DNA of 64,000 bases from a virus (taxonomy: Duplodnaviria; Heunggongvirae; Uroviricota; Caudoviricetes; Demerecviridae): the IMG/VR virus record IMGVR_UViG_2974640449_000001, positions 64,242 to 128,241 of that record; one strand, given 5' to 3'. A model generated the notes under the pieces. The model searched no databases. It saw only the letters and a list, made by a program, of their open reading frames with translations, and was not told the origin of the DNA. Below are positions 1 through 64,000 of the stretch, one piece after another; within the stretch, counting starts at the first letter, position 1; the number at the start of each line of letters is the position of its first letter. The position numbers were made by a program, and so were the translations under genes.

Positions 1-1
1 T

Positions 2-355
2 AAAATTGACTTTGAAGCTCAGTTTATTCCTTACAGCTCAGGCGGGCATATCTGTTATGGTGAGTTCCCTAACATGCGCCATAATATCGAAGCCCTTGAA
101 AATGTGTGGGACTATGCTTACAGCAAAGTACCTTACTATGGGACTAATACTCCGATAGACGAGTGCTACGAATGCGGATTCAAAGGTGAATTTAACTGTA
201 CAAGTAAAGGGTTTGAATGCCCTAACTGTGGCAACCACGACCCTGATAAATGCTCCGTTACTAGACGTGTGTGCGGTTACTTAGGTAATCCTGGTACTCG
301 TCCTTTTAACGCTGGCAAACAGTCAGAAATGACTAAACGTGTAAAACATCTTTAA
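2..355 (+). CDS. nrdD: anaerobic ribonucleoside-triphosphate reductase NrdD, C-terminal fragment; the 5' end lies upstream of the window
   Basis: ORF open to the window edge in frame 2. C-terminal CxxC...CxxC zinc ribbon (ECYECG...CPNCG) and glycyl-radical motif TRRVCGYLG, then a hairpin terminator. Confidence 0.85.
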   Translation, partial: KIDFEAQFIPYSSGGHICYGEFPNMRHNIEALENVWDYAYSKVPYYGTNTPIDECYECGFKGEFNCTSKGFECPNCGNHDPDKCSVTRRVCGYLGNPGTRPFNAGKQSEMTKRVKHL

Positions 356-378
356 GAGGGCGAATGCCCTCTTTTTAA
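355..378 (+). terminator. rho-independent terminator after nrdD
   Basis: AGAGGGC-gaat-GCCCTCT followed by TTTTT. Confidence 0.7.
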
Positions 379-393
379 CCCTAGGAGAAAAGT

Positions 394-606
394 ATGAAAC
401 TATTTATGGCATCTTGGTGCAAATACTGCCAACCAGTAAAAGAACTAATAAAAGAAAAGAATCTGGATGTGCAGCTAGTGGATATTGACCACTCATTCGA
501 ATTAGCTACTAAGCATCGAATTACACAAATTCCTGCTTTACTAAAAGACGATAATACTGTTATGTTTGAATCTAAAGATATTATGGCGTACCTGGAGGCT
601 CTATAA
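394..606 (+). CDS. nrdH: glutaredoxin-like protein (NrdH/Grx type)
   Basis: 70 aa with N-terminal MASWCKYCQ CxxC thioredoxin-fold motif. RBS AGGAGA. Sits inside the RNR locus. Confidence 0.7.
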   Translation: MKLFMASWCKYCQPVKELIKEKNLDVQLVDIDHSFELATKHRITQIPALLKDDNTVMFESKDIMAYLEAL

Positions 607-1598
607 TGGCGGTTCGTTGTCAAACATTTAAAGAAGCCTATACCTTCGATTATCCAGAAGCTGTCGCATTCGCAGACGCTCAAAACTCCGTAATTTGGTT
701 CCACCACGAAATCAACGTAGAAAAAGACATTCAAGACATTCGAGTAAATATGACACCTGCTGAAGCACATGGTGTTATCACTACTCTAAAACTGTTTACA
801 CTGTATGAGCTAGTTCTAGGTAACGAATACTGGGGTGGACGCTTTAAACGCATGTTCCCTCGTCATGATTTCCGTCAAATGGGTAACTCATTCTCATTCG
901 CTGAGCTTAATATACATGCACCTTTCTACAATAAAATCAACGAAGCACTGATGCTTAATACTGATGAGTTCTATACCAGTTACGTAGATGATCCTATCCT
1001 GAAATCTCGTATGGAATTTGTAGAGTCATTAGTATGTGATCCTGATGATTTAGTATCTGTAGGTGCATTTAGTATGATTGAAGGTGCTGTGCTATACAGT
1101 GCATTCGCGTACCTAAAACACTTCCAAGCTCAAGGTAAGAACAAGATTCTAAACGTAGTACGTGGTATTAACTTCTCAGTACGTGATGAAAACCTACACT
1201 GTGAAGGTGGAGCTTGGGCATTCAACACTCTACGCAGAGAGTTGGAAAAAGACGGCGAGCTAACCACATCTCAGTTTAGAAAAGTATCACGACGCCTACA
1301 GGATGCAGGTCGTCAAGTATACGAGCATGAATCACGCATTATTGATATGATGTTTGAAATGGGAGAGATTGAAGGTTTCCATGCAGAAGACCTTAAAACT
1401 TTCGTAAAATCACGTATCAACCTATGTCTAGGGCATCTAAGAATTGCTCCAATTTTTGAAATTGGTGAAAACCCTATTGCAGCTTGGTTCTATGACAATA
1501 TTAACGCATTGAAGTTCCATGACTTCTTTACAGGTACAGGTTCAGAATATAACCGTGATTGGGATGAATCACGACTAAGATGGAAGGTGAAAGTATAA
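606..1598 (+). CDS. nrdB: class I ribonucleotide reductase small (R2) subunit
   Basis: Matches E. coli NrdB blocks: [12 protein letters not shown] ~ [36 protein letters not shown] ~ [37 protein letters not shown] ~ WAFSETIHSRSY (E, H, Y conserved), RDENLHCEG ~ RDEALH. The first metal-site residue is Glu, not Asp. Confidence 0.8.
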   Translation: [330 protein letters not shown]

Positions 1599-3295
1599 TG
1601 GCAAGTATTTACGATAAATTAGGTGCAGAACGAAAAGAAGGTCAAGCAAAAGGTCAAATTCCTCAATGGATGACTACTGCGGGCTACCAGCTACTAAAAC
1701 AGAAGTATCTTTCAGAAGGCGAAACTGTATTAGGTAGATACATCGCTATTGCTAAAACCGCAGCAAAACATATGCCAACACACCAGGATATTTGGGAGAA
1801 TCGCTTTTTCGAACTATTCTGGAAAGGCTGGCTTGCGGCATCAACACCTGTACTAGCAAATATGGGTACTAATAAAGGCATGCCTGTTAGTTGTTCAGGT
1901 GGTTACATTGACGACTCTATTCATGGATTTTATGACACCTTACATGAAACAGCAATGCTAACTAAAAATGGTTTTGGTACTTCTGGCTATCTTGGTGACA
2001 TTCGTCCTCGTGGTTCTAGCATCTCCATTGGTGGTACGGCCGCAGGTGTTATGCCTGTAATTGAAGATTACGTTCAATGTATGCGAGACGTAGCTCAAGG
2101 TGCTACACGTCGTGGTGCTTGGGCTGGTTATCTACCAATGGATCATGGTGACTTCTATGAAGTTGTTACCCACTTAAAGAACTATCCTGACGACTTAAAC
2201 TTAGGCTGGAATATTTCAGATGAGTTTGTCAGAAAACTAGAAGCAGGTAACGAAGACGCTATCGACAGATTGGCTAAGTCTCTACATACTAAGCTTATTA
2301 CAGGTAAAGGCTACTACTTCTTCCCTGATAAAGTTAATCGTCAGTCACCTCAAATGTACAAAGACTTAGGTTTGGATGTACGTGCAAGTAACCTATGTAC
2401 TGAAATTAACTTATTCAGTGACCCAGACCACACATTTACATGCGTACTAAGCTCAATGAACTTGGCACGTTACGATGAGTGGAAAGACACTGATGCAGTA
2501 TTTAACGCTACAGTGTTCCTAGACTGTGTGGCAGAAGAGTTCATTGAACAAGCACGATATATACCTGGTCTAGAAAAAGCGGTACGCTTTACAGAAAAAT
2601 CTCGTGCGTTAGGTTTAGGTGGCTTAGGTTTTCATACATACTTACAAGATAATATGATTGCTTTCGAGTCTTTTGAGGCACACATGAAGAACCTAGAAAT
2701 CTTCACCCATATATCCAATGAAGCACTAAGAGCTTCTAAGTGGATGGCTGAGGATATGGGAGAGCCTGAGTGGTGTAAGGGTTACGGAGTACGTAATACT
2801 CATCGTCTAGCAGTTGCTCCAAATACATCTAGTGCATTGATCTGTGGTGGCGTATCTCAAGGTATCGAACCAATCCCAGGCAACAGCTATGTACAACCAA
2901 GTGCTGCTGGTGAGTTGACTCGATTGAACCCATCCTTCTTGAAATTCTGTAGAGAAAAGGGTGTAGAAGTAGATAGAGAGCTTATCAAATCTATTAACGA
3001 TAAACTAGGTTCAGTACAGCATTTAGATTGGCTATCAGACCATGAAAAACTAGTATTTAAAACAGCTTATGAGATTGATCAAATGGCAATTATTCGACTA
3101 GCAGCAGCTCGTCAGCCTAGAATTTGCCAAGGTCAGTCATTGAACCTATTCTTTGCCGCAGATGAAGATGAAGAATACATTCTAGAGGTACACCAAGAAG
3201 CATTTACCAATGAGAACATTAAGCAGCTATACTACATGCGTACTATGGCAGGTGTTCAAGCATCAAAAGGTGAGTGTGTAGCTTGCGAGGGCTAA
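1598..3295 (+). CDS. nrdA: class I ribonucleotide reductase large (R1) subunit, short form without ATP cone
   Basis: Motifs VSCSGG..DDS, GGTAAGVMPV, QGATRRGAWAGYLPMDHGD, active-site SNLCTEINL, C-terminal YY...CVACEG. Start chosen at the TAATG overlap with the nrdB stop (the ORF track opens at 1580). Confidence 0.85.
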   Translation: MASIYDKLGAERKEGQAKGQIPQWMTTAGYQLLKQKYLSEGETVLGRYIAIAKTAAKHMPTHQDIWENRFFELFWKGWLAASTPVLANMGTNKGMPVSCSGGYIDDSIHGFYDTLHETAMLTKNGFGTSGYLGDIRPRGSSISIGGTAAGVMPVIEDYVQCMRDVAQGATRRGAWAGYLPMDHGDFYEVVTHLKNYPDDLNLGWNISDEFVRKLEAGNEDAIDRLAKSLHTKLITGKGYYFFPDKVNRQSPQMYKDLGLDVRASNLCTEINLFSDPDHTFTCVLSSMNLARYDEWKDTDAVFNATVFLDCVAEEFIEQARYIPGLEKAVRFTEKSRALGLGGLGFHTYLQDNMIAFESFEAHMKNLEIFTHISNEALRASKWMAEDMGEPEWCKGYGVRNTHRLAVAPNTSSALICGGVSQGIEPIPGNSYVQPSAAGELTRLNPSFLKFCREKGVEVDRELIKSINDKLGSVQHLDWLSDHEKLVFKTAYEIDQMAIIRLAAARQPRICQGQSLNLFFAADEDEEYILEVHQEAFTNENIKQLYYMRTMAGVQASKGECVACEG

Positions 3296-3296
3296 T

Positions 3297-3770
3297 ATGA
3301 ATTATATGAATTACTACCCAACAGACGTAGTAAACGGAGAGGGGACGCGTTGCGTCCTCTTTGTGTCTGGATGCTCACATGGATGCAATGGCTGCTATAA
3401 TGAAGCGGCCTGGAATCCAAATAGTGGGCATAAGTTTACTAAAGAAATGGAAGACCAGATCATCCAGGATTTACAAGATACTCGTATCAAACGCAGAGGT
3501 CTGACACTATCTGGAGGCGACCCGCTTCATAAGCGTAATTTTGCGTCGGTTTTGCGCTTGTGTAAGAGAGTTAGAAAGGAATGTCCAACTAAAGATATTT
3601 GGCTGTACACAGGATATACTCTAGAGCAAGTAAAAGAGGGTCGGTTTTGTGCTATACTAGACTATATAGATGTGCTTGTTGATGGTAAATTCGAAAAAGA
3701 TCTGTATGACGCAGGGCTTAAATTCCGTGGTAGTAGTAACCAAAATATCATTTACTTAGGGAAGGCGTAA
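3297..3770 (+). CDS. nrdG: anaerobic RNR activating protein (radical SAM)
   Basis: CVLFVSGCSHGCNGCYN CxxxCxxC cluster motif; about 157 aa. Completes nrdD/nrdG. Confidence 0.85.
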   Translation: MNYMNYYPTDVVNGEGTRCVLFVSGCSHGCNGCYNEAAWNPNSGHKFTKEMEDQIIQDLQDTRIKRRGLTLSGGDPLHKRNFASVLRLCKRVRKECPTKDIWLYTGYTLEQVKEGRFCAILDYIDVLVDGKFEKDLYDAGLKFRGSSNQNIIYLGKA

Positions 3771-3797
3771 GCCCTCCCTTATTATTCGAAAATTCAT

Positions 3798-3826
3798 TTG
3801 CTTTTGTGAGTGAATTTCCGTATAAT
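3798..3826 (+). promoter_or_regulatory. early promoter TTGCTT-17-TATAAT
   Basis: aTTTGCTTttgtgagtgaatttccgTATAATtatctcataaattgaaaatggagatt. Confidence 0.55.
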
Positions 3827-3857
3827 TATCTCATAAATTGAAAATGGAGATTAAATT

Positions 3858-4253
3858 ATGTTTTTAGATTACCAATTCTGCGAGAACAACCAGATATTGA
3901 TTGAGAAAATGTATCACATGAGTTCTCTTTTTACCGGACTAATGGATAGTGAAGTAGACGACCTTAATCGTGACCTTGACGGTGCTCAAAATCAGTTAGT
4001 GATTACTGACAAAACTAAGCAACTGGCTGACATACTAGACGAATGTTACGAAAATAACATGGCTAATGACGATATTTTATCTCGTCTGTACTCAGCAGGA
4101 TTTAACCGTGGTTGTGTATTTGAGCTATCAATTACTAACCCTAGCGGTATTGGTCGCTACCTGCTATATGTATACGTAGAATCTGAGCTAGAGCTGAGAG
4201 CGTATGCAGAAGAACTAGCAGCCAAGGTATGGAGCAAGCATGAAGAAAATTAA
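3858..4253 (+). CDS. hypothetical protein
   Basis: Early promoter and conserved leader upstream (3798-3857). 131-aa ORF with RBS GGAGAT. Confidence 0.5.
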   Translation: MFLDYQFCENNQILIEKMYHMSSLFTGLMDSEVDDLNRDLDGAQNQLVITDKTKQLADILDECYENNMANDDILSRLYSAGFNRGCVFELSITNPSGIGRYLLYVYVESELELRAYAEELAAKVWSKHEEN

Positions 4254-4698
4254 CAGTTTCCGAGGGGAGTATGCGTTTCTCTCTAATATGTTTGAAGTGG
4301 TAATTGAACATGACGGCATTACTTATCCTTCTAGTGAGAACATGTATCAAGCGTTCAAAGCAGAAGAAAGACGAGAACGTAAACTGATTGCTAAGTTACC
4401 TCCAAACCAATCAAAGAACTACTGGAAATTTAATCCAGTTAAAAACCAGTTATTCCATTGTAATAAACTAGTTTACATGGAGAAATGTTTACGAGCTAAG
4501 TTTGCTGACCCACACCTAGCACACTTACTACTAGCAACCGGCGACGCAGAACTAATTGAAGGTAACTGGTGGGGCGATGGTTTCTGGGGAGTCTCGGATA
4601 AAACGGGTCACGGCCATAACCACCTAGGTAAGTTACTAATGAAGCTTCGGGAGGAGATTCGTGAAAGTATTGAAGGAAAACCTACTAAAGAATCCTAA
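4240..4698 (+). CDS. NADAR (YbiA/DUF1768) domain protein, N-glycosidase / ADP-ribosyl hydrolase family
   Basis: FRGEYAFLSNMF...YPSSENMYQAFKA, CLRAKFADPHLAHLLLATGDAELIE, NWWGDG...GHNHLGKLLMKLREEI align with E. coli YbiA blocks. Confidence 0.8.
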   Translation: MKKINSFRGEYAFLSNMFEVVIEHDGITYPSSENMYQAFKAEERRERKLIAKLPPNQSKNYWKFNPVKNQLFHCNKLVYMEKCLRAKFADPHLAHLLLATGDAELIEGNWWGDGFWGVSDKTGHGHNHLGKLLMKLREEIRESIEGKPTKES

Positions 4699-4891
4699 AT
4701 TAAAGTGTGGGGTAGGCTTGCGAACTGCCACACCTGATGAAGTAGCAGAAATGAAAAAGTGGCTAGATTTTCATGGTATTCAATATGTGCATCAAACCAC
4801 TCATCTAAAAACAGGCAATCCTTTACCTTACAATGGCTTGCTTATTATCAATATCATAGGAACTAAAAAGAATGCTAAAAATTTATACTGA
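4661..4891 (+). CDS. hypothetical protein (76 aa)
   Basis: ORF only; overlaps its neighbours. Confidence 0.3.
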   Translation: MKVLKENLLKNPKLKCGVGLRTATPDEVAEMKKWLDFHGIQYVHQTTHLKTGNPLPYNGLLIINIIGTKKNAKNLY

Positions 4892-5330
4892 CGGAGCTTG
4901 CCGTGGCAACCCAGGCGTAGGTGCTTGGGCTTTCGCTGTTTTCGAGGGCTGGGCTAAGAAAGGTACTAAAAGCGCAGCTATGCCACACACTACAAACAAT
5001 GAGGCTGAACTTACAGCCATTGTAAAAGCGTTAGAGTGGGCTATTCGTGCTAACCTATCTCAAGTAGAGATTCTTACAGACTCTAACTACGCATGTCAAG
5101 GTTATAAGACGTGGATGCACGGTTGGGTAAAGAAAGGCTGGGTGACTGCGGGAGGTACTCCAGTCAAGAATCTAGAACTTTGGAAGACTCTATATAATAT
5201 TTCTCAAAAAATTGATGTAACCATGACAAAAGTCAAAGGTCACTCTGGTGATGAAGGTAACGAGCTAGCAGATACTCTATGTAATTGTGCAATTGATGAG
5301 TATGAGCTACAGACAGTGGTGATGAAATAG
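4872..5330 (+). CDS. rnhA: ribonuclease HI
   Basis: MLKIYTDGACRGNPG, NNEAELTA, ILTDSNY, HSGDEGNELADTL: RNase H DEDD residues in the canonical order. Confidence 0.8.
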   Translation: MLKIYTDGACRGNPGVGAWAFAVFEGWAKKGTKSAAMPHTTNNEAELTAIVKALEWAIRANLSQVEILTDSNYACQGYKTWMHGWVKKGWVTAGGTPVKNLELWKTLYNISQKIDVTMTKVKGHSGDEGNELADTLCNCAIDEYELQTVVMK

Positions 5331-5339
5331 GAGTTAGTT

Positions 5340-5678
5340 ATGCAAAAGTATCCTAAAGGCACACTAGTGGAGATTGTCAAACATGAGTGGCGGCAAGACC
5401 TTATTGGTAAGCAGTTCGCTGTAGAAGACACCCAGGTAGGAAACCTAATAGTGGGTAAGGCAAGTACTCAAAGAGTGTTAACCAACGTATTAATGTACAG
5501 AACACCATTCATGTCAGCTCGTCCTAGCGGTAACAATAGAAATATATGGCTTACCGAGGAGTATTTAAGACCTGTACGTGGCGACTACCCGGAAGACGAG
5601 GGCTTCGAGTTTGATGAATCTAAGCTTGTATGGACGCCTACAGTAATTGTAGAAGACGGGGAGGCACTAGTAGTATGA
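5340..5678 (+). CDS. hypothetical protein
   Basis: 112-aa ORF, RBS GGAG. Confidence 0.5.
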   Translation: MQKYPKGTLVEIVKHEWRQDLIGKQFAVEDTQVGNLIVGKASTQRVLTNVLMYRTPFMSARPSGNNRNIWLTEEYLRPVRGDYPEDEGFEFDESKLVWTPTVIVEDGEALVV

Positions 5679-5855
5679 GTCCTTTCGTTTGGAACATCAA
5701 TCTCCTAATTTTCTGGCGTTTAGCATGGCTAGAAAAGCAGTCTGGAAAAGTGGTTATGGATGGGTGGGGTAATATAGGTAGACTATATTACCGTAAACAA
5801 ACCGACCCTGTAGGTTTCTACATCAAGCCTTTAGGCAAGAAAATTAAAAACCTAA

Positions 5856-5884
5856 TTGCTAAAGACTGAAAAACAACGTATAAT
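5856..5884 (+). promoter_or_regulatory. early promoter TTGCTA-17-TATAAT with full conserved leader
   Basis: aaTTGCTAaagactgaaaaacaacgTATAATagttccataaagttgagaaacggagatt. Confidence 0.65.
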
Positions 5885-5916
5885 AGTTCCATAAAGTTGA
5901 GAAACGGAGATTAAAA

Positions 5917-6123
5917 ATGATTTTACCAGAAGATATTCAACCTAAAACCCACTATACCGTATACATCGCTAAAGTGCCTTTCGGTGAGTTTCAGAAAGGC
6001 GACCCTGTGTTTGTGTACAAAACAATCGAAGGTCTAGGTGATTTAAAGGTACACAAAGGCGTCCCTATTGATGGTGACAAAGTTCATTACTTCTTTGACC
6101 ATGAACTAGATTTGGAGCAGTAA
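5917..6123 (+). CDS. hypothetical protein
   Basis: Promoter and leader at 5856-5916; 68 aa. Confidence 0.5.
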   Translation: MILPEDIQPKTHYTVYIAKVPFGEFQKGDPVFVYKTIEGLGDLKVHKGVPIDGDKVHYFFDHELDLEQ

Positions 6124-6125
6124 TT

Positions 6126-6392
6126 ATGATAAGCATGAATAAAGAGCCTGTTGTAGCCACTGGTTTTGAAGCAGTCGTCTGTAAGACCTGGGAAGGCTGG
6201 GATATGGTTGACACATGTTATCTCTATTTTGAGCAGGTAGTATTAACTGCACCATATGCAACAATGCTAGGTGTTAAAGAGATACCTTTTGTTGAATTTG
6301 ATCTAAACAACATGGTTGTACACTTTTTCTTAACCGATGAAGAAAACGCTAAACCAATCACCAAGAAATTACAACTTAGCGTATTAGATTAA
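6126..6392 (+). CDS. hypothetical protein
   Basis: 88-aa ORF, translationally coupled. Confidence 0.5.
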   Translation: MISMNKEPVVATGFEAVVCKTWEGWDMVDTCYLYFEQVVLTAPYATMLGVKEIPFVEFDLNNMVVHFFLTDEENAKPITKKLQLSVLD

Positions 6393-6400
6393 AAATCTAA

Positions 6401-6429
6401 TTGCTAAACATCGAAAAATTTAATATAAT
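6401..6429 (+). promoter_or_regulatory. early promoter TTGCTA-17-TATAAT
   Basis: aaTTGCTAaacatcgaaaaatttaaTATAATattcccatagtttgaaaac. Confidence 0.6.
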
Positions 6430-6467
6430 ATTCCCATAGTTTGAAAACAAAGAAAGGAAAAATCAAT

Positions 6468-6743
6468 ATGACTGAACAAAAAGTAACTCTAAAACCTGTA
6501 GCTGGCGACGCTCTTCTAATCGGTAAATACCAGTCAGGTGTAGACCGTAAGGGTAAACCTGTGTTCCGTTCAATGCCAAAAGGCAAAGAACCTTCAACTA
6601 TCGTGGAAGCGGTGTTTGAAGATGGTCGTGTTCGCTCTAAAGAAGGCGATGTATTTGAAGTTCGCCTGAACAAACGCCCAACAGTCATTAAGACTAAGCA
6701 AGGTGAAAAAGCACTACCTGCTCAATGGATTACTGTAGCGTAA
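6468..6743 (+). CDS. hypothetical protein
   Basis: Promoter 6401-6429. Start moved to ATG 6468 behind RBS AAAGGAAA. Confidence 0.5.
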   Translation: MTEQKVTLKPVAGDALLIGKYQSGVDRKGKPVFRSMPKGKEPSTIVEAVFEDGRVRSKEGDVFEVRLNKRPTVIKTKQGEKALPAQWITVA

Positions 6744-6910
6744 TGGCTAAAGTGCTTGTTGATGAGTCCCTACTCTGGGACTTAATTCACTCAAATATAC
6801 TACTTATGCACCTAGAAAACGAAGGTGTAGATAACTGGAGTGGTTATTACCATCCAGAAGACATTGATGAACAAACTGATAAATTATTGAAGGAAATTAA
6901 GCATGGCTAA
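6725..6910 (+). CDS. hypothetical protein (61 aa)
   Basis: ORF only. Confidence 0.35.
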   Translation: MDYCSVMAKVLVDESLLWDLIHSNILLMHLENEGVDNWSGYYHPEDIDEQTDKLLKEIKHG

Positions 6911-7163
6911 ACAACTAACTTCTGCTCAAAAAGCTGCTCGTCGTACTCACAAAGTTGCACAAACAGCTAAGAACAAGGCTGCTAAACGTGCTCGTCACGC
7001 TAAGGCACACCCTAATGACGCTCAAGTAGCTAAGGGTAAGTTCACTGAGCGTAAAGCCCCTCGTGTGAAAGGTAACTTTCGTAAGGTAAATAAAGCTTAC
7101 CGTGATGAAGCAGGTCACGTATTACCTGCTCCTAGCTTTGCTCCCATTGCAAAAGCTAAGTAA
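6903..7163 (+). CDS. highly basic Lys/Ala-rich protein (histone H1-like, putative nucleic-acid binding)
   Basis: 86 aa, about 30% K/R/A. Confidence 0.5.
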   Translation: MAKQLTSAQKAARRTHKVAQTAKNKAAKRARHAKAHPNDAQVAKGKFTERKAPRVKGNFRKVNKAYRDEAGHVLPAPSFAPIAKAK

Positions 7164-7305
7164 ATGGTTAGCAGGCTAAAACCTGCTGCTCCACCTGGTA
7201 TACGATACATTCCGGCTAGCTGCTGGAGTGTATCCACAGCAGCTAACTTAAACAAGAAAATGCAGATAAGGTATAAAGCAGAAAGATTCTATGTGAGGTA
7301 TAGAA

Positions 7306-8247
7306 ATGAACAACTTCGTAGCAAAACATTGCCGAACGTTTAACAAGGCAACTGTCCAACGTGACAGAACTAAATATCATCGTCCTAGCTCTAAGAGCCT
7401 AATGGATGAGTGGTTTGAAGACGAAAATGACGGGTTCGAGCACCCAGGAATGGTCGAGCCAAAGGAGCTTGAGACTCCTTCTATAAGCGGTAGCGTTTAT
7501 AAAAGAAGTTTCACTAACAAACAGGAGATAACTATGGAGCAAACTATTGCCCTACAGCAAGAAATTCATAACAAGTTATATGGTAACGTAGACCCTGACT
7601 TACTAGAAGTAAGTCCAGTGAGCCATAACCACTTAAACTGGGTTTTTGACCTAGAAACATATGCGACTTGTCAGAATGCCATCGTACCTGAGCTTTCAGC
7701 CGTAGCGTTCGATATTCTTTCAGGCGAAGTTTTTCATGAAGCCACGTTCCATCTTGATGTAGACTCTCAAGTTGCTCTGGGGCGCGAAGTTTCAGCGTCT
7801 ACGCTATCATTTTGGCTAATGCAGTCAGAAGAAGCTCGTATGAAAATGTTGCTCGCCGACCCTGAACACTGTCGCAATAACGGCCTACCAATGCCACTGC
7901 AAATTAGTGGAGCTATGGCACAACTGAGCCATATGATTAAAATAGTGTCAAAGACCTGGGCAGAGCAAACCGGTCTCAGCAAGGAACCTCTAGTATGGGG
8001 TAACGGTATTACTTTTGATTTAGGTAAGACTATCTCGTTGTTCGAAACAGCTCAAGTTCCATTGCCTTGGCAATTCTGGGCAGAGCGCGATGCTCGCACA
8101 TTAATGGACTTAGCCCCAGGCATCAAGAAAGCGTTCGGTAAGGACTTCCGTGGTGTACCTCATTACGGTCTTGACGACTGTAAACACGAGCTGCGTTACT
8201 TATCAGCTACTTACATTAAAATCTGGGAAATGAGCAAAGAAAGTTAA
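7306..8247 (+). CDS. DnaQ-like 3'-5' exonuclease (DEDDh family)
   Basis: WVFDLETY exo I motif and HYGLDDCKHELRY exo III (H..D) motif. Confidence 0.6.
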   Translation: MNNFVAKHCRTFNKATVQRDRTKYHRPSSKSLMDEWFEDENDGFEHPGMVEPKELETPSISGSVYKRSFTNKQEITMEQTIALQQEIHNKLYGNVDPDLLEVSPVSHNHLNWVFDLETYATCQNAIVPELSAVAFDILSGEVFHEATFHLDVDSQVALGREVSASTLSFWLMQSEEARMKMLLADPEHCRNNGLPMPLQISGAMAQLSHMIKIVSKTWAEQTGLSKEPLVWGNGITFDLGKTISLFETAQVPLPWQFWAERDARTLMDLAPGIKKAFGKDFRGVPHYGLDDCKHELRYLSATYIKIWEMSKES

Positions 8248-8255
8248 AAACTTAA

Positions 8256-8284
8256 TTGCTCAAACACTAAAAACTTTATATAAT
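8256..8284 (+). promoter_or_regulatory. early promoter TTGCTC-17-TATAAT
   Basis: aaTTGCTCaaacactaaaaactttaTATAATatattcctaaattgagaaaac. Confidence 0.6.
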
Positions 8285-8322
8285 ATATTCCTAAATTGAG
8301 AAAACAGAAGAAGGAAAACAAA

Positions 8323-8517
8323 ATGGCTAAACGCTCTAAACTGATTGGTATTAAAATGTCTGACCGCACTCGTAAAATGGCAGGTGAATTTGGTATCAAA
8401 CAACTCGAAAGTCGCCGTGCTGGTCTAGCAAAAATCCTAGGCTTGCTTGCAAAAGGTACTCGCGTATCAAATCATCCTCGTGCGGTTGAATACACAGCGG
8501 CTCAATTCGGTCTTTAA
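8323..8517 (+). CDS. hypothetical protein
   Basis: Promoter 8256-8284. Start at ATG 8323 behind AAGGAAAA. Confidence 0.45.
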   Translation: MAKRSKLIGIKMSDRTRKMAGEFGIKQLESRRAGLAKILGLLAKGTRVSNHPRAVEYTAAQFGL

Positions 8518-8519
8518 TT

Positions 8520-8747
8520 ATGGGTGAGTTACCAGAGTGGTTTGAACGTCTGCTAGAAGAGCAGCGTTCTCTTAAAGAAAAGATAGACAAATTGCAGGCT
8601 AATCTGTGTGCACCAGCGGATGTACCTAGGGGGCATCTAGAGTCTTATAGACTGCGCACATTACTGCTAACAGAGCAGCTATCTCATATGCGTGCATATG
8701 AAAACCTACTAAATATTCGAATCAACCTCTACAGAGAAGGTAAATAA
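8520..8747 (+). CDS. hypothetical protein
   Basis: 75-aa ORF. Confidence 0.45.
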   Translation: MGELPEWFERLLEEQRSLKEKIDKLQANLCAPADVPRGHLESYRLRTLLLTEQLSHMRAYENLLNIRINLYREGK

Positions 8748-8749
8748 GT

Positions 8750-8992
8750 ATGAATGGTAAACAAGCAAAAATTCTTCGTCGCATCGCTCGTGGTCTTGAA
8801 GTAGTTAACGGTGGCGAACTAGTAGAAGTTCACGGTACAAAACGTGTACGTACTTCGGCTAACGGTGGTAAAATCCAAACAGTTACAATGGCTCACCGTA
8901 AAGGTAGCTTCCGTAACGTGTTAAAACAAATCAAGCGTGACAAAATCGCACCTTTCAATCCTAGCGAAAACAATCATGCACTAGTAGCATAA
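8750..8992 (+). CDS. hypothetical protein
   Basis: 80-aa ORF. Confidence 0.45.
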   Translation: MNGKQAKILRRIARGLEVVNGGELVEVHGTKRVRTSANGGKIQTVTMAHRKGSFRNVLKQIKRDKIAPFNPSENNHALVA

Positions 8993-9028
8993 TCTCTCAT
9001 AGCAGAGAGCACAAAAATTAAAAATTGA

Positions 9029-9058
9029 ATTGCTCTCTGCTAAACTTCTTGATATAAT
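9029..9058 (+). promoter_or_regulatory. early promoter TTGCTC-18-TATAAT (no ORF immediately downstream; hairpin gaagaaaacctcttc follows)
   Basis: aaTTGCTCtctgctaaacttcttgaTATAATgattatctac. Confidence 0.5.
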
Positions 9059-9127
9059 GATTATCTACTTTGAAGAAAACCTCTTCATCAAATTTGAAAG
9101 CATTTGGTACTTAAATTAAAAATTGTC

Positions 9128-9156
9128 TTGCTAAGTGCTTTGAAACTTGATATAAT
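9128..9156 (+). promoter_or_regulatory. early promoter TTGCTA-17-TATAAT with leader
   Basis: cTTGCTAagtgctttgaaacttgaTATAATagttccataaattgataaggaattgaag. Confidence 0.6.
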
Positions 9157-9186
9157 AGTTCCATAAATTGATAAGGAATTGAAGAT

Positions 9187-9342
9187 ATGAAAAAACGTGG
9201 TAAAATTCAAAAGATTGCAATGTTCGCTCTTGGTTACGGCTCTAGTATCCCTATGGCGAGTAAGAAATCTGGTTTAGGTTTACGTCGTACTAAGACTCTA
9301 GCTAAACATATTGCTGAAAACGGTTTTCGTATTCGAGACTAA
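9187..9342 (+). CDS. small basic protein (51 aa); not in the supplied ORF track
   Basis: Promoter 9128-9156 plus leader; RBS GGAATTGAAG; sequence MKKRGKIQKIAMFALGYGSS... Confidence 0.35.
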   Translation: MKKRGKIQKIAMFALGYGSSIPMASKKSGLGLRRTKTLAKHIAENGFRIRD

Positions 9343-9347
9343 ATAAT

Positions 9348-9424
9348 TGCGAGAATGGAGAAATGGCGTCTTGCGAGGTTCATATCCTCGATAACGGGTG
9401 GTTCGAATCCACCGCTCGCATCCA
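9348..9424 (+). tRNA. tRNA-Met/Ile2 (anticodon CAT)
   Basis: Anticodon arm CGAGG-TTCATAT-CCTCG, T arm GGTGG-TTCGAAT-CCACC, 3' CCA encoded. D arm is irregular. Confidence 0.6.
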
Positions 9425-9430
9425 AATTAT

Positions 9431-9507
9431 GCGCGTGTAGCTCAGTTGGTTAGAGCATCTGACTTTTAATCAGGTGGTCGAAGGTTCGAGTCCTTCTACG
9501 CGCACCA
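9431..9507 (+). tRNA. tRNA-Lys (TTT)
   Basis: GCGCGTG acceptor, TAGCTCAGTTGGTTAGAGC D arm, loop CTTTTAA, T arm TTCGAGT, CCA. Confidence 0.8.
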
Positions 9508-9513
9508 TACAAT

Positions 9514-9590
9514 TCTCGGGCAGACCATCTGGTTGAGTCACTACCCTTTCAAGGTAGGATTAGCGGGTTCAATTCCCGTCCCGAGAACCA
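9514..9590 (+). tRNA. tRNA-Glu (TTC)
   Basis: Acceptor TCTCGGG/CCCGAGA, anticodon arm CTACC-CTTTCAA-GGTAG, T arm GCGGG-TTCAATT-CCCGT, CCA. Confidence 0.65.
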
Positions 9591-9596
9591 AATTAC

Positions 9597-9673
9597 GGGG
9601 AATTAGCTCTAATTGGGAGAGCATCTGCTTTGCACGCAGGGGGTTATCGGTTCGAATCCGTTATTCTCCACCA
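9597..9673 (+). tRNA. tRNA-Ala (TGC)
   Basis: GGGGAAT acceptor, loop TTTGCAC, TTCGAAT T loop, CCA. Confidence 0.8.
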
Positions 9674-9679
9674 AATTAT

Positions 9680-9756
9680 AGAGGCTTGGCTGAGTTGGTT
9701 ATAGCGACTCCTTCATGCGGAGTAAGACGGGGGTTCAAGTCCCTCAGCCTCTACCA
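9680..9756 (+). tRNA. tRNA-Met (CAT)
   Basis: Acceptor AGAGGCT/AGCCTCT, anticodon arm ACTCC-TTCATGC-GGAGT, TTCAAGT T loop, CCA. Confidence 0.7.
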
Positions 9757-9764
9757 AGAACAAT

Positions 9765-9854
9765 GGTTGAATGCGACGAATTGGTAAGTCAGCGGATTGT
9801 AAATCCGTAGTCACCGAAAGGGGCATCTAGGTTCAAGTCCTAGTTCAACCACCA
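9765..9854 (+). tRNA. tRNA-Tyr (GTA), type II
   Basis: GGTTGAA acceptor, loop TTGTAAA, long variable arm, T arm CTAGG-TTCAAGT-CCTAG, CCA. Confidence 0.75.
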
Positions 9855-9860
9855 AATTTT

Positions 9861-9936
9861 GGGGAATTAACTCAGTGGTTAGAGTGGCGTCCTGTTAAGT
9901 CGCTGGTCGGTGGTTCGAGTCCACCATTCCCCGCCA
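9861..9936 (+). tRNA. tRNA-Asn (GTT)
   Basis: GGGGAAT acceptor, loop CTGTTAA, T arm GGTGG-TTCGAGT-CCACC, CCA. Confidence 0.8.
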
Positions 9937-9943
9937 AATTAAT

Positions 9944-10021
9944 GCGACTGTGGTCTAGTGGTTTAGGATACCTCCCTGTCACGGAGTGTGGTCGTGGGTT
10001 CAAATCCCATCAGTCGCGCCA
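9944..10021 (+). tRNA. tRNA-Asp (GTC)
   Basis: GCGACTG acceptor, loop CCTGTCA, TTCAAAT T loop, CCA. Confidence 0.8.
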
Positions 10022-10027
10022 AATTAT

Positions 10028-10104
10028 CTCTCCTTAGCTCAGTCTGGTAGAGCGTCCCGTTTGGGGCGGGAAGGTCAAACGTTCGAATCGTTTAGGGGAG
10101 ACCA
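10028..10104 (+). tRNA. tRNA-Pro (TGG)
   Basis: TAGCTCAGTCTGGTAGAGC D arm, loop TTTGGGG, T arm AAACG-TTCGAAT-CGTTT, CCA. Confidence 0.75.
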
Positions 10105-10404
10105 AATGAAGAAACAGTATCCTTGCTCAAATGGATACTCACTGAGGGACGAGCAATCCCAATATGTGCGGGCTGTCTAGCATATGCAGCTTTCGGTTGA
10201 AGCCACATGTTTAGTAATGCGAACCCATTAGCTGAGGCTTGGGAGCTCGCCCCTTACTCGGTTAAGTCCAAGAACCGCTGTGGAATATGTAAAGTCGTGA
10301 TTCCTTCGGGATAGCGCCTTCGGAAGTTATCTTCTGACTGCTAGCAAGTCCATAGCTATAAACCGTGACGAAAGGCAGCTCACGGGGCAGTGCAAAAGAT
10401 AATT
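10105..10404 (+). ncRNA. candidate structured non-coding RNA inside the tRNA block (about 300 nt)
   Basis: No ORF and no cloverleaf. Multiple hairpins: AGTATCC...GGATACT, TTCG tetraloops (gcagctttcggttgaagc, ccttcgggatagcgccttcggaag). Flanked by tRNA-Pro and tRNA-Leu. Confidence 0.35.
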
Positions 10405-10408
10405 TAAT

Positions 10409-10495
10409 GCAGGAGTGGCGTAATTGGTAGCCGCGCTGGATTTAGATTCCAGTGGTCTTAGTACCGTGAGGGTTCAAGTCCCTCCTCCTGTACCA
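10409..10495 (+). tRNA. tRNA-Leu (TAG), type II
   Basis: GCAGGAG acceptor, loop ATTTAGA, long variable arm, T arm GAGGG-TTCAAGT-CCCTC, CCA. Confidence 0.8.
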
Positions 10496-10568
10496 AACAA
10501 TGCGGGAACCAGAGTTAATAATTGCAGTTGTTAAGCAGCGATAGCTAACTCTCCCGCGCCAAATAAAT

Positions 10569-10662
10569 GGAAGGGCAATCCGATGGTTGGCGACGGAACT
10601 GGTCTTGAAAACCAGCGAGTGCTAATAGCGCCTTGAGAGTTCGATCCTCTCTCCTTCCGCCA
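10569..10662 (+). tRNA. tRNA-Ser (TGA), type II
   Basis: GGAAGGG acceptor, loop CTTGAAA, long variable arm, T arm GAGAG-TTCGATC-CTCTC, CCA. Confidence 0.7.
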
Positions 10663-10669
10663 AATTAAT

Positions 10670-10756
10670 GCGTACTGAAGACTGAGCGGTCGGTCACTAG
10701 CCTTCCAAGCTAGCGCCCTTAATCGGGATAGGGTTCGACTCCCTCTGTACGCTCCA
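10670..10756 (+). tRNA. non-canonical type II tRNA-like gene, anticodon TCC (Gly reading) with a long variable arm
   Basis: Perfect anticodon arm CTAGC-CTTCCAA-GCTAG, T arm AGGG-TTCGACT-CCCT, acceptor GCGTACT/TGTACGC with a T-T mismatch, variable arm CCC-ttaatc-GGG, CCA. Confidence 0.5.
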
Positions 10757-10774
10757 AATTACTTAAAAATGGAA

Positions 10775-10803
10775 TTGCTTAAAACGTTAAATCAACGTAT
10801 AAT
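10775..10803 (+). promoter_or_regulatory. early promoter (TTGCTT-17-TATAAT) with conserved leader fused directly to tRNA-Thr
   Basis: ggaaTTGCTTaaaacgttaaatcaacgTATAATagttccataaagttgagaaac. Confidence 0.6.
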
Positions 10804-10827
10804 AGTTCCATAAAGTTGAGAAACAAA

Positions 10828-10903
10828 GCTTCTTTAGCTCAGTTGGGAGAGCAGCTCACTTGTAATGAGCAGGTCGTCCGTTCGAATCGGACAAGGAGCA
10901 CCA
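10828..10903 (+). tRNA. tRNA-Thr (TGT)
   Basis: GCTTCTT acceptor, loop CTTGTAA, T arm GTCCG-TTCGAAT-CGGAC, CCA. Confidence 0.8.
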
Positions 10904-10922
10904 CTTTACTACGGAGAAGATT

Positions 10923-11105
10923 ATGATTTATTTCAAAAATAAAGCAGGAAAACTTGGTGTAGTATCTTTCGATGATGCAGAATACGAACTCCAAGCCGTA
11001 CAAAACCCAAAAGAGTTACACAAAGATGTAACCGTAGCTGTAAGAGGACTTCCTAAAGACTGTCTTCCGGCAGAAAAGACTGCGTTCTTAACTGTAGTCA
11101 AATAA
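10923..11105 (+). CDS. hypothetical protein (60 aa)
   Basis: RBS GGAGAAGATTATG; lies between two tRNAs. Confidence 0.4.
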   Translation: MIYFKNKAGKLGVVSFDDAEYELQAVQNPKELHKDVTVAVRGLPKDCLPAEKTAFLTVVK

Positions 11106-11112
11106 GAATAAT

Positions 11113-11189
11113 AGGGGATTAGCTTAGCTGGCCGAAAGCAACGGACTTTGAATTCGTGACCGCAGGTTCGAATCCTGCATCCCCCGCCA
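11113..11189 (+). tRNA. tRNA-Gln (TTG)
   Basis: D arm GCTT-AGCTGGCCGA-AAGC, anticodon arm ACGGA-CTTTGAA-TTCGT, T arm GCAGG-TTCGAAT-CCTGC, CCA. Position 1-72 is an A-C mismatch. Confidence 0.7.
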
Positions 11190-11498
11190 TCTTTTGGGTA
11201 CTAAGCGTAACATATAACTATGTAGTGAAAGTAGCTTGTTACAATCCTAGGTGAATGCGCTAATACACTCTAGACCCAAATACAATACGGAGAGTCACTA
11301 CCGTACTAATCAAAAGTGTGAGCTTGAAAATTACTCTATTGTGAACGTGCTATGCTTCATCGGAAGCCTCTAACGACGGATGTACTTACCGCTGCATTTG
11401 CAAGTAACCAGTTTCATTGTATCATAAAGCCTCCAAGTAGTGGTTATGACCGAGAATAAGCCTAATAACGAGGTCGGGTATAGAGGATAAAATATTTC
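11190..11498 (+). ncRNA. candidate non-coding / structured RNA region in the tRNA block (about 300 nt, no ORF, no tRNA)
   Basis: ORF-free; sits between tRNA-Gln and tRNA-Val. Confidence 0.25.
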
Positions 11499-11574
11499 AC
11501 TCCCTTAGCTCAGTGTGTAGAGCACCTCCCTTACAAGGAGGGGGTCGTTGGTTCGAATCCAGCAGGGAGTACCA
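11499..11574 (+). tRNA. tRNA-Val (TAC)
   Basis: TAGCTCAGTGTGTAGAGC D arm, anticodon arm CCTCC-CTTACAA-GGAGG, TTCGAAT T loop, CCA. Confidence 0.75.
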
Positions 11575-11745
11575 TTTCATTTGCATTCTCATGTTATATA
11601 ACGTCTCAGGTCGTGCTGAGGTTATAGAAGCACCCTATACAGAGTAGTGACTGTGGGGAAGAGCTGTGTGCGGACAACACTAGGAAGCATGGGGTTTGAT
11701 AGAGAGTGTCATTGAAATGGTAACACAATAACAAAGGATGAAGAT

Positions 11746-12153
11746 ATGCAACTCGATGAAATGCAAGCTAAATTGTTAGAAGTACGTAAGGCTCGTAACG
11801 CCGTAGGTAAATCTGTTATGCAGTCTCTTATCGCAGACTTCGACAAGCAGGCTCGTACTGGTAAAGAAGTTGACGGTATGGCTCTTATCAAGAAATACTT
11901 AGCTAATGCTAATAGCAACTATGACCTAGAAGTACAGCGAGGCAACACTGCAAAAGCCGAAGAAACATATGGTAAAGAAATTGAGTTCCTAGAATCTCTA
12001 CTACCAAAGCAGCTAACCCAAGCAGAGCTTCGTAACATTATCGAAACTGGTAACTTTGCCAATATCGGTGAAGTAATGAAATTCTTACGCTTCAATTACC
12101 AAGGTCGTTATGACGGTAAAGCAGCGTCAGCTATTGCTAAGGAAGTTCTATGA
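11746..12153 (+). CDS. GatB/YqeY-domain protein
   Basis: 135 aa with the YqeY-like layout (LLEVRKARN...EFLESLLPKQLTQAELRNIIE...GEVMKFL...GRYDGKAASAIAKEVL), embedded among tRNA genes. Confidence 0.55.
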   Translation: MQLDEMQAKLLEVRKARNAVGKSVMQSLIADFDKQARTGKEVDGMALIKKYLANANSNYDLEVQRGNTAKAEETYGKEIEFLESLLPKQLTQAELRNIIETGNFANIGEVMKFLRFNYQGRYDGKAASAIAKEVL

Positions 12154-12380
12154 ACGAAGTAGAATTAAAAGTACGACAAGACCTTATCGACTCGGAGCTT
12201 AAATCTATCTCTGACAGCACAAAGGTACTGATGAGTCGTAAGAGAAAGCTAGAAAGTGAAAAAGCACGGTTGCAGGCAATCCAACAAACAGCGTGTGACC
12301 ACCCACGAGAAGCACGCGATTTCGTTATGGTTAATAATGAACCCGAATACTTCTGTACATTGTGTGGTAAAGATTTTTAA
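12150..12380 (+). CDS. hypothetical protein with C-terminal CxxC...CxxC zinc ribbon
   Basis: 76 aa; ACDHP...CTLCGK. Confidence 0.45.
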   Translation: MNEVELKVRQDLIDSELKSISDSTKVLMSRKRKLESEKARLQAIQQTACDHPREARDFVMVNNEPEYFCTLCGKDF

Positions 12381-12388
12381 TTAACAAT

Positions 12389-12464
12389 ATTGGGTAGCAT
12401 AATGGTATGCGGCAGGTCTCCAAAACCTTGCATGGAGAGGGTTCGATTCCCTCACCCTTTGCCA
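12389..12464 (+). tRNA. putative tRNA-Trp (CCA), atypical
   Basis: D arm GCAT-AATGGT-ATGC, anticodon loop CTCCAAA, T arm GAGGG-TTCGATT-CCCTC, CCA. Acceptor ATTGGGT/ACCCTTT has two T-T mismatches and the anticodon stem has a bulge. Confidence 0.45.
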
Positions 12465-12480
12465 AAAATAAAGAGGAAAT

Positions 12481-12768
12481 ATGGACGCAGCTAAAAGAAA
12501 ACGCGAAAGAGAAAAGCGTGATCTGGGCATGGCTCCATCTACTGCCAGAGATAGGCTAATGAAAAAGTTAGTATTCTCTCATATACAGTCCAGAGGTATA
12601 GTATGCCACCACTGTGGTAAAGAAATGACAGTAGACACTTTCTCCATAGAGCATATTAAGCCTTGGAGAGGTGAACCGAATGCAGCAGAACTGTACTTCG
12701 ACCTAGATAATGTAACATATAGTCATCGTTCTTGTAACTACAAATTTACCAGACAAAATGGCTACTAA
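12481..12768 (+). CDS. HNH endonuclease
   Basis: CHHCGK...EHIKPW...N...HRSCN: the HNH C..C / EH / N / H..C motif set. Confidence 0.7.
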   Translation: MDAAKRKREREKRDLGMAPSTARDRLMKKLVFSHIQSRGIVCHHCGKEMTVDTFSIEHIKPWRGEPNAAELYFDLDNVTYSHRSCNYKFTRQNGY

Positions 12769-12774
12769 AACAAT

Positions 12775-12850
12775 ACTTCCGTAGCTCAGTTGGTAGAGCG
12801 TTCGACCGATAATCGAAGGGTCACTGGTTCAAGTCCAGTCGGGAGTACCA
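12775..12850 (+). tRNA. tRNA-Ile (GAT)
   Basis: TAGCTCAGTTGGTAGAGC D arm, anticodon arm TTCGA-CCGATAA-TCGAA, T arm ACTGG-TTCAAGT-CCAGT, CCA. Confidence 0.75.
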
Positions 12851-12868
12851 ATTTAAATAAGGGCTAGT

Positions 12869-13039
12869 ATGAAACTATCAATGATTTCACCTCATACCGA
12901 GATTAGAGTACATCGCTACTCTAAGCAGCAAGGAGAGTTGCGCAATAAGCTCAAAAAGTGGAAGAAACAAGGAAAAGTAATACTAGTCAAAACGACAGCG
13001 ACAGAGTTCATCTACAAAAAATACTGTCGCTGGTTATAG
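12869..13039 (+). CDS. small basic protein (56 aa); not in ORF track
   Basis: RBS AAGGGCTAGTATG; MKLSMISPHTEIRVHRYSKQQGELRNKLKKWKKQGKV... Confidence 0.3.
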   Translation: MKLSMISPHTEIRVHRYSKQQGELRNKLKKWKKQGKVILVKTTATEFIYKKYCRWL

Positions 13040-13114
13040 TCCCTTTAGCTCAGTGGTTAGAGCGTCCGGCTCATAACCGGAGGGTCACTGGTTCAAGTCC
13101 AGTAAGGGGCACCA
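13039..13114 (+). tRNA. tRNA-Met (CAT), third CAT tRNA
   Basis: TAGCTCAGTGGTTAGAGC D arm, anticodon arm CCGGC-TCATAAC-region with CAT, T arm ACTGG-TTCAAGT-CCAGT, CCA. Confidence 0.7.
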
Positions 13115-13243
13115 TATTGCAATAGCACAACCCCGTGCTTGGGCGGTGTTCACTCAAGAATCGTAGTCAGTGAACTAAGTAATAAAAACTAGGGGATCGT
13201 AGCATCCGCCCACCAATTATTATAATTATCATGGAGATACTAT

Positions 13244-13420
13244 ATGAAAACAGCTAATCTACTAAAGTTCGCAGCAGAAAAACCATTCGTAGTTAACCGC
13301 CACAAGCGTTCTCAAGAAAAACTACGCTCTCAATGCCAACGTCTTGTTAAATCAGGTCGTCTAGTAGAAGTTGAAAAGACACATGACCAAGTCATGTATC
13401 GTACTCCAGTAACAGAATAA
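13244..13420 (+). CDS. small basic protein (58 aa); not in ORF track
   Basis: RBS ATGGAGATAC; MKTANLLKFAAEKPFVVNRHKRSQEKLRSQCQRLVKSGRLVEV... Confidence 0.3.
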   Translation: MKTANLLKFAAEKPFVVNRHKRSQEKLRSQCQRLVKSGRLVEVEKTHDQVMYRTPVTE

Positions 13421-13421
13421 A

Positions 13422-13497
13422 GCGGGAATAGCTCAGCAGGTAGAGCACTTGGTTGAAGACCTTGGTGTCGCTGGTTCAACTCCAGCTTCCCGCACCA
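13422..13497 (+). tRNA. tRNA-Phe (GAA), weak anticodon stem
   Basis: GCGGGAA/TTCCCGC acceptor, TAGCTCAGCAGGTAGAGC D arm, loop TTGAAGA, T arm GCTGG-TTCAACT-CCAGC, CCA. Confidence 0.65.
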
Positions 13498-13505
13498 CTA
13501 ACAAT

Positions 13506-13583
13506 ACACGACTAGCTCAATTGGATAGTAGCAGCACCCTACGAAGGTGAAGGTTCGGGGTTCGAGTCCCTGGTCGTGTGCCA
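13506..13583 (+). tRNA. tRNA-Arg (ACG)
   Basis: ACACGAC/GTCGTGT acceptor, TAGCTCAATTGGATAG D arm, loop CTACGAA, TTCGAGT T loop, CCA. Confidence 0.7.
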
Positions 13584-13603
13584 ATTTAAAGAGAGAAGAT
13601 ATT

Positions 13604-13888
13604 ATGGCAATCCCCTCAGCAAAAGAATTAACTCAACGTATTGCACTAGATAATGCAGGTAAAGCTCTAGAAGCTGAAAAGGCTCTAGAAGTGGCGTTTA
13701 AGCGAGTAGAATCTATTCCTAGAAATGGAGTCTTCGATATAAGCGTTGGATTAGGTAGTACACATAAAGCTGTTATGGAAGAGCTTTTGCGTAAAGCTGG
13801 ATACCACTTAATATCTATTCACTTCTCTACGTGGCGTAACGAACCTTCAGCACAGATTCGTTTACAAATACCACCACAAGCAGAATAA
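13604..13888 (+). CDS. hypothetical protein (94 aa)
   Basis: Track ORF 13547 overlaps tRNA-Arg. Start moved to ATG 13604 behind RBS AGAGAGAAGAT. Confidence 0.45.
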   Translation: MAIPSAKELTQRIALDNAGKALEAEKALEVAFKRVESIPRNGVFDISVGLGSTHKAVMEELLRKAGYHLISIHFSTWRNEPSAQIRLQIPPQAE

Positions 13889-13890
13889 TT

Positions 13891-13980
13891 GGAGAGATGC
13901 CCGAACTGGTTAAGGGAGCTCCCTGCTAAGGAGTCGGCTGCTAACACGGTCTGTGGGTTCAACTCCCACTCTCTCCGCCA
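13891..13980 (+). tRNA. tRNA-Ser (GCT), type II
   Basis: GGAGAGA/TCTCTCC acceptor, loop CTGCTAA, long variable arm, T arm GTGGG-TTCAACT-CCCAC, CCA. Confidence 0.8.
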
Positions 13981-14109
13981 ATTAATATCCTAGTAACCGC
14001 TAGGGAGTCCACGAGAACTCATAAGGATGCTCGAAGATGCTTTATTATTATAACGATTTTTCTCGAATAGAAACTGTAACTCCTGTTACGGTCACACTAG
14101 GAGAGAAAC

Positions 14110-14313
14110 ATGGATCGAAGACATAAACTAAGAGTAAACTGGCATCGACGTCTTAAAGACGATGAAATTGCAATTGAGAATGGTTTTACCACACGCTTGT
14201 TCAAGCAAACCGAAGTCTATATGTACGACTTATCTTGGTGGGATTACCCACGCAGAACACTTGAGCGTAGTTGGAAAAACCAATCTAAAAAACGTAAACA
14301 ATGGGAACGCTAG
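14110..14313 (+). CDS. hypothetical protein (67 aa, basic)
   Basis: RBS GGAGAGAAACATG. Confidence 0.35.
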   Translation: MDRRHKLRVNWHRRLKDDEIAIENGFTTRLFKQTEVYMYDLSWWDYPRRTLERSWKNQSKKRKQWER

Positions 14314-14341
14314 ACGTTCCCATTTATTTTGAGGAAAAATT

Positions 14342-14722
14342 ATGAGATGGTTTTTTAATAAAGAAAAAACAGAACAAAAAGAAGAGCCTAACGTACCCAT
14401 GCTTGAAAAATATGCTACATCTCTTCCAAGGAAAGAAGACTTATCAGCATACCAGGAGGAGCTCTATCAATACTTCAAAAAAGTAGTAGATACTACTCTG
14501 AGGGAGGCGATAAATAATCACATTAAACCTAAGGATACCTTTCCTTTAAGTATACCAAGGGATAGCTTAAACGTACCTACTGAGGTGTTTAGTTACGTTA
14601 TTCCTAGGCTTCTAAAAGAGAAGGGGTATTCAGTTACACGCTATAGCGAGACAATTACTTTTCCACATGGCGTGTGCCACGAGTACCTACTATTATTAAA
14701 TGAAACAACTTCTCAGGAGTAA
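14342..14722 (+). CDS. hypothetical protein
   Basis: 126-aa ORF, RBS GAGGAAAAATTATG. Confidence 0.45.
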   Translation: MRWFFNKEKTEQKEEPNVPMLEKYATSLPRKEDLSAYQEELYQYFKKVVDTTLREAINNHIKPKDTFPLSIPRDSLNVPTEVFSYVIPRLLKEKGYSVTRYSETITFPHGVCHEYLLLLNETTSQE

Positions 14723-14724
14723 AT

Positions 14725-15273
14725 ATGAAACATCAAATCTATCTAGCAGGTGACATGCTAAACCGTGGTGCTCAACTTCAACGAGCAGAAGAAAAACGTG
14801 ACTTACTTAATCTAGGTTATGACTTATACGTGCCTCAAGATAATAAAGAGATTAATGATAAAGAAAATCTCAACTCGAATGATGGTCTAGCAGAAAAAAT
14901 TGTTCGTGCAGATACTAATGGCATTATGCAGTCTGACATAGTGGTTATGGAAGCCCGTGAAGCAGCATTGGGTACTTGTATTGAACTTGGTCAGATTAAA
15001 GGTATGAAAGACGTCGCTAAAACAGTCTTGTCTATGCTAGAGTCTGGTTGCTCTCTTAAAGAAGTAATTCATAATATGGAGCAAATTCGTGATAAGCTTG
15101 TTCTAGTTCACAACTCAGATATTCGCCGAGCAGGTAATCCTACCGAAACAGGCGATCGTCGCTCTTATGCTCCTCACCAGTACATGTATGGCGTAGTGCT
15201 TGATGTTACTAACGGGCACGGCTACTATGATTGGGGTGAAATTACATACATTCTAGATAAGGACAACGCATAA
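14725..15273 (+). CDS. nucleoside 2-deoxyribosyltransferase-like protein (Ndt/DNPH1 family)
   Basis: N-terminal MKHQIYLAGDML motif typical of the family; 182 aa. Confidence 0.45.
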   Translation: MKHQIYLAGDMLNRGAQLQRAEEKRDLLNLGYDLYVPQDNKEINDKENLNSNDGLAEKIVRADTNGIMQSDIVVMEAREAALGTCIELGQIKGMKDVAKTVLSMLESGCSLKEVIHNMEQIRDKLVLVHNSDIRRAGNPTETGDRRSYAPHQYMYGVVLDVTNGHGYYDWGEITYILDKDNA

Positions 15274-15899
15274 TGTTAGAGAAGATTTGGTCAGCATTAG
15301 CAGTCCTATTAGTAATGGCTGCTTGTCTTATTTCGGGGGCGGATTTATTCGTATCTGCCTTATCTTTAGTGGGTATTCTATTTGTACTTGGAGTTTCCTT
15401 CAAGCACCCTGAATCCCAATTGCTAGGAGCAGTCTTCTGTGCATTCCTAGCATTTGCCTCCTTTGGGGCTGGCTTTTACGCTAATGCCTTAGTTAATGGA
15501 GCTTTTTTACTTCCTGCATCTATATTTGGTTACTTTTATTGGAAACGCCGAACGGGCGCAGGGAATCTTGAGCGGAGTCTCACTTCAGAACAGTTTGGAA
15601 AAGTGGCAGCCATTATTGCGGTTGCAACTATCATAACGTTCTACTTTACTATAGGAGCTGGCGGAGCACTTCCTTTTATGGATGCACTGACTGCGGTAAT
15701 GCCAGTGGCAGCCACCCTATTAATGATTGGAGCTTATCGTGACCAATGGCTATTATGGATACCTTTCAATGCAATCCAAGCCTTTATGTGGTTCTCGGCA
15801 GCCTCTTTACAACCCGCAGTATTAGCTGTGTTTGTATTAAAAATGGTCTTTCTAGTCAACTCAGTGATTGGATACTATCAATGGAGAAAGGGGGCGTAA
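15273..15899 (+). CDS. multi-pass membrane protein, PnuC-like nicotinamide riboside/NMN transporter candidate
   Basis: 208 aa, about 6-7 hydrophobic helices with Trp-rich segments (FGYFYWKRR, WLLWIPFNAIQAFMWF). Confidence 0.45.
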   Translation: MLEKIWSALAVLLVMAACLISGADLFVSALSLVGILFVLGVSFKHPESQLLGAVFCAFLAFASFGAGFYANALVNGAFLLPASIFGYFYWKRRTGAGNLERSLTSEQFGKVAAIIAVATIITFYFTIGAGGALPFMDALTAVMPVAATLLMIGAYRDQWLLWIPFNAIQAFMWFSAASLQPAVLAVFVLKMVFLVNSVIGYYQWRKGA

Positions 15900-15921
15900 G
15901 CCTCCTTCTTAAAAGTTTTAT

Positions 15922-15950
15922 TTGCTAAACTCTCTTATTTAACGTATAAT
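15922..15950 (+). promoter_or_regulatory. early promoter TTGCTA-17-TATAAT
   Basis: tTTGCTAaactctcttatttaacgTATAATtattacataaatt. Confidence 0.55.
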
Positions 15951-15981
15951 TATTACATAAATTAATGAGAGAGGTTATCAA

Positions 15982-16242
15982 ATGATTGACACTTGGGAAT
16001 GGGCAGAAGTTGCCGCACATATTTTAGGTCTTCCAGAAGAAACTGATGAAGAAGTAGTTGAACGAGAACTCCTCCAAGAGTTCGGTCTAGACTTGGAATG
16101 TTTTGGCAACATTGCCGATAAGCTCCTTGGCATGACCGTGCCTGTTGAAACAGCTCTAGGTGGCTCTATTGTACAAGCATTTGTTAAATTCGAAGACACC
16201 CATGTAAGAGCACTAGCTAAGAAGGATTTCAAACGTGATTAA
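15982..16242 (+). CDS. hypothetical acidic protein (86 aa)
   Basis: ORF behind promoter 15922. Confidence 0.45.
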   Translation: MIDTWEWAEVAAHILGLPEETDEEVVERELLQEFGLDLECFGNIADKLLGMTVPVETALGGSIVQAFVKFEDTHVRALAKKDFKRD

Positions 16243-16382
16243 ACTATCTTTACAACAAGCAGAAACTATGCTAGCTCTTCTTAATGACATTGAAGAAGAG
16301 AAAGGCAATCTACTTCCCCAAGAAGAAGAATTACAAGCCTATCTTGACGCAGCAATTGATGCTGAAAAAGATAAAAACTGAA

Positions 16383-16411
16383 TTGCTAAACTGCTTTAAA
16401 GTCTGTATAAT
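16383..16411 (+). promoter_or_regulatory. early promoter TTGCTA-17-TATAAT with leader, upstream of tRNA-Cys/His
   Basis: aaTTGCTAaactgctttaaagtctgTATAATagttccataaagttga. Confidence 0.6.
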
Positions 16412-16437
16412 AGTTCCATAAAGTTGATTAAACAAAT

Positions 16438-16514
16438 GGGTTGTATGCTGAAGTGGACGAAGCGCGGGATTGCAAACCCCGTCTTACTCGGTTCGAGTCC
16501 GAGACTTCCCTCCA
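16438..16514 (+). tRNA. putative tRNA-Cys (GCA), atypical
   Basis: Anticodon arm CGGGA-TTGCAAA-CCCCG, T arm CTCGG-TTCGAGT-CCGAG, CCA. Acceptor GGGTTGT/ACTTCCC has two T-T mismatches. Confidence 0.45.
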
Positions 16515-16520
16515 AACAAT

Positions 16521-16598
16521 GGTGTTAGTAGCTCAAATGGATAGAGCCCCTGCTTGTGACGCAGGAGGTTGCGGGATCGTACCCCGTCTAACACCCCA
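16521..16598 (+). tRNA. tRNA-His (GTG) with an encoded G-1
   Basis: G-1 paired to C73, TAGCTCAAATGGATAGAGC D arm, anticodon arm CCTGC-TTGTGAC-GCAGG, CCA. Confidence 0.8.
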
Positions 16599-16606
16599 AA
16601 TTTAAG

Positions 16607-16810
16607 GTGATAGTAGTGATTAAGAAAATCATTCGTCGTAATAAACAAAAATTTACTGCAATCTTCAAAGAAGGTCGCAGAATGTTCCCGAAAGGTGAGT
16701 TCAACAATGTAACTTACCTAGGACAGTCCAACGGTATGAATCTATTTCGTGCTGATGAAGGCTTTGCTTACAAAGGCATGACTTTCTGTAACGAAGCGAC
16801 TTGGTCTTAA
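16607..16810 (+). CDS. hypothetical protein (67 aa), GTG start
   Basis: ORF between tRNA-His and tRNA-Arg; RBS AAGG. Confidence 0.35.
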   Translation: MIVVIKKIIRRNKQKFTAIFKEGRRMFPKGEFNNVTYLGQSNGMNLFRADEGFAYKGMTFCNEATWS

Positions 16811-16820
16811 ACAAATTAAT

Positions 16821-16897
16821 GCGCCCTTAGCTCAGCTGGATAGAGCACGTCCCTTCTAAGGATGTGGTCGTAGGTTCGAATCCTACAGGGCGTGCCA
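16821..16897 (+). tRNA. tRNA-Arg (TCT)
   Basis: GCGCCCT/AGGGCGT acceptor, TAGCTCAGCTGGATAGAGC D arm, loop CTTCTAA, T arm GTAGG-TTCGAAT-CCTAC, CCA. Confidence 0.8.
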
Positions 16898-16916
16898 TTT
16901 TCTATTGGAGAAGATA

Positions 16917-17081
16917 ATGTTCACACTAGGCGTAATATGGCTTATTTTTCAAGGTATAACTTGTACTGCTCTAGCTGATTGTAAAAGTGAAGACATGTGT
17001 AATAAAATTATGTGGATGCCAACGATAGTACGTTGGATTATCTTTACTGTCCCGTCCTTAGTCGTATGGGCTAATAAATAA
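16917..17081 (+). CDS. small membrane protein (54 aa); not in ORF track
   Basis: RBS ATTGGAGAAGATAATG; MFTLGVIWLIFQGITCTALADC... Confidence 0.3.
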   Translation: MFTLGVIWLIFQGITCTALADCKSEDMCNKIMWMPTIVRWIIFTVPSLVVWANK

Positions 17082-17092
17082 CGGAGAAGATT

Positions 17093-17422
17093 ATGTTTAC
17101 TAGAGAACAAAAATACGTTGTAATATCTCTTAGAGATATTCGTGAAGGACTAGATGAAGGTCAAAAAATGGCTTTAGCTGGTCTACTATCAAAGATGGAA
17201 AACCATCGTAAAGCTCGTGGCAGAGAGCCAATTGAAGCAGTAGTTATTGACAAAAACACTCTAGGTGAACTACCGTATGAGGACGGTTTCAAAATTGTTG
17301 AATCAGCAGTACATGCAAAACATCAACGAAACTGCGAACATACATATAAACGTGACATTGCAGTTATGGGTGGTCTAGACGTACTAACCTGTACCAAATG
17401 TGGTCACGTAGAACTTGAATAA
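17093..17422 (+). CDS. hypothetical protein with C-terminal zinc ribbon (C..H..C..C)
   Basis: 109 aa; RBS GGAGAAGATTATG. Confidence 0.45.
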   Translation: MFTREQKYVVISLRDIREGLDEGQKMALAGLLSKMENHRKARGREPIEAVVIDKNTLGELPYEDGFKIVESAVHAKHQRNCEHTYKRDIAVMGGLDVLTCTKCGHVELE

Positions 17423-17427
17423 ACAAC

Positions 17428-17514
17428 GCTGGCGTGGTGGAATTGGTAATACACGTGGGGCTTAAAACCCCATGCCCTAGAGGATTGAGAGTTCGAGTCT
17501 CTCCGCCAGTACCA
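17428..17514 (+). tRNA. tRNA-Leu (TAA), type II
   Basis: GCTGGCG/CGCCAGT acceptor, anticodon arm TGGGG-CTTAAAA-CCCCA, long variable arm, T arm GAGAG-TTCGAGT-CTCTC, CCA. Confidence 0.75.
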
Positions 17515-17532
17515 AATTCCTAAAAACTTGAA

Positions 17533-17561
17533 TTGCGAAGTAGGTCAATCTCAAGTATAAT
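17533..17561 (+). promoter_or_regulatory. early promoter TTGCGA-17-TATAAT
   Basis: aaTTGCGAagtaggtcaatctcaagTATAATatatacataaattgaag. Confidence 0.5.
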
Positions 17562-17591
17562 ATATACATAAATTGAAGAAGGAAACAGAAT

Positions 17592-18218
17592 ATGCAAATT
17601 ACAGTAACTAAAGCACTTACTGAAATCAAAAAACTAGACAAACAAATCGCTAAACATACCCAACGTGGTCAGTTTATCCTAACCGCAACTCGCGGTCGTG
17701 TAGCAGGTTTCGCTTCTGTTGAAGAAGCTGGCAAAACTGTTAAGAGTAACTTTGACAAAATTCAAGCTCTGATGAAGCGTCGCGCTAACATCAAGGCAAA
17801 AGTTACAGCATCTAACGCTGCGACTAAGCTAACAATCGCTGGTAGCGAAATGACAGTAGCGGAAGCAATTGAACGCAAAGACTCAATCGAGATGGAAGAA
17901 AACCTTCTTCAAGTAATGAAGAACCAGTTCAACCAAGCTGTTAATAAACAGGTTCGTCACGAATCTCAAGTTCAAGACGAAATCGACCGTAAGGTTGAGC
18001 AAGTCTTCGGTAACGCTAAGAAAATCGACACTAACGATGGTACTTACAAGGCTATCCGTGAGCAAGTCGAAGCAGCTAACAAGTTTGAGCTTGTTGACAC
18101 TAACAAGCTAGCGGATCAAATCGAGCAGTTGGAAGACCGCATCGACGACTTCCGTGCTAACGTTGACGTAGAGTTGTCCGTTTCTAACGCGACTACCAAC
18201 ATCGAAATCGACGATTAA
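17592..18218 (+). CDS. hypothetical acidic coiled-coil protein
   Basis: 208 aa, strong RBS GAAGGAAACAGAATATG. Confidence 0.5.
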   Translation: MQITVTKALTEIKKLDKQIAKHTQRGQFILTATRGRVAGFASVEEAGKTVKSNFDKIQALMKRRANIKAKVTASNAATKLTIAGSEMTVAEAIERKDSIEMEENLLQVMKNQFNQAVNKQVRHESQVQDEIDRKVEQVFGNAKKIDTNDGTYKAIREQVEAANKFELVDTNKLADQIEQLEDRIDDFRANVDVELSVSNATTNIEIDD

Positions 18219-18536
18219 TAAATTTTCTAGGGGTTGGTGAAAAGAAGTAACTAGCTCACTCTTCCAAAGCGGTAGGGAGTATAAACAATACCGCTTACCA
18301 AACTAACTAATCGACATAGTATGATAAATGTTTTCGGGCTTTGCCGCTCTAAATCATTTCCTTAGTAAAAGTTCAGCTTTTAGCGTTCAAGATTTAAGTG
18401 TTAGTTTTTAAGTTTTAAGTATTACGCCTTACACGCTTATGCTTTATACGCTTATCAAATCCCTGAGTAGTTTAGTGAGTGATGAGGCTATTGACTCCAT
18501 TCTTTGTACAGGGCTGCCAATTCCTAGAACCCATTC

Positions 18537-18567
18537 AGCCCCTTAGCTATCAGCGAGGGGCTTTTTC
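18537..18567 (+). terminator. rho-independent terminator
   Basis: AGCCCCT-tagctatcagcg-AGGGGCT followed by TTTTT. Confidence 0.6.
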
Positions 18568-18581
18568 GTAGGTGTCAATTT

Positions 18582-18848
18582 ATGACAAAAATTATTAATA
18601 TAAAGAATGAAGATTGTGATGTGTATATCGGTAGAGGCTCTCCATTAGGTAATCCCTTTTCTCGTGCCACATTTGGGAGATTAAAAGCAATCGAACTGTA
18701 TCATGAACATTACTTACCAGCCATGAGAAAGCAAGGAAGAATTACGGACGATTACTTACGTTCTCTAAAAGGTAAAAGACTAGGATGCCATTGCAAGCCA
18801 CAACCTTGTCATGGAGATAAGCTAGTAGAGATTATAAATAATGTTTAA
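18582..18848 (+). CDS. conserved Cys/His protein (DUF4326-like: YIGRG..GNPF...CHC..C.GD)
   Basis: 88 aa; DVYIGRGSPLGNPF and CHCKPQPCHGD. Confidence 0.5.
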   Translation: MTKIINIKNEDCDVYIGRGSPLGNPFSRATFGRLKAIELYHEHYLPAMRKQGRITDDYLRSLKGKRLGCHCKPQPCHGDKLVEIINNV

Positions 18849-19212
18849 CCCATACGTAATCATTGGTGTACTTTCTGTATCGCTAGCTGGCGCAGGGTAT
18901 TTTGGGTATTACCAAACCAAACAGTTAGGTGCAGCCGAGGTAAAGCTAGACGCTGCCAATCTAGAAATTAAGAATAAAGAAGCTACCATTACACAGCTTC
19001 AAATCGAAAATGGAAAAATTATTGAAAAAGCTCAATGGTATCAGGCTGATGTTCAGCGTGTACAGCTTGAGAAAGATAAAATAAAAGAAAAAGCCATTAA
19101 AGACTTAGGTAGGGTCGAGAAGATCGCTAAAAGAAAGTCAAAATTATATGAAAAATTAATTAATAAAGATTATAAGAATACACAACGTCAATTGGAGGAG
19201 CTAACTCAATGA
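18841..19212 (+). CDS. putative i-spanin (N-terminal TM helix plus periplasmic coiled coil)
   Basis: MFNPYVIIGVLSVSLAGAGYFGYY TM segment, then an E/K/Q-rich coiled coil; 123 aa. Confidence 0.45.
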   Translation: MFNPYVIIGVLSVSLAGAGYFGYYQTKQLGAAEVKLDAANLEIKNKEATITQLQIENGKIIEKAQWYQADVQRVQLEKDKIKEKAIKDLGRVEKIAKRKSKLYEKLINKDYKNTQRQLEELTQ

Positions 19213-19499
19213 GATATTTAGCTACTCTTCTATTGCTAGTTGGCTGCGTATCTGTAGAACCAAAACCTGATGATGTTGCTCTACAGACATATAAACCTAC
19301 CAAACCATCACCAGTACAAACCTATAATGTAGACTGGAAGGTAGATGCTAATGGTAATGTGTATCTTTCTAGTGAAGACGGTGTTAAAGTAAATGCCGAA
19401 AGAAAAGATACTCTAAGATATATTAAAGACATGCAAAATCTTGTATGTTACTACGAAGACTCATACTCATTCTGTAAGGAGAATATTAATGAAAAATAA
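19209..19499 (+). CDS. putative o-spanin lipoprotein
   Basis: Signal peptide with lipobox LLLVGC; 96 aa; translationally coupled to the preceding TM/coiled-coil gene. Confidence 0.45.
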   Translation: MRYLATLLLLVGCVSVEPKPDDVALQTYKPTKPSPVQTYNVDWKVDANGNVYLSSEDGVKVNAERKDTLRYIKDMQNLVCYYEDSYSFCKENINEK

Positions 19500-20136
19500 A
19501 TGCACCGCTGGCTTTGCTCGTTCAGGAAAAGATACTTTTGCAGGATTTCTAGCAGATAAGCTAAACATGGATACATATGCTCTAGCACAACCTATTAAAG
19601 ACATTATGTGCGCTCTATTTGGTTGGGGTGACGAGCATCGTGACGGTTCTTATAAAGAAATAGAAATGCTATATTCAATCTCCCCAGAAACCCTTGATCA
19701 AGCTGGTATTCTATATAACCAATATGGATTAGACAACTATGAAGCATTCCATGACTGCTGGGATAAACTTGTAATTCTCTTCGGTATAGAAATCAGAGAA
19801 GATGATCTAGGTTACTGTGTAATAAGTCCTAGACGTGCATTCCAACTATTTGGTACAGAGTGGGGCAGAACCATCCATGATGATATTTGGCTAGAGATTG
19901 CTCCTAAAGAAAATACTATAATTACTGATGTTCGTTTCGACAATGAAGCTAAATATTTCAATGCGCTAGGTGCTGAAATAATTCATATTGAACGTCCTGG
20001 ATTCAGACCAGTAACAAACGGACATGCTAGTGAAGCTGGTGTATCCTACGAGCTTGTAGACTTCTTTATTGTTAATGATAAAGGACTAAAAGAGTTACAA
20101 GAAGCTGCCAATGAAGTAGCTAAGGCAGTGAAATAA
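19489..20136 (+). CDS. dnk: deoxynucleoside monophosphate kinase
   Basis: GFARSGKDT P-loop resembles T4 gp1 (VKRSGKDT). Start at ATG 19489 behind AAGGAGA. Confidence 0.65.
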   Translation: MKNKCTAGFARSGKDTFAGFLADKLNMDTYALAQPIKDIMCALFGWGDEHRDGSYKEIEMLYSISPETLDQAGILYNQYGLDNYEAFHDCWDKLVILFGIEIREDDLGYCVISPRRAFQLFGTEWGRTIHDDIWLEIAPKENTIITDVRFDNEAKYFNALGAEIIHIERPGFRPVTNGHASEAGVSYELVDFFIVNDKGLKELQEAANEVAKAVK

Positions 20137-20144
20137 ATAAGTTT

Positions 20145-20176
20145 AAGCCCTTGCAGAGATGCAGGGGCTTTTTTGT
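20145..20176 (+). terminator. rho-independent terminator
   Basis: AAGCCCTTGCA-gaga-TGCAGGGGCTT followed by TTTTTT. Confidence 0.7.
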
Positions 20177-20220
20177 ATCTGAATAAAATGATCTTCATGT
20201 AACATCTATTAAACATTTCT

Positions 20221-20249
20221 TTACATTTTTGTAAAATTCTCCTATAATA
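20221..20249 (+). promoter_or_regulatory. sigma70-like promoter TTACAT-17-TATAAT
   Basis: tTTACATttttgtaaaattctccTATAATattaac. Confidence 0.45.
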
Positions 20250-20291
20250 TTAACAAATGTTGAACAAATATTTATAAGGAGAAAGAAATAA

Positions 20292-20627
20292 ATGGCATAT
20301 CAAATTTTTACAAGTGACAAGAAAGGTATTGGGGAGATCATCGAACTACCTATCTCCCCAGAGTACGCTCACTGTTTTGCAGGAGTTCGATACTTCGATT
20401 CTAACGATAATCAAATAGTTCCTACATCTGGCTCAGTAAATATTAAAGCCAGACACCTAACTAATAATAACTATGATGACGTAGTTAATGCGGATCTAGA
20501 TGCATCAGAAGCAGGGGCGGAAGCAGAGTGGGGTGGTAATGTTACCTCAGTAAAAGCAACACCTTCTAGTCTTGCCGGAACAGATCTTGCTACATATCAA
20601 GTAGTAGTTGTTCAAAACTTAAGTTAA
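20292..20627 (+). CDS. hypothetical protein (111 aa)
   Basis: RBS AAGGAGAAAGAAATAAATG; first gene of the operon holding the two large proteins. Confidence 0.45.
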   Translation: MAYQIFTSDKKGIGEIIELPISPEYAHCFAGVRYFDSNDNQIVPTSGSVNIKARHLTNNNYDDVVNADLDASEAGAEAEWGGNVTSVKATPSSLAGTDLATYQVVVVQNLS

Positions 20628-20637
20628 GGAGAATAAT

Positions 20638-23151
20638 ATGGGATTTGGCCCAGCCTATGGTACTGGTAGGGGCGGTGGAGCAGTAGACATCTTTACTAAA
20701 AAGGATGGGAACCCTGCCATTTTCGCCAATACTGGTGCTAGAGACACATACTTTACAACAAACCCTGATGAATTAGCTAAAGTAAAATCATCAGGTAATG
20801 CAGTAGCAATAGGTACTACTGATCAAATAACAGCTGCCTATGTATATAAAAATAATGCATGGCAAGCAATTGCAACCAACTTCAAGGGCGACAAAGGTGC
20901 TCCAGGTGCTCCAGGAGATGGGATTGATTACAGTCACCTAGAGGACAATCAATTACCTAAGTGGGATTCAAAAGCAAAAATGTTTGTTAGCTCAGGCATA
21001 CTTTCCCAAGAAGATGGTGAAATAAGAATGGCACCTAACTCCTTGACCTTTGGGCACCACAAAATGTCCTCTGCTATAGCAGATGTTACCTTCACTAACC
21101 TAGGCACAAACGAAAACTACTCGTTTGTTTATCAGACAATGAACCCTGGCGATAAGGATGCTTACATACGTGAAATAGATAGCAATATAGAAGAGATCGT
21201 AAGGGTACCTGTGGGGACAGATGATGTTGTGAACCCATCAAATACAGTTACAGTAGATGTTGATGAAATATTCCTAGGCGGTACTTTTATACTATCACAA
21301 GATACACAAGATGTGTTAATGGAGGTATATAATTTTGATAATCCTACTCAACTTATTTGGAGAGATAACTTAGGTGATATGCCTTCAGGAGAAAACACAG
21401 TTACCTTCGATACACCATTTAAATGTAGAGCTGGTTTTAAGTATATTATCCACCTACTAAGTAAGGCAGGTGACTTAGTAGCAAAAGGTTCCGGTAGCTC
21501 TTTCAGTTGGAAGATCAACCGTGCGAAAATGTACATTAAAAAAGTTGCCTCTCAAGATTGGGTAAATGAACAGCCGTTTATTGATGACGTTACTTTAACC
21601 GGTAACATGTTTACCTTTACTATGGCGAATGGGGCAACTAAATCTGTTACTTTACCTCCAGCTACAGGTGGTGTCGCATCACCTTACGACTTTACTAGCT
21701 TTAATTCTGATAAAACTCCTGTTCTATCAGAGGTTGCGAATAGTACCCCAGTATACCACTTTAATGGTCTAGCAGATTCTACCTTTACGTTACCATCTAC
21801 GGACATTTTACCGCCTAATAAAAACATCGCCCTACTAATTAGAAATGCAAGCCCCAATAACTCTTCCCTAAGTGTAGTGTCTAGTGGGACTGATTTTATA
21901 GATAGAGCAAACATTCGTACACTAAATATACCGCAAGGTATGCTGGCCATGTTTATAAGTGATTATACTAGAGACCTATGGCACATGGTACCTCTTGATT
22001 CAGCTAGTAGTGGACAGAATCTAAATACTAATCAAATAGTTAAGAGCATACAACCAACAGCAAGTGGTAATGGTCTAGTTACTACATACTACGACGACAC
22101 AAGTATAACTACCACATTCGATCCTTGGGTTTCGGATATTAATAAACTTAACGACGCTGTAGATACGCTACAAAGACAACTTAAATCTAAGACTAGATAC
22201 TATGTGTATAAGGGAAGTAACACCCCACCACCAGATATCCCAACTGGAGCTAGGGGCGGGTACTACTTTACCTTTACAGGTACTTCAGCTGATGTAGTAT
22301 TACCAGCACCAAGCAGAACAGCGGCAATAGCTGATGGTACAATCCTGTTTGTTGATAACAACAGTACAAGCTATAAAGTGACTGTAACAACCTCAGGGTC
22401 TGATACTATTGCAGGTGGTACCAAGGTAGATCTACCAGCTGAATCAGCAGCCTGGTACGTTCGTAACGGAAATAACTGGCAAGAACTGTACTCAGGTTAC
22501 TTACCAGAATCGCATAAAAAGCTAATAGACGAGATAAAAACTCTAATATCAGCAAGTAATACTTTTATGCGAGATGTTGGTGTACAAGGTGATGATCCTA
22601 ACGCAGGTAAAGTAGAGTGTACAGAACTAGAGTTTCATAAGTGTAAGGTAACTCAAGATACCACAGTGCCTACTAAAGGTATTGTTAAGTTTGAAGGTAC
22701 TACGTTTGTAAACCCAGACGGTTCAAAAATAACCACAGATGTTATTAAATTGGTAGGGATGGAATTGGTTGATCCATTAGATGGTACACCACCTAAACTA
22801 TTACTACATGGTAGTGGTAACTTACCTACGCCACACCCAACTAGTGGTTACGGTTTCTTTAGTGATTCTGCATCTACACCTGATACTGTTAACTTAAATA
22901 GTCTTCCAGTATTTAGAAATGGTAGAGTAAGTATACATAAAGATACAACTGATCCACAATACGCATATATCCTACTACCACCAGGTGAAGGTACTGATGC
23001 TGACCGAATTGGTGAGCTAGGTGGACTTCCTTCTTACTGGGCTAAGAGTGAGAAAATCTATAATATTGGTGGCGTATCAAGAACATATACAGTGTTCCGT
23101 TCCCCTTATCCATTTAAGGAGCAGGATGTAACACTAATAATTTACCATTAA
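20638..23151 (+). CDS. large (837 aa) Ser/Thr/Gly/Asn-rich protein with collagen-like GDKGAPGAPGDG segment; putative fibre / host-interaction protein
   Basis: RBS TAAGGAGAATAATATG; Gly-X-Y triplets at aa 84-95; beta-rich, low-complexity composition typical of tail fibres. Confidence 0.55.
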   Translation: MGFGPAYGTGRGGGAVDIFTKKDGNPAIFANTGARDTYFTTNPDELAKVKSSGNAVAIGTTDQITAAYVYKNNAWQAIATNFKGDKGAPGAPGDGIDYSHLEDNQLPKWDSKAKMFVSSGILSQEDGEIRMAPNSLTFGHHKMSSAIADVTFTNLGTNENYSFVYQTMNPGDKDAYIREIDSNIEEIVRVPVGTDDVVNPSNTVTVDVDEIFLGGTFILSQDTQDVLMEVYNFDNPTQLIWRDNLGDMPSGENTVTFDTPFKCRAGFKYIIHLLSKAGDLVAKGSGSSFSWKINRAKMYIKKVASQDWVNEQPFIDDVTLTGNMFTFTMANGATKSVTLPPATGGVASPYDFTSFNSDKTPVLSEVANSTPVYHFNGLADSTFTLPSTDILPPNKNIALLIRNASPNNSSLSVVSSGTDFIDRANIRTLNIPQGMLAMFISDYTRDLWHMVPLDSASSGQNLNTNQIVKSIQPTASGNGLVTTYYDDTSITTTFDPWVSDINKLNDAVDTLQRQLKSKTRYYVYKGSNTPPPDIPTGARGGYYFTFTGTSADVVLPAPSRTAAIADGTILFVDNNSTSYKVTVTTSGSDTIAGGTKVDLPAESAAWYVRNGNNWQELYSGYLPESHKKLIDEIKTLISASNTFMRDVGVQGDDPNAGKVECTELEFHKCKVTQDTTVPTKGIVKFEGTTFVNPDGSKITTDVIKLVGMELVDPLDGTPPKLLLHGSGNLPTPHPTSGYGFFSDSASTPDTVNLNSLPVFRNGRVSIHKDTTDPQYAYILLPPGEGTDADRIGELGGLPSYWAKSEKIYNIGGVSRTYTVFRSPYPFKEQDVTLIIYH

Positions 23152-23164
23152 GGAGTGAGTAAAT

Positions 23165-25729
23165 ATGACAAAAATAACAGTTGGTACTCCAGTTACAGCA
23201 CCTCTTACACCAGGTCGTGATGATACCAATGTTTGGCCAACACATTTAGCCAAGTATGGTGCTGGTGGTCTGGAAGTAGTAGAAACTACCAGCGATAGAG
23301 ACGCCATTTCTGATGAAAGAAAGGTAGACAAAGCTGTACTAGTACGTTCAGATGATGGAGGGCTACCTGCCCTCTATGAATGGTCTTCAGGTGGCTGGAA
23401 TAAAGTAGATATCGGAGATTTCTCCGGTATGACAATCACAGATGGAGCTAATGTCTTCAATGACATATTAGAAATAAAACTAGCTAATATAACAGCTAAT
23501 CAGTATCCAAACGACTCAGTTGACTCTGTGACACTAACAGCACAAGGTTCTCTAGATTGGGCTACAATGGGTGATCCTTCCTCTGGTAGTAGAGCAACAT
23601 CAGTATTAGTAGAGCCGCCTCTACAAACATACCCAGACCCAGATAATACAGGGGTTACTCGTCTCAGAGTGAAGGAAGGTTCCTATGAGCCTATGAAAGC
23701 TCCAGGATACTTAGCTTATGTCGACTTCCCTGAAAAAGTCATTGGTAAGCTGGGCTACCATACTCTAGGTCACTATGATAGTGCTATTTGGCCTACTGAT
23801 GTTGTAGTATCAGGTGGTGGCCTAATCCCGACTATAGCAAACAAAAAATATATCGGATTGCAAGAGTATGACGGGAAAGATCCTAGTAAGACAGGTGGCA
23901 CAGACTTTTTAGTAGCTTTCCGAGTTGCTTTTAAGGGTCACGCTGTAAACGCAGGTAAAATTAAAGCTTACCTAGCTAAGCAACCTGCACCTGGTACTTC
24001 CGCTTCCGCTGATTACCTAAGAGATGTAAACGGTGAGTTACTAGTTCGAGAAGTTAACTATAAAACCGGAGATGAGTACGGTTATATAGAGGTACTTGGT
24101 ATTGTTAATGCCAAAGGCCTTACTAACATGTCTATGCATGTAGAGCATAACTTCAGCGACAGTTTACTTATCGAGGAACGAGCTGTAGGTTTGTCCGGTG
24201 TAATGGTACAAGCCCTAGAATCTACATCTAAAACCGGTGCTGCTCTAATGCAGTATGAAGTAGATACTAAGCAAAACATCGAGTTTAATAAGATCTATTA
24301 TGGTGATAGTATTATGGATTTCAACTGGGAAGCTACTCATGGCCTACCAATGGAAGAAATCCAAGCGGGCGTAGGAGCAAACCTTCCGGATGGTTTCCAC
24401 TTTAAAAACCTGTCAAACATTCACATCGGTAGTGAAAATGGCCACATCTATATACATGATGCTGGTACAGTGTGTGACTTCAGTCTAGGTAAAATCTTTA
24501 ATGCCTTCGATACTAGAGCACTGCACGGTAAAGAAATCAACGTTAAAGCTACGATTATAGACAAAGATGCACCATTTACTATCGGCGTAGTTAAATGGAC
24601 AGGAAAACCAGATCAATACACTAATAACATTTTCTCTAGCAGAAACAATGCGGCAGTAGTATTTGACTCTGGTTGGGAACTAGTAGGTTCATTATTCTTC
24701 CCTTCGGATGCTGTAACAGGTGACCATACCCTAACTAAGAAGTTTACAGTACCTTCGGATGCTAAGAACTTTGCGGTTATTATTTACCCTGGTGTACCTA
24801 ATTCTCCACTTACACTGAAAATTAAAGACTTCGATGTTGATGTGGTTAACCCTTTCTATGGATACGAAATGTATGTGGCCGGAAAGCTTAATGAACTACA
24901 CCTAGAAGAAGACACTGAGTTTGCTCATTTCAGTCAAGCTAATGAGAATTATGTATCTCTTCGCTATACAATAGGTAAGTCAGCAGACGGTGACCCAATG
25001 CCTGTAGGTGTTTTGAGAAAGGGTAAAGCTGATATTACATTAGACCCATCAATTAATAAAATTGTTGGTTCAGCTGCTACAAGTGGTGAAGGTGGTCTTA
25101 AGTTCGGAAAAGATGGTAAAGCTATTGTTAATACCACTTTATGGATTCACTCAGAGCAACCTGACAAAACCTCATCAGATGTTACGTTCTGGTATGAGCT
25201 GGTTAACTCTAATGGTATAGCTACTAAAATTGTACCGTCAGAAACTACCTTTAAGGTTAGTGGTAATTCTTCAGGGGATTACTCAATGAAAGAGTTTTCA
25301 CTTGATGTAATAACTGGCGATAGAATCATTCTTAAAGCTTCTGCTGATAAGGATGACGGTGCATTTATTCAATCCAATTCACCTGCCCATCCGCTGGTTG
25401 ATATTGAGATTAGAATTGATGAGCTAACAGCCTTTGCTAATGACGATCCATTTACAGGTATAGAGCTAGATCAATTTGATAAAGTATATACCGGAGTACT
25501 TACAGCTACTAAGTATGTATCACATACTGACTCAGCTACATTCCGTATTGAAGTACCAGATGATATGAATGTATCAGTACTAGAAGCTATTAAGAAGCTT
25601 GATGATGGTACAGTAACAACAGTGAAAAGCCTAGATTGGTCTTACAACTTGAAATCCCAAATGCTAACAGTATATTTTGGTGAAGTTGTAGAAGAATGTG
25701 CGATTACTCTAGGTATTTATACAGCATAA
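23165..25729 (+). CDS. large (854 aa) putative fibre / host-interaction protein
   Basis: RBS TAAGGAGTGAGTAAATATG; S/T/G/N/D-rich repetitive beta-type composition; co-operonic with the 837-aa protein. Confidence 0.55.
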   Translation: MTKITVGTPVTAPLTPGRDDTNVWPTHLAKYGAGGLEVVETTSDRDAISDERKVDKAVLVRSDDGGLPALYEWSSGGWNKVDIGDFSGMTITDGANVFNDILEIKLANITANQYPNDSVDSVTLTAQGSLDWATMGDPSSGSRATSVLVEPPLQTYPDPDNTGVTRLRVKEGSYEPMKAPGYLAYVDFPEKVIGKLGYHTLGHYDSAIWPTDVVVSGGGLIPTIANKKYIGLQEYDGKDPSKTGGTDFLVAFRVAFKGHAVNAGKIKAYLAKQPAPGTSASADYLRDVNGELLVREVNYKTGDEYGYIEVLGIVNAKGLTNMSMHVEHNFSDSLLIEERAVGLSGVMVQALESTSKTGAALMQYEVDTKQNIEFNKIYYGDSIMDFNWEATHGLPMEEIQAGVGANLPDGFHFKNLSNIHIGSENGHIYIHDAGTVCDFSLGKIFNAFDTRALHGKEINVKATIIDKDAPFTIGVVKWTGKPDQYTNNIFSSRNNAAVVFDSGWELVGSLFFPSDAVTGDHTLTKKFTVPSDAKNFAVIIYPGVPNSPLTLKIKDFDVDVVNPFYGYEMYVAGKLNELHLEEDTEFAHFSQANENYVSLRYTIGKSADGDPMPVGVLRKGKADITLDPSINKIVGSAATSGEGGLKFGKDGKAIVNTTLWIHSEQPDKTSSDVTFWYELVNSNGIATKIVPSETTFKVSGNSSGDYSMKEFSLDVITGDRIILKASADKDDGAFIQSNSPAHPLVDIEIRIDELTAFANDDPFTGIELDQFDKVYTGVLTATKYVSHTDSATFRIEVPDDMNVSVLEAIKKLDDGTVTTVKSLDWSYNLKSQMLTVYFGEVVEECAITLGIYTA

Positions 25730-25786
25730 TATAGGGGCAATACAGCCCCTCTAACAGAGGGTATAACCCTATTATAGGTAAAAACT

Positions 25787-26257
25787 ATGAATAAACTAAA
25801 ACTACTAACGTTAGCAGTACTAGCCTCAGTAGGTATGAGCGGAGCAGCTCTAGCAAATACAGTTAACGCTGACTTCTCTACAAGCCTACAAAGCTACTGT
25901 ACTATTGGTCAAACCTCCCCAGGTATTATGCACCTAGATGGTACAGCACTTACTACAGATACTCCTGCACAACTTGTTGTAAACAACAACGATGCCGGTG
26001 TTTACCAAGTAAGTATTAATGCTCCTGCTGACTTTACAAATAAACCAAATAGCTATGCAGGTACTACATCGTTTACCTCAGCATTTGGTCTACAAGGTCA
26101 AAACCCTACAGATAGCCCTGTTGCTAATGGTGCAACTCATGCGCTAGCTAACAGTGGTACTGATAATATGAGTGTATCTATCTTTGGTACCTCTACAACT
26201 GACTTTACAGCAGGTAACTACTCAGCGGTAGTTGTAGCATCATGCGTAGCTCAGTAA
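25787..26257 (+). CDS. Sec-secreted protein (fimbrial-subunit-like; Cys near both termini)
   Basis: Signal peptide MNKLKLLTLAVLASVGMSGAALA; 156 aa, T/S/N-rich. Confidence 0.5.
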   Translation: MNKLKLLTLAVLASVGMSGAALANTVNADFSTSLQSYCTIGQTSPGIMHLDGTALTTDTPAQLVVNNNDAGVYQVSINAPADFTNKPNSYAGTTSFTSAFGLQGQNPTDSPVANGATHALANSGTDNMSVSIFGTSTTDFTAGNYSAVVVASCVAQ

Positions 26258-26649
26258 TACTACTAAGCCTATTAATCTCAGGGTGGGCAAATGCGCTCAC
26301 CCTATCACCAATGTATAAAGATGACTTGGTGTATCAGGATTTATATATGGCTAAGTTCAAATTAGAGAATAATGGAGCAACTCTACAAGAATATGACGTA
26401 TCATTGCATAAAGAATCCCCAGAAGGCGAAATACTATATACTTCCGAGGATGTTCTTGGTGGAGATGGCTACAAGTCTTTAAGTGTTCCTATTTACGATA
26501 TAAAACCAGATAAGTTACAAAAGTATTATATATGTGTAACAGAAAAACCTAAGGAGAATCAGAAATGGGGTGTAGTTGGAAGAGCTTGTGCAAAAGTGCG
26601 GTTATATTGGCCACAATCACAGCTACGTCAGTTAGCGCAGCAGGATTAA
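26242..26649 (+). CDS. Sec-secreted protein
   Basis: Signal peptide MRSSVILLSLLISGWANA; 135 aa. Confidence 0.45.
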   Translation: MRSSVILLSLLISGWANALTLSPMYKDDLVYQDLYMAKFKLENNGATLQEYDVSLHKESPEGEILYTSEDVLGGDGYKSLSVPIYDIKPDKLQKYYICVTEKPKENQKWGVVGRACAKVRLYWPQSQLRQLAQQD

Positions 26650-26942
26650 TCCCTAGCCCAGAGCTACCTTACGGAAATGATTCTATACGTACTCCAGACG
26701 GTTTCCAATGCTCTAGTGCCATAGCTCCTTCTGCCTACATGGACGCTGGTGTGTATCAAGAAGACGACAATAGTAAGTATGGGGACCCAGATAGAGGAGT
26801 ATACGTACGAATAATGGTACCTTTATATAGCGGTACCAAAAGGCTTGATTGTAGCCAGCTTTACAAACAAGCATTAAGGGAGAGACAGCGTGAGCAAGCT
26901 CTCAACGATATTAAATACAACGTGTTTAAGTCTAATAATTAG
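26565..26942 (+). CDS. secreted protein (signal peptide, AXA site VSAAG)
   Basis: 125 aa; overlaps the upstream ORF by 85 nt in another frame, so the start is uncertain. Confidence 0.4.
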   Translation: MGCSWKSLCKSAVILATITATSVSAAGLIPSPELPYGNDSIRTPDGFQCSSAIAPSAYMDAGVYQEDDNSKYGDPDRGVYVRIMVPLYSGTKRLDCSQLYKQALRERQREQALNDIKYNVFKSNN

Positions 26943-27093
26943 TGGTTGCACATTCAACTTTACTATAGACACGGATTATGCATCACAAAGAGATCATGGT
27001 GGACCAATTGAAGAAGAAGTCACAACTCATAACAAAACTGAGACAGATCCTAATGTCGACGCGAACATAGAAGTTCCTGGGGCAGCCTTATGA
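26890..27093 (+). CDS. small lipoprotein (67 aa)
   Basis: Lipobox LIISGC after a hydrophobic leader. Comparable in size to the T5 Llp superinfection-exclusion lipoprotein, which is an inference. Confidence 0.45.
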   Translation: MSKLSTILNTTCLSLIISGCTFNFTIDTDYASQRDHGGPIEEEVTTHNKTETDPNVDANIEVPGAAL

Positions 27094-27299
27094 GATTATC
27101 ACCAGATGTGGAAAGAATCCTAGAGGCTATCAACACTATAAAAGGTGGAGCGAGTATTGTTCCCGAGGACATAGACTCTGCAGTAAGTCACGTACTATCA
27201 GGCTTACCTAAAAATGCTCGTATGGAGTGCATAGGTATGCGGCCTGAACAGAAGCGTGCATTTTTACTAGGGTATGCAGCATGTCTGCGCTTTCATTAA
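27090..27299 (+). CDS. hypothetical protein (69 aa)
   Basis: ORF, translationally coupled. Confidence 0.4.
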   Translation: MRLSPDVERILEAINTIKGGASIVPEDIDSAVSHVLSGLPKNARMECIGMRPEQKRAFLLGYAACLRFH

Positions 27300-27387
27300 T
27301 AGTGGCAGCTACCTGTACTAGTTTTATACTAGACTGGAGCATACCAAAATCATTAGCAATATTATTTATTACTATATTATTTATATA

Positions 27388-27416
27388 AGCCGAGGTCAAA
27401 AGCCTCGGCTTTTTAT
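27388..27416 (+). terminator. rho-independent terminator
   Basis: AGCCGAGG-tcaaaa-GCCTCGGCT followed by TTTTTATTT. Confidence 0.75.
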
Positions 27417-27474
27417 TTGTTACATGCATATAACACTTTTGCACACAAGTTCTTAACATCTCCACGAAATGTCT

Positions 27475-27502
27475 TGAAATTGAGACATTTATATTATATA
27501 CT
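27475..27502 (+). promoter_or_regulatory. sigma70-like promoter TTGAAA-16-TATACT upstream of the lysis genes
   Basis: cTTGAAAttgagacatttatatTATATACT, then RBS GGAGGTG. Confidence 0.4.
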
Positions 27503-27523
27503 AACAATTGGAGGTGTTTATCT

Positions 27524-28195
27524 ATGAACAAAATGAATCTTTTAGCCTCTCTATACGCTTTATTGCAGGACATAAAAGATCCAAAAACTCTGTTAATGAG
27601 AGTAATTTCTATTTTTATTCTCTTGGTTAGCTACCTAATAGTAACCAATCAGAGCACCTTCTTTGACTTTGCCAAAAACTTTTCTAGAACTACCGTTGTA
27701 GAGCAAGTGCAAGCTGAAAGAGTAGCGCAGTATCCTAGGGTTGCCAAGGAAAAAGCTTCAATGCTATATGTGCAAGCTAACTCGGATGCTGTGTTCATTG
27801 CGGAATACACACCTAAGTTTATAAATAACTACCAAGATATTATAGCTTGGGAAGGTAGAATAAACGTTGATCCGTCCAAACTAAGGAAGGCAGTTATTGA
27901 CAAGGCAAGTACGACCTATCAAAATCATTTGGTGGGTCGTAATGAATCAATACTGTTTGAAAATAAACTACCATTACGCGGGGCATTTGTAACTAATGGA
28001 CTAGAATATCAATCTCTAGGCATTAAATATATGTACACTTGCCCTATATTTAACCAGGCAAATAGCTACTCTGGTTACATTGGTATAGCTTGGGCGGAAA
28101 AACCTTTTGAAGATAAAAATGAAAAGGCTCTATTGGAAGCATATCTAGAAAGGGTATGTAATCCACAAGCAAGGGCACTTGGGAGATCAAAGTAA
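27524..28195 (+). CDS. putative holin (single N-terminal TM, T5 holin-like size)
   Basis: 223 aa, TM segment VISIFILLVSYLIVT, immediately upstream of and overlapping the endolysin gene. Confidence 0.5.
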   Translation: MNKMNLLASLYALLQDIKDPKTLLMRVISIFILLVSYLIVTNQSTFFDFAKNFSRTTVVEQVQAERVAQYPRVAKEKASMLYVQANSDAVFIAEYTPKFINNYQDIIAWEGRINVDPSKLRKAVIDKASTTYQNHLVGRNESILFENKLPLRGAFVTNGLEYQSLGIKYMYTCPIFNQANSYSGYIGIAWAEKPFEDKNEKALLEAYLERVCNPQARALGRSK

Positions 28196-28586
28196 TATGG
28201 GATGGTCATTACCTTTCGGAAAATTATGGACTGGGTTCAGTCGTAAAGAGTTCGCATGTAAATGCGGATGTGGGTATGATACTGTAGATGCGGAACTACT
28301 ACAAGTACTGAAGAGACTTAAAAAGCACTTTGGTAATAAGCTAGTGTTTATTGATAGTGGTTGTCGTTGTGTACAGCATAATAAAAAAGTGGGAGGAGCA
28401 GCTAAGTCTCAACACTTATTCGGTAGGGCAGCCGATGTACGTGTTTCTGGCGTATTCCCTGATATGGTAGCAGAGTATTTAATGGAAACTTATCCAGGTA
28501 AATACGGTATTGGACGCTACCGTTCATTCACTCACATTGATACAAGAAAAGTAGAAGCACGTTGGGACAACCGTGCTAAACTGTAA
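28179..28586 (+). CDS. endolysin, peptidase M15 family (L-alanyl-D-glutamate peptidase type)
   Basis: SGCRCVQHNKKVGG...SQHLFGRAADVRV...FTHID: H-x-D...H zinc-peptidase motif; 135 aa, like the T5 Lys protein. Confidence 0.75.
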   Translation: MGDQSNMGWSLPFGKLWTGFSRKEFACKCGCGYDTVDAELLQVLKRLKKHFGNKLVFIDSGCRCVQHNKKVGGAAKSQHLFGRAADVRVSGVFPDMVAEYLMETYPGKYGIGRYRSFTHIDTRKVEARWDNRAKL

Positions 28587-28590
28587 ATTT

Positions 28591-28617
28591 ATGGGAGCTT
28601 CGGCTCCCATTTTTATT
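28591..28617 (+). terminator. rho-independent terminator
   Basis: ATGGGAGC-ttcg-GCTCCCAT followed by TTTTTATTT. Confidence 0.75.
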
Positions 28618-28624
28618 TCTTGAA

Positions 28625-28653
28625 TTGTCAAACATAAAAAATTTTCATATAAT
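28625..28653 (+). promoter_or_regulatory. early promoter TTGTCA-17-TATAAT
   Basis: aaTTGTCAaacataaaaaattttcaTATAATatataaag. Confidence 0.55.
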
Positions 28654-28677
28654 ATATAAAGAAATTAAGGAGAGCTT

Positions 28678-29139
28678 ATGAAGATTGAAAAATTAGAACA
28701 CCTACTAGCAACAGCCGAACAGTGGGCAAAAGACCTACATGCTGGTCAAAAATACGCTTTCGACGACGATTACTTCGAGGCACACATCAAAGAAGTAGAG
28801 AAAACAGTAATTGAGCTTACTCGTAGCTCTTCGTTTACACGAACAGAACGCTATTTAGCACGTATTGTGGCTTTGTTGCACGATATTATTGAAGATACAG
28901 ATTGTACACTAGCAGATGTACAGCGTACTTTTGGGACTCGTATTGCTCAGTGTGTTCTCAACCTAACTAAAGTGTCGAAAGAGTCTTGGGAGGCTCAGTG
29001 GTCTCGCGCTACTCGTGACCCAATCTCTCTGGTAGTTAAGAAAGCGGCTATGATGGTAAACCTTCGCACCTCTCTAGCTAACAGCCGCATTAACTTAATT
29101 GAAAAATACACAACTGGGTTACGTTATTTATCTTTATAA
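28678..29139 (+). CDS. small HD-domain hydrolase, (p)ppGpp hydrolase (RelA/SpoT HD, Mesh1/SAH-like)
   Basis: WAKDLHAGQKY...HI and LARIVALLHDIIEDT...FG..IA match the SpoT HD signature AALLHDVIEDT; 153 aa. Confidence 0.6.
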   Translation: MKIEKLEHLLATAEQWAKDLHAGQKYAFDDDYFEAHIKEVEKTVIELTRSSSFTRTERYLARIVALLHDIIEDTDCTLADVQRTFGTRIAQCVLNLTKVSKESWEAQWSRATRDPISLVVKKAAMMVNLRTSLANSRINLIEKYTTGLRYLSL

Positions 29140-29168
29140 TTGCTAAACGCTGTTAAAAAGCGTATAAT
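29139..29168 (+). promoter_or_regulatory. early promoter TTGCTA-18-TATAAT with conserved leader
   Basis: aaTTGCTAaacgctgttaaaaagcgTATAATagttacataaagtt. Confidence 0.6.
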
Positions 29169-29195
29169 AGTTACATAAAGTTAGGAGATTGTCTT

Positions 29196-30236
29196 TTGAA
29201 TATTTTTGTATTAGACCTAGACCCCAAGATGGCTGCGCAGTATCACTGTGATAAGCATGTAATCTCTCAGATGAAAGAGGGAGTGCAGATGCTTACTACA
29301 GCTCTAATTTATTGGGGTAATAAAGTTCCGTTAAATAAATCTGGCGACCCATATAAGAAAGCTCACGAAAATCATCCCTGTACGGTATGGGCTAGACAAG
29401 GTTTGTCCAACTATCAGTGGTTATGGGACTTAGTATATGCGCTTGTTGAAGAAGCAGAGTATCGTTTTGGTAATACTTACCATATTGCAAGTATTATGCG
29501 TGATGGATCATTACCTCGTACTCCAGAGTTCCATCCAGTACCCGACTTACGTACACCTTTTGCTAATGCTACAGCAGATTGGCTTAAATCTGCTGATACT
29601 TGGGATGATAAGTCCACCTTTGCTACGTTAACAGCTATTGACATTTATCGTCTCTACTACATTGTAGATAAGATGCACATGACAGCAGTTGAGATGGGTG
29701 AGCAAAACATCCATTGGCAGTCTAAGCACACGCTAGGCGAAGAATTTACAGATTACTCTATTTGGACTAAACGTGGAGCACCGGAATTTATGGGCGACAG
29801 ATTTTACCGACAACAATGCGATTACTTTGGTATTAAAGCTACCGACCTTATCTTAATGGGTCGTTTCCCAGATTCCGAAGAATCTAAGAAGCTAAAAGCT
29901 AAGATGTATCGTAAACTTGGTAAAAAGTCCACTGGTACGGTTGCGTCTGCTAAAGCTAAGAAAACTACTAAAGCGGATGTTCTAGTAGATATTCGTGAGC
30001 TTATGGGTCATGAAGGTATGGACTGTTTACTTAAACTAACCTTACCAGACTTACAAAAAGTTAAGCTAGCTCTAATAGCTATGCACGAAAATCAGGTAGA
30101 GTACCCTGATATGCCAACAGGCAGAGTCAAAGCCCCATACGCGGCAGCAGTTAAGCAATTATTTAATTGTGATGCCGACTTTAATAAACTAACCTTAGCG
30201 GGACTTAAAGAATTACTTGAGCACTTCGGTGCTTAA
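29196..30236 (+). CDS. conserved hypothetical protein (N-terminus MNIFVLDLDPKMAAQYHCDKHV resembles the TIGR02328-like phage family)
   Basis: 346-aa ORF with TTG start behind GGAGATTG. Confidence 0.45.
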   Translation: MNIFVLDLDPKMAAQYHCDKHVISQMKEGVQMLTTALIYWGNKVPLNKSGDPYKKAHENHPCTVWARQGLSNYQWLWDLVYALVEEAEYRFGNTYHIASIMRDGSLPRTPEFHPVPDLRTPFANATADWLKSADTWDDKSTFATLTAIDIYRLYYIVDKMHMTAVEMGEQNIHWQSKHTLGEEFTDYSIWTKRGAPEFMGDRFYRQQCDYFGIKATDLILMGRFPDSEESKKLKAKMYRKLGKKSTGTVASAKAKKTTKADVLVDIRELMGHEGMDCLLKLTLPDLQKVKLALIAMHENQVEYPDMPTGRVKAPYAAAVKQLFNCDADFNKLTLAGLKELLEHFGA

Positions 30237-30253
30237 TTAATTAAAACTTGACT

Positions 30254-30281
30254 TGCTTAACTGACTTAATTTTTATATAAT
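30254..30281 (+). promoter_or_regulatory. early promoter TTGCTT-16-TATAAT
   Basis: acTTGCTTaactgacttaatttttaTATAATatacgcatagtttgaaaggagatt. Confidence 0.55.
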
Positions 30282-30308
30282 ATACGCATAGTTTGAAAGG
30301 AGATTAGC

Positions 30309-30611
30309 ATGGCTAAAGAAGAATTTGAAAAAGCAGCAAATGATTACGACAAACCTGAGCTTGTATATGCAGTAGGTTTGATGCTAAATCTTCATGATAT
30401 GCCTCATGAAGTAAATAAGCTATCTAAGAAAGCCCTATGGCGTATTTTTGACGGTAGCAAAGAACGTGGCAATGCTTTTGCAAACCTAGAAGACGATAAG
30501 CGTCGTCTAGAACGTGAAGTACTAGAGCTTCGCACTCGCGCAGAAATTGCTGAAAAGAAAGTTAAGAAAATGGAGAGCAACCGTGGTAAACGTACCAAAG
30601 CACGTAAATAA
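30309..30611 (+). CDS. hypothetical charged coiled-coil protein (100 aa)
   Basis: RBS AAGGAGATTAGCATG. Confidence 0.45.
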   Translation: MAKEEFEKAANDYDKPELVYAVGLMLNLHDMPHEVNKLSKKALWRIFDGSKERGNAFANLEDDKRRLEREVLELRTRAEIAEKKVKKMESNRGKRTKARK

Positions 30612-30783
30612 TACTCTACCTCCAGTAGACTTGTTTATCTATGTTAAAGTTGGCGACGAGTTTATTCGTTGTAAACGTAAGACATGGGCTACCTCTCACC
30701 ATCCGAATCACTTTGAGGTGTTCGAAGAAGATGGTACACCACATTTAGTTAAAATGGAGAAATCACAATGGTTCTATCCGTAA
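30547..30783 (+). CDS. hypothetical protein (78 aa); start uncertain
   Basis: Overlaps the upstream ORF by 65 nt. Confidence 0.3.
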   Translation: MLKRKLRKWRATVVNVPKHVNNTLPPVDLFIYVKVGDEFIRCKRKTWATSHHPNHFEVFEEDGTPHLVKMEKSQWFYP

Positions 30784-30968
30784 AACAACAAGACCGCTTC
30801 TGGTTATTTACCTCATTCCTAGTAGTGTTTGCATACTGTTTAAATGCTGTAAACACAGGAGAAATCGGTGCAGCTTATCAAATGACCACATTTGCGTGGG
30901 GATTTTGGGACTTCTTCCGCTGTATTGGTGACTATGAGTATGACGTTAAGGGGATTTCGTGTCAGTAG
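30768..30968 (+). CDS. small membrane protein (66 aa)
   Basis: Hydrophobic core FWLFTSFLVVFAYCL. Confidence 0.35.
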   Translation: MVLSVKQQDRFWLFTSFLVVFAYCLNAVNTGEIGAAYQMTTFAWGFWDFFRCIGDYEYDVKGISCQ

Positions 30969-31330
30969 AATTAAAAGAATTTTTAGAAGAAAAAATTAAG
31001 CCAACGTATCACGCAGAAGATAAGTCATTTCCTGCACACATTCAGGAAGAATATCTGACTAAGGAAGGTTGGCTAGATAAACACTACATATGCAAAAGCC
31101 TAAAACTGCATATGTCAACTGCTACTTTTCGTAAAGTAGTTAAGCAAATTTTTGGTGAATCCCAATTCACAATACTTCCAACGGAAACCGAACTAACAAA
31201 AGAAGAGTTCCTAGAACATTATGAGTTCGAGAAATTCCCATTTGGTCGTGGCTGGGTTGGATACATGTACGGATTAACCGGTAAGGTAGCAAGACGTGAA
31301 GATATACTTGGGTGGATTTGCAGTAATTAG
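30959..31330 (+). CDS. hypothetical protein (123 aa)
   Basis: ORF. Confidence 0.45.
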   Translation: MSVELKEFLEEKIKPTYHAEDKSFPAHIQEEYLTKEGWLDKHYICKSLKLHMSTATFRKVVKQIFGESQFTILPTETELTKEEFLEHYEFEKFPFGRGWVGYMYGLTGKVARREDILGWICSN

Positions 31331-31547
31331 TTTTTGTGTGGCGAGCTTCTTCGCAGGAGCTTACGTACAGAAACTTCGTCTAGAAGCAGTAGAAAAACCA
31401 TTTCCGCTACGAGCGATTCAAGCTACATGTACTAAGACAAATGACTGTACTATATATTTGTACCAAAACATTCCAGAGGTACAATCAGTAGCTTCTGGTA
31501 AAGACCAAACGCCTAGAAAGGCGAAAACCGTAATAGTAAGGAATTAG
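31296..31547 (+). CDS. hypothetical membrane-anchored protein (83 aa)
   Basis: N-terminal hydrophobic segment. Confidence 0.35.
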   Translation: MKIYLGGFAVISFCVASFFAGAYVQKLRLEAVEKPFPLRAIQATCTKTNDCTIYLYQNIPEVQSVASGKDQTPRKAKTVIVRN

Positions 31548-31548
31548 T

Positions 31549-31872
31549 ATGAAAGTTGTAGTACCACAAGACCCTATTGATAGTTTAATGACACAACAGG
31601 ACTTTATCAAGAAAGTCGAAGAATGCGTTAATTCAGAGAATTTACGACTAATTGGTATTGCACTTTATAACATTACTAATATCAATGCCCAAGCAGGGGT
31701 ACATATATTGAATGCAATTTCAATGTTAAAGCCTATCGCTATTGCAGACCCAGCGTTAGCCCAAGCTATTTCTGGTGAGTTAAATAAAGCGACGGCTTGC
31801 TTAACTAATTTGACTAACCATTTTGAAATAGAAAAGGCAATGGGAGAGAAACTCCATGCAACAAAACATTAA
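31549..31872 (+). CDS. hypothetical protein (107 aa)
   Basis: ORF, coupled. Confidence 0.45.
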   Translation: MKVVVPQDPIDSLMTQQDFIKKVEECVNSENLRLIGIALYNITNINAQAGVHILNAISMLKPIAIADPALAQAISGELNKATACLTNLTNHFEIEKAMGEKLHATKH

Positions 31873-32077
31873 AGTACCAGAAATTAATAAGTTCCTAGAC
31901 GATACACACCCAGGTAACTTAGAAAGACTGAGAGCACGGTTGGCACAGGGAAAATGGCATTGGATGTTCCCAGATACTTGGGAAAATAATAAAACTAATA
32001 GAAACGTCCTATTTCATGCCATTAACGCTAAGCTGATGCCTAAGCCAACTTTTGGTTTCGGGAGTACCCGAAAATGA
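31856..32077 (+). CDS. hypothetical protein (73 aa)
   Basis: ORF. Confidence 0.4.
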   Translation: MQQNIKVPEINKFLDDTHPGNLERLRARLAQGKWHWMFPDTWENNKTNRNVLFHAINAKLMPKPTFGFGSTRK

Positions 32078-32238
32078 GTTGGATAGGTATTACGGCTATT
32101 GTAGGTGTTTTGGTAGTCTTTGCCTCACTAATAGCCGCATATTGTAGAGGGTATAAAGAAGGCTATCGGGATGGTGAAGTATCAGGGCATATATTAAGCT
32201 CACTGGACTCACTAGATCCAGAGGGGGAGATGAAATGA
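32074..32238 (+). CDS. small membrane protein (54 aa); not in ORF track
   Basis: MSWIGITAIVGVLVVFASLIAAY...; coupled ATGA. Confidence 0.3.
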   Translation: MSWIGITAIVGVLVVFASLIAAYCRGYKEGYRDGEVSGHILSSLDSLDPEGEMK

Positions 32239-32546
32239 AAGGCTCAATGAAGTTAAAGTTTGATTTGGGATGGGTGTTTTCCGTAATGCTTTGTATTAGC
32301 CTTGTCATTTTCGGCGCTGCTAGATTAAGTTTTGCAATGGAAGCACAGGAGCGGTTAGCCACATCTTGTCAACTGTTTGAAGAAAGCCTATATGACGCTC
32401 TAGATAAAGACCCTGGTGATAAACGTGGGTTAGTTACAAAACAGTGCTTAAATGAATATAAAAAGTCTACCTTAGCTATTGCTATGGACACAGACAAGTG
32501 GTCTTTTCAAGAAGTTTACGCTGATGCGCTAAGAACTTTAAAATAA
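32235..32546 (+). CDS. signal-anchored hypothetical protein (103 aa)
   Basis: N-terminal hydrophobic helix. Confidence 0.45.
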   Translation: MKGSMKLKFDLGWVFSVMLCISLVIFGAARLSFAMEAQERLATSCQLFEESLYDALDKDPGDKRGLVTKQCLNEYKKSTLAIAMDTDKWSFQEVYADALRTLK

Positions 32547-32548
32547 CA

Positions 32549-32578
32549 ATTGCTAAACAGCGTTAAATTCTCTATAAT
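32549..32578 (+). promoter_or_regulatory. early promoter TTGCTA-18-TATAAT
   Basis: aaTTGCTAaacagcgttaaattctcTATAATatacatataaattaaagagaagga. Confidence 0.55.
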
Positions 32579-32610
32579 ATACATATAAATTAAAGAGAAG
32601 GAAGATTAAA

Positions 32611-33831
32611 ATGTTAAATAAACGAATGGAGGGTAAGTTACTCTCCCAAGAGCTGGCGTTTGGGATAACGAAGAATGTCCCAAAAGCACGGGCTGTTATC
32701 GGCAGTATAAATATTGCTGAAATCTTTGAAAAGTCTCGTGGTATTATCAGTATCCCAAGCAACTTCAAAGATTATTTTTCTTGGGCTAATGGGAAGCCTT
32801 CTAAACACGGATTTAACTTTGAAGCTCGCTTCGACTTCTGGGCTGAATCTAAGAAAGGTATGGAAGGGGTAGCGTTTATTACTTGTGGTGGACGTTTAAT
32901 TTTCCCACTGTACCGTGACGATGATACTGTACGCGGTGTGGATTTAGACTCCGGTTGTATTACGGCACAAGATATTACTAACCTAATGCCTCTATTCCCT
33001 AGAGCAGTATTGGCAACTATGACTGGCAGTGAACGAGCAGCGTTCAATGACTTTCAAGACCATATCGCTAGTCTTTGTGACATGCGTACACGTTGGCTAG
33101 AAGGTAAAGAAAAACCAATTAGCGGAGGTCGTCTAGACCCCGACTATGAAGGCAGTATTACTCCTGCTGCGGCAGAGGCAATTGCAGAATTAGAGGAACC
33201 ATCATTGGCATCTTCATCTTGGAGCATGGTAGGTCGTCGTGGTATGGGGAATAGTCCTTTTACTGTCAAAAGAGACAAGCGACCAAACCCATGGGAACTA
33301 ACAAACACACCAGAAGGTAATGTATTCATTACCAAAGAAATGCTTGAAAAAGCAGCCTCAACAACTATTTCAAACGAAACTATTCTAAAAGGTAAAGAAG
33401 ATATGACTAAAGCAACTCAAGTAAAAGCAGGCATGATTAACGTAAACAAAGAAGCTCTAAAACAAGTAGGTTACTTGAACGCGGGTCGTGCTTCAAACAA
33501 ACTAATCAAAGAATCTATCCGCCCACTGTTGAACGCTATGTTCAAACCGACTTTCATGCAGAAAATCGCAATGAAGCTTTTCAAAATGGAAAACCCAGTG
33601 GATGTTGCACTAAAATCAGGTATGTCTGATTTGCTATGTGCTCAAATGGTTCAAGCGATTGTTGAAATCAAAGGTGTTGATAACCCATACGTTCGTGAAG
33701 TAACTCAAGCTGGTATCACCCAGGCAGGTTACGAGCTATCAAAAGCTATTCCTTTTGAAGAAGCTATCGACAAAGTGGTTGCTAACCTAGAAAAAGGTGC
33801 TGAAGGCATCGTGGCAAAAATCTCAAAATAA
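32611..33831 (+). CDS. hypothetical protein (406 aa)
   Basis: Strong RBS AGAGAAGGAAG; no recognisable motif. Confidence 0.55.
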   Translation: MLNKRMEGKLLSQELAFGITKNVPKARAVIGSINIAEIFEKSRGIISIPSNFKDYFSWANGKPSKHGFNFEARFDFWAESKKGMEGVAFITCGGRLIFPLYRDDDTVRGVDLDSGCITAQDITNLMPLFPRAVLATMTGSERAAFNDFQDHIASLCDMRTRWLEGKEKPISGGRLDPDYEGSITPAAAEAIAELEEPSLASSSWSMVGRRGMGNSPFTVKRDKRPNPWELTNTPEGNVFITKEMLEKAASTTISNETILKGKEDMTKATQVKAGMINVNKEALKQVGYLNAGRASNKLIKESIRPLLNAMFKPTFMQKIAMKLFKMENPVDVALKSGMSDLLCAQMVQAIVEIKGVDNPYVREVTQAGITQAGYELSKAIPFEEAIDKVVANLEKGAEGIVAKISK

Positions 33832-33834
33832 CAG

Positions 33835-33864
33835 TTGCTATAGCGGGTGAAAACCCGCTATAAT
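33835..33864 (+). promoter_or_regulatory. early promoter TTGCTA-18-TATAAT with a hairpin in the spacer
   Basis: gTTGCTAtagcgggtgaaaacccgcTATAATaatcacataaattga. Confidence 0.55.
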
Positions 33865-33903
33865 AATCACATAAATTGATAAAACAACCAAAGGAAATAC
33901 TTA

Positions 33904-35253
33904 ATGATCAAACTATCGGGTAAGACAATTGCAGGACTTGTAGCGGGAACCTTAGCTCTAGGTACCTTATTTATCGGTACGTTCTCACTAGACGACGGTG
34001 AGTTTGCAGCAGTACGACAGGCAGGTGGTGACGTAACAGTTTACACAGAACCAGGCCTACATTGGCGTACCCCGTTTATCACCTCTAAAAATGAATACAC
34101 AGAAGTATCTACAGTGTGTTTCGATCAACGTGAAGACGACTCCGCAAGCCTAGACAAAGATATGTATTCTGTAACCTTCAGCGACACATATAAAGTAGGT
34201 CTTAACATCTGTTTTCGTCTACAGATGCCAGCAGACCCAGAAAAGATCGAGTACATTAACGGCATTGCAAAAGGTAAATACAATTTACTACGCAATACCT
34301 ATGCAGCCAGCCTTACAGACCTAATGGCTTACACGGCTAATCAGTTTACTGGTGAAGACTTCATGCAGGGTGGTTTCAACGAGTTTAAAAATCGACTATC
34401 AGATCAGGCACGAAACGGTCTATACCTCACAAAACGAGTACCAGTAGAAGTTACTCGCCAAGCCGCTAACGCCGGTGTAGAGGTTGACTCTAAGCAGATA
34501 TCTAAAGGTCAATCTATTATTTATAAAGCTGAAATTCAGCGAGACCCTGAAACTAACGAGCCGTTACGTCAGGAATCTCAACTAGCAACGCTTGGCGTTA
34601 AAATTGTTCAGATTTCTATCACAGGAGACCCAGTACCGGAAAAAGACCTGCAAGATTTCATGCAGAAGAAAAAAGACCGTATTCGCGAACGCGCTTCAAT
34701 TAAAGAAGAGCAAGAAACTGAACGTCAAAAAGCGATTACAGAGCAGTTAAAAGGTGATCGTGAACGTATCCAAGCTAAACAAAAAATGCTTCGTGAAAAA
34801 GATGCAGCCGAAATCGGTGCTGCTAAAGAAATCGCTCTAGCTAAAGCTGCTGCTCAACGAGAAACAGTTGAACGACAAAAAGTAGCCGACCTAGCTAAGA
34901 TCGACAAACAACGTGAACTAGACATTGCTAAAGCCAACGAAGGCATCCAGAAAGCAAACTCTATGGCAGCTAAATATGAAGCTCTAGCCATTAAAGAGAA
35001 GGGTTTAGCAGAAGCAGTAGTTACTAAAGCTAAGTACGATGCGCTAGCTAAGAATAAGGAAGTTTACCTAGCAGAAGTACAGCGTGACATTGCTAAGACT
35101 ATGTACGACAACCTACGTAACTTCAAGGTAGAAATGCCACAAAACTACGTTAACGGTTCAGGTGGTACTCAAATGCAGTCAAACTTAGATGTTATCACAG
35201 GCTTTGGTGCTCTAGGTATGATGGAAAAGTCTCAAAACCTATCAGATAAGTAA
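33904..35253 (+). CDS. SPFH/band-7 (HflK/C-stomatin-flotillin-like) membrane protein
   Basis: N-terminal TM GLVAGTLALGTLFIG, SPFH-like core, then about 200 aa of E/K/A/Q-rich coiled coil (KEEQETERQKAITEQLKGDRERIQAKQK...). Confidence 0.6.
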   Translation: MIKLSGKTIAGLVAGTLALGTLFIGTFSLDDGEFAAVRQAGGDVTVYTEPGLHWRTPFITSKNEYTEVSTVCFDQREDDSASLDKDMYSVTFSDTYKVGLNICFRLQMPADPEKIEYINGIAKGKYNLLRNTYAASLTDLMAYTANQFTGEDFMQGGFNEFKNRLSDQARNGLYLTKRVPVEVTRQAANAGVEVDSKQISKGQSIIYKAEIQRDPETNEPLRQESQLATLGVKIVQISITGDPVPEKDLQDFMQKKKDRIRERASIKEEQETERQKAITEQLKGDRERIQAKQKMLREKDAAEIGAAKEIALAKAAAQRETVERQKVADLAKIDKQRELDIAKANEGIQKANSMAAKYEALAIKEKGLAEAVVTKAKYDALAKNKEVYLAEVQRDIAKTMYDNLRNFKVEMPQNYVNGSGGTQMQSNLDVITGFGALGMMEKSQNLSDK

Positions 35254-35267
35254 CAATTAACTACATT

Positions 35268-35291
35268 AGCCACCTTCGGGTGGCTTTTTTC
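35268..35291 (+). terminator. rho-independent terminator
   Basis: GCCACC-ttcg-GGTGGC followed by TTTTTT. Confidence 0.75.
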
Positions 35292-35322
35292 GTATATGCA
35301 CACGTAACACTTGGAGGATTCT

Positions 35323-35721
35323 ATGAATTGGCGGCGAGGCGCGGGTAAAATCTGCGTTGGTGTATGTTACTTCGGTATTTGGACTTATTTTTCAGTAGTA
35401 GCGTCCCTTGTGCTGTATTATACTAAGTCCGCAGTTTTATTTGCAGCTACTATATTAATTATGTCAATAGCATTCTTTGGTATGATAGATAAAATAAACC
35501 GCAAGACAAAACTAATATATGCAGAAATGAAAAAACAAGAAATATTACAGGCATTGCAGGATGATTCTAACTGGACTGTAGTTTCTAGGAAATTGAGAGA
35601 TTTTCTTACGGATGAAATGTACAATAAACCTATAAGAACTATAGAAGGGCTACAATTTAAGACATGGTACGTTAATAGAATGCGCGGAATTGTTATAGGA
35701 GAAAGAATATGGCGAATATAG
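35323..35721 (+). CDS. membrane protein (132 aa, two TM helices)
   Basis: Start at ATG 35323 behind GGAGGATTCT. Confidence 0.45.
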   Translation: MNWRRGAGKICVGVCYFGIWTYFSVVASLVLYYTKSAVLFAATILIMSIAFFGMIDKINRKTKLIYAEMKKQEILQALQDDSNWTVVSRKLRDFLTDEMYNKPIRTIEGLQFKTWYVNRMRGIVIGERIWRI

Positions 35722-36104
35722 ATCAATTTGCTAAAAAGTTTAGCATGTTGTCAGATGAAGAAAAACAAGCTTTGCTAGACGTGGTAAAACTTGATAAAAT
35801 AAAGGCTGAATTTGAAGAACACAAAAAATCACTTTCAAAGTTAGGCTATCACATTACTTCTCATAATCCAACATACGAATATGTGAATTTTGCAAAGAAT
35901 ATACTGGAAGATAAGCCAACACTTCACCTTAAACTCACTCGAAACGACTTAGGTGAGTGGCGATGTGAAATATCGCATATGATAGGGCTAGTTAAAGTCA
36001 CTTCTGGTGAATTTTGCTATCCTCATAATAATTTTTCGAGAATATTTGAGAAGCAAGTTATAAATGTTGCTATGGCAACCTTACATCTTCAACCAGGGAG
36101 ATAA
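35709..36104 (+). CDS. hypothetical protein (131 aa)
   Basis: ORF, coupled. Confidence 0.45.
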   Translation: MANIDQFAKKFSMLSDEEKQALLDVVKLDKIKAEFEEHKKSLSKLGYHITSHNPTYEYVNFAKNILEDKPTLHLKLTRNDLGEWRCEISHMIGLVKVTSGEFCYPHNNFSRIFEKQVINVAMATLHLQPGR

Positions 36105-36106
36105 TA

Positions 36107-36217
36107 TATGAAAGAAAGGTTACTTTGGGGTTGTACTCTAGGAGTTATAGGTTTTGTTTTTACTACTAGCCTACCTGTAACAGTGATTTGTTTTATTATA
36201 GGAGTATTACTACCATG
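36107..36217 (+). CDS. tiny membrane peptide (36 aa); not in ORF track
   Basis: RBS GGGAGATAATATATG; MKERLLWGCTLGVIGFVFTTSLPVTVICFIIGVLLP; ATGA coupling to the next gene. Confidence 0.25.
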
Positions 36218-36955
36218 AGCGTAATTGATATTACAGATAGACGAAATATTTACTTTGTAGGGGACTTGCATGGGGACTGGAAAGCTCTCAAGTTCTTCTT
36301 AGACCAAGTACAGTTTAACTACAGGGATATTATTATTTCTGTAGGAGATTTAATAGACCGTGGAGAACAAAACCTAGATGTGCTAAACTTCTTTTTGTTT
36401 ACTGAGAATGCTTTGGCGGTTCGTGGAAACCATGAAGATATGGCTATCCAAGGTTTGTTACACGGAGAAAACAACCAAGCAGCGAGCTGGATTATGAATG
36501 GCGGCGGGTGGATGATGGACTACCCACAGGCTATGATTGAAGGTATTCTGCGAAAAGTAGAGCAGGAGTTCCCTCTTGTTCTAACATTAAGATACGAAAA
36601 CACTAAATTTGGAGTAACACATGCAGAAGCACCAACAGAAGTCTGGGACGACTATGTTCAACGAGCTGGTAAATACTTCCCTGACGACAATCGAGCAGTT
36701 TGGGGACGTGACGCTATTAAAGGTCGTAGATTTTCTAAAATACGTGGGGTTGACTACACTATTCATGGGCACTCTGTTCGTGACAGTGTTACTAGCTTTG
36801 GGAATCAAATGTGGATTGATACTGGTTCAGTATTTGATGGCGGCGATAGAAAATACGGACTCACAATAATGGAATGGGATAATGGTGGTTGGGTAAATCA
36901 CCGCATTATCCGAAACCACTTTGAACCAGGTGGGCTAGAACATTTGATTCTTTAA
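36215..36955 (+). CDS. Ser/Thr protein phosphatase (PPP-family calcineurin-like metallophosphoesterase)
   Basis: GDLHGDW, GDLIDRG, GNHE motifs. Confidence 0.7.
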   Translation: MSVIDITDRRNIYFVGDLHGDWKALKFFLDQVQFNYRDIIISVGDLIDRGEQNLDVLNFFLFTENALAVRGNHEDMAIQGLLHGENNQAASWIMNGGGWMMDYPQAMIEGILRKVEQEFPLVLTLRYENTKFGVTHAEAPTEVWDDYVQRAGKYFPDDNRAVWGRDAIKGRRFSKIRGVDYTIHGHSVRDSVTSFGNQMWIDTGSVFDGGDRKYGLTIMEWDNGGWVNHRIIRNHFEPGGLEHLIL

Positions 36956-36984
36956 TTGCTAAAGAACGTTAAAAACCGTATAAT
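36956..36984 (+). promoter_or_regulatory. early promoter TTGCTA-17-TATAAT with conserved leader
   Basis: aaTTGCTAaagaacgttaaaaaccgTATAATagttacataaagttgagaaacggagat. Confidence 0.65.
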
Positions 36985-37017
36985 AGTTACATAAAGTTGA
37001 GAAACGGAGATAGTCTT

Positions 37018-37281
37018 ATGGCAGATTTTTGGGACAAACACCTTACAAAAGAGCAGCAGTACGAAATCGTAGATTCAGTTGCAGGTACTTGTGATACAGG
37101 TTGTAATGCTGAATACTGGCAAAAAGAGTTTGGCTTCAGCAATGAAGTTCGTGACGAGTTAAACTGGGATTTTCCTAGTCTAGCTGCTAAATTCGAGCTA
37201 TTCCGCTGTGAAGATTGCATGTGGTGGGGTGACATGGGTGAAGTTGGTGACTGTAATGAATGTGGTGGAGAGTTAGTATGA
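37018..37281 (+). CDS. Cys-rich zinc-ribbon protein (87 aa)
   Basis: CDTGC...CEDC...CNEC. Confidence 0.45.
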   Translation: MADFWDKHLTKEQQYEIVDSVAGTCDTGCNAEYWQKEFGFSNEVRDELNWDFPSLAAKFELFRCEDCMWWGDMGEVGDCNECGGELV

Positions 37282-38204
37282 AATTCAACGTACAAGATTT
37301 GATTGACCGTGGCTTGGTTAAAGCTAAAGAATATGATAATGGACTAAAAGTATTGAAGTACGACCGCTCGGTATTCTTCAAAAACTTGTGGCATCTAGAC
37401 GAACGCTTGCTTGAGTGTCGTGGTCGCGTGGTTGATGCTGACTGGAATGTGATTATTAATCCATTCAAAAAAGTATTCAACTATGGTGAAAACGGTACTG
37501 GTAACGAGCTACGAAAAGACTGTCTGTACCGTGAAGTACACAAGCTCAATGGTTTCCTGGGTTGTGTTACTCGTTCCTCAGAGTATGGTATGTTGTACTC
37601 TACTACTGGTACACTAGACTCAGAGTATGCGCAGATGGTTAAAGATATGTTTCTAGAGCATACTCGTCACATTGATGAAATTCATCCAGATTTCACACTG
37701 ATGTTCGAAGTATGTCACCAAGACGACCCACATATTGTACCAGAGCAGGTAGGTATCTACTTGATCGGTTGCCGCCATACTGGTGAGGGCGAAGAATGCG
37801 AAGAAGAGCAGTTTACAGAGAAAGAGCTAGATAAACTTGCACGTCATTTCGGTTGGCGTCGTCCAGAGCATCGTCTAGATACTCTGGAAAATATCCTAGC
37901 ACGAGCTAAGGCATCTAAAACAGAAGGTGTTATGGTGTGTTCAGCACTTAACGACGAGCACTTGTTTAAGTACAAGACTCCACACTACCTGTCCAAGAAA
38001 CTACTTATGCGTCTAGGTAAAGCCCGTGTAGAACAGCTGTTTGACAATCCAGAACAGTTTAAAAAGAGCTTAAAGGATGAGGAGTTCTTCGGTTTTGTAG
38101 ATTACGTGGCTCGGTACATCGGTCGAGATATGTGGAAAACACTAAAAGACCAAGAGCGTCGTGAACTGATTGAGTGCTGGTTCGACAAAAACAACGCTTT
38201 TTAA
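37278..38204 (+). CDS. RNA ligase 1 (T4 Rnl1-like tRNA ligase)
   Basis: LLECRGRVVD ~ T4 Rnl1 ALECRGIMF; VHKLNGFLG in the position of the Rnl1 motif-I lysine block (TKEDGSL). Confidence 0.65.
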   Translation: MKFNVQDLIDRGLVKAKEYDNGLKVLKYDRSVFFKNLWHLDERLLECRGRVVDADWNVIINPFKKVFNYGENGTGNELRKDCLYREVHKLNGFLGCVTRSSEYGMLYSTTGTLDSEYAQMVKDMFLEHTRHIDEIHPDFTLMFEVCHQDDPHIVPEQVGIYLIGCRHTGEGEECEEEQFTEKELDKLARHFGWRRPEHRLDTLENILARAKASKTEGVMVCSALNDEHLFKYKTPHYLSKKLLMRLGKARVEQLFDNPEQFKKSLKDEEFFGFVDYVARYIGRDMWKTLKDQERRELIECWFDKNNAF

Positions 38205-38205
38205 A

Positions 38206-38234
38206 TTGCCAAAGCAAGGAAGCTTTGATATAAT
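38206..38234 (+). promoter_or_regulatory. early promoter TTGCCA-17-TATAAT
   Basis: aaTTGCCAaagcaaggaagctttgaTATAATatctgtagaaattgaggagatt. Confidence 0.5.
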
Positions 38235-38259
38235 ATCTGTAGAAATTGAGGAGATTGTT

Positions 38260-38523
38260 ATGATTATTTCTAAGTATGATGTAGTCGTGAGTTTTGGTAC
38301 AAGTAGTTACTGCGATGTAACTATGTGCCAAAGTGATTTTTGTCAGATTAAGGACGAACTTGTAGAGAGACTAGGAGAGTTTGGTGGAGAGATCTGTGTA
38401 ACACTTACCACTATCTCTTTCACTATCTCAGGTGTTGAAGACGCTGCATACGCCGAAGAGCTAGAAACTAAGCTAGCTGATATTGGTGAATACTTACTTG
38501 AATGTTTATGGGAGCAAGAATAA
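38260..38523 (+). CDS. hypothetical protein (87 aa)
   Basis: RBS GAGGAGATTGTTATG. Confidence 0.4.
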   Translation: MIISKYDVVVSFGTSSYCDVTMCQSDFCQIKDELVERLGEFGGEICVTLTTISFTISGVEDAAYAEELETKLADIGEYLLECLWEQE

Positions 38524-38927
38524 TGAAAAAACTATATTTGATTCGTGGTGTGTCTGGTTCTGGCAAAACTACTCTAGCTAAGTCAATGGAACAAGGTATG
38601 CGATACTCTCGTGCTGTTGCTGCTGACGATTACTTCATGTTTGAAGGTAAGTATCTATTTGATGTTAACAAGCTACATGCAGCGCATCAATGGTGTCAAG
38701 ACCAAGTTGACGGTCTTATGATTTGTGAGATGCACCACATTATTGTGCATAACACCTTCACTACAGAAAAAGAAATGAAGCCGTACTTTGACTTAGCGGA
38801 GAAATACGGCTATGAAGTAACCACCCTAGTGGTTGAGAACCGTCACGGCAATGATTCAGTACACGATGTGCCAGAAGAAACATTAACACGCCAACGTCAA
38901 CGCCTACGTGCCAACATCCGTCTATAA
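38523..38927 (+). CDS. P-loop polynucleotide 5'-kinase-like protein (Pnk kinase-domain homolog)
   Basis: MKKLYLIRGVSGSGKTTLAK Walker A motif; 134 aa; sits between the RNA ligase and a phosphoesterase. Confidence 0.55.
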   Translation: MKKLYLIRGVSGSGKTTLAKSMEQGMRYSRAVAADDYFMFEGKYLFDVNKLHAAHQWCQDQVDGLMICEMHHIIVHNTFTTEKEMKPYFDLAEKYGYEVTTLVVENRHGNDSVHDVPEETLTRQRQRLRANIRL

Positions 38928-38936
38928 GGAGAAGAT

Positions 38937-39500
38937 ATGCGTCTACAGTTCGGAGCAAAACTAAACCCAGATGTGAATTACTTTATCACGTCTGACCTAC
39001 ACTTCTTTCATACTAACATCATGAAGTTCTGTCCAAAAACACGTCCTTGGGCTGAACGCGATGAAATGAATGAAGCACTTATTGCACATTGGAACTCTAT
39101 TGTGGGTGAAGATGATGTAGTCTTCCACATTGGAGACTTTTCATTCGCAGGGATGGATAAAACTCAGGGTATCCTAGACCGATTGAATGGTACAATTATC
39201 TTTGTAATGGGCAACCATGATAAGACCATTCGAAATCAGTTGAAGTCTCACAACAAGTTCGAATATCTCGAAGTTACTTATAATAAAATCAAAATTTGTA
39301 TGTTCCACTATGCGATGCGTGTTTGGAATCAACAACATCGTGGAGCAGTTCACTTTTATGGGCACTCCCATGGGTCACTACCAGGTACTGGACGTTCTAT
39401 GGATGTAGGCTTCGATGCTCACGGTAAAATCCTGCCTCTAGATTGGGCAGTAAAACAAATGCTTAAAATTGAAAACACTGAAACAGAGGATCACCACTAA
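38937..39500 (+). CDS. calcineurin-like metallophosphoesterase (putative 2',3'-phosphatase partner of the kinase)
   Basis: DLHFFH, GDF, GNHD, GHSH motifs; 187 aa. Confidence 0.6.
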   Translation: MRLQFGAKLNPDVNYFITSDLHFFHTNIMKFCPKTRPWAERDEMNEALIAHWNSIVGEDDVVFHIGDFSFAGMDKTQGILDRLNGTIIFVMGNHDKTIRNQLKSHNKFEYLEVTYNKIKICMFHYAMRVWNQQHRGAVHFYGHSHGSLPGTGRSMDVGFDAHGKILPLDWAVKQMLKIENTETEDHH

Positions 39501-40078
39501 TGAAAAAGTTTCTAGTATTACTTGCTGCTACCCTATCTTTTAACGCATTTGCAGGTAGCTGTGCACAATCAGTTAATAACATTAGTGGCTTGGATAAAGC
39601 CACTAAACAACAAATGATAATTCAGTGTGAGCAGGCAAAGCTTGACACTATCACACAAATACCAGGGGAAGTATCTGACGCTACCGTTGAAAAGATGGAT
39701 AAATGGTCAGAAATCTCCTTAAAGTTTGCTAAAGCTATCGGTGTAGCTGCACGTGAAGTAGGGGTAGCTACTAATGAGTTCTTGCAGACACCCGCAGGTA
39801 AGTTCACTGCCGCAATTATACTATGGAAGGTATTAAGTATATCGCAATGGACTATGTTCTTCTTAATTACTGGTGTAACTACTATTGTAGTTCGTAGTTT
39901 CATACGTCTTATGCGATTGTCCCACTATGAAGAACGCGAGACAAAGTTCTTTGGCAGGCGTAAGCAGCCAATTTACAGCACCTGGCGTGACTTAGGAGAT
40001 ACCCAAGCATTCTTTGTTGTATGTGGTTATGCTGTAATAATTATAGTATTCTTAGTTGCAGGGATTAATATATTATGA
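39500..40078 (+). CDS. secreted / membrane protein (signal peptide plus 2 C-terminal TM helices)
   Basis: MKKFLVLLAATLSFNAFA signal peptide; hydrophobic segments. Confidence 0.5.
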   Translation: MKKFLVLLAATLSFNAFAGSCAQSVNNISGLDKATKQQMIIQCEQAKLDTITQIPGEVSDATVEKMDKWSEISLKFAKAIGVAAREVGVATNEFLQTPAGKFTAAIILWKVLSISQWTMFFLITGVTTIVVRSFIRLMRLSHYEERETKFFGRRKQPIYSTWRDLGDTQAFFVVCGYAVIIIVFLVAGINIL

Positions 40079-40500
40079 TTAAATATGTAATAACATTGGT
40101 ATGCCTAGTATTAACGCTAGGCTTTTCTTTCGATGCTGCTGCGGATGACAGCATCTACCTAGGTGGCTTCTCATACCATTTTGAGGACGACCGAAATAAC
40201 ATTAACCCGTTGCTATTCTATCAAAAAGATGGTTACGTAGGAGGCTATTTTTATAATAGCTTTGAAAATCATAGCCTATTACTAGGAAAAGACTTTAGTA
40301 TACACAGGGATGGTATTACTATTGGAGTAGTACCTAGTATTATCTATGGGTATGAGAAGAAACAAACATTGGCTGCGTGTACAGGTAAAATATGTCTGGG
40401 AGCGTTGCCATACATAAAATTCGATTATGATGAGCATTGGAGTCCTGCGGTTATAGTAGGCGGTACATTCTTTACTGCTATCGTAGAGTATAAATTTTAA
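40075..40500 (+). CDS. small outer-membrane beta-barrel-like protein (Ail/Lom/PagP-sized)
   Basis: Signal peptide; alternating aromatic/hydrophobic pattern; C-terminal ...VEYKF ends in Phe, typical of an OMP sorting signal. Confidence 0.4.
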   Translation: MIKYVITLVCLVLTLGFSFDAAADDSIYLGGFSYHFEDDRNNINPLLFYQKDGYVGGYFYNSFENHSLLLGKDFSIHRDGITIGVVPSIIYGYEKKQTLAACTGKICLGALPYIKFDYDEHWSPAVIVGGTFFTAIVEYKF

Positions 40501-40506
40501 ATCTTA

Positions 40507-40537
40507 GGTTGCTTCGGCAACCTTTTTTACGTATAAT
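40507..40537 (+). promoter_or_regulatory. terminator hairpin GGTTGCTTCGGCAACC-T6 whose loop supplies the -35 (TTGCTT) of an early promoter (TATAAT at 40532)
   Basis: aGGTTGCTTCGGCAACCttttttacgTATAATatatacataaattaaagagaagga. Confidence 0.6.
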
Positions 40538-40567
40538 ATATACATAAATTAAAGAGAAGGAAACAAC

Positions 40568-41437
40568 ATGTCAAATATTAGCATTATGTGTAATGGTTCT
40601 AAATCTTACGAACTACAAGTAGGCTTCACTAAGTTCTCAGATGGAGCAGAAACCTGTACTATTCGCAAGACTAATGTAGACCTTACACAATCAACCTTTG
40701 TATGCGTGTCAGTTAAGTTTAAAGACGTTACTCGTGATATTGTACGTCTACTTCTGGTAAAAGACGCACTAGACCAAATGCGTGCTGAAACCTGTATCAA
40801 CTGGAAACGTATCGCCCTAAATATGCCATACATCCCTAACGCCCGCGCTGACCGTAAGTTTGGTTTCGGTATGCCGATGCCAATGAAAGTCTTTGCTAAC
40901 CTTATCAATGCAATGGACTTCGATGAAGTAATGGTAGAAGACCCTCACTCAGATGTTAGTGTAGCATTAATCAATAATGCTACTGTACTAGACCAAGCAT
41001 CCTTGGTTAGCATGATGGAGCCTCATATTAATCGCTATATGCCAGAGTTTACTTTGTGTGCTCCAGACCTTGGTGCTGCTAAGAAAATCTTTGATGTAGC
41101 GTTTGCTCTAGAAAAACGAGACTGGATTCAGGGTCTAAAAATCCGTGATGTACTTACTGGCGACATTGTTAAGTGTGACCTAGTGCAAGATGAAGTGCCT
41201 GAAAATGTGTTAATTGTAGACGATATTTCAGATGGTGGAGCTTCATTCAAGTTCTTGGCTAAGAAACTAAAAGAGCGTGGAGCTAAGAAAGTAGGTCTAT
41301 ATGTTACTCATGGTATCTTCTCTAAAGGGCTAGACCCAATCCGTGAAGATATTGACTATGTATTCATTCATAACTTTATTGGTGGTTATATCAATGAAGC
41401 TAATGTACTAGCATTCAACGAAGGTAAAGATGTATGA
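40568..41437 (+). CDS. ribose-phosphate pyrophosphokinase (Prs)-like protein; candidate ADPR-pyrophosphate synthetase (NARP1 Adps-like)
   Basis: PRPP-type nucleotide-binding loop VLIVDDISDGGAS; 289 aa; adjacent to the macro and NAMPT-like genes. Confidence 0.65.
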   Translation: MSNISIMCNGSKSYELQVGFTKFSDGAETCTIRKTNVDLTQSTFVCVSVKFKDVTRDIVRLLLVKDALDQMRAETCINWKRIALNMPYIPNARADRKFGFGMPMPMKVFANLINAMDFDEVMVEDPHSDVSVALINNATVLDQASLVSMMEPHINRYMPEFTLCAPDLGAAKKIFDVAFALEKRDWIQGLKIRDVLTGDIVKCDLVQDEVPENVLIVDDISDGGASFKFLAKKLKERGAKKVGLYVTHGIFSKGLDPIREDIDYVFIHNFIGGYINEANVLAFNEGKDV

Positions 41438-41910
41438 TTAAAGTAGTAAAAGGTGATATGGTCAAACACCTACAATCAAAAGACCATCTAGATGCATACG
41501 CTCACCAGTGTAACTGTTTTTGTAGAATGGGGAGAGGCATTGCGCCTCTTCTAGCTAAAGCAGTTCCTGGTCTTAGACAGGCAGACGATATGACTGTGCC
41601 TGGGGATAAATCTAAGTTGGGTAGTGTGTCTTTAGCTGCACATCCCAACGGTGCAGTAGTATTCAATGTATATGGACAATATCATTGGCACGCTCATAAA
41701 GTAGCCCCAGGTAGAAATACTGACTACGATGCGCTAGAGAAAGGGCTGTGGAGAGTGTTAGCGGATATGCTAAAAGACGACATGAAAACGTTGGGTTTAC
41801 CTCTGATTGGTTGCGGTCTAGCAGGGGGTGATTGGGATAATGTAGTGCTCCCAATGATTCACAAAGTATTTGATAATTCAGGCGTTGACGTAACTATTTT
41901 TAAATTGTAA
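41434..41910 (+). CDS. macro-domain protein (ADP-ribose binding / hydrolase fold)
   Basis: AHQCNCFCRMGRGIA ~ macro NAANxxLxGGGGVxxAI; PLIGCGLAGGDW ~ macro FPAISTGIYG. Confidence 0.6.
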   Translation: MIKVVKGDMVKHLQSKDHLDAYAHQCNCFCRMGRGIAPLLAKAVPGLRQADDMTVPGDKSKLGSVSLAAHPNGAVVFNVYGQYHWHAHKVAPGRNTDYDALEKGLWRVLADMLKDDMKTLGLPLIGCGLAGGDWDNVVLPMIHKVFDNSGVDVTIFKL

Positions 41911-41920
41911 TTGCTTAACT

Positions 41921-41949
41921 AGCTAAATTTACGTATAATATATTCATAA
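41921..41949 (+). promoter_or_regulatory. early promoter TTGCTT-17-TATAAT
   Basis: aaTTGCTTaactagctaaatttacgTATAATatattcataaattaaagagaagga. Confidence 0.55.
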
Positions 41950-41971
41950 ATTAAAGAGAAGGAAATAATCT

Positions 41972-43582
41972 ATGTCATACAACATCCCTTACCTAGCAGC
42001 ACTTATCACTGACGGCTACAAAGTATTCCACCCGTTTGCTTACCGCCTAGGCACTACTCATGTATACAGTAACGGTACTGCCCGTTTTAATAAACACTCG
42101 AACGTACCAAATAACGCTGAAATCGTTCACTTTGGTATCCAAATGGCTCTACAGAAGCTAAACACATTGTGGAACGAGAACTTCTTCAAACACCCTAAAG
42201 AAGCAGTTCTAGCAGAATACCAACGTGTTATCTCTGGCTACCTAGGCAAGAAAATTAGCGTAGACCATATTGCTAAACTACACGATGTTGGTTATCTGCC
42301 AATCGAAGTTAAGTCACTACCCGAAGGTTCTCTTGTACCTTACGGTGTGCCACCATACACTATTCATAACACTGTGGAAGGTCTAGGTTGGGTGACTAAC
42401 TTGCTAGAAACTCCATTCAGTGCTGAATATTGGCCAGCAGTAACATCTGCAACTACTGCGTTTGCTTACCGCTCTCGCTTTGAACAAGTACCTGCACTAC
42501 GTGCTGGCGGCATGATTAAGTTCATGGGTCACGACTTCTCTGCTCGTGGACTATGGGGTATGTTTGCACCAGAGCAGAATGGTCACTTGACTTCATTCGT
42601 CGGTACAGACTCTATGGTATCAGGTCTAGCAATGGAACAATACTATGATGCTCGTATCGACAAAGAGCTAGTAATGGCTTCTGTTGATGCTACAGAACAC
42701 TCAGTAATGTGTTCATACGAAACAGAGAACGAGCTAGAATCATTGATTCACTTGATTAGCAACGTTACTCCAAACGGTATTATCTCTATCGTTTCGGACA
42801 CATGGGACTTCTGGCAGTTGGTAACTCAATACCTACCACAAATTAAAGACCTAATCATGTCTCGTGATGGTACAGTGGTTATTCGCCCAGACTCAGGCGA
42901 CCCAGTTGAAATCTTGTGTGGTTTGGAAAAACACCCTTACTTCTACGATACTATCGACGAAGCATACGCTAAACTTGACGGCTTCTTTGAAGTAGAAGGT
43001 AAAGTTGTAGATATTGCAGGACAGTGGCGTCGTGCGTCTATCAATCTAGATGGACGTGTTGGTTTTGGTAAACCAATTCCAGAGCACGAAGTGAAAGGTC
43101 TAGTAGAATGTCTATGGGATACCTTCGGTGGTACAGAAGTTGATGGTCTACGTCTACTAGATTCACACATTGGAGCTATCTACGGTGACTCTATTACTCT
43201 AGAACGTCAAGACCAAATTATTAATCGTTTGATTGCTAAAGGTTTCGTTCCTAGCGTAGTCCTTGGTATTGGTTCGTTCACATACCAGTACGTTACTCGT
43301 GATACTCACGGCTTTGCTATTAAAGCTACTGACATTCAAGTTGGTGAAGGCAATCACATTGCTATTAGCAAAGACCCTAAAACTGACCAGAGCAAAAAGT
43401 CTGCTAAAGGCTTGCTGATGGTCGTAAAAGACGGCGATAGCTACCGTCTAGTGGCAGACGTTACTCCAGAGCAGGAAGCTTCTGACGAAAACTGCCTAAA
43501 AACTATCTTCAAAGACGGTGAGTTCGTTAAACGTACCTCACTTGCTGAAATCCGTGCTCGAATTGACTCGCATTTCGAATAA
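41972..43582 (+). CDS. nadV: nicotinamide phosphoribosyltransferase (NAMPT/NadV) family protein; candidate Namat of a NAD+ reconstitution pathway
   Basis: N-terminal ALITDGYKVFHPFAY ~ NAMPT LLATDSYKVTHYKQY; 536 aa. Confidence 0.8.
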   Translation: MSYNIPYLAALITDGYKVFHPFAYRLGTTHVYSNGTARFNKHSNVPNNAEIVHFGIQMALQKLNTLWNENFFKHPKEAVLAEYQRVISGYLGKKISVDHIAKLHDVGYLPIEVKSLPEGSLVPYGVPPYTIHNTVEGLGWVTNLLETPFSAEYWPAVTSATTAFAYRSRFEQVPALRAGGMIKFMGHDFSARGLWGMFAPEQNGHLTSFVGTDSMVSGLAMEQYYDARIDKELVMASVDATEHSVMCSYETENELESLIHLISNVTPNGIISIVSDTWDFWQLVTQYLPQIKDLIMSRDGTVVIRPDSGDPVEILCGLEKHPYFYDTIDEAYAKLDGFFEVEGKVVDIAGQWRRASINLDGRVGFGKPIPEHEVKGLVECLWDTFGGTEVDGLRLLDSHIGAIYGDSITLERQDQIINRLIAKGFVPSVVLGIGSFTYQYVTRDTHGFAIKATDIQVGEGNHIAISKDPKTDQSKKSAKGLLMVVKDGDSYRLVADVTPEQEASDENCLKTIFKDGEFVKRTSLAEIRARIDSHFE

Positions 43583-43603
43583 TAAATTAAAGTAAATAAA
43601 AGA

Positions 43604-43628
43604 AAAGGCTACCTAGGTAGCCTTTTAT
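43604..43628 (+). terminator. rho-independent terminator
   Basis: AAAGGCTACC-tag-GTAGCCTTTT. Confidence 0.7.
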
Positions 43629-43645
43629 ATTCGTGGGAGAATATA

Positions 43646-44293
43646 TTGATAGAATTATTAGATTTTCATGGTAGCGACAACGCTATTGCTAACAGTGCTC
43701 GTGTTAGTTTTGCTGATTTTGGTGTCTGGAATGAAATTCCAGAGAATTACTCCGTGGAGCGACGGAATAAACTAATCAAGTACCTAGCCAACCATAAACA
43801 TTTAACCCCATTCAGACACACTTCACTAAGTATTCGCTGTAAAGCACCTATTTTTATCGCACGGCAGTTAGGTAAACACCAAGCAGGTTTATCTTGGAAT
43901 GAAGTATCTAGACGTTATGTAAAATCTAATGTAGAGTTCTTTATTCCTGAAAAATGGAGAGCAGCACCTGAAGGTAGTATAAAGCAGGGGAGCGCAGGTA
44001 CACACCCAGATAATGATAATATTAAGCTAGGCTATGATCACTTTATCGAGCATTGTGAGGAGTTCTATAATAGACTTCTCTCCGATGGAGTGGCTCCAGA
44101 AATGGCTAGAATGGTTCTCCCTCAATCTATGATGACAGAATGGGTATGGACGGGTAATCTACTTGCGATGGCTCACATTTATAAGGAACGAAGTGCTCCT
44201 GGAGCGCAGGAAGAAGTGAGAGAGTTCGCTAAAGAATTAGACTCAGTTATAAGACCACTCTTTCCAATTTCTTGGTCTGCTTTAGTAGATTAA
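43646..44293 (+). CDS. thyX: flavin-dependent thymidylate synthase
   Basis: RHTSLSIRCKAPIFIARQLGKH ~ ThyX RHR..S...Q.xR signature; TTG start behind GGGAGA. Confidence 0.65.
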   Translation: MIELLDFHGSDNAIANSARVSFADFGVWNEIPENYSVERRNKLIKYLANHKHLTPFRHTSLSIRCKAPIFIARQLGKHQAGLSWNEVSRRYVKSNVEFFIPEKWRAAPEGSIKQGSAGTHPDNDNIKLGYDHFIEHCEEFYNRLLSDGVAPEMARMVLPQSMMTEWVWTGNLLAMAHIYKERSAPGAQEEVREFAKELDSVIRPLFPISWSALVD

Positions 44294-44305
44294 TTAAAAT
44301 TAGGC

Positions 44306-44334
44306 TTGCTTCGGCAAGCCTTTTAACGTATAAT
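44306..44334 (+). promoter_or_regulatory. terminator hairpin GGCTTGCTTCGGCAAGCC providing the -35 of an early promoter with full leader
   Basis: GGCTTGCTTCGGCAAGCCttttaacgTATAATagttacataaagttgagaaacggagattg. Confidence 0.65.
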
Positions 44335-44366
44335 AGTTACATAAAGTTGAGAAACGGAGATTGAAT

Positions 44367-44567
44367 ATGTATTTAATGAGTGTTACTGCCTACTTCGCCA
44401 CTACTTTCTTCAAGTATGGTTTTCTAGCTACCACCACTGAAACCTTTCCTACAAAGGAGCAGTGTGAGGCTGCTAAGTCTCAAGTAGTTTACCAGATTCG
44501 CCAAAGCACCAAAGGCGACATAGATAAACTTAACGCATCTTGTACTTATATTGGAGACGAGAAATGA
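44367..44567 (+). CDS. hypothetical protein (66 aa)
   Basis: ATG 6 nt after GGAGATTGAAT. Confidence 0.4.
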   Translation: MYLMSVTAYFATTFFKYGFLATTTETFPTKEQCEAAKSQVVYQIRQSTKGDIDKLNASCTYIGDEK

Positions 44568-44818
44568 CAGATTTGATTGAAAAACGTTTACGTGCTGAAC
44601 TAGGTAAGGCTGTACATGCTTTTGGGGCTGGCGTTGATAAAATTGAGCGCCTTAATAAAATCCAAGCCGAAGGCACAGACGGGCTAAAGGTAACAAAGAA
44701 GGCATATAAAGCTATCCGAGAGCTAGAAGACGCCTGGCTAGCTAAAAGTGCGTTACAGGGCGAGCTAAATCGTTGTGAACGTAACCTAAAGAACTACCTA
44801 TTTGAAAAATACATGTAA
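44564..44818 (+). CDS. hypothetical coiled-coil protein (84 aa)
   Basis: ATGA coupling. Confidence 0.4.
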   Translation: MTDLIEKRLRAELGKAVHAFGAGVDKIERLNKIQAEGTDGLKVTKKAYKAIRELEDAWLAKSALQGELNRCERNLKNYLFEKYM

Positions 44819-44827
44819 GGTGAAGAT

Positions 44828-45196
44828 ATGAAGGCATTTGAAGTAAACCTACAAACTGAGCCAGTAATCGTATTCTGCGACCCAGAAAAAGCACAGCAAT
44901 TTTTCATTGACGACAATGCTAAAGATGCTTGGCGTAATTACTTTTGGGGCTGCGACGATTTAGGAGATTTAGCAGAGAACCTTGCTAAAATGTTCTACCA
45001 CCAAAAGGACTGCCTAGGCGACCCGTTTATTGAAGGTTTTGGCGTAGCTAAGTTCAACACCACCAAGAAAGTGTGGGAAATTGAAGATTCACATTTCGGT
45101 AAGATTATTATCGAGATGGAAGACATAGACCACCATTGGGATGTGCAAGACGTTAGCAAAAACCTTAATAAAGAACTTGCTCGTTTGGTAAAATAA
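44828..45196 (+). CDS. hypothetical acidic protein (122 aa)
   Basis: RBS AAGGTGAAGATATG. Confidence 0.45.
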   Translation: MKAFEVNLQTEPVIVFCDPEKAQQFFIDDNAKDAWRNYFWGCDDLGDLAENLAKMFYHQKDCLGDPFIEGFGVAKFNTTKKVWEIEDSHFGKIIIEMEDIDHHWDVQDVSKNLNKELARLVK

Positions 45197-45205
45197 ACGT
45201 ATAAT
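45177..45205 (+). promoter_or_regulatory. early promoter TTGCTC-17-TATAAT with full conserved leader
   Basis: cTTGCTCgtttggtaaaataaacgTATAATagttacataaagttgagagacggagattg. Confidence 0.6.
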
Positions 45206-45236
45206 AGTTACATAAAGTTGAGAGACGGAGATTGTC

Positions 45237-45755
45237 ATGGAAAATACAGAAAAGAAAGTGTGGGTTTACAGAGTTGGTAGCGGTCGTCTATGGCATATGC
45301 CTAGTCCTTCTAGTTTTCACCTAATGGACAAAGGCGAGCCAATGACCCACGAAGATGCTCAGGAGCGTTTATGGGAAGAACGTGAGACTCATGCCGATGG
45401 ACATGAAGAATATGAAATGTGCATGGAATGTCAAGGCGACGGTTGCGAAAACTGTGACGACGAAGGTGGTTGGTACGAAGATTGGTCTGAAACAGTAGAG
45501 CGTACTACATATTGCTACCTAGAAGAATACGACCCTGAAGTACATTACGTAGTTAAGTCTAACTTCCCTGAACACCTATTATGGAAGGCTCGTGAAGTAG
45601 AAAAACAACACCAACGTCAAGCTGATATGCTAGACAGCAAGATAGAAGAATTACAAAAGCAACTCTACGAAGCTAAAGTAAAGCGTGGTGAAGTAGGCTA
45701 TCAACTTGCAGCGGCTAAACTAAATCGTAAAGAAACAGAGGATAAATACGCATGA
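45237..45755 (+). CDS. acidic protein with CxxC..C..CxxC metal-binding cluster (172 aa)
   Basis: CMECQGDGCENCDDEGG. Confidence 0.45.
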   Translation: MENTEKKVWVYRVGSGRLWHMPSPSSFHLMDKGEPMTHEDAQERLWEERETHADGHEEYEMCMECQGDGCENCDDEGGWYEDWSETVERTTYCYLEEYDPEVHYVVKSNFPEHLLWKAREVEKQHQRQADMLDSKIEELQKQLYEAKVKRGEVGYQLAAAKLNRKETEDKYA

Positions 45756-46129
45756 TTGTTAAAGACACATTAAAACTTCAACTAGCTAGCCTAATCGACT
45801 TTGCTAACGTGTTGGGCTTCTACCTAACACAAAACGAGCGTGGTCACAAATTCTTTGAAGATAAGCGTGGCTTTAAAGTATCAATGAATCATATGATTGG
45901 CTACCATAACGGTAATGTTAGAGGCTGTCATACTTTCCATACATTCCAAGATGTTGCTCGCTCTCTGTCTAATATCTTGTGTACTGAGTTCACAGCTAAC
46001 CAAGTTGAAGTAGCATACAACAGCCGTCGTTGCTACACATTTAAATACCGTTATAATAAAAAGACAGCTAAATTTATTGGTTCACAATATGATAACGTTG
46101 TCAAACTACTACCAGGAGTAACTCTATGA
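45752..46129 (+). CDS. hypothetical protein, paralog of 47556-47951
   Basis: About 45% identity over 120 aa with the 47556 ORF (ASLIDFANVLGFYLTQNERGHKFF vs LSLVAFANSLGFYMVQNERGLRFF). Confidence 0.5.
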   Translation: MIVKDTLKLQLASLIDFANVLGFYLTQNERGHKFFEDKRGFKVSMNHMIGYHNGNVRGCHTFHTFQDVARSLSNILCTEFTANQVEVAYNSRRCYTFKYRYNKKTAKFIGSQYDNVVKLLPGVTL

Positions 46130-46323
46130 GAATGTTAATGCTACCTCTATGCTTAATTGCAGGTCTATTTATTGGTGAGCTTATCAAGGGCAACATCAAC
46201 AGTACCGAATATTGGCAAGACTATACTTGTGAAGAGCTAGCAGAAGTACCTGAGTCTGGGTATCCTCAAGAAGCAAAAGACAAAGCACTAGAAGTTTTTA
46301 ACACCAAATGCGCAATTAAGTAA
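46126..46323 (+). CDS. small membrane protein (65 aa)
   Basis: MRMLMLPLCLIAGLFIG TM segment. Confidence 0.4.
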   Translation: MRMLMLPLCLIAGLFIGELIKGNINSTEYWQDYTCEELAEVPESGYPQEAKDKALEVFNTKCAIK

Positions 46324-46336
46324 GAGAGAAGATATA

Positions 46337-47323
46337 ATGGAAGCAATTAAATACCCAAGCACCGGTCAATTCCGTAACGCAGCTAAATTCCTACAACATA
46401 ACACTCCGGCAGGTTCTCTAGTGCCTATGGTTGGTACTGTTAAAATCCACGGTACTAACGGTAGTATGGTTATGCTAGAAGATGGTACTATCCACTTCCA
46501 GTCTAAGAGCCGTGTACTAGATACCCACAATGATAACTCTGGCTTCTGTAACTACATGCTAGAACAGCCTGTAGAAGAACTATTTGAGAAGTTCATTGCT
46601 CAGTACAAAAAATATTACGGCAAGCACCCAGCATTCCCTATCGAAATCGCAGGTGAATGGGCAGGTAAAGGTATCCAAAAAGGTGTGGCTGTCAGTGAAG
46701 TAGATAAGTTCTTCACTATCTTCGGATTCCGTGTTGGTTGCGAAGTAGATAATGGCGGTAAGCTAATTGGTTGGCTAACTAACCACAAGTTCAACGATGT
46801 GAGCCTACACGAAAGTCGTATCTACAACGCTTACGACTTCGGTTGCTACCGAATCACTATCAACACTGCAATGCCTCAATTGGCAACTGAGCGTCTTCAA
46901 GAGCTTACCCTAGAAGTAGAGAAGGAGTGTCCGGTAGGTAAATACTTCGGTATTGAAGGTGTTGGTGAAGGTATCGTATGGACTCCGGTTGACGATGCAC
47001 TAGCAGACAACCCAGGTGGCTGGTTCAAGGTTAAAGGTCAGAAGCACAGCGTTAGCAAAGTCAGCAAACTAGCGTCTGTAGACCCTGAAAAACTACGCAA
47101 CATCCAAGAGTTCGTGGATTACGCTGTAACTGAAAACCGTCTAGAACAAGGTCTACAGGAAGTGGGTCTGGACATGAAACTAACTGGAAAGTTCATCGGT
47201 TGGGTTAACAAAGATATTTACAAAGAAGAAAAGGATGTTCTGGAAGCTAATGGCTTGACTATGAAGGAAGTTGGCAACCTACTAAGTCAAAAAGCTCGTG
47301 AATTTTACTTCTCTAAGATGTAA
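46337..47323 (+). CDS. RNA ligase 2 family (T4 Rnl2-like) nucleotidyltransferase
   Basis: Motif I VKIHGTNGSM matches Rnl2 EKIHGTNFSL; 328 aa. Confidence 0.65.
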   Translation: MEAIKYPSTGQFRNAAKFLQHNTPAGSLVPMVGTVKIHGTNGSMVMLEDGTIHFQSKSRVLDTHNDNSGFCNYMLEQPVEELFEKFIAQYKKYYGKHPAFPIEIAGEWAGKGIQKGVAVSEVDKFFTIFGFRVGCEVDNGGKLIGWLTNHKFNDVSLHESRIYNAYDFGCYRITINTAMPQLATERLQELTLEVEKECPVGKYFGIEGVGEGIVWTPVDDALADNPGGWFKVKGQKHSVSKVSKLASVDPEKLRNIQEFVDYAVTENRLEQGLQEVGLDMKLTGKFIGWVNKDIYKEEKDVLEANGLTMKEVGNLLSQKAREFYFSKM

Positions 47324-47340
47324 TTAAGATAAAAACGGGG

Positions 47341-47369
47341 TTGCTAAAACAGCCCCGTTCAAGTATAAT
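47341..47369 (+). promoter_or_regulatory. hairpin (ACGGGGTTGCTAAAACAGCCCCGT) overlapping the -35 of an early promoter with leader
   Basis: ggggTTGCTAaaacagccccgttcaagTATAATagttacataaagttgagaaac. Confidence 0.6.
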
Positions 47370-47555
47370 AGTTACATAAAGTTGAGAAACGCACGAAAGA
47401 TTATGAAAAAGCTTTTCTAACCTGCGACGGTCAGGTCAAGTGGCTTCAACGACGAGAGAAAGAACTCCAGAAAGAGTTGAAGCAAGTAAAAACACAATTA
47501 GGTCTTGCAGTACACGCTAGAGCGGCTGCCAAACTAAAACTAAGAGAGAATAAAG

Positions 47556-47951
47556 ATGATTAAAGATACACTATTTATTCAAGAACTAAGTCTAGTTGCT
47601 TTTGCTAACTCACTAGGCTTCTACATGGTACAGAACGAACGTGGTCTACGTTTCTTCGCAGACGCTCGTGACGTGAAAGTTTCATTCGACCGCATGATTG
47701 AATGGCACAACGGTGTGGTTCGTGGTCGTGGTTTCTGGTGTATGTCACTAGCTAACATCTCTGAGTGGATTTCTCAAGTAGCGTGTCGTCGCATCACAAA
47801 AGAAGAGCTAGCAAAAGCTTATGATGAGCGTCTTGTGTGCGAGATCAAGTACAAATACAGCAAGAAGAAAGCTCGTTGGGTTAAACAATACGACACTGAC
47901 AACATCATCAAATACACTGAACGTGGTCGTGCTAACTACGGCATTAAGTAA
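47556..47951 (+). CDS. hypothetical protein, paralog of 45752-46129
   Basis: See the paralog; 131 aa. Confidence 0.5.
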   Translation: MIKDTLFIQELSLVAFANSLGFYMVQNERGLRFFADARDVKVSFDRMIEWHNGVVRGRGFWCMSLANISEWISQVACRRITKEELAKAYDERLVCEIKYKYSKKKARWVKQYDTDNIIKYTERGRANYGIK

Positions 47952-47963
47952 AGGAGAAACATT

Positions 47964-48236
47964 ATGAATAAAACCTACAAACTACCTATTACGTTAACAC
48001 TACTAGTTTGTTGTATAATGATGTTGTTAGGCATCGCAATCCCTACAATAGCAGGGCATTTGACTTTCTTAACTGGTGTTATAGGAACAGCCTTATGTAT
48101 GGTCGCTTTTATACTTAATAGTATCTTTGGTAGTATACAAGCTTTTAGGTTAGAGCAAAAGAATAATGCTATATTCTTGGAATCCTTGTCGATTAATATA
48201 GCTAGAATTCAAGGGGCGATGGAGAGTACGAAATAA
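47964..48236 (+). CDS. membrane protein (90 aa, 2 TM)
   Basis: LPITLTLLVCCIMMLLGIAIPTIAG. Confidence 0.45.
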   Translation: MNKTYKLPITLTLLVCCIMMLLGIAIPTIAGHLTFLTGVIGTALCMVAFILNSIFGSIQAFRLEQKNNAIFLESLSINIARIQGAMESTK

Positions 48237-48249
48237 TTAAAATAAAGGG

Positions 48250-48278
48250 TTGCTTCGGCAGCCCTTTTCGCGTATAAT
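48250..48278 (+). promoter_or_regulatory. terminator hairpin GGGTTGCTTCGGCAGCCC providing the -35 of an early promoter with leader
   Basis: GGGTTGCTTCGGCAGCCCttttcgcgTATAATagttacataaagttgagaaag. Confidence 0.65.
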
Positions 48279-48311
48279 AGTTACATAAAGTTGAGAAAGA
48301 GAGAAAAGCTT

Positions 48312-48593
48312 ATGTCAAACATCCAACAGATTTTTCGTGTTCAAATGATGCTAGGTAACAAAGGTCAAGAAGACTTTAAAACGTTCTACAGCAACTTTGA
48401 AAAGGATTCTCAATATTCTGCTGGACGCCATGAGTTCTACATCGAGTATATGGGTAATGAGTGGTGGATTGATACTTTCTCAAGACACCTATGCTGTGTA
48501 ACTGAGTTCGATACTATTGAAGCTGCACAAAAAGCAGAACAAGAAGGCTTTGAAATCCTAGCGTCATACGGTTACTGGAAGGAAGAAGAATAA
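48312..48593 (+). CDS. hypothetical protein (93 aa)
   Basis: Start moved to ATG 48312. Confidence 0.45.
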   Translation: MSNIQQIFRVQMMLGNKGQEDFKTFYSNFEKDSQYSAGRHEFYIEYMGNEWWIDTFSRHLCCVTEFDTIEAAQKAEQEGFEILASYGYWKEEE

Positions 48594-48877
48594 TGAAGAT
48601 TAAAGAACTATGGCAAGTAAAGTGTGTTAATGGCTGGACTTATGTAGGTGATTGGAGATATTGGGGTGACCCTGAAGGTATGATTCTAGTTACTTTTAGA
48701 CGTAGCCAGCTTCAAGAGCTTCTATCGTGTTTGACTAGACGTTGCAAAACAGACAACTTCAAATACCTATATGGTAGCAATCTAGTTAATATACGTAGCG
48801 AAGAACATAACTCTAACATCTACTGCCACGAAGCGTACATCCCATCTATTATTAAAACACTGGAGAATTTACGATGA
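48593..48877 (+). CDS. hypothetical protein (94 aa)
   Basis: ATGA coupling. Confidence 0.45.
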   Translation: MKIKELWQVKCVNGWTYVGDWRYWGDPEGMILVTFRRSQLQELLSCLTRRCKTDNFKYLYGSNLVNIRSEEHNSNIYCHEAYIPSIIKTLENLR

Positions 48878-49026
48878 AAAAGAAAATCATAGAGCTACTG
48901 GAGAGCATTATCAAAAATCAGTTGGAAATTATTAATAATCAGAAAAAGATTAAAGCAGCTATAGCGGATTTAAGCGTGGAAAGATACAGTCAGAAAAGAA
49001 ACGATTGTATGAGTGGTTGGGATTGA
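48874..49026 (+). CDS. small coiled peptide (50 aa), paralog of the minus-strand ORF 56558-56695
   Basis: MKKKIIELLESIIKNQLEIINNQKKI vs MKKIIELLQLVVNNQKLILENQRVI. Confidence 0.35.
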   Translation: MKKKIIELLESIIKNQLEIINNQKKIKAAIADLSVERYSQKRNDCMSGWD

Positions 49027-49042
49027 TTTTTCATTTCTTGAT

Positions 49043-49071
49043 TTGTCAAAACATCGAAATCTTTATATAAT
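49043..49071 (+). promoter_or_regulatory. early promoter TTGTCA-17-TATAAT with leader
   Basis: atTTGTCAaaacatcgaaatctttaTATAATatatacataaattgaaacggagattg. Confidence 0.6.
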
Positions 49072-49101
49072 ATATACATAAATTGAAACGGAGATTGTCT
49101 T

Positions 49102-49659
49102 ATGAAATTTGATATGTACTGTGATTGGGCACCATTTGGTATTGGCGTAGTTGTTGTTGAAGAAGGTCGTGGTGTTTACTTTAACCGCTACGAGACTCAG
49201 TGGACTAACCAAAGCAACTCATGCCAAGGTGAACTAGAAGCCATCAACATCTGTCTTGATATTATTGATGAGCTAGGGTTACAGAACGTTACGATTCATA
49301 CAGACCATGAGCCGTTGACTCAATCATTAGAGCGTGGAACTATCCCACAATGTAAAAAGACTAGAAAGAAAGCTTCTCGTGCTAACAAGGTTGCTTTATA
49401 CACTAAAACCATTAATCGTATCAAAGAAGGCAACATTAATGTAGAGCATTGTAAAGCGCACTCTGGTCATGTTTACAGCAACGCTGCTGATGTACTTACT
49501 CGTAAAAATACAGAAGCTCACCCAGAATGGATGGATAGACTACGTGCTAACAATAAATTCCACCAAGCGGCTAAGAAAGTGACTAAACCAAATCCTACCC
49601 TTTGGGACGTTGTTCAAGCTTGGTTCATCAACCTAACTTACGGAGCAGTAGCATGTTAA
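49102..49659 (+). CDS. RNase H-like fold protein (second RNase H-type gene)
   Basis: YCDWAP..G.GVVV...., ...QGELEAI...., TIHTDHE..., HCKAHSGHVYSNAADVL: D/E/D/H...D order as in RNase HI. Confidence 0.45.
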   Translation: MKFDMYCDWAPFGIGVVVVEEGRGVYFNRYETQWTNQSNSCQGELEAINICLDIIDELGLQNVTIHTDHEPLTQSLERGTIPQCKKTRKKASRANKVALYTKTINRIKEGNINVEHCKAHSGHVYSNAADVLTRKNTEAHPEWMDRLRANNKFHQAAKKVTKPNPTLWDVVQAWFINLTYGAVAC

Positions 49660-49811
49660 AAGATATTCCGGCAGATGTATGGAAAGTAGCAGCAGTGAGT
49701 ATTCCTATTCTTATGGGTCTTGGAGCACCATTCTTACTTGCAGTAGTCAACGTAGCTATTTGTATTTACAGTGCTAAAACAGCACCATTACTGGAGGTGT
49801 TTAAAAAATGA
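49653..49811 (+). CDS. small membrane protein (52 aa)
   Basis: Start at ATG 49653 overlapping the upstream stop; VSIPILMGLGAPFLLAVVNVAICIY. Confidence 0.35.
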   Translation: MLKDIPADVWKVAAVSIPILMGLGAPFLLAVVNVAICIYSAKTAPLLEVFKK

Positions 49812-50434
49812 AACTAGAATACACTTTTACACCAAAATTTAAAAATAAAGTTCGAGAGCTAAGAAACCAGCTTCGAGAACGTCGTGCAGAGTATGAAGCA
49901 CTGCTTGACAGCTTCTATCAAGAAGCAAACAAACACAAAATCGAGATGTATTCTCTAGCTAGAAACTTCTTAACTAATAGCATGGAAATTAATAAACAGC
50001 GACCAGTTAAATGGGGGTTGTTTAATCTACAAACTCGTTTTGAAACATACACTATTAAGGACTTTGACAAAGAAAAGGCAATCGAGTCAGTTAAACCACA
50101 TAAAGTAAGAGAAATCACCAAAGATGCTTTTATTATTGACTTAGTGTGGGATGCACCTGACTTAGAGCGTTTTAATATTCCTGGTGTATGTAAAGTAGAC
50201 GAGAACATGAGCTATGCAGTAGCAAGAGCTAGCAATAGATATAGTGAGTGGTACGAGAACCACAGACAGATTGCTGTTAGTATCTCTAACATTCCACCAA
50301 CATATCGTCTAGTACCAGAAGTTAGCCAAGCTCAGATTGACCAACTTACAAAAATCCTAGAATGTAACGCTGATAAGCTTATTTTCGAAGAAAAGGAAAT
50401 CAGAGCGTTAATCCGACTAGGTTTAAAACTTTAG
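49808..50434 (+). CDS. hypothetical protein (208 aa)
   Basis: ORF, coupled. Confidence 0.5.
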   Translation: MKLEYTFTPKFKNKVRELRNQLRERRAEYEALLDSFYQEANKHKIEMYSLARNFLTNSMEINKQRPVKWGLFNLQTRFETYTIKDFDKEKAIESVKPHKVREITKDAFIIDLVWDAPDLERFNIPGVCKVDENMSYAVARASNRYSEWYENHRQIAVSISNIPPTYRLVPEVSQAQIDQLTKILECNADKLIFEEKEIRALIRLGLKL

Positions 50435-50463
50435 TTGCTTAGGTTTGTAAATTCTTATATAAT
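50435..50463 (+). promoter_or_regulatory. early promoter TTGCTT-17-TATAAT with leader
   Basis: agTTGCTTaggtttgtaaattcttaTATAATatatgtataaattgaaacggagatag. Confidence 0.6.
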
Positions 50464-50494
50464 ATATGTATAAATTGAAACGGAGATAGTCTTT

Positions 50495-51034
50495 ATGAAA
50501 AACTTGTGTGATAACCTACGTGACCTTACAACTAAATCTATCAACGACCTAGAAGTAGTTCTAGCACGTTGTGAGAAAGAAAACCCTGTAATCATTAAGC
50601 TGCTAAATCTACCTTCACAAGTCTTGTATAACTTAACAAAGACTTACAAGAATGACCTAAACAGCGTGTGGGGCTTAGTTCATTCTCTACGACATGCTTT
50701 TGTAGACGACGGTGACTGGTCTATCGTTCGTAAAGTTAACAAAGACATTCTAGAAATGCGGGCACGATTGGGGCTAGATACTGAAAATGACATTCCATAT
50801 ACTTACAGTATCGAGCCAGGTGACTGGACTATGAATGATGGTGTGGAAGCCATTATCCTATTCGAAGAAGATTGGGATGCACTAATTGATACTTACATGC
50901 TTCATATTAATTACTACAACGATAACCGTGAAGCTGTAGATAACCATAGTGAAGTGGAAAATAAAAAGTATTGGGAGCTGTTACGAAAATCTGATGAACT
51001 ATACGAAAGCTGGTTCAAAGAACGATTAAACTAA
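50495..51034 (+). CDS. hypothetical protein (179 aa)
   Basis: ORF behind the promoter. Confidence 0.5.
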   Translation: MKNLCDNLRDLTTKSINDLEVVLARCEKENPVIIKLLNLPSQVLYNLTKTYKNDLNSVWGLVHSLRHAFVDDGDWSIVRKVNKDILEMRARLGLDTENDIPYTYSIEPGDWTMNDGVEAIILFEEDWDALIDTYMLHINYYNDNREAVDNHSEVENKKYWELLRKSDELYESWFKERLN

Positions 51035-51063
51035 TTGCTTAACTAACTAAATTCTTATATAAT
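51035..51063 (+). promoter_or_regulatory. early promoter TTGCTT-17-TATAAT with leader; near-identical copy at 51710-51738
   Basis: aaTTGCTTaactaactaaattcttaTATAATatatacataaattgaaacggagatag. Confidence 0.65.
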
Positions 51064-51094
51064 ATATACATAAATTGAAACGGAGATAGTCTTT

Positions 51095-51439
51095 ATGAGA
51101 AAGTACCTTTATGTAGTTCGTATGGATGGTGACATTTGCGGTATCGAGCAACACGACCTTGTAGCGTTCGAAACTGATACTCCTGCAAAACTTACTCAGT
51201 TTTACCAGATTATCCATGAAATGGCTAGCGACCATGTTTCTCAATACATCGACGAAGATGAGTACGAAGAAGAAACTGGCACTGAGATGGAAGTGGACTC
51301 TGAAATCTTCCACTACACACCTGAGCAATGGGGTGATTGGTACACTTGTGCAGAAGGATTGTGGCACGTTAAAGAAGGCTTCCACAACATTGAGCAAGAC
51401 GAAAATGGTTACTGGTATGTTGTAGAGGGAGATAAGTAA
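51095..51439 (+). CDS. hypothetical acidic protein (114 aa)
   Basis: ORF. Confidence 0.45.
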   Translation: MRKYLYVVRMDGDICGIEQHDLVAFETDTPAKLTQFYQIIHEMASDHVSQYIDEDEYEEETGTEMEVDSEIFHYTPEQWGDWYTCAEGLWHVKEGFHNIEQDENGYWYVVEGDK

Positions 51440-51699
51440 TGGCAGAGAAGCGTAAATATGGCTTGCTTGTTAGGGGTGGCAATACACACCAGAAGCTAGC
51501 CTTCACTACTTCAGCAAGCAGTGCAGAAGAAGCACTAAAGGGTTTCACTAGATACTACCAATACAAGCTAGGCGTTAATCCCGACAAGATGGAGACATTC
51601 TTTGTAGTGCCTATTATCGACGGTCAACTAGATTTCTATAGTACTGACTCTAATGGCTGGGATATTAACGACAAGTTCTATCCTGCATGTAACAAATAA
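51439..51699 (+). CDS. hypothetical protein (86 aa)
   Basis: ATGA coupling. Confidence 0.45.
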   Translation: MAEKRKYGLLVRGGNTHQKLAFTTSASSAEEALKGFTRYYQYKLGVNPDKMETFFVVPIIDGQLDFYSTDSNGWDINDKFYPACNK

Positions 51700-51709
51700 A
51701 AATCTAGAA

Positions 51710-51738
51710 TTGCTTAACTAACTAAATTCTTATATAAT
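51710..51738 (+). promoter_or_regulatory. early promoter, duplicate of 51035
   Basis: The 48-bp block ttgcttaactaactaaattcttatataatatatacataaattgaaacggagatagtct is repeated. Confidence 0.65.
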
Positions 51739-51767
51739 ATATACATAAATTGAAACGGAGATAGTCT

Positions 51768-52268
51768 ATGAAAATGAAATGTTACGATTGCGAAGCTGTT
51801 TTTGATGCTGCTGAATACTGCCCTGAGTGTGGCTCAAATGGTTGTCATGAAACTATTGAAGAACCAAAGACTGCTATCTTTGCTGAAATGCAGGCACTAG
51901 AAGGTCAGATATTATGCCTAGCAGGTGACTACATCAAGGCTCTTACTGACAAAAGTATTCCACTAGAGCAGCGTTGGCAAGCTTATGTAGATGCTCCTAA
52001 GTGCATCCACAAACATGATGAATATGTGTATAACGGCTACGATGATTTCTGTCAGAAAGTGTGGGGCGAGTCTATGATGTCTAGATTCTACGATGGTCAG
52101 CGTTACCAACAGTTTGATTGTGTGGACTCTATTCTAGATATCCTTATCTACCACATTGAAGATGAGCTAGGGGTGGACGAAAAAGACGTTGAAGACCACG
52201 AGCTACTTGTTGAGTTCCGTGAGCTAGTTCTTAAATGTCGTGTTGAAACTTGTGTGTGGGATTGGTAA
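51768..52268 (+). CDS. hypothetical protein with N-terminal CxxC...CxxC zinc ribbon (166 aa)
   Basis: MKMKCYDCEAVFDAAEYCPECG. Confidence 0.45.
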   Translation: MKMKCYDCEAVFDAAEYCPECGSNGCHETIEEPKTAIFAEMQALEGQILCLAGDYIKALTDKSIPLEQRWQAYVDAPKCIHKHDEYVYNGYDDFCQKVWGESMMSRFYDGQRYQQFDCVDSILDILIYHIEDELGVDEKDVEDHELLVEFRELVLKCRVETCVWDW

Positions 52269-52269
52269 T

Positions 52270-52500
52270 ATGTGGGTATCCGTTTACGAATTTGTAGCAA
52301 TGGTTGAAGCAACTAACTCGCTGTTTTGTTTAAGACAGCGAACTACACGATTAGAGCCCGCAGCATTAGCTAAACAATGCCAGCGAGACGTTTATGGAGT
52401 GTACCATAACAAAGAACATAATTGCACAAGTCTAGAAGAACGTACAGTGATGGCTGTAATGGATAAGGTACTAGAAGATGCGAAAAGTAATATTTCTTGA
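52270..52500 (+). CDS. hypothetical protein (76 aa)
   Basis: Start moved to ATG 52270 just after the upstream stop. Confidence 0.3.
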   Translation: MWVSVYEFVAMVEATNSLFCLRQRTTRLEPAALAKQCQRDVYGVYHNKEHNCTSLEERTVMAVMDKVLEDAKSNIS

Positions 52501-52957
52501 TTTCGACGGTGTTATTAACGCCCAGACAGGTGAGTGGAAGACTACAGAAGTTCCTGACTATTTAGGCTACTGCCCTCACAACCCAAAACTTATACAAACA
52601 CTAAATATCTTGATAGAACGTTCACAAGCTGATTTAGTTATCTCAAGTACTTGGCGTCTTGGTACAGACGTTACTACATTACAGCAAGTTTGTACTGCGC
52701 TTGGTATTAAAGGCAAAGTCATTGGTAAGACTGACTCACTAGGCAAGTGGACAGTACGTGGCAATGAGATTGACAAATACATCGACGAGCACAAAGAGCA
52801 GTTAGGCTACGATTACTCATGGAATTACAAGTCATACGTTATTTTGGACGACGACTCGGACATGCTTCTGCCGCAAGCGGCTAACTTTGTCCGAATTGAT
52901 AATGAAGTGGGTATTACACTAAAAGACGTTGAAAAGGCTATGCAGGTGTTATCATGA
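52478..52957 (+). CDS. HAD-superfamily phosphatase (T4 Pnk phosphatase-domain-like DxDG motif)
   Basis: VIFLDFDGVIN motif I; VILDDD motif near the C-terminus; 159 aa. Confidence 0.5.
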   Translation: MRKVIFLDFDGVINAQTGEWKTTEVPDYLGYCPHNPKLIQTLNILIERSQADLVISSTWRLGTDVTTLQQVCTALGIKGKVIGKTDSLGKWTVRGNEIDKYIDEHKEQLGYDYSWNYKSYVILDDDSDMLLPQAANFVRIDNEVGITLKDVEKAMQVLS

Positions 52958-53214
52958 CAGACGTAGCTGACCGGTATAGAGTTAAGAAGATTCTAGACCG
53001 AATTAGAATGAAGTACGAGACGGAACTCGTATCTGACCATGAAGGATTTAGAGAATTACACATTTACTGTTGCAAGACACGTTGTAACAGAGTAAACATC
53101 ACCGTTTGGAAGCGTGACCAGACATTTGGGATTTTCGGTGATGATGACAGTCCACAGGGCAAAGAAAGCATTCCTCTTGACAAGCTAGAGGATTTATTGG
53201 AGATTATCTTATGA
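52954..53214 (+). CDS. hypothetical protein (86 aa)
   Basis: ORF, coupled. Confidence 0.4.
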   Translation: MTDVADRYRVKKILDRIRMKYETELVSDHEGFRELHIYCCKTRCNRVNITVWKRDQTFGIFGDDDSPQGKESIPLDKLEDLLEIIL

Positions 53215-53450
53215 AATCTAAGTTTTGGTTAACTATTGCATCATTCCTAGCACCTTTTACTGCTCAAGCTAATATTGACATTCGAGAGCACGAGCTTTGG
53301 TGTGTTAAGATTCAAGATGTTATGTATAACGTTGAGATTGTAGAAATAAAAGGTGAGTTGGTACGAGTCAAGTACATTGACGGCTTGATTGGTATGACTA
53401 ACAAGAAGGATGTTAAATGGTTAACAAAACTGTCCTCAGACTTCATCTAA
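53211..53450 (+). CDS. secreted small protein (79 aa, signal peptide)
   Basis: MKSKFWLTIASFLAPFTAQA. Confidence 0.4.
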   Translation: MKSKFWLTIASFLAPFTAQANIDIREHELWCVKIQDVMYNVEIVEIKGELVRVKYIDGLIGMTNKKDVKWLTKLSSDFI

Positions 53451-53536
53451 GAGTATTGCGATGGTTACGTAAGATTGCCATCGACACTGAAGACCAAGTA
53501 GCTATCGAGAAAGAGATAGCAGATGTATTAAGAAAG

Positions 53537-53562
53537 ATAGCCTCCTAGTGAGGCTATTTTTG
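53537..53562 (+). terminator. rho-independent terminator
   Basis: ATAGCCTC-ctagt-GAGGCTAT followed by TTTTTG. Confidence 0.7.
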
Positions 53563-53587
53563 TATGTGCACATCTAATAAAAATTGT

Positions 53588-53616
53588 GTTGCTCTCGTGG
53601 TATAAATCCCTTATAA
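53588..53616 (+). promoter_or_regulatory. early promoter TTGCTC-17-TATAAT
   Basis: gTTGCTCtcgtggtataaatcccTTATAATatacaggaagaaggag. Confidence 0.5.
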
Positions 53617-53639
53617 TATACAGGAAGAAGGAGAAAACT

Positions 53640-54872
53640 ATGACTAAACTATTAACTAAGGTACAAAAAGAACGACTACATTGGCTATACAATTTGGCGG
53701 AGACATATGACGTTAACGACAAACACATCCCTATCCCAGACTTATCAGAAGAGTCTCATAAGCTGCTAGCAGCTACAGTACTAGCACCCTCTAAAAATGC
53801 ACCTACCCGTTGGAGTATTGATTGGGCACAGCTTGGACTTTCAGGGGCAGATACCAAAGGTATTTGGATTTACTTACAGAAAGAAATAGACAACATTCAC
53901 ACGACGACTAAATTACACAGAAAACGCTCGTTCAAACCTTTCCCACATATGTTCGACCCTCTAGAACCAGAGATGCTAGAATACATAAATAAAGAAGAAA
54001 CTGATGCGCAGAATGTCTATAATATTTTCTTAGCAACACAAAAAATAGTGCATAGAACAGCTATTAGACAGCAAGACGATGCAGAGAGAAACTCGGCAGC
54101 CGTTACACAAATTAAGAAACTAATCACTAAACTTAACCCTGACGTTTCAGAGTGTGGAGCATTGATTGAGCACCTAACTCAGTCCATTAAGAACAAAACA
54201 AAACGTTATAGTATGCTAGTCCCTGCACCTGATTATATTGTAAGTGCCGCTACTGCACTGTATAATAAATACCACAAAGCTATGCCAGTTCCTAGAGTAA
54301 GTGTTAAAGAGAATATACATATACTTGCAGAGCTAGCTACACTAGGATATTTGGTCGGTCCGGTATATAAACACTTTATATCAGACGATGCTTATGAGTT
54401 TCGTTTTGAGCATGTGGGTAATGCCGCATTCTGGAGGGATGAGATTCAGAATGATAAGACATTGCTATCCAGTGTGGTGGGTATGCGCTTAATGCCGTTC
54501 GCATTTGAGGCTAACAGATGTATGAACAACAAGGGTTGCACACCCTCCCTAGAATATAGTAAGGAAGCCAAAATCCAAGCGTTTGATTCTCCTACAGGTC
54601 AAAGTAAGTATGGTATCACACTAGAAGAGTACATGGATTACTGCATGTCCACGTGGTCTGAGCACAAAGATATTATAGTACCAATGATTCAAAGACCTAA
54701 GCCTTGGTATATCTCACAGAGAGCTCCTAGAACTAAGCATGAATGGAACTACTCTGCAATTGCTTTGGATATTAAGCATGAGACTGGCACCCTTATCAAC
54801 CCAGATACTTTAAGATTGCTAAGAAACCATATGTTCGAGAAAACCCCACAGGAGTGGCTAAGTGAAATTTAA
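53640..54872 (+). CDS. hypothetical protein (410 aa)
   Basis: RBS GAAGGAGAAAACTATG; no recognisable motif. Confidence 0.5.
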   Translation: MTKLLTKVQKERLHWLYNLAETYDVNDKHIPIPDLSEESHKLLAATVLAPSKNAPTRWSIDWAQLGLSGADTKGIWIYLQKEIDNIHTTTKLHRKRSFKPFPHMFDPLEPEMLEYINKEETDAQNVYNIFLATQKIVHRTAIRQQDDAERNSAAVTQIKKLITKLNPDVSECGALIEHLTQSIKNKTKRYSMLVPAPDYIVSAATALYNKYHKAMPVPRVSVKENIHILAELATLGYLVGPVYKHFISDDAYEFRFEHVGNAAFWRDEIQNDKTLLSSVVGMRLMPFAFEANRCMNNKGCTPSLEYSKEAKIQAFDSPTGQSKYGITLEEYMDYCMSTWSEHKDIIVPMIQRPKPWYISQRAPRTKHEWNYSAIALDIKHETGTLINPDTLRLLRNHMFEKTPQEWLSEI

Positions 54873-55224
54873 ATACCTAGGGGATACTTATACTATCCCC
54901 GAATCCACCTATAATTTTTGTAAACAAAGAAATCTAGTGCGCAAGCTTTTCAGTGATGCAATACCAACAAACCCAGACTATAGCGCGAAGCGCTATCATC
55001 TTCAAATAGTATCATATTACGAAGACTCTGATGACCTGCGCTGGTGTGTTATATACTCTCAAAATAAAAACTACTATAAGAGATTCACTGATACAGTACG
55101 ACATTTCAGTATCCCTAATCTAACTAAGAAACAATGTCAGTATCTAAAAACCAAGCTAGAGAAGCTACCTGATTTTAGACAAGCAATTACATTAGCCAAG
55201 GAGGAAATAAAAGTATTTTCATAA
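54862..55224 (+). CDS. hypothetical protein (120 aa)
   Basis: ORF; last + strand gene before the repeat region. Confidence 0.45.
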   Translation: MKFKYLGDTYTIPESTYNFCKQRNLVRKLFSDAIPTNPDYSAKRYHLQIVSYYEDSDDLRWCVIYSQNKNYYKRFTDTVRHFSIPNLTKKQCQYLKTKLEKLPDFRQAITLAKEEIKVFS

Positions 55225-55228
55225 AATT

Positions 55229-55258
55229 CTTGACAGTGAAACAAAAATCCCTTATAAT
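55229..55258 (+). promoter_or_regulatory. consensus promoter TTGACA-18-TATAAT with no downstream ORF
   Basis: tcTTGACAgtgaaacaaaaatcccTTATAATataactgtactctagag. Confidence 0.55.
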
Positions 55259-55264
55259 ATAACT

Positions 55265-55400
55265 GTACTCTAGAGATATTTCTAGCAGTGCGAGGCTCAG
55301 GACAACCTTTTCCAGTCTTGATACTGGGAGTGTGGGTGTCCTGGGTAAGATGCCTCGCAGCTGGGAAAGTTATGGGGGAGTATTAACTGAAGAAAACTGA
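55265..55400 (+). ncRNA. candidate small structured RNA transcribed from promoter 55229
   Basis: No ORF. Nested complementary segments GCGAGGC/GCCTCGC, CAGGACAAC/GTGTCCTG, CCAGTCTTGATACTGG. Confidence 0.35.
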
Positions 55401-55499
55401 TATTATAGATGAACAGAATACGCCCCGCATCCCTCTAGCTCTACTCTAGTATCAACTTATTTAATCCCTAGCTTCTTATGATGTTAGGGATTTTGTCAT

Positions 55500-56020
55500 T
55501 TTAGCACCTATAATATTATCTCTAGAATTTGCACCTATAATATTATCTCTAGAATTTGCACCTATGATTTGGCTTGTTATGATGCGAAGCATTGAGTCTA
55601 GCCATGATTCCCCATGTCAATTCTAAAGCATAGGAATTGCACCTAATTGTATAGGTTATTTCGATAATAGTAAAAGACGGATTGACACCGGTTCAAGGAG
55701 CGACCCCCGTAATTGTCAATTGGTTTTTTCAAAAATCTGCCCCAAACGCCCCAAAACTTTATTTTCCTCCATAAAACCCACCAAATAGCACCAAAATCTC
55801 CATATATCTCTAGAATTCGCACCTATCTCATATCCCTAGCACCTATCAATTTTGCACCTATCAATTTTGCACCTACCCCAATAGCGGCATGTTTTGTGCG
55901 CAGCACGAGTCTAGCCGCAAACCCCCATGTCAATTTTGCACCTATAGAATTTGCACCTATAGAATTTGCACCTACATGTATCACTTTTGCACCAATCGGA
56001 TTTGCACCCGCAGGCGCAGA
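55500..56020 (+). repeat. iteron-like array: about 13 copies of a TTTGCACCTAT(a/c) core, including 28-bp and 19-bp tandem units, plus two copies of a GAGTCTAGCC...CCCATGTCAATT block
   Basis: ttTGCACCTATaatattatctctagaa x2.5 at 55500-55575; GCACCTATcaatttt x2 at 55840-55880; tttGCACCTATagaa x2 then variants at 55925-56015. Confidence 0.75.
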
Positions 56021-56086
56021 GGATTAGAGATTACTAATAAAGTATGCCCTAAATTAGGGTTCACTACATTAGGGATTTCTAATAGA

Positions 56087-56170
56087 CGTCTGGATGGCTA
56101 TACGTCCAGATGGCTAGAAGTCTAGAAGTCCAGATGGCTATACGTCCAGATGGCTAGAAGTCCGTATGCC
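56087..56170 (+). repeat. tandem direct repeats (about 22-bp unit tacgtccagatggctagaagtc, 3 or more copies)
   Basis: cgtctggatggctatacgtccagatggctagaagtctagaagtccagatggctatacgtccagatggctagaagtccg. Confidence 0.7.
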
Positions 56171-56199
56171 ATACCGTATAAAATATGGCACGATTTTTG

Positions 56200-56320
56200 C
56201 TTATTAAAAAGTTATCCACAACTGTATATTTATACATGGCTCTAAAACGCTCTATACAGAGTTATCCACAACCTTATCCACCGCAAAACTACTGTATATT
56301 TATACAGTGCTTTTCAGGTA
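56200..56320 (+). promoter_or_regulatory. DnaA-box cluster (TTATCCACA x2, TTATCCACC) interleaved with CTGTATAtttATACAG palindromes; putative replication-origin element
   Basis: DnaA boxes at 56212-56220, 56262-56270 and 56274-56282; palindromes at 56222-56238 and 56291-56308. Confidence 0.55.
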
Positions 56321-56557
56321 GCAGATTATTCCGAATACCGTTTAAAGCTCTTGTAAGCCTCGCTAACAGCATCCTAGCGTTGTAGCAATACCCTAGCAAG
56401 GGGTAAGCCCTAAACAGCCCACACGTAGTACATGCAAGAACCATGCCAACCTGCCTGACGGGCGCGCCGAAATGATAACTATTCTCATTTGCCCGTATAC
56501 AGTACGCCATACGGTAAAAGGTCAAACAAAACGGCGTACCGTGACGCCGTAACAGTT

Positions 56558-56695
56558 TTAATTTTTTAGTCGCTCTACTACCCAATCGCAGCGGCGGTCT
56601 AACTTATCTAATTTTTCGTCAATAACTCGCTGATTCTCTAGTATCAGCTTTTGATTGTTAACGACTAGCTGCAACAGCTCTATAATCTTTTTCAT
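56558..56695 (-). CDS. small coiled peptide (45 aa), paralog of 48874-49026; not in ORF track
   Basis: ATGA-coupled to the upstream minus-strand gene; MKKIIELLQLVVNNQKLILENQRVIDEKLDKLDRRCDWVVERLKN. Confidence 0.3.
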   Translation of the reverse strand: MKKIIELLQLVVNNQKLILENQRVIDEKLDKLDRRCDWVVERLKN

Positions 56696-56916
56696 CGCGG
56701 CTCAAAATCTTTTACTATTTCTAGAAATTCACGGATAGTAATTCCATCGCATCGTATTTCTTCATCCGAGTGTTGAGTATGGCGTACTGTAAACTTGTCG
56801 TATTCTACTTGCTCAATTTCTGAGACTAGCACACCTTTATAGTATAAACCACGTTTTTTGTGTGGCTCATAAACTTGTTGCAAGAATGATACTAACATTT
56901 CACTAGGTCTTAACAT
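56692..56916 (-). CDS. hypothetical protein (74 aa)
   Basis: Minus-strand ORF in a translationally coupled chain. Confidence 0.45.
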   Translation of the reverse strand: MLRPSEMLVSFLQQVYEPHKKRGLYYKGVLVSEIEQVEYDKFTVRHTQHSDEEIRCDGITIREFLEIVKDFEPR

Positions 56917-57158
56917 TAGTCTATCCCCTGTTCACTGATAAACTCACCTATAGCAAACATGCGCTCGCTATCGTTCGGGTAAGCGTCTGAATCAGCCATT
57001 TCAACAATAATAGCTAAATTAGATAAGCCTTGTTTAGCGATTACTAAATCACGGAGCATGTTTTGAGTTACTACGTCTAGCGGATTATGTATCAAACGTG
57101 TATTGAGCATATGCTCAATACGTGCTAGTGCTTCCTGACTTTGTTTTATAGTAGCCAT
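56916..57158 (-). CDS. hypothetical acidic protein (80 aa)
   Basis: Coupled ATGA overlaps on both sides. Confidence 0.45.
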   Translation of the reverse strand: MATIKQSQEALARIEHMLNTRLIHNPLDVVTQNMLRDLVIAKQGLSNLAIIVEMADSDAYPNDSERMFAIGEFISEQGID

Positions 57159-57352
57159 TACCAGGTAGCCTCCAATTGATAAAGCTTCTCAATTACATCG
57201 AATTGCTCGCCTTGCTCATTTTGCCAAACTTGCCCAAATTCGGTGTTTTCTACGTGCTTCATTGCCATAGGTATTGTGTAATATTGCATTTCCCCCATAA
57301 ATGCAATATTACACATCCAGACTTGCCCTAGGGTTTCGACATGTACTTTCAT
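57158..57352 (-). CDS. hypothetical acidic protein (64 aa)
   Basis: Coupled. Confidence 0.4.
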   Translation of the reverse strand: MKVHVETLGQVWMCNIAFMGEMQYYTIPMAMKHVENTEFGQVWQNEQGEQFDVIEKLYQLEATW

Positions 57353-57520
57353 TTTTTAGCCTCCATTAGCTCGCCTAATGAGATTACTATAACCATTGCT
57401 AGAAATGCTCCAGTCATTTTTCAATCACCAAAATTTTGTTATAGTCCATACGTACAGTAAAAAACGGCTTGCCGTTTCTAACCGCCCACAATAGGGCGGT
57501 AGCGTAGTTGTCAAACTCCA

Positions 57521-57841
57521 TTAGACTTTTAACCAACCATTAACAAACGTTGCGCCTTCATAAATAGAACGCCATGTTAATAAATCAGCTCTAGCGTATT
57601 GAAAAAGCATACCGCCATTAGTTGCGCCCTTAGCAAAAGCAATGGCATATGTCAATACTTTTGCTTTTAAAATTTCTTCGACTGACTCAAACAAACTAAT
57701 ATGGGTTGTCAGGTCAAAATGATACTCTTTGTTTGACAAAAAGCATTGCGCCATTTCCATGCGCTTGCTGATAGAAGTGTCAGCATTCAATTGGTAAGCC
57801 GTGCTTACTACTGGAGTAGTTAGATATTGTTTGTATTCCAT
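57521..57841 (-). CDS. hypothetical protein (106 aa)
   Basis: Minus-strand ORF; RBS present. Confidence 0.45.
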   Translation of the reverse strand: MEYKQYLTTPVVSTAYQLNADTSISKRMEMAQCFLSNKEYHFDLTTHISLFESVEEILKAKVLTYAIAFAKGATNGGMLFQYARADLLTWRSIYEGATFVNGWLKV

Positions 57842-57900
57842 TTTGTTGCCCTCGCTTTCTAGCGGTAGTTAGTGGGGACTTTCGTCCCCCCGTTGATTAA

Positions 57901-58284
57901 TTAGTGCGCCATAATGCAATCAGGGTTTTCCCCGATTACCGTATATTCTTCAATCGCACGCTTACCAACACTTTCCCAAGATTGGTCATTTTTTGTTTTA
58001 TTAGCTACACCGTGTAGGTAATAGCCGTTACCAGTATCACGCTCTAATGAGAATGGTTTACCCATATCAAAAGCATTATTATAAAAGTGATGTTCCCAAG
58101 TACCTTCGACATCAAACCAGCGCCACATATAATGCTCGAACATAGCTTTCATTTTGTCTAGTGCTAGCTGACATTCAACCTCGCTGATAATATCAGCCTC
58201 AAAACCGTTGCGAATAATGGCAACGGCTTTATTCCAACCTAGTGAATCAATGGTATCAGACAAGACAAGAAAATCAATTTTCAT
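57901..58284 (-). CDS. hypothetical protein (127 aa)
   Basis: Start moved to the ATG at 58284 behind RBS GAGAGG (track start 58332). Confidence 0.45.
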   Translation of the reverse strand: MKIDFLVLSDTIDSLGWNKAVAIIRNGFEADIISEVECQLALDKMKAMFEHYMWRWFDVEGTWEHHFYNNAFDMGKPFSLERDTGNGYYLHGVANKTKNDQSWESVGKRAIEEYTVIGENPDCIMAH

Positions 58285-58392
58285 GGTAAAACCTCTCGCC
58301 AAAATCGGTGGCGGTATCCGTTTAGGCATCAATTGCCTAGGTCTTTATAATACTAAAACCTAGGCAGGATGTAAAGTGATTTAGCTCACATT

Positions 58393-58728
58393 TTACGATG
58401 TATAGTGAAAATCTACTTGGTCTATACCAATTTCACGCCATACCATAGAACTTGTTTCAAGTCCATAGTTATCTAGCATATCTGATAAATTGGCTAGTTC
58501 GTCTAGGTCGCAATAGCCCTCGATACCCATATCAGAGTTATAGAACATCATACCGTAGGCAGGATGAATCATAACGGCTAACTGAGAATCGTTATCAATA
58601 TACCATATGGTATTTTCAGGGTCTTCATTAAATGCGTTCCCGTCTTCCTTAGTAACAAGGATTATTGAGTCTAGACTCAATAGTGTTGGTGTTTCGGTAC
58701 AGTTAAAAGCCATTATTTCAATCTCCAA
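58393..58728 (-). CDS. hypothetical strongly acidic protein (111 aa)
   Basis: RBS TTGGAGATTGAAATAATG on the minus strand; D/E-rich. Confidence 0.45.
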   Translation of the reverse strand: MEIEIMAFNCTETPTLLSLDSIILVTKEDGNAFNEDPENTIWYIDNDSQLAVMIHPAYGMMFYNSDMGIEGYCDLDELANLSDMLDNYGLETSSMVWREIGIDQVDFHYTS

Positions 58729-59049
58729 TACGGGTAAAAACCTACCGCCATAGCGGTAATAAACATTACTGATTCAAACATACTATGCCTACCTTGTCAA
58801 ATAGTTTTTTCATGGTAGAAGCCGAGGCGATAAACTCGCCAGTGTCGATACTTACACACCACCAAATTACATCAAAGAAAATACGATACATTTTACCGCC
58901 TCCGTTGTTTGGGTAGGTCTATATTTACTCATATTCTAGCCCACTTGTCTAATAACATTTAGTTATATAAAACGATTCTGGCAACGCCAGGCGTTATAAG
59001 CGCTGTAAGCCATTCTGAGAGGTTCTAACAAAAAGCCTTACTTTAATAT

Positions 59050-59180
59050 GTCTAGGTTGTGGATAACCGCTCACAATGGATTCTAGGGGCAGGAAACGCC
59101 ATTCTATATCGGATAAGCTGTGATTTAGGGTAGATAACTTCCATTTTCCTGTTGATAAGTTGTGGATATACAGTAGATAA
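59050..59180 (+). promoter_or_regulatory. second DnaA-box cluster in inverted orientation (TGTGGATAA, TGTGGATAT, GATAAG variants)
   Basis: 59058-59066 TGTGGATAA is the reverse complement of TTATCCACA; 59161-59169 TGTGGATAT; ggataagctgtg at 59111. Confidence 0.5.
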
Positions 59181-59424
59181 CCAGTATTATTAGAGATTGC
59201 TAATGTGAATAAGTCTGTTGATAAAAAGTTGGCACGAAAATTTCCATAGAACAAAGTCAAATAAAAATTCGCTATATAATATAAACAAAAATTCTTTGAC
59301 AAATAAAAATCCTTCGTTCTAGTTCTATTCACAAAAGTGCATGAATATGCAGTTTTTAGGGCAAAAGTGCATAAACCATTTAGTAATGCAATGGTATGGC
59401 TAAGGGCTAAAATCGCTTAGAATC

Positions 59425-59470
59425 GCATACAGAGCGTTTTAAAGGTATGTATAAATATACAGTAGTTTTT
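59425..59470 (+). repeat. inverted copy (about 85% identity) of the 56216-56310 palindrome/DnaA element
   Basis: The reverse complement aaaactactgtatatttatacatacctttaaaacgctctgtatgc aligns with 56216-56258 and 56283-56308. Confidence 0.55.
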
Positions 59471-59749
59471 AAGTTGGCATGATTTTTGAGGGTATGACAA
59501 AGTTCACATTTTATATATACAAGTTTGACTTTTCATTCTAGCTATGGTAGACGCGCGCCCGTTTCCTTATATTTATAGGGCAAAAATACCTGATAGGCAA
59601 AACCTATCAATCTAGTGTTTTTTAAAGATTTAAACGATTAGACTAATTTTCTCAATTCGCTATTATATACCCATACCAACGAGACAGGGCAGCAACAAAA
59701 CCCTATCAAGTTGAGTATAGAAAGACTGAAAAGTTTTTCAAAAAAGTAG

Positions 59750-59778
59750 TTGACAAGCCAAACGGCTTTTGAGATACT
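59750..59778 (+). promoter_or_regulatory. promoter TTGACA-17-GATACT upstream of the pre-early-like genes
   Basis: gTTGACAagccaaacggcttttgaGATACTactaacg; followed at 59858-59890 by the perfect inverted repeat GTTAACCGA..TCGGTTAAC. Confidence 0.4.
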
Positions 59779-59942
59779 ACTAACGTTCCCAAGGGAACAC
59801 GCTCTTTAACAATTTGGAATATGTGATTTGACCCATTGCTTACTGGACTGTTTAACGAGTGTTAACCGTTAACCGATTCATAACGAGTCGGTTAACTGAG
59901 AAACACTCTCATTTAAACTAACCTATTAAGAGGAAAAATATC

Positions 59943-60386
59943 ATGGCTAAGAAATGGACAGAAGAATCAGCAGCAAAAGCGGCAGAACTTTACAATGCTA
60001 AACTAGAAGCAGACGGTAAAGAAGCAGCAGCGCACAACGATTTTCTAGATGAAATCGCTAAACACGAAGAAGTTCAAGCGGTATCAGGTAAAGCAGTGCG
60101 CTCAAAACTTACTGTTATGGGTATCTATCAGAAACCGGACGCAGTTGCAAGTGTTGCGAAAACTAATACAGTGCGAAAAGAGCATTATGTACGTGCTCTA
60201 GCTCATACGCTAGGCTTAGATGTTGATGATTTGGACAGCCTTAAAAACGCTAAAATGTCAGCCCTAGAAGCTGTTTCGACTGCAATCGGTATTACTGACG
60301 TTATGACAGCAAGTGCAAAAGACTACAAACCAGATTTAGAAAAGGTTTGTGAAGCATTCGAAAATGCTCGCGGTCTAGACATTTAA
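59943..60386 (+). CDS. hypothetical protein (147 aa), pre-early-type
   Basis: RBS GAGGAAAAATATCATG. Confidence 0.5.
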   Translation: MAKKWTEESAAKAAELYNAKLEADGKEAAAHNDFLDEIAKHEEVQAVSGKAVRSKLTVMGIYQKPDAVASVAKTNTVRKEHYVRALAHTLGLDVDDLDSLKNAKMSALEAVSTAIGITDVMTASAKDYKPDLEKVCEAFENARGLDI

Positions 60387-60399
60387 CCGTCTAATAAAT

Positions 60400-60480
60400 T
60401 GGGGTAGCAATACCCCAATTTACAGTGTAAATTGCTTATCAGTTTACACTGTAAATTAAACCCGTAAATGGAGATATAAT
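60400..60480 (+). promoter_or_regulatory. hairpin (GGGGTAGCAATACCCC) plus 13-bp inverted-repeat operator (TTTACAGTGTAAAT / ATTTACACTGTAAA) and GGAGAT RBS
   Basis: ggggtagcaataccccaaTTTACAGTGTAAATtgcttatcagTTTACACTGTAAATtaaacccgtaaatggagatataatcATG; a second copy is at 60868-60955. Confidence 0.55.
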
Positions 60481-60481
60481 C

Positions 60482-60853
60482 ATGTCACAACAAACTCAAA
60501 TCATTGCATTAGGTTCACTTCTAGAAGCAGGTAACGCAAAATCAGAGCTACAACAAAAAGTTGCTAAACTAATTAACGTGCGTTTTGGTTGGCGTAAAAA
60601 CGACCGTATTTCTAGCAATACGTTACAAGCTGTTATCAATTTGATTGAAACATACGGTGGCAAAAAGCTGTTTCTAGAAAGCGAGCTAGATTCATTAGTA
60701 TATGCTAATAAAGCGGCTAAACTGACAGTATTCAGCCTACTATGTGAGGCGTTAAAAATCACTGATGTAACAGAGCGTAAAAATATTATGTCTATTGTTA
60801 CTAGTGGCGGGGAGCGCGAATTTCCGGTTCAAGTTCTAAAAGCATTCTGTTAG
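60482..60853 (+). CDS. hypothetical protein (123 aa)
   Basis: RBS ATGGAGATATAATCATG. Confidence 0.5.
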   Translation: MSQQTQIIALGSLLEAGNAKSELQQKVAKLINVRFGWRKNDRISSNTLQAVINLIETYGGKKLFLESELDSLVYANKAAKLTVFSLLCEALKITDVTERKNIMSIVTSGGEREFPVQVLKAFC

Positions 60854-60867
60854 TCAGGTATAAATTA

Positions 60868-60955
60868 GGGTAGCAATACCCTAATTTACAGTGTAAATTT
60901 ACCCAAGTTTACACTGTAAATTTCAAACCAACCCCATAGTGGAGATATACACAAA
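60868..60955 (+). promoter_or_regulatory. second copy of the hairpin plus palindromic operator
   Basis: gggtagcaataccctaaTTTACAGTGTAAATttacccaagTTTACACTGTAAATttcaaaccaaccccatagtggagatatacacaaATG. Confidence 0.55.
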
Positions 60956-62610
60956 TGACTAAACAACTAGTAGAAAACAAAGCTCAAATCCTTAAACTTG
61001 CAAAAGGCGAAAACTTTTGGGGCAAACGCCTAGACTCAAAACGTCGTGAGGTTGCAATTTCAATCCGTGAAGCTCTTAAACTAGATATTCATTCTAGCGA
61101 TTTGGTTGATTTTCTGGACGATAACAAACCAGTTAAAAAGACGCAGCAAAAATCACACGCTCAACAGGCAAGTGCAGACATTGAGCCAACTTTTGCAGGT
61201 AGTTTGCAGGGGCGTGATTATGAAAATCTAGACGATGGTTTATATATCATCACGGCAGCGCAAAACAATACTAAACCACATCCAGTATTAAATACATTGC
61301 TCTCAATGGCTAAATCATTGGATGCTGAATTTGGTATCATGCCGATTAAATACACAACTACGTTGCAAGGCTTGGAGCGTAAAAAGCCTAGTTTTCACGC
61401 AGACGTTAAAAAGCATCTGCTAGATAATGTCGATACATGGTTGGGTGGCGAAGGTAACGTGCTACTTGCTAACAGTGCTCAAATTCTACCGACTGCAAAA
61501 CAACCTATCAATGCAGCCGAAAAGCTTAATACAGGCGAGTCAATGACTATCGTTGCATCGCCTCGACGCCAAACAAAAACCCTACCTCGCCAGAAAAACG
61601 GTGCGCATCGTTGGGTTTATACAACGTCCGTTTGTACTCTTAAACACTACACTGATAGTCGTGCAGGGGCAGAGGCAGAAGCTGAGCATTGTTTCGGTGG
61701 TATCTTGATTCAAGTCACTAACGGCATGGTAAATCACCGCCGCCTAGTAGCTGACGAAAACGGCGTTATTGTTGATAATGGTTCGGTGTACTTCCCTGAT
61801 GGTACAATCAAAGCTTACAACGATGTATTTGATAATCAGCCCGTTATTGTGCTAGGTGATTTACACTGCGAAAAAATGTGCGACGACTCATTTCAACGTG
61901 CTACAGATTGGGCATTCGCTAACAATCCTCGCCTAATTGTGGTACACGATGCGCTAGATTTTATGAGCCGTAACCATCATAACCGTGAAGATTGGACATT
62001 CTTGTATCAAATGCAAGACCGTGCAGTAATCGAAGATTTAACCGATGTTATCAATCACTTGAATGCGCTTGCTGACATTGCGCCAGTATTTATTGTTGAA
62101 TCAAATCATGATTTAGCCCTAGATTCTTGGCTACGTGATAATAAATTCGACGTACGCAAAGACCCGAAAAACGCCCGTACTTATCACGCTCTAATGCTTG
62201 CTTACATTGAAGCTATGGATAACGGCACTTTTGACGACCTAGCGAAAATGGATTTAGCGTTTGCAGCCCTAGCCGATAAGCTACCAGAACTAAACCCAAA
62301 TATTGAGTTTGGCAAGCTGGATAATCAAAAACTAGCTTATGGTTATGATATTTCAATGCACGGTCACGTTGGTACAGGTGGGGCGAGAGGTAGCGCAGTA
62401 TCATTTAAGAAAATGCGCATTAAAACAATTACAGCTCATACCCATTCACCTTTTGAAGATAACAACAATATTGTTGTCGGTGTAACTGGTTCGATGGAAA
62501 TGGGCTACAACAAAGGCGGTACAACTTGGGACAGAGCAAACGCTATTGTTTATCCTAACTCAACTTGTCAGCTTATCCCGATGTATCTAATCGGTGAACA
62601 ACAATACTAA
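60955..62610 (+). CDS. A1-like pre-early protein (551 aa) with metallophosphoesterase-type motifs
   Basis: VVLGDLHCE, VVHDALD, GHVGTGG, HTHSP; size and position (next to the dmp-like gene) match T5 A1 (556 aa), which is an inference. Confidence 0.5.
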   Translation: MTKQLVENKAQILKLAKGENFWGKRLDSKRREVAISIREALKLDIHSSDLVDFLDDNKPVKKTQQKSHAQQASADIEPTFAGSLQGRDYENLDDGLYIITAAQNNTKPHPVLNTLLSMAKSLDAEFGIMPIKYTTTLQGLERKKPSFHADVKKHLLDNVDTWLGGEGNVLLANSAQILPTAKQPINAAEKLNTGESMTIVASPRRQTKTLPRQKNGAHRWVYTTSVCTLKHYTDSRAGAEAEAEHCFGGILIQVTNGMVNHRRLVADENGVIVDNGSVYFPDGTIKAYNDVFDNQPVIVLGDLHCEKMCDDSFQRATDWAFANNPRLIVVHDALDFMSRNHHNREDWTFLYQMQDRAVIEDLTDVINHLNALADIAPVFIVESNHDLALDSWLRDNKFDVRKDPKNARTYHALMLAYIEAMDNGTFDDLAKMDLAFAALADKLPELNPNIEFGKLDNQKLAYGYDISMHGHVGTGGARGSAVSFKKMRIKTITAHTHSPFEDNNNIVVGVTGSMEMGYNKGGTTWDRANAIVYPNSTCQLIPMYLIGEQQY

Positions 62611-62676
62611 TTAGTGTTTTATTAATAGGCATTCTAGCGAGTGCCTATTGTTGAACCCACTAATGGAGATAGACAA

Positions 62677-63180
62677 ATGTCAATTGAAGCAGTATTAACT
62701 CAAAAAGCAGAAGCTAAACAAGAAGCCAAAAAACAAAAAGCTATCTATCAAGAAGCTAAACACAAGCACAGCATAGCAGCTAGTAAAGCGTTATTTACAG
62801 AAGCCGATAAAGAGCTAATAGCCGAGCAGGTTAACACGCTTAAAAGTTTTGGTACTACGCCTCTTATGTCATGGGGGGACTTATCAAAACATGGCAATAT
62901 TCTAAAATATCTCAAGCTGTTTGATATTGACAAGGACGTGAAATTATTTGCTACGTCTATCCTTTGTGACGACGACTTGAAAAAAGCTATTACTGAATAC
63001 GACACGGCAAAAGAAATTTACTGCAAAGCATTGCGTGAATTAATGTTGTCTAAAGCTACACTTCTAAATGCTTTGATTCAGAATAAATTGTTTGGTTTCT
63101 TACGTGTCAGTACCAAGAAGTTAGCAAAAGCGGCAGCAGATATGCGCAAGCATTCAGAACGCTACAACACACAATACTAA
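62677..63180 (+). CDS. hypothetical pre-early protein (167 aa)
   Basis: Hairpin AATAGGCA-ttctagcgag-TGCCTATT then RBS AATGGAGATAGACAAATG. Confidence 0.45.
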   Translation: MSIEAVLTQKAEAKQEAKKQKAIYQEAKHKHSIAASKALFTEADKELIAEQVNTLKSFGTTPLMSWGDLSKHGNILKYLKLFDIDKDVKLFATSILCDDDLKKAITEYDTAKEIYCKALRELMLSKATLLNALIQNKLFGFLRVSTKKLAKAAADMRKHSERYNTQY

Positions 63181-63260
63181 TCCTACGCCATACGGCTCGA
63201 CGGGCGCAAATGTGACGCCCGTCACACTTTACAAATTACCCAATTATGGAGATTAAACCA

Positions 63261-63899
63261 ATGACTAAAGCATATGTATTCGACCTAGACGGCACAACTA
63301 TCGACAGCTTTCACCGTGTTGCGCCATGCCTAGACAGCAACGGCAACCTAAACCTAGATAAGTATATCAAAGAGGCTTGCACACCTGAGAAAGTCGCAAA
63401 TGATACACTCTTACCACTTGCCGGATATATGCAGCAGCTTATTAAGGATGGTCAAATAGTAATCATTCTCACCGCCCGTTACATGCTTAATCATGATTAT
63501 GTTTACCTACGCAAGAATCAATTGAGAACGCCTATCATTTGCAGCCGTGACCAATTGAGCCGTGTATTTGGTGAAGGTAATGCAGCCCGTATCAGTGCAA
63601 TGTCAGATGCGCCATATAAGCGCCAGTGGTTCGAGCATTTATTTGCTAGTATGCCACACGTTACAGAGTGGTCATTCTTTGACGACCATGATGGTATATT
63701 AGAAATGGCTAATTCATTAAAAGGTGTTACAGCTACGGATGCTAAACTCATGAATGAGCTGTTACAAATGCAATGGGCTGATATTTACCGCCAAGGCGAA
63801 CAAGACACCGCCGAGTTGATTCAAGACCTAATTGCTGAATGTTCAACTCAAGATGTGATTTGCAAGCCTGAATGGATTGATGAGCTTTTAGCTCAATAA
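63261..63899 (+). CDS. dmp: HAD-family 5'-deoxyribonucleotidase-like protein (Dmp-like)
   Basis: MTKAYVFDLDGTTID HAD motif I; hairpin GACGGGCG..CGCCCGTC plus RBS TATGGAGATTAAACCAATG upstream. Confidence 0.55.
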   Translation: MTKAYVFDLDGTTIDSFHRVAPCLDSNGNLNLDKYIKEACTPEKVANDTLLPLAGYMQQLIKDGQIVIILTARYMLNHDYVYLRKNQLRTPIICSRDQLSRVFGEGNAARISAMSDAPYKRQWFEHLFASMPHVTEWSFFDDHDGILEMANSLKGVTATDAKLMNELLQMQWADIYRQGEQDTAELIQDLIAECSTQDVICKPEWIDELLAQ

Positions 63900-63925
63900 A
63901 TAAAGAAAAGCTGTACAAATAAGAA

Positions 63926-63950
63926 TGGCTCTCAATTGAGAGCCATTATC
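63926..63950 (+). terminator. hairpin terminator
   Basis: ATGGCTCTCAATTGAGAGCCAT followed by T-rich sequence. Confidence 0.5.
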
Positions 63951-64000
63951 ATCTAGGGGGCGGTAATGAGACTAGTTCTCATTTGCATATAGGGGTACAC

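Follow-up and report, generated by a model that had tools for sequence, protein, structure and literature searches.

A predicted heal-and-seal RNA repair module encoded by three separate genes in the T5-like Vibrio phage Ceto

Introduction

The occurrence of genes for an RNA ligase, a kinase and a phosphoesterase side by side in a phage genome raises the question of whether their products act together to repair broken RNA and, if so, what kind of damage they answer. In phage T4, Pnkp and Rnl1 (gp63) form a tRNA repair pathway that reverses the damage done by the anticodon nuclease PrrC. The genes considered here lie in a stretch of 64,000 nucleotides (the window) that represents the final 64 kb of the genome of Vibrio phage Ceto (T5-like; Demerecviridae, Cetovirus). 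Positions 36900-39600 are 100% identical to NC_042094.1, and window positions are given by the position in that record minus 64241. We propose, with a probability of roughly 0.7, that gp169, gp171 and gp172 of this phage constitute a three-gene 'heal-and-seal' RNA repair module that is the functional equivalent of T4 Pnkp and Rnl1. The most likely role of such a module would be to re-join RNAs, probably tRNAs, that have been cut by host defences.

The initial annotation had described a ligase, a Walker-A kinase and a metallophosphoesterase encoded by separate adjacent genes, and the open reading frames, their coordinates and sizes and the quoted motifs were all reproduced. For each protein there are hundreds of homologs with 35-60% identity and the quoted motifs sit on invariant alignment columns, so these can be regarded as real genes.

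The ligase

The ligase, gp169 (308 aa; 37278..38204, + strand), is a member of the Rnl1 clade of ATP-dependent RNA ligases and contains the motifs LLECRGRVVD and HKLNGF. The alignment check for a nucleotidyltransferase lysine, on which the Rnl1-like assignment had been made to depend, identified the motif I lysine as K89 (KLNG), which is invariant in the family. Other invariant residues are R48, K65, F67, G92, E144, E216-G217 and K231/K233, aligned respectively with R54, K75, F77, G102, E159, E227-G228 and K240/K242 of T4 Rnl1. T4 Rnl1 is also the first structural match, with the ligase of fungal Trl1 second. An Rnl1-type enzyme with its nucleotidyltransferase lysine is thus supported, although in profile searches the Ceto ligase falls below every Pfam and NCBIfam threshold. 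The Ceto protein is 66 aa shorter than T4 Rnl1 and has an almost invariant threonine (Thr110) in its family at the position of T4 Lys119. Its C-terminal helical region covers about 75 aa, as opposed to about 120 aa in T4 Rnl1, and there is no detectable sequence similarity between the two regions. Specificity for tRNA cannot therefore be inferred from the ligase.

The kinase

The product of the kinase gene, gp171 (134 aa; 38523..38927, + strand), resembles a stand-alone P-loop 5'-OH polynucleotide kinase. It carries the sequence GVSGSGKTT and matches PF13671 (AAA_33, E 2e-11) as well as the phage profiles phrog_2071 (1e-49) and phrog_505 ('polynucleotide kinase', 7e-11). The family profile aligns over its full length with T4 Pnk (1ly1, 2e-6) and Clostridium thermocellum Pnk (4gp7, 3.6e-6), in line with the Pnk-like assignment made earlier. 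Polynucleotide kinases (T4 Pnk, C. thermocellum Pnk and Pnkp1) are the only full-length matches with E <1e-3 among solved structures; an end-to-end alignment was also obtained with seryl-tRNA(Sec) kinase, with an E of 0.005. Residues G14, K15 and D35 are invariant, the last corresponding to the catalytic aspartate D35 of T4 Pnk. The arginine that follows the catalytic aspartate (R38 in T4 Pnk, R41 in C. thermocellum Pnk) is replaced by Phe38 in gp171, and T4 R126 is not conserved. Close relatives, which score E 1e-41 to 1e-44 against the family profile, occur in fused form, in P0451 with an Rnl1 ligase domain, in P0403, P0430, P0482 and P0500 with HD domains (in both orders) and in P0419 with a 2',3'-cyclic phosphodiesterase domain of the CNPase/2H type. 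Within the Pnk-like kinases, gp171 belongs to a clade of N4BP2 type.

The phosphoesterase

The third protein, gp172 (187 aa; 38937..39500, + strand), is a calcineurin-like dinuclear metallophosphoesterase with the motifs DLHFFH, GNHD and GHSH. It matches PF12850 (7e-8), PF00149 (7e-6) and phrog_547 (E 1.8e-54), and every ligand of the dinuclear metal centre is invariant (D20, H22, D67, N93, H94, H124, H143 and H145). An AlphaFold2 model (pLDDT 94.2) has as its top Foldseek match the small Aquifex aeolicus protein aq_1665 (PDB 1xm7; E 3.9e-8, TM 0.67), to which the family profile also aligns at 1.7e-21, making aq_1665 the closest solved relative by both sequence and fold. Since this bacterial protein, itself stand-alone, has no substrate assigned to it, it carries no functional information on gp172.

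The phosphatase had previously been called bacterial-Pnkp-type, and this is correct only at the level of the superfamily. The protein is a member of the aq_1665 family and not of the lambda-phosphatase type found in bacterial Pnkp, and it gave no match to phrog_8238, a Pnkp-like phage profile (cut-off E 0.001), or to TIGR04075, the model for bacterial Pnkp (cut-off E 0.01). Both are matched by an adjacent NinI-like phosphatase (36215-36955), the gene for which accompanies the ligase only in T5-like Vibrio phages. Hydrolysis of nucleoside 2',3'-cyclic phosphates is a known activity of dinuclear metallophosphoesterases, lambda phosphatase among them (PMC2190708). We consider gp172 a candidate for the healing of 2',3'-cyclic-phosphate or 3'-phosphate ends, a role that is the weakest link in the proposed module.

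Linkage of the three genes

Homologs of the ligase were found in 709, and of the kinase in 621, of 50,697 phage records, with closely matching counts by genus (ligase/kinase: Escherichia 199/198, Pseudomonas 175/173, Klebsiella 36/36, Acinetobacter 24/24, Campylobacter 23/23). Of 80 sampled IMG/VR phage loci containing a ligase homolog, 62 have the kinase no more than 3 kb away, 47 have the phosphoesterase at such a distance and 39 have both. The order phosphoesterase-ligase-kinase on one strand is the most frequent (29 loci), and in about 13 of the 80 the kinase and ligase form a single ORF. The module is carried mainly by unrelated myoviruses (Vequintavirinae, Pakpunavirus, Phapecoctavirus and Klebsiella phages). 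Co-occurrence of the three genes is thus seen in many phage lineages that are not related to one another. The unbundled architecture noted for Ceto is real but not special, being the commonest state of the module in several hundred sequenced phages.

Clean-up and ligation of tRNA ends has already been predicted for homologous neighbourhoods of the rV5/Mydo type (Iyer et al., 2022, Viruses 14:1977; PMC9503650, section 3.7.3) and for that of the Pakpunavirus Adele (Viruses 2025; PMC12846349), the latter paper leaving the 3'-phosphatase partner unidentified. Loci of the rV5-like, Phapecoctavirus-like and Pakpunavirus types encode homologs of all three Ceto proteins at about 35-50% identity. Relative to these the Ceto order is rearranged to ligase-(87-aa insert)-kinase-phosphoesterase, and the sirtuin, cREC domain protein and MazG-like protein that are additionally found in enterobacterial versions are all missing from the Ceto window. 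The Ceto trio is a further member of a widespread phage gene set with a predicted function. We found no measured activity in the literature for any member of the three phage families.

Other RNA repair genes, tRNAs and anti-defence neighbours

Support was also obtained for the further RNA-related genes listed by the initial annotation. A second, Rnl2-like ligase, gp185 (328 aa; 46337..47323, + strand), lies 8 kb downstream and matches PF09414 above the gathering score (E 7.6e-8) and phrog_548 (E 8e-70), although its score of 27 bits for the Rnl2 model TIGR02307 is well short of the cut-off, 197. The stand-alone phosphatase gp199 (159 aa; 52478..52957, + strand) matches PF18143 (HAD_SAK_2, E 1.7e-22), a family entitled 'HAD domain in Swiss Army Knife RNA repair proteins', and may be an alternative 3'-phosphatase; in four of the sampled loci (L005-L007 and L055) a homolog is found some 2 kb away from the ligase. 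An array of 25 tRNA genes predicted by ARAGORN (9348..17514, + strand), of which 19 were confirmed at the Rfam gathering score, provides candidate substrates of repair or substitutes for damaged tRNAs. The combination of a second ligase, an RNA repair HAD phosphatase and 25 tRNA genes suggests that the phage both replaces and repairs tRNAs. Directly downstream of the repair genes is the NAD+-rebuilding operon NARP1-AP, which has been experimentally validated as anti-defence in Gary, a sister phage of Ceto.

A model for repair and its relation to known systems

In the proposed pathway a metal-independent ribonuclease of the host, or of a competitor, would cleave an RNA, most plausibly in the anticodon loop of a tRNA. 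The dinuclear metallophosphoesterase gp172 would open and strip the cyclic or 3' phosphate, and gp171 would move the gamma phosphate of an NTP onto the 5'-OH with Asp35 as the general base. After auto-adenylylation on Lys89, gp169 would convert the 5'-phosphate to AppRNA and seal the break. PrrC, RloC, PARIS and retrons may be among the systems countered in this way.

These predicted steps of 5' phosphorylation, 3' end healing and ATP-dependent sealing are those of T4 Pnkp and Rnl1. The phosphatase of T4, however, is a HAD/DxDxT acyl-phosphatase fused to the kinase, whereas that of Ceto would be a separate metallophosphoesterase. Bacterial Pnkp-Hen1 of C. thermocellum draws on the same superfamilies as Ceto (P-loop Pnk kinase, calcineurin-like metallophosphoesterase and covalent-lysine ligase) but Pnkp is a single polypeptide. 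Fungal and plant Trl1 likewise unites ligase, kinase and cyclic phosphodiesterase in one polypeptide, a combination echoed by the CNPase/2H fusion among the relatives of the phage kinase; the 2H phosphodiesterase of Trl1 leaves a 2'-phosphate, which the Trl1 ligase requires.

Alternative explanations

It may be that the ligase and kinase alone form the repair pair and that gp172 has a separate job, such as the breakdown of an immune signal (a nucleotide or cyclic nucleotide) or of some other phosphoester. Its position would then reflect a clustering of accessory early genes, and 3' ends would be healed by gp199 or a host enzyme. The phosphoesterase family is indeed the broadest of the three, with 1400 phage records that include Gram-positive groups lacking this ligase altogether (Staphylococcus, Listeria, Enterococcus and Bacillus phages), and 33 of the 80 ligase loci have no member of it within 3 kb. 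The unknown function of aq_1665, the dedicated HAD phosphatase elsewhere in the genome and the cREC cyclic-phosphate-processing domain that adjoins the ligase in enterobacterial phage lineages, and could heal 3' ends there, are also in agreement with this idea. Against it, the phosphoesterase is directly upstream of the ligase, with the kinase downstream on the same strand, in the 29 loci mentioned above, which span several lineages, and in Gram-negative phages its counts by genus track those of the ligase (phosphoesterase/ligase: Escherichia 211/199, Pseudomonas 181/175, Klebsiella 39/36, Acinetobacter 26/24). Since no cREC homolog was found in the 64-kb Ceto window, the cluster offers no candidate for 3' healing other than the phosphoesterase. 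A separate job for gp172 is on balance unlikely, if still worth bearing in mind.

We are more doubtful that the module serves the phage's own RNAs, through maturation, splicing or circularisation of transcripts of the tRNA array. Large arrays are usual in phages that carry the module (that of the rV5-like phage HdK5 is <4 kb away from it) and the Rnl1-clade ligases of fungi and plants, including the second-best structural match Trl1, are tRNA-splicing enzymes. The Ceto tRNA genes are, however, ordinary and uninterrupted according to both ARAGORN and Rfam, and the module adjoins a validated anti-defence operon, accessory counter-defence genes tending to cluster. T4 Pnkp/Rnl1, to our knowledge the sole phage precedent to have been studied, is likewise a counter-defence system. 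That same neighbouring operon might suggest that the kinase, for instance as a nicotinamide riboside kinase, and the phosphoesterase work with NARP1-AP in nucleotide or NAD+ metabolism, leaving only the ligase to act on RNA. In a single-sequence PDB search the kinase matches human nicotinamide riboside kinase 1 best (E 0.0045; 1.2e-6 with the family profile), the examined flanks of the ligase loci contain Prs/Adps homologs in about 29 and NadV/Namat homologs in about 28-32 of 80, and the rV5 kinase homolog has been labelled a 'nucleotide kinase' (Iyer et al., PMC9503650). The nicotinamide riboside kinase match spans only the first ~50 residues (the P-loop and the DD[YF]F strand), whereas both Pnk matches are full length. 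The fusion partners of the kinase (Rnl1 ligase, HD and CNPase) are domains that occur in RNA end-healing enzymes, and none is an NAD enzyme, kinase-ligase single ORFs exist, and NARP1-AP needs only Adps, the Macro-domain phosphatase and Namat; a metabolic role thus appears very improbable. Least credible is an action on DNA ends, such as the processing or sealing of the single-strand interruptions typical of T5-like genomes. Ceto is T5-like, and in vitro DNA ends can serve as substrates for Pnk-type kinases and for some RNA ligases, but the module occurs mainly in unrelated myoviruses and the counts by genus (Escherichia about 199, Salmonella 14), set against the large number of T5-like coliphage records, suggest its absence from most of these coliphages.

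Transcription units and small neighbouring ORFs

The genes from ligase to phosphoesterase are closely packed on the + strand, and to that extent the earlier description of one operon stands, but they probably fall into two promoter-driven units. A sigma-70-like promoter candidate (36956..36984, + strand; TTGCTA-17-TATAAT, 10/12, a consensus match only) precedes gp168 and the ligase, and a strong candidate (38206..38234, + strand; TTGCCA-17-TATAAT with a TG extension, 11/12) occupies the gap between the ligase and gp170. The only canonical terminators in the region are at 35268-35285 and 40506-40523. Together these positions suggest adjacent units of gp168-ligase and gp170-kinase-phosphoesterase-gp173-gp174, between which read-through is possible. 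The second would be closed by the terminator-like hairpin at 40506..40523 (+ strand), a 7-bp GC-rich stem followed by a T-run.

The acidic 87-aa protein gp170 (38260..38523, + strand; phrog_30323) is encoded between the ligase and the kinase. The overlap of its stop with the kinase start, as previously described, is seen as TAATG, the final A of the TAA at 38521-38523 doubling as the first base of the kinase ATG. No tblastn match to gp170 was found in any of the 80 related loci; because it is missing even in the close relatives L002 and L003, it is probably a lineage-specific insert rather than a component of the module. Homologs of gp168 (87 aa; 37018..37281, + strand; an annotated CDS matching phrog_2855, E 1e-14) are confined to these same two relatives. 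This protein has a zinc-ribbon-like CxxC...CxxC motif at its C-terminus and is probably translationally coupled to the ligase, its stop overlapping the ligase start by 4 nt (GTATGAAA).

A split set of putative RNA repair genes in Vibrio phage Ceto

By nucleotide comparison, positions 36900-39600 of the window are 100% identical to the genome of Vibrio phage Ceto (NC_042094.1; Demerecviridae, Ermolyevavirinae, Cetovirus), a phage of Vibrio harveyi with a 128 kb genome, of which the window makes up the final 64 kb; about 50 related Vibrio phages carry the cluster region at 84-89% nucleotide identity. The region contains genes for a ligase (gp169, 37278-38204, 308 amino acids), a kinase (gp171, 38523-38927, 134 amino acids) and a phosphoesterase (gp172, 38937-39500, 187 amino acids), which are named in RefSeq 'putative RNA ligase/tail attachment protein', 'ATPase' and 'phosphoesterase' respectively. 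The initial annotation had proposed that these genes form a split module for the repair of cleaved tRNA. The open reading frames, lengths and motifs of all three were found where that annotation had placed them, and its general reading stands. The ligase is of the Rnl1 type, the kinase is Pnk-like and the phosphoesterase is of the calcineurin type, and they make up a conserved and usually unfused set, from which we infer a function in RNA repair.

The same annotation described the cluster as one operon. The close packing of the genes on the plus strand is consistent with this, although two adjacent transcription units are likelier. A near-consensus sigma-70-like site (36956-36984) lies just 5' of gp168, and a second (38206-38234), matching the consensus at 11 of 12 positions and carrying a TG extension, lies immediately past the ligase stop codon; the only canonical terminators in the cluster region are at 35268-35285 and 40506-40523. 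This arrangement suggests that gp168 is probably transcribed with the ligase, and gp170 with the kinase, the phosphoesterase, gp173 and gp174. The last two genes, which lie between 39500 and 40500 (+) and seem to belong to the same transcript as the kinase and phosphoesterase, as far as the terminator at 40506, encode small envelope-type proteins; gp173 has a signal peptide and predicted membrane segments, and gp174 is annotated as PagP-like, a name that has no Pfam support.

Two small proteins of 87 amino acids accompany the enzymes. The first, gp168 (37018-37281, +), is zinc-ribbon-like with a C-terminal CxxC...CxxC motif, and its end shares 4 nt with the start of the ligase gene, an overlap that the initial annotation does not mention. 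The second, gp170 (38260-38523), ends in a TAA at 38521-38523 that overlaps the kinase ATG starting at 38523 (TAATG), as had been described. A set of 80 IMG/VR loci encoding a homologue of the ligase was searched with profiles of the ligase, kinase and phosphoesterase families. Among these loci gp168 is confined to Ceto-like phages, and gp170 had no match by tblastn at any of them, even in the two close relatives of Ceto (L002 and L003). Both proteins are therefore lineage-specific, and gp170, which the initial annotation had described between ligase and kinase, is better regarded as an insert than as a component. The possibility that gp170 is a degenerate cREC domain was rejected, as the proteins that intervene between ligase and kinase elsewhere have no match in the window.

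The ligase

Assignment of gp169 to a ligase clade depends on sensitive comparisons. Searches of PDB sequences by phmmer and with the family profile matched no ligase, and the protein has no match in Pfam or NCBIfam, PF09511 included, although 19 of 28 aligned homologues do reach PF09511 (best E 4.4e-18). Kinship with T4 Rnl1 is visible solely through a PHROG profile, hhalign and comparison of structures. In PHROG the protein matches the T4 gp63-like ligase family with an E-value of 2.4e-54. By hhalign the family profile aligns with T4 Rnl1 with a probability of 97% and an E-value of 9e-11; the T4 sequence used agrees at 100% identity with the annotated product of rnlA. More than 240 homologues were found, each of about 300 amino acids. 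Motif I (K89-L-N-G92) is invariant in the 28 aligned family members and pairs with K99-E-D-G102 of T4, so that the nucleotidyltransferase lysine of the proposed Rnl1-like ligase is in place as K89.

The other residues that are invariant in this alignment are R48, K65, F67, E144, E216, G217, K231 and K233, together with N91 within motif I. In the profile comparison E144, E216-G217 and K231/K233 align with motifs III, IV and V of T4 (E159, E227-G228 and K240/K242), and R48, K65 and F67 align with the Rnl1-specific upstream residues R54, K75 and F77. Mutagenesis by the Shuman laboratory reportedly showed each of these T4 residues, from R54 to K240/K242, to be essential. Lys119 of T4 Rnl1 is also reported to be essential; its equivalent is missing from gp169, in which a nearly invariant Thr110 (in the block S-T-T-G-T-L-D-S) takes its place in an alignment that is plausible for this segment, not certain. 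An AlphaFold2 model of gp169 (pLDDT 90.9) has a fold nearer to Rnl1 than to Rnl2, Rnl3, Rnl4 or Rnl5 ligases. Taken together, the PHROG match, the aligned invariant residues, the profile comparison and the model therefore place gp169 in the Rnl1 clade, of which it is a short representative, as a predicted ATP-dependent RNA ligase. In T4 Rnl1 specificity for tRNA is conferred by a C-terminal helical domain. The corresponding region of gp169 (residues ~234-308) has six predicted helices and is about 45 amino acids shorter than that of T4. The hhalign match goes no further than T4 residue 266, and on sequence the region cannot be matched to the T4 specificity domain.

The kinase

The kinase gp171 matches AAA_33 (2e-11) and the PHROG families 'ATPase' (1e-49) and 'polynucleotide kinase' (7e-11). 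Its Walker A motif is G9-V-S-G-S-G-K15-T-T, of which G14 and K15 are invariant in the family, and an equally invariant D35 aligns with the general base of T4 Pnk (D35) and with D38 of the Clostridium thermocellum enzyme. In both of these kinases an arginine three residues past the catalytic aspartate (T4 R38, C. thermocellum R41) binds the acceptor phosphate. This arginine is missing from gp171, which has Phe38 at that position, and no conserved arginine replaces it in the family, so acceptor binding must differ from that of the T4 and C. thermocellum enzymes. A nearly invariant R107 (in the block E-N-R-H-G) aligns with the T4 lid residue R122, and T4 R126 falls opposite a variable position, in a loop whose alignment is uncertain.

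Human nicotinamide riboside kinase is matched somewhat more strongly by the family profile than the polynucleotide kinases are, yet this match spans the first 50 residues only, whereas T4 Pnk, C. thermocellum Pnk and Pnkp1 give full-length matches. An exhaustive profile search returned 13,745 relatives, most of 130-140 amino acids, and the best 150 of these include proteins in which the kinase is fused to the Rnl1 ligase domain (RNA_lig_T4_1), to an HD domain on either side or to a CNPase domain. That the family phosphorylates the ends of polynucleotides and not small molecules is argued most strongly by these fusions. The same best 150 also hold giant eukaryotic N4BP2-like proteins with CUE, three AAA_33, DUF1771 and Smr domains. 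Two eukaryote-like proteins of this type, P0362 (2322 amino acids) and P0368 (2373 amino acids), belong to the topmost matches of the profile (E ~1e-53), and the kinase domain of N4BP2 and the small kinases of phages are therefore unusually close relatives. N4BP2-type kinases occur in eukaryotes too, and their substrate would be defined if the module is shown to work.

The phosphoesterase

In gp172 the dinuclear metallophosphoesterase motifs (DxH, GD, GNH[DE], H and GHxH) are complete, and the metal ligands D20, H22, D67, N93, H94, H124, H143 and H145 do not vary across 30 sequences. The initial annotation had called this a bacterial-Pnkp-type phosphatase, a label that did not hold at the level of the family. 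No match was obtained to phrog_8238 (cut-off E 0.001) or to TIGR04075 bacter_Pnkp (cut-off E 0.01), and a Pnkp phosphatase was missing from the top 50 Foldseek matches, in which lambda phosphatase ranked fifth (E 8e-4). By profiles and Foldseek, gp172 resembles the lambda-phosphatase-like module of Pnkp at superfamily level only. Its sole close relative of solved structure is Aquifex aq_1665 (1xm7), to which no function has been assigned. The phosphoesterase step is the least secure part of the proposed repair function; if the module is shown to work, the aq_1665-type metallophosphoesterases would represent a new family of RNA 3'-end-healing enzymes.

Both profiles are matched by another protein of the region, a NinI-like phosphatase encoded at 36215-36955 (1.8e-10 for phrog_8238 and 1.6e-7 for TIGR04075). 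This protein was considered as the true Pnkp-type healing enzyme and rejected as a part of the module on two grounds: its best matches are protein phosphatases of the PrpA/PrpB type (E 2e-35), and among the 80 loci T5-like Vibrio phages are the only ones in which it is found with the ligase. The 'phage phosphatase' of a recent preprint on aRES and NARP1 was likewise considered as a counterpart of gp172 and dismissed, being a Macro-domain protein (bioRxiv 10.64898/2026.01.28.702374).

Linkage and distribution

At 62 of the 80 loci the kinase is found no more than 3 kb from the ligase; the same holds for the phosphoesterase at 47 loci and for both at 39. The commonest order, on one strand, is phosphoesterase-ligase-kinase (29 loci); the Ceto order of ligase-kinase-phosphoesterase recurs at three only (L002, L003 and L063, the last with kinase and ligase fused). 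At about 13 loci (L035, L037, L038, L040-L042, L044-L048, L050 and L063), and in the kinase-profile match P0451, kinase and Rnl1-type ligase form a single open reading frame of about 430 amino acids with the kinase N-terminal, so that counterparts of two Ceto genes out of the three are naturally fused. GenBank phage records contain the ligase 709 times and the kinase 621 times, with near-identical counts by genus. The co-location, the fusions and the matching genus counts indicate that ligase and kinase are very tightly linked. The link to the phosphoesterase is strong (47 of the 80 loci) but not exclusive, as this protein occurs in 1400 phage records, including groups of Gram-positive phages that have no Ceto-type ligase.

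Variation around this core takes several forms. A cREC protein (PF20274), a sirtuin and one more conserved protein extend the module in Vequintavirus, Phapecoctavirus-like and Klebsiella phages. The position between ligase and kinase is occupied in other lineages by the cREC protein (PF20274, 2e-17) or, as in Pakpunavirus, by an unrelated helical protein of 138 amino acids; none of these four proteins was detectable in the Ceto window. Homing-endonuclease-like open reading frames, judged by eye, are inserted between phosphoesterase and ligase in some lineages (L013 7484-7996, L026 7369-8013 and L064 6942-7511) and account for variable spacing within the module. In Vibrio phage phi 3, a T5-like phage of Vibrio cholerae (NC_028895.1 ~20942-21513; L022 8001-8480), the first 162 residues of the ligase were matched and no more, the kinase was not found, and the phosphoesterase follows directly after the ligase stretch, partly under an 'RNA ligase' annotation. 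This looks like a module that has decayed or been rearranged.

The neighbouring NAD+ operon

Directly downstream of the terminator at 40506-40523 begins a trio of genes on the plus strand (40568-43582) with Pfam/NCBIfam matches to Prs-like, Macro-domain and NAPRTase/Nampt-like proteins; RefSeq names them ribose-phosphate pyrophosphokinase, hypothetical protein and nicotinamide phosphoribosyltransferase. Ceto is closely related to Vibrio phage Gary, with 87% nucleotide identity across 36900-39600, and by this kinship and by gene order the trio corresponds to Adps, Adpp and Namat of the NAD+ reconstitution operon NARP1-AP. [quoted passage not shown] Homologues of the Adps- and Namat-type genes lie near the ligase at about 29-32 of the 80 loci and the Macro gene at 12.

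The simplest reading is that the repair module and NARP1-AP together form an island of counter-defence genes. A closer relationship can be envisaged, in which the two are functionally coupled through removal of a 2'-phosphate. Fungal Trl1 seals a junction that carries a 2'-phosphate. Here gp172, as a new class of 3'-end-healing enzyme, would open the cyclic phosphate to a 2'-phosphate and the Rnl1/Trl1-like ligase would seal the resulting junction in the manner of Trl1; the 2'-phosphate would then be stripped with NAD+ by host KptA/Tpt1 or, in rV5-like phages, by the linked sirtuin. Adps, Namat and the Poa1p-like Macro phosphatase Adpp would convert the ADP-ribose-1''-phosphate so formed back to NAD+. 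The closest characterised homologue of Adpp is Poa1p, which has a role in yeast tRNA splicing (bioRxiv 10.64898/2026.01.28.702374). Plain clustering of anti-defence genes accounts equally well for the adjacency of the two sets, and we consider functional coupling very improbable.

Relation to previous work

Defences that cut tRNA are now seen as common and include PrrC, RloC, PARIS, some retrons, Cas13 and type III CRISPR effectors. To our knowledge the RNA repair pathway of T4 is the only one from a phage to have been studied biochemically, and a search of the literature turned up no member of the split module that had been tested biochemically or genetically. Clean-up and ligation of cleaved RNA ends have been predicted for homologous neighbourhoods by Iyer et al. 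(PMC9503650), whose survey of jumbo phages noted that calcineurin-like and HD domains now and then provide the phosphatase. For the Pakpunavirus Adele, tRNA repair by an adjacent polynucleotide kinase and ligase was predicted in 2025, the kinase being without a phosphatase domain (PMC12846349). Several GenBank records already label homologues 'polynucleotide kinase' or 'RNA ligase A'. The Ceto genes therefore join a kind of module already predicted by comparative genomics, and the present result is mostly confirmatory. As several hundred sequenced phages carry it, the split module may be the commonest phage RNA repair system; its carriers include therapeutic candidates (Pakpunavirus, Vequintavirinae and Phapecoctavirus), and, were it shown to work, it would aid in predicting which phages escape tRNA-targeting immunity.

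Other features of the window

Upstream of the cluster, 33904-35253 (+) encodes an SPFH/Band 7 protein of 449 amino acids, the C-terminal half of which is long, coiled-coil-like and rich in Lys and Glu. The Rnl2-like ligase (46337-47323), the HAD phosphatase and the 25 tRNA genes that had also been reported are all real (Pfam, ARAGORN and Rfam). Two paralogous DUF7390 proteins, at 45752-46129 and 47556-47951 (+), lie on either side of the Rnl2-like ligase gene (Pfam E ~1e-24 to 1e-25). An Rfam scan of the 64-kb window returned nothing besides tRNAs, which form an array at 9348-17514 (+). Six of the 25 ARAGORN calls fall short of the gathering score in Rfam, namely those at 9348 (Met), 9514 (Glu), 10569 (Ser), 10670 (Gly), 12389 (Trp) and 16438 (Cys), and the 'tRNA-Gly(tcc)' at 10670-10756 is, at 87 nt, unusually long for a glycine tRNA.

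Follow-up and report, generated by a model that had tools for sequence, protein, structure and literature searches.

Three adjacent genes of a tailed phage, coding for a PRPP-synthetase (Prs)-like, a macro-domain and a NAMPT-like protein, raise the question of whether they form one NAD+-restoring pathway and, if so, what the macro-domain protein contributes to it. The window, i.e. the whole stretch of 64,000 nucleotides that was analysed, is the right half of the T5-like Vibrio phage Ceto (MG649966/NC_042094), and the three-gene region is 100% identical to positions 104241-108541 of the Ceto record, where the coding sequences are annotated as gp175-gp177. The cluster is very probably the NARP1-AP ('NARP1 with an associated phosphatase') counter-defence operon of this phage.

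Gene order and identity of the locus

The three genes are contiguous and lie on one strand:

40568-41437, + strand: adps (Ceto gp175), Prs-like, predicted ADP-ribose pyrophosphokinase, 289 aa
41434-41910, + strand: adpp (Ceto gp176), predicted macro-domain ADPR-1''-phosphate phosphatase, 158 aa
41972-43582, + strand: namat (Ceto gp177), NAMPT-like, predicted nicotinamide ADP-ribose transferase, 536 aa

These are exactly the positions at which the preliminary description had placed a PRPP-synthetase homologue, a macro-domain gene and a NAMPT-family gene. The stop/start overlap that it reported is an ATGA, in which the adps stop codon TGA (41435-41437) lies over the adpp ATG (41434-41436), and a Shine-Dalgarno-like GAAGG is found 9 nt upstream of this ATG. 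The same three protein classes are returned by the profile searches: Pfam finds Pribosyltran_N/Pribosyl_synth/Pribosyltran in ORF1, Macro PF01661 in ORF2 (31.6 bits, cut-off 22) and NAPRTase/NAMPT_N in ORF3, and the PHROGs matches are phrog_619 (E=4e-81), phrog_335 (4e-51) and phrog_448 (3e-177), respectively. Since they are long, annotated and strongly matched by profiles, these ORFs, as well as the PnuC-like and NDT-like ORFs discussed below, are not chance ORFs. The public labels read 'ribose-phosphate pyrophosphokinase' (gp175), 'hypothetical protein' (gp176) and 'nicotinamide phosphoribosyl transferase' (gp177). Macro, NAMPT and Prs-like genes were reportedly linked in phages in an older comparative-genomics paper.

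The three-gene version Adps-Adpp-Namat was described in January 2026 with the Ceto locus included (Osterman et al., bioRxiv 10.64898/2026.01.28.702374). Table S1 of that preprint lists Ceto MG649966_00171/172/173 among the NARP1 operons that have a macro protein associated with them, which bears out the earlier suggestion of a macro domain inserted into an Adps/Namat pair of the NARP1 type, and the Ceto macro sequence given there is identical to the ORF in the window. With its three contiguous genes and a PF01661 match above the cut-off, the locus also falls within the operational definition of NARP1-AP used there. The implied novelty, i.e. that the insertion 'would be a three-component variant', no longer holds, as the arrangement has been published as NARP1-AP. 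The tested counterpart is the NARP1-AP of Gary, a related T5-like Vibrio phage with the same isolation host strain as Ceto, in which the three genes recur in an identical order.

The Prs-like and NAMPT-like proteins

Ceto Adps is 90% identical to Gary Adps and 35% identical over the aligned core to the biochemically characterised Adps of SPbetaL1 (E=3e-23), whereas the best Prs structure is matched at E=7e-12. It scores below all NCBIfam Prs cut-offs among the TIGR01251 and PRK equivalogs tried (best 93.9 bits vs 113), and the Prs equivalogs give 38-80 bits against cut-offs of 296-536. The catalytic Lys of the flexible loop is kept, with K162 of SPbetaL1 (K197 in B. subtilis Prs) corresponding to Ceto K191 and R164 to R193; the Ceto loop also aligns with the DKRR of E. 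coli Prs. The phosphate-binding loop reads DDISDGGAS, compared with DDMIDTGGT in E. coli Prs. Judged by identity, E-values, cut-offs and adjacency to namat, gp175 can be placed with the phage Adps proteins and not with bona fide Prs.

A similar picture emerges for gp177. Ceto Namat is 91% identical to Gary Namat and 42% identical to that of SPbetaL1, and the latter is also its best PDB match (9w5x/9w5w, E=4e-116, 391.8 bits), as against about 1e-40 for true Nampts and about 141 bits for human/mouse Nampt; scored directly, it reaches 311 bits to SPbetaL1 Namat vs 101 to the Nampt of KVP40. The ligand-contacting residues are identical to those of SPbetaL1 in 19 of 21 cases. The catalytic core is kept as D14, Y16, F189, R192, D213, H243, R305 and D307, all identical to their SPbetaL1 counterparts (D13, Y15, F189, R192, D215, the catalytic His, R306 and D308).

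43271..43303, + strand: Namat signature 'selectivity-clamp helix', GSFTYQYVTRD, aa 434-444

This stretch matches the clamp-helix consensus GS-X-Phi1-X-Phi2-X-Phi3-TRD (PMC12774641), and its residues F436, Y440, T442 and R443 are conserved. The clamp loop (SCL) of Ceto Namat is 3 residues longer than that of SPbetaL1, in a region described as variable in Namat (PMC12774641), and the residue opposite the adenine-stacking Arg40 of SPbetaL1 is ambiguous, being N44 by global alignment and K41 by HMMER. Taken together, these comparisons place gp177 nearer to the characterised Namat than to Nampts that use PRPP.

The public annotation of both genes implies a different reading, in which gp175 is a standard PRPP synthetase and gp177 a standard Nampt, and the two boost the formation of NMN/NAD+ from ribose-5-phosphate and nicotinamide. 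Such a salvage route would be NARP2-like or a housekeeping one, host enzymes would carry out the remaining steps, and the macro gene would have nothing to do with it. ORF3 does exceed the NCBIfam PRK09198 cut-off (419.7 vs 405), and according to the literature Namat retains some PRPP-dependent NMN activity in vitro. Nevertheless, ORF1 stays under every Prs cut-off, its Gary and SPbetaL1 relatives use ADPR with no Prs-type product from SPbetaL1 Adps, and ORF3 has the Namat-specific adenine-clamp motif and a bit score to Namat three times that to KVP40 Nampt. Moreover, no NMNAT or NadR was found in the window or in record positions 1-50000, which argues that the route is not PRPP/NMN-based; with KVP40 Nmnat as tblastn query the best E was 0.68 in the window, with nothing in record 1-50000, and none is annotated in the regions examined. 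We consider the PRPP-based reading highly improbable.

The macro-domain protein

Ceto Adpp is 88% identical to Gary Adpp, which was purified and shown to convert ADPR-1P to ADPR; the Gary operon overrode aRES, and the loss of any single gene abolished the effect (10.64898/2026.01.28.702374). In other words, the supply of ADPR from ADPR-1''-P, which the preliminary description had offered as one option, has been demonstrated in an operon whose proteins are 88-91% identical to those of Ceto. Its other suggestions, namely a supply from cyclic/glyco-ADPR signals and the removal of ADP-ribosyl modifications, find no support here, though the protein may have either as a side activity. The Adpp step comes from one preprint and a heterologous E. 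coli assay with phage T7 (10.64898/2026.01.28.702374).

A profile built from 12 NARP1-associated macro proteins, Ceto's included, finds yeast Poa1p (6LFQ/6LFU) along the full length, with E-values between about 3e-12 and 7e-11, and all 11 of the 11 positions that are invariant in the alignment of these 12 proteins are present in Ceto Adpp; a single-sequence PDB search with the Ceto protein returned no Poa1p at E<=1. A single-sequence AlphaFold2 model (pLDDT 52, pTM 0.53) was too poor for a fold search, and the macro assignment is based on Pfam and on profile-versus-PDB matches. By these matches Adpp can be classed as a Poa1p-like macro domain. By sequence, BT1257, SCO6735, DarG and TARG1, which hydrolyse other ADP-ribose conjugates, rank above Poa1p (the last three of them in the profile search), and since the nearest solved relatives have such activities, extra or different substrates are possible.

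This ranking also speaks for a second reading, in which the macro protein is chiefly a de-ADP-ribosylase (TARG1/DarG-like) acting on protein or DNA against ADP-ribosylating defences such as DarT; its gene would then be part of the NARP1 unit just to be expressed along with the others or to supply them with ADPR. A PDB search with the single sequence gives TARG1/OARD1 (E=7e-11) and bacterial macrodomains, and DarG is the only NCBIfam/PADLOC match (E=2e-8 and 4.5e-12). However, with 33.9 bits the protein stays far below the DarG cut-off of 250, and in the sequence alignment the position of the catalytic Asp125 of TARG1 (GCGLD) is Ala/Gly in 12 of 12 NARP1-associated macro proteins (A130 in Ceto), while in the region of TARG1 K84, behind the NxYGQ strand, the family lacks a conserved Lys. 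Gary Adpp, with its 88% identity, dephosphorylates ADPR-1P and is needed specifically against aRES (10.64898/2026.01.28.702374). We therefore regard de-ADP-ribosylation as the main function as very unlikely; the protein may have a secondary hydrolase activity.

A third reading starts from the neighbourhood. Genes for an Rnl1-like ligase, an AAA_33 kinase and a metallophosphoesterase (37260-39500) lie 1-3 kb upstream of the three-gene unit and an RNA ligase 2 gene (46337-47323) lies 3 kb downstream, and the macro protein might clear ADPR-1''-P/Appr>p from RNA repair or splicing, as does Poa1p, its characterised homologue, downstream of Tpt1 in yeast tRNA splicing. No Tpt1/KptA 2'-phosphotransferase, the source of Appr>p, is annotated in the genome regions examined, and the macro gene is coupled to adps, with two unrelated genes and a terminator separating it from the RNA-repair genes. 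On these grounds the link was rejected as extremely improbable. To our knowledge, T4-type ligase/PNK repair yields no ADPR-1''-P, which also speaks against it.

The NARP1-AP reading thus leaves a consistent scheme. SIR2, TIR and SEFIR NADases split NAD+ into ADPR and nicotinamide, whereas the RES-domain protein aRES produces ADPR-1''-phosphate and nicotinamide, the former being a compound that Adps cannot use. Adpp would strip the 1''-phosphate to give ADPR, Adps would convert ADPR and ATP to ADPR-PP, and Namat would join ADPR-PP with nicotinamide to restore NAD+. The chemistry and counter-defence data come from the Gary operon, plus the NARP1 systems of SPbetaL1 and Bas63. For Ceto we infer the chemistry and the anti-aRES phenotype from the 88-91% identity, the conserved residues and the identical gene order; this identity to tested proteins is what settles the assignment. 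Carried over from Gary, Ceto Adpp would dephosphorylate ADPR-1''-P to ADPR and the operon would overcome aRES; genomes of V. harveyi and V. parahaemolyticus are predicted to encode this defence (Table S2, 10.64898/2026.01.28.702374).

Putative expression signals

The following signals surround the genes:

40506..40523, + strand: terminator-like hairpin AGGTTGC-TTCG-GCAACCT followed by T6 (terminator scan; RNA fold -10.3 kcal/mol, z=-3.3)
40509..40567, + strand: cassette 1, putative promoter/leader, with TTGCTT (40509-40514), a 17-nt spacer and TATAAT (40532-40537)
41911..41971, + strand: cassette 2, putative promoter/leader, with TTGCTT (41911-41916), a 17-nt spacer and TATAAT (41934-41939)
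43603..43626, + strand: terminator-like hairpin AAAAGGCTACC-TAGG-GGTAGCCTTTT (RNA fold -14 kcal/mol, z=-2.5)

The first hairpin ends the PagP-like gene upstream and delimits the unit on its 5' side, sharing sequence with the -35 element of the putative adps promoter; the last one, 20 nt past the namat stop codon, delimits it on the 3' side. There is no hairpin between adpp and namat. The leader that follows TATAAT in cassette 1, ATAAATTAAAGAGAAGGAAA, contains a Shine-Dalgarno sequence and is identical to the leader of cassette 2, which lies immediately upstream of namat. Two copies of the 36-nt cassette, and no more, are present in the 64 kb, where 0 would be expected; the cassette is kept upstream of both adps and namat in Gary, which also shares the tight adps/adpp coupling (a 1-nt overlap in Gary, compared with 4 nt in Ceto). 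The putative promoters were located by eye and by pattern search, as a generic promoter scan missed them because the -35 sequence TTGCTT scores only 3/6. Based on these features, we suggest that a sigma70-type promoter/leader cassette drives adps with adpp translationally coupled to it, that the second copy drives namat, and that the whole unit is bracketed by hairpin terminators.

The same promoter/leader was also seen in front of a third gene, gp163 (32611-33831), which has no Pfam match and whose sole PHROG is of unknown function.

A hypervariable insert in Namat

Compared with SPbetaL1 Namat, the Ceto protein has an insertion of ~47 aa following the RPDSGDP active-site strand, and within it we find a region of high variability:

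42923..43051, + strand: hypervariable insert in namat, aa 318-360

It is conspicuous that the identity of Ceto Namat to the proteins of Gary, Thalassa, Quinn and Brizo is 9-21% inside this region (aa ~318-360; 19% for Gary) and 97% outside it, while the insert is 91% identical to that of V. parahaemolyticus phage VF16. At least 4 insert types occur in phages that share a single isolation host strain. This ~45-aa hypervariable insert appears to be swapped as a cassette, and there appears to be no prior description of it.

The NDT-like/PnuC-like gene pair

Two adjoining genes elsewhere in the window were thought to fit a broader NAD/nicotinamide salvage theme:

14725-15273: NDT-like ORF (PF05014, 38.6 bits vs 28.8)
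15273-15899: PnuC-like ORF (PF04973, E=3e-30; TIGR01528, 86.6 bits vs 42.45; 4QTN, E=9e-17 over the full length)

Both genes exist as described, with profile matches above the cut-offs, and judged by these matches the PnuC-like product is a true PnuC-family member. The salvage theme itself fares less well: the place beside the PnuC-like gene is taken by the NDT-like gene, with no NadR-like partner there, a distance of 25 kb separates NARP1-AP from the pair, which lies within a tRNA cluster, and in other phages the same pair adjoins ribonucleotide reductase genes. A general coupling between NDT and NARP1 was rejected, since Staphylococcus phages dominate the NDT matches (393 of 514) and Staphylococcus is not among the top genera for the Adps matches. 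We note that this recurrent gene pair appears to be undescribed.

Two further ideas concern the insert and the gene pair. A host factor that recognises Namat or inhibits it could be directed at the insert, in which case phages would escape this factor by exchanging the insert; or the NDT/PnuC pair could be a NadR-less route, in which nicotinamide riboside would be imported and nicotinamide released to feed Namat. That at least one of the two is true seems unlikely to us.

Comparison with other systems

The two-gene NARP1 of Bacillus phage SPbetaL1 and E. coli phage Bas63 (bioRxiv 10.1101/2024.02.11.579819; PMC12774641) has the core chemistry and homologous enzymes in common with Ceto, with the same Adps catalytic Lys, Namat core and clamp-helix motif; the differences are the insertion and the longer clamp loop of Ceto Namat and the presence of Adpp in Ceto. 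Plain NARP1 is without a macro phosphatase and is hence overcome by aRES (10.64898/2026.01.28.702374). Yeast Poa1p (PDB 6LFQ) belongs to the same macro-domain subclass as Ceto Adpp and catalyses the same reaction as the Gary orthologue, but its role is the clearance of a tRNA-splicing by-product and its sequence similarity to Ceto Adpp is low. NARP2 of Vibrio phage KVP40 (Nampt + Nmnat) likewise uses a NAMPT-family enzyme and acts against NAD+ depletion; it has an Nmnat, for which the window and record 1-50000 of Ceto gave no counterpart, and the Ceto NAMPT-family protein is of the Namat type. NARP3 of the T5-like phage Bas30/TrudiRoth (PMC13464706) resembles Ceto in having a PnuC-family transporter in a T5-like genome, but there the partner is NadR-like and not NDT-like, and the Ceto protein shows 32% identity over 63% of length to the TrudiRoth transporter. 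The NDT-like/PnuC-like pair is thus not the published NARP3.

Biological implications

The three-gene NARP1-AP and its Ceto locus are already known, and since the preprint that defines the pathway lists the locus, the field learns nothing new from it. Its practical value is in annotation: the labels of gp175, gp176 and gp177 should be changed to Adps, Adpp and Namat. The depletion of NAD+ is one of the commonest bacterial anti-phage strategies, and NARP1-AP is the phage answer to aRES, a defence that evolved to overcome plain NARP1. For work on this NAD+-centred conflict between phages and their hosts, the Namat insert and the NDT/PnuC pair offer leads that can be followed up at little cost.

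Probable NAD+ reconstitution genes of phage Ceto

The three genes named in the preliminary description were found as open reading frames exactly where it had placed them, all on the plus strand. Its sequence here matches that of Vibrio phage Ceto (MG649966/NC_042094; Demerecviridae, Cetovirus; isolation host V. harveyi BAA-1116) at 100% identity, and the window corresponds to positions 64242-128241 of the Ceto record. The PHROGs assignments (E = 4e-51 to 3e-177) are concordant with those of Pfam, which are as follows:

40568-41437, +, adps (gp175), 289 aa, Prs-family domains
41434-41910, +, adpp (gp176), 158 aa, Macro PF01661, 31.6 bits (cut-off 22)
41972-43582, +, namat (gp177), 536 aa, NAPRTase/NAMPT_N

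In the Ceto record the products are labelled 'ribose-phosphate pyrophosphokinase', 'hypothetical protein' and 'nicotinamide phosphoribosyl transferase', respectively. The adps/adpp junction is an ATGA overlap, and a GAAGG motif lies 9 nt 5' of the adpp start.

Correspondence to the NARP1-AP pathway

Osterman et al. (bioRxiv 10.64898/2026.01.28.702374, January 2026) described aRES, a RES-domain defence that converts NAD+ to nicotinamide and ADPR-1''-phosphate, i.e. a product that two-gene NARP1 (Adps plus Namat) cannot use. According to the same preprint, 15% of NARP1 phages have a macro-domain gene associated with the operon; the purified macro protein, Adpp, converts ADPR-1P to ADPR, every gene of the tested operon, that of Vibrio phage Gary, was required for it to override aRES, and the pathway was named NARP1-AP. 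Its Table S1 includes Ceto (MG649966_00171 Adps, _00173 Namat, _00172 MACRO), with a macro sequence identical to the ORF in the window. No further papers on the pathway were found in our literature search. The Ceto proteins are 90% (Adps), 88% (Adpp) and 91% (Namat) identical to those of the experimentally tested Vibrio phage Gary, and the lengths are equal to within one residue. This identity and the Table S1 entry support the NARP1-type reading with a macro domain that had been proposed. The implied new three-component variant, on the other hand, falls away, since the system was already known and this exact locus catalogued. The Ceto trio is very probably NARP1-AP, and what novelty is left lies in the side observations.

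In the proposed mechanism, defence NADases would release nicotinamide together with either ADPR or ADPR-1''-P. Adpp would strip the 1''-phosphate from the latter to give ADPR, Adps would convert ADPR to ADPR-PP at the expense of ATP, and Namat would join ADPR-PP and nicotinamide to NAD+. These steps have been demonstrated for Gary, SPbetaL1 and Bas63 (bioRxiv 10.64898/2026.01.28.702374; PMC12774641), and we infer that the Ceto trio performs them as well. As aRES homologues are predicted in V. harveyi, strain VH2 for example, and in V. parahaemolyticus (bioRxiv 10.64898/2026.01.28.702374, Table S2), the target defence is present in the host group.

Family membership of Adps, Namat and Adpp

Ceto Adps matches SPbetaL1 Adps (E=3e-23) better than it does any Prs structure (7e-12), falls below every curated Prs threshold (best 93.9 bits vs 113) and keeps the catalytic lysine (K162 in SPbetaL1, K191 in Ceto). 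The best solved relative of Ceto Namat is SPbetaL1 Namat (9w5x/9w5w, E=4e-116), true Nampts being at about 1e-40; the bit scores are 311 against SPbetaL1 Namat and 101 against the Nampt of KVP40 NARP2. The Namat-specific clamp-helix motif GS-X-Phi-X-Phi-X-Phi-TRD (PMC12774641) occurs as GSFTYQYVTRD at aa 434-444, and 19 of the 21 reported ligand-contacting residues are identical. The two not counted as identical are the site of a backbone contact, where Ser takes the place of Ala, and Arg40 in the variable clamp loop; the latter is unalignable because the Ceto loop is longer by 3 residues. The Adps scores and the Namat-type motif argue against ordinary Prs plus Nampt salvage, and the PRPP/NMN route is further disfavoured because neither NMNAT nor NadR was found in the window or in the initial 50 kb of the Ceto genome.

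A profile of 12 diverse NARP1-associated macro proteins matched the entire length of the yeast ADPR-1''-P phosphatase Poa1p (E about 3e-12 to 7e-11), which agrees with the HHpred result of Osterman et al. (bioRxiv 10.64898/2026.01.28.702374). The profile also matched bacterial macrodomains, DarG and TARG1, as would be expected if the macro protein were mainly a de-ADP-ribosylase. However, the position of the TARG1 catalytic Asp is Ala or Gly in all NARP1-associated macro proteins compared, and the DarG model gives only 33.9 bits on the Ceto protein against a cut-off of 250.

A third alternative links the macro gene to RNA-repair genes. An apparent set of this kind flanks the operon (37260-39500 and 46337-47323) and comprises an Rnl1-like ligase/tail-fibre attachment homologue, an AAA_33 kinase, a metallophosphoesterase and RNA ligase 2; its probable role is to counteract anticodon nucleases, with no relation to the macro gene. 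Each of these three alternatives to NARP1-AP runs counter to particular results, for the RNA-repair link the lack of any annotated Tpt1/KptA in the genome regions covered; even jointly, we consider them quite improbable.

For the macro protein (phrog_335 'phosphatase'), 2,716 phage records contain a homologue, many T4-like phages among them, i.e. more than twice the number of Adps-homologue records (1,179). Many of these homologues must therefore sit outside NARP1 operons, in a role for which the NARP1-AP model does not account.

Other features of the window

Positions 55700-64000 are 100% identical to positions 1-8301 of the Ceto record and form an 8.3-kb terminal direct repeat that holds DNA-transfer and deoxynucleoside-5'-monophosphatase genes. 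Long terminal direct repeats are typical of T5-like genomes. The region 9348-17514 contains 25 annotated tRNA genes, small ORFs, an HNH endonuclease and a 'tRNA amidotransferase' gene. Two genes within this tRNA cluster, overlapping by 1 nt, had been said to fit a broader NAD/nicotinamide salvage theme:

14725-15273, NDT-like gene, above the PF05014 cut-off
15273-15899, PnuC-like gene, TIGR01528 86.6 bits vs 42.45, 4QTN E=9e-17

Both genes are real; the link to NAD is less well founded. NARP3, published in August 2026, pairs a phage PnuC with a NadR-like enzyme (PMC13464706), whereas in Ceto the neighbour of PnuC is NDT-like, NadR being absent from the stretch searched, and the transporter is 32% identical to that of NARP3 over just 63% of the length. 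The adjacent pair recurs in unrelated phages of Pantoea (TacPo2) and Proteus (YP1), in the latter close to nrdD, which encodes the anaerobic ribonucleotide reductase. Ribonucleotide reductase genes also adjoin the NDT-like gene of an Aeromonas phage, whose neighbour there has no recognisable PnuC identity. NDT-like genes are commonest in Staphylococcus phages, a group not prominent among Adps carriers. We therefore regard the pair as a separate conserved module, whose role is no less likely to be the salvage of deoxynucleosides than that of NAD+. Our literature search found no mention of the combination.

A hypervariable insert in Namat

Residues 318-360 of Namat (window 42923-43051) lie inside an insertion of about 47 aa that has no counterpart in SPbetaL1 Namat and directly follows the RPDSGDP active-site strand. 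It is separate from the variable clamp loop of PMC12774641.

Identity of Namat proteins to Ceto Namat (residues 318-360; rest of the protein)
Gary: 19%; 97%
Thalassa: 12%; 97%
Quinn: 9%; 97%
Brizo: 21%; 97%
VF16: 91%; 95%

Of these, VF16, a phage of V. parahaemolyticus, is more distant from Ceto than the other four, which are its closest relatives; over the insert region, VPT02 and KIT04 share 89-95% identity with Ceto. At least four cassette types, differing in length, are found among phages from one host strain. The pattern is one of recombination mosaicism; selection by host factors is speculation.

Operon anatomy and putative promoter cassettes

The order adps-adpp-namat is kept in all Vibrio T5-like relatives examined, where the first two genes either overlap or are separated by 3 nt. 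Table S1 also includes Pseudomonas and Acinetobacter phages, in which the macro gene is one or two genes past namat, and Alishewanella phage Slicko01 has adps-namat without a macro gene. Directly 5' of adps lies a PagP-like lipid A acylation homologue (40075-40500; phrog_3600 E=8e-40, no Pfam match), and before it a gene for a predicted membrane protein (39500-40078). The elements of the unit, together with the cassette copy at gp163, are:

40506-40523, terminator-like hairpin at one edge
43603-43626, terminator-like hairpin at the other edge
32573-32610 (gp163), 40509-40567 (adps) and 41911-41971 (namat), putative promoter/leader cassette: TTGCTT, 17 nt, TATAAT, then ATAAATTAAAGAGAAGGAA

The 36-nt sequence TACGTATAATATATwCATAAATTAAAGAGAAGGAAA has only two copies in the 64 kb, with 0 expected by chance, one immediately before adps and the other immediately before namat. 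With an upstream TTGCTT at a 17-nt spacing, it reads as a putative sigma70-type promoter followed by a common leader and Shine-Dalgarno sequence, which would place twin promoters near 40544 and 41946. Given these two copies, the 'operon' probably consists of two promoter units, one with adps-adpp and one with namat. The cassette is kept in Gary, Quinn and VF16, the arrangement in Gary being a matching one. This promoter and hairpin anatomy is not described in the NARP papers cited.

Another copy, the third, lies before gp163 (32611-33831, 406 aa; phrog_19380, unknown function) and has diverged slightly; adps, namat and gp163 are the only genes in the 64 kb preceded by the cassette. If gp163 is co-regulated with adps and namat, it would be a candidate counter-defence gene.
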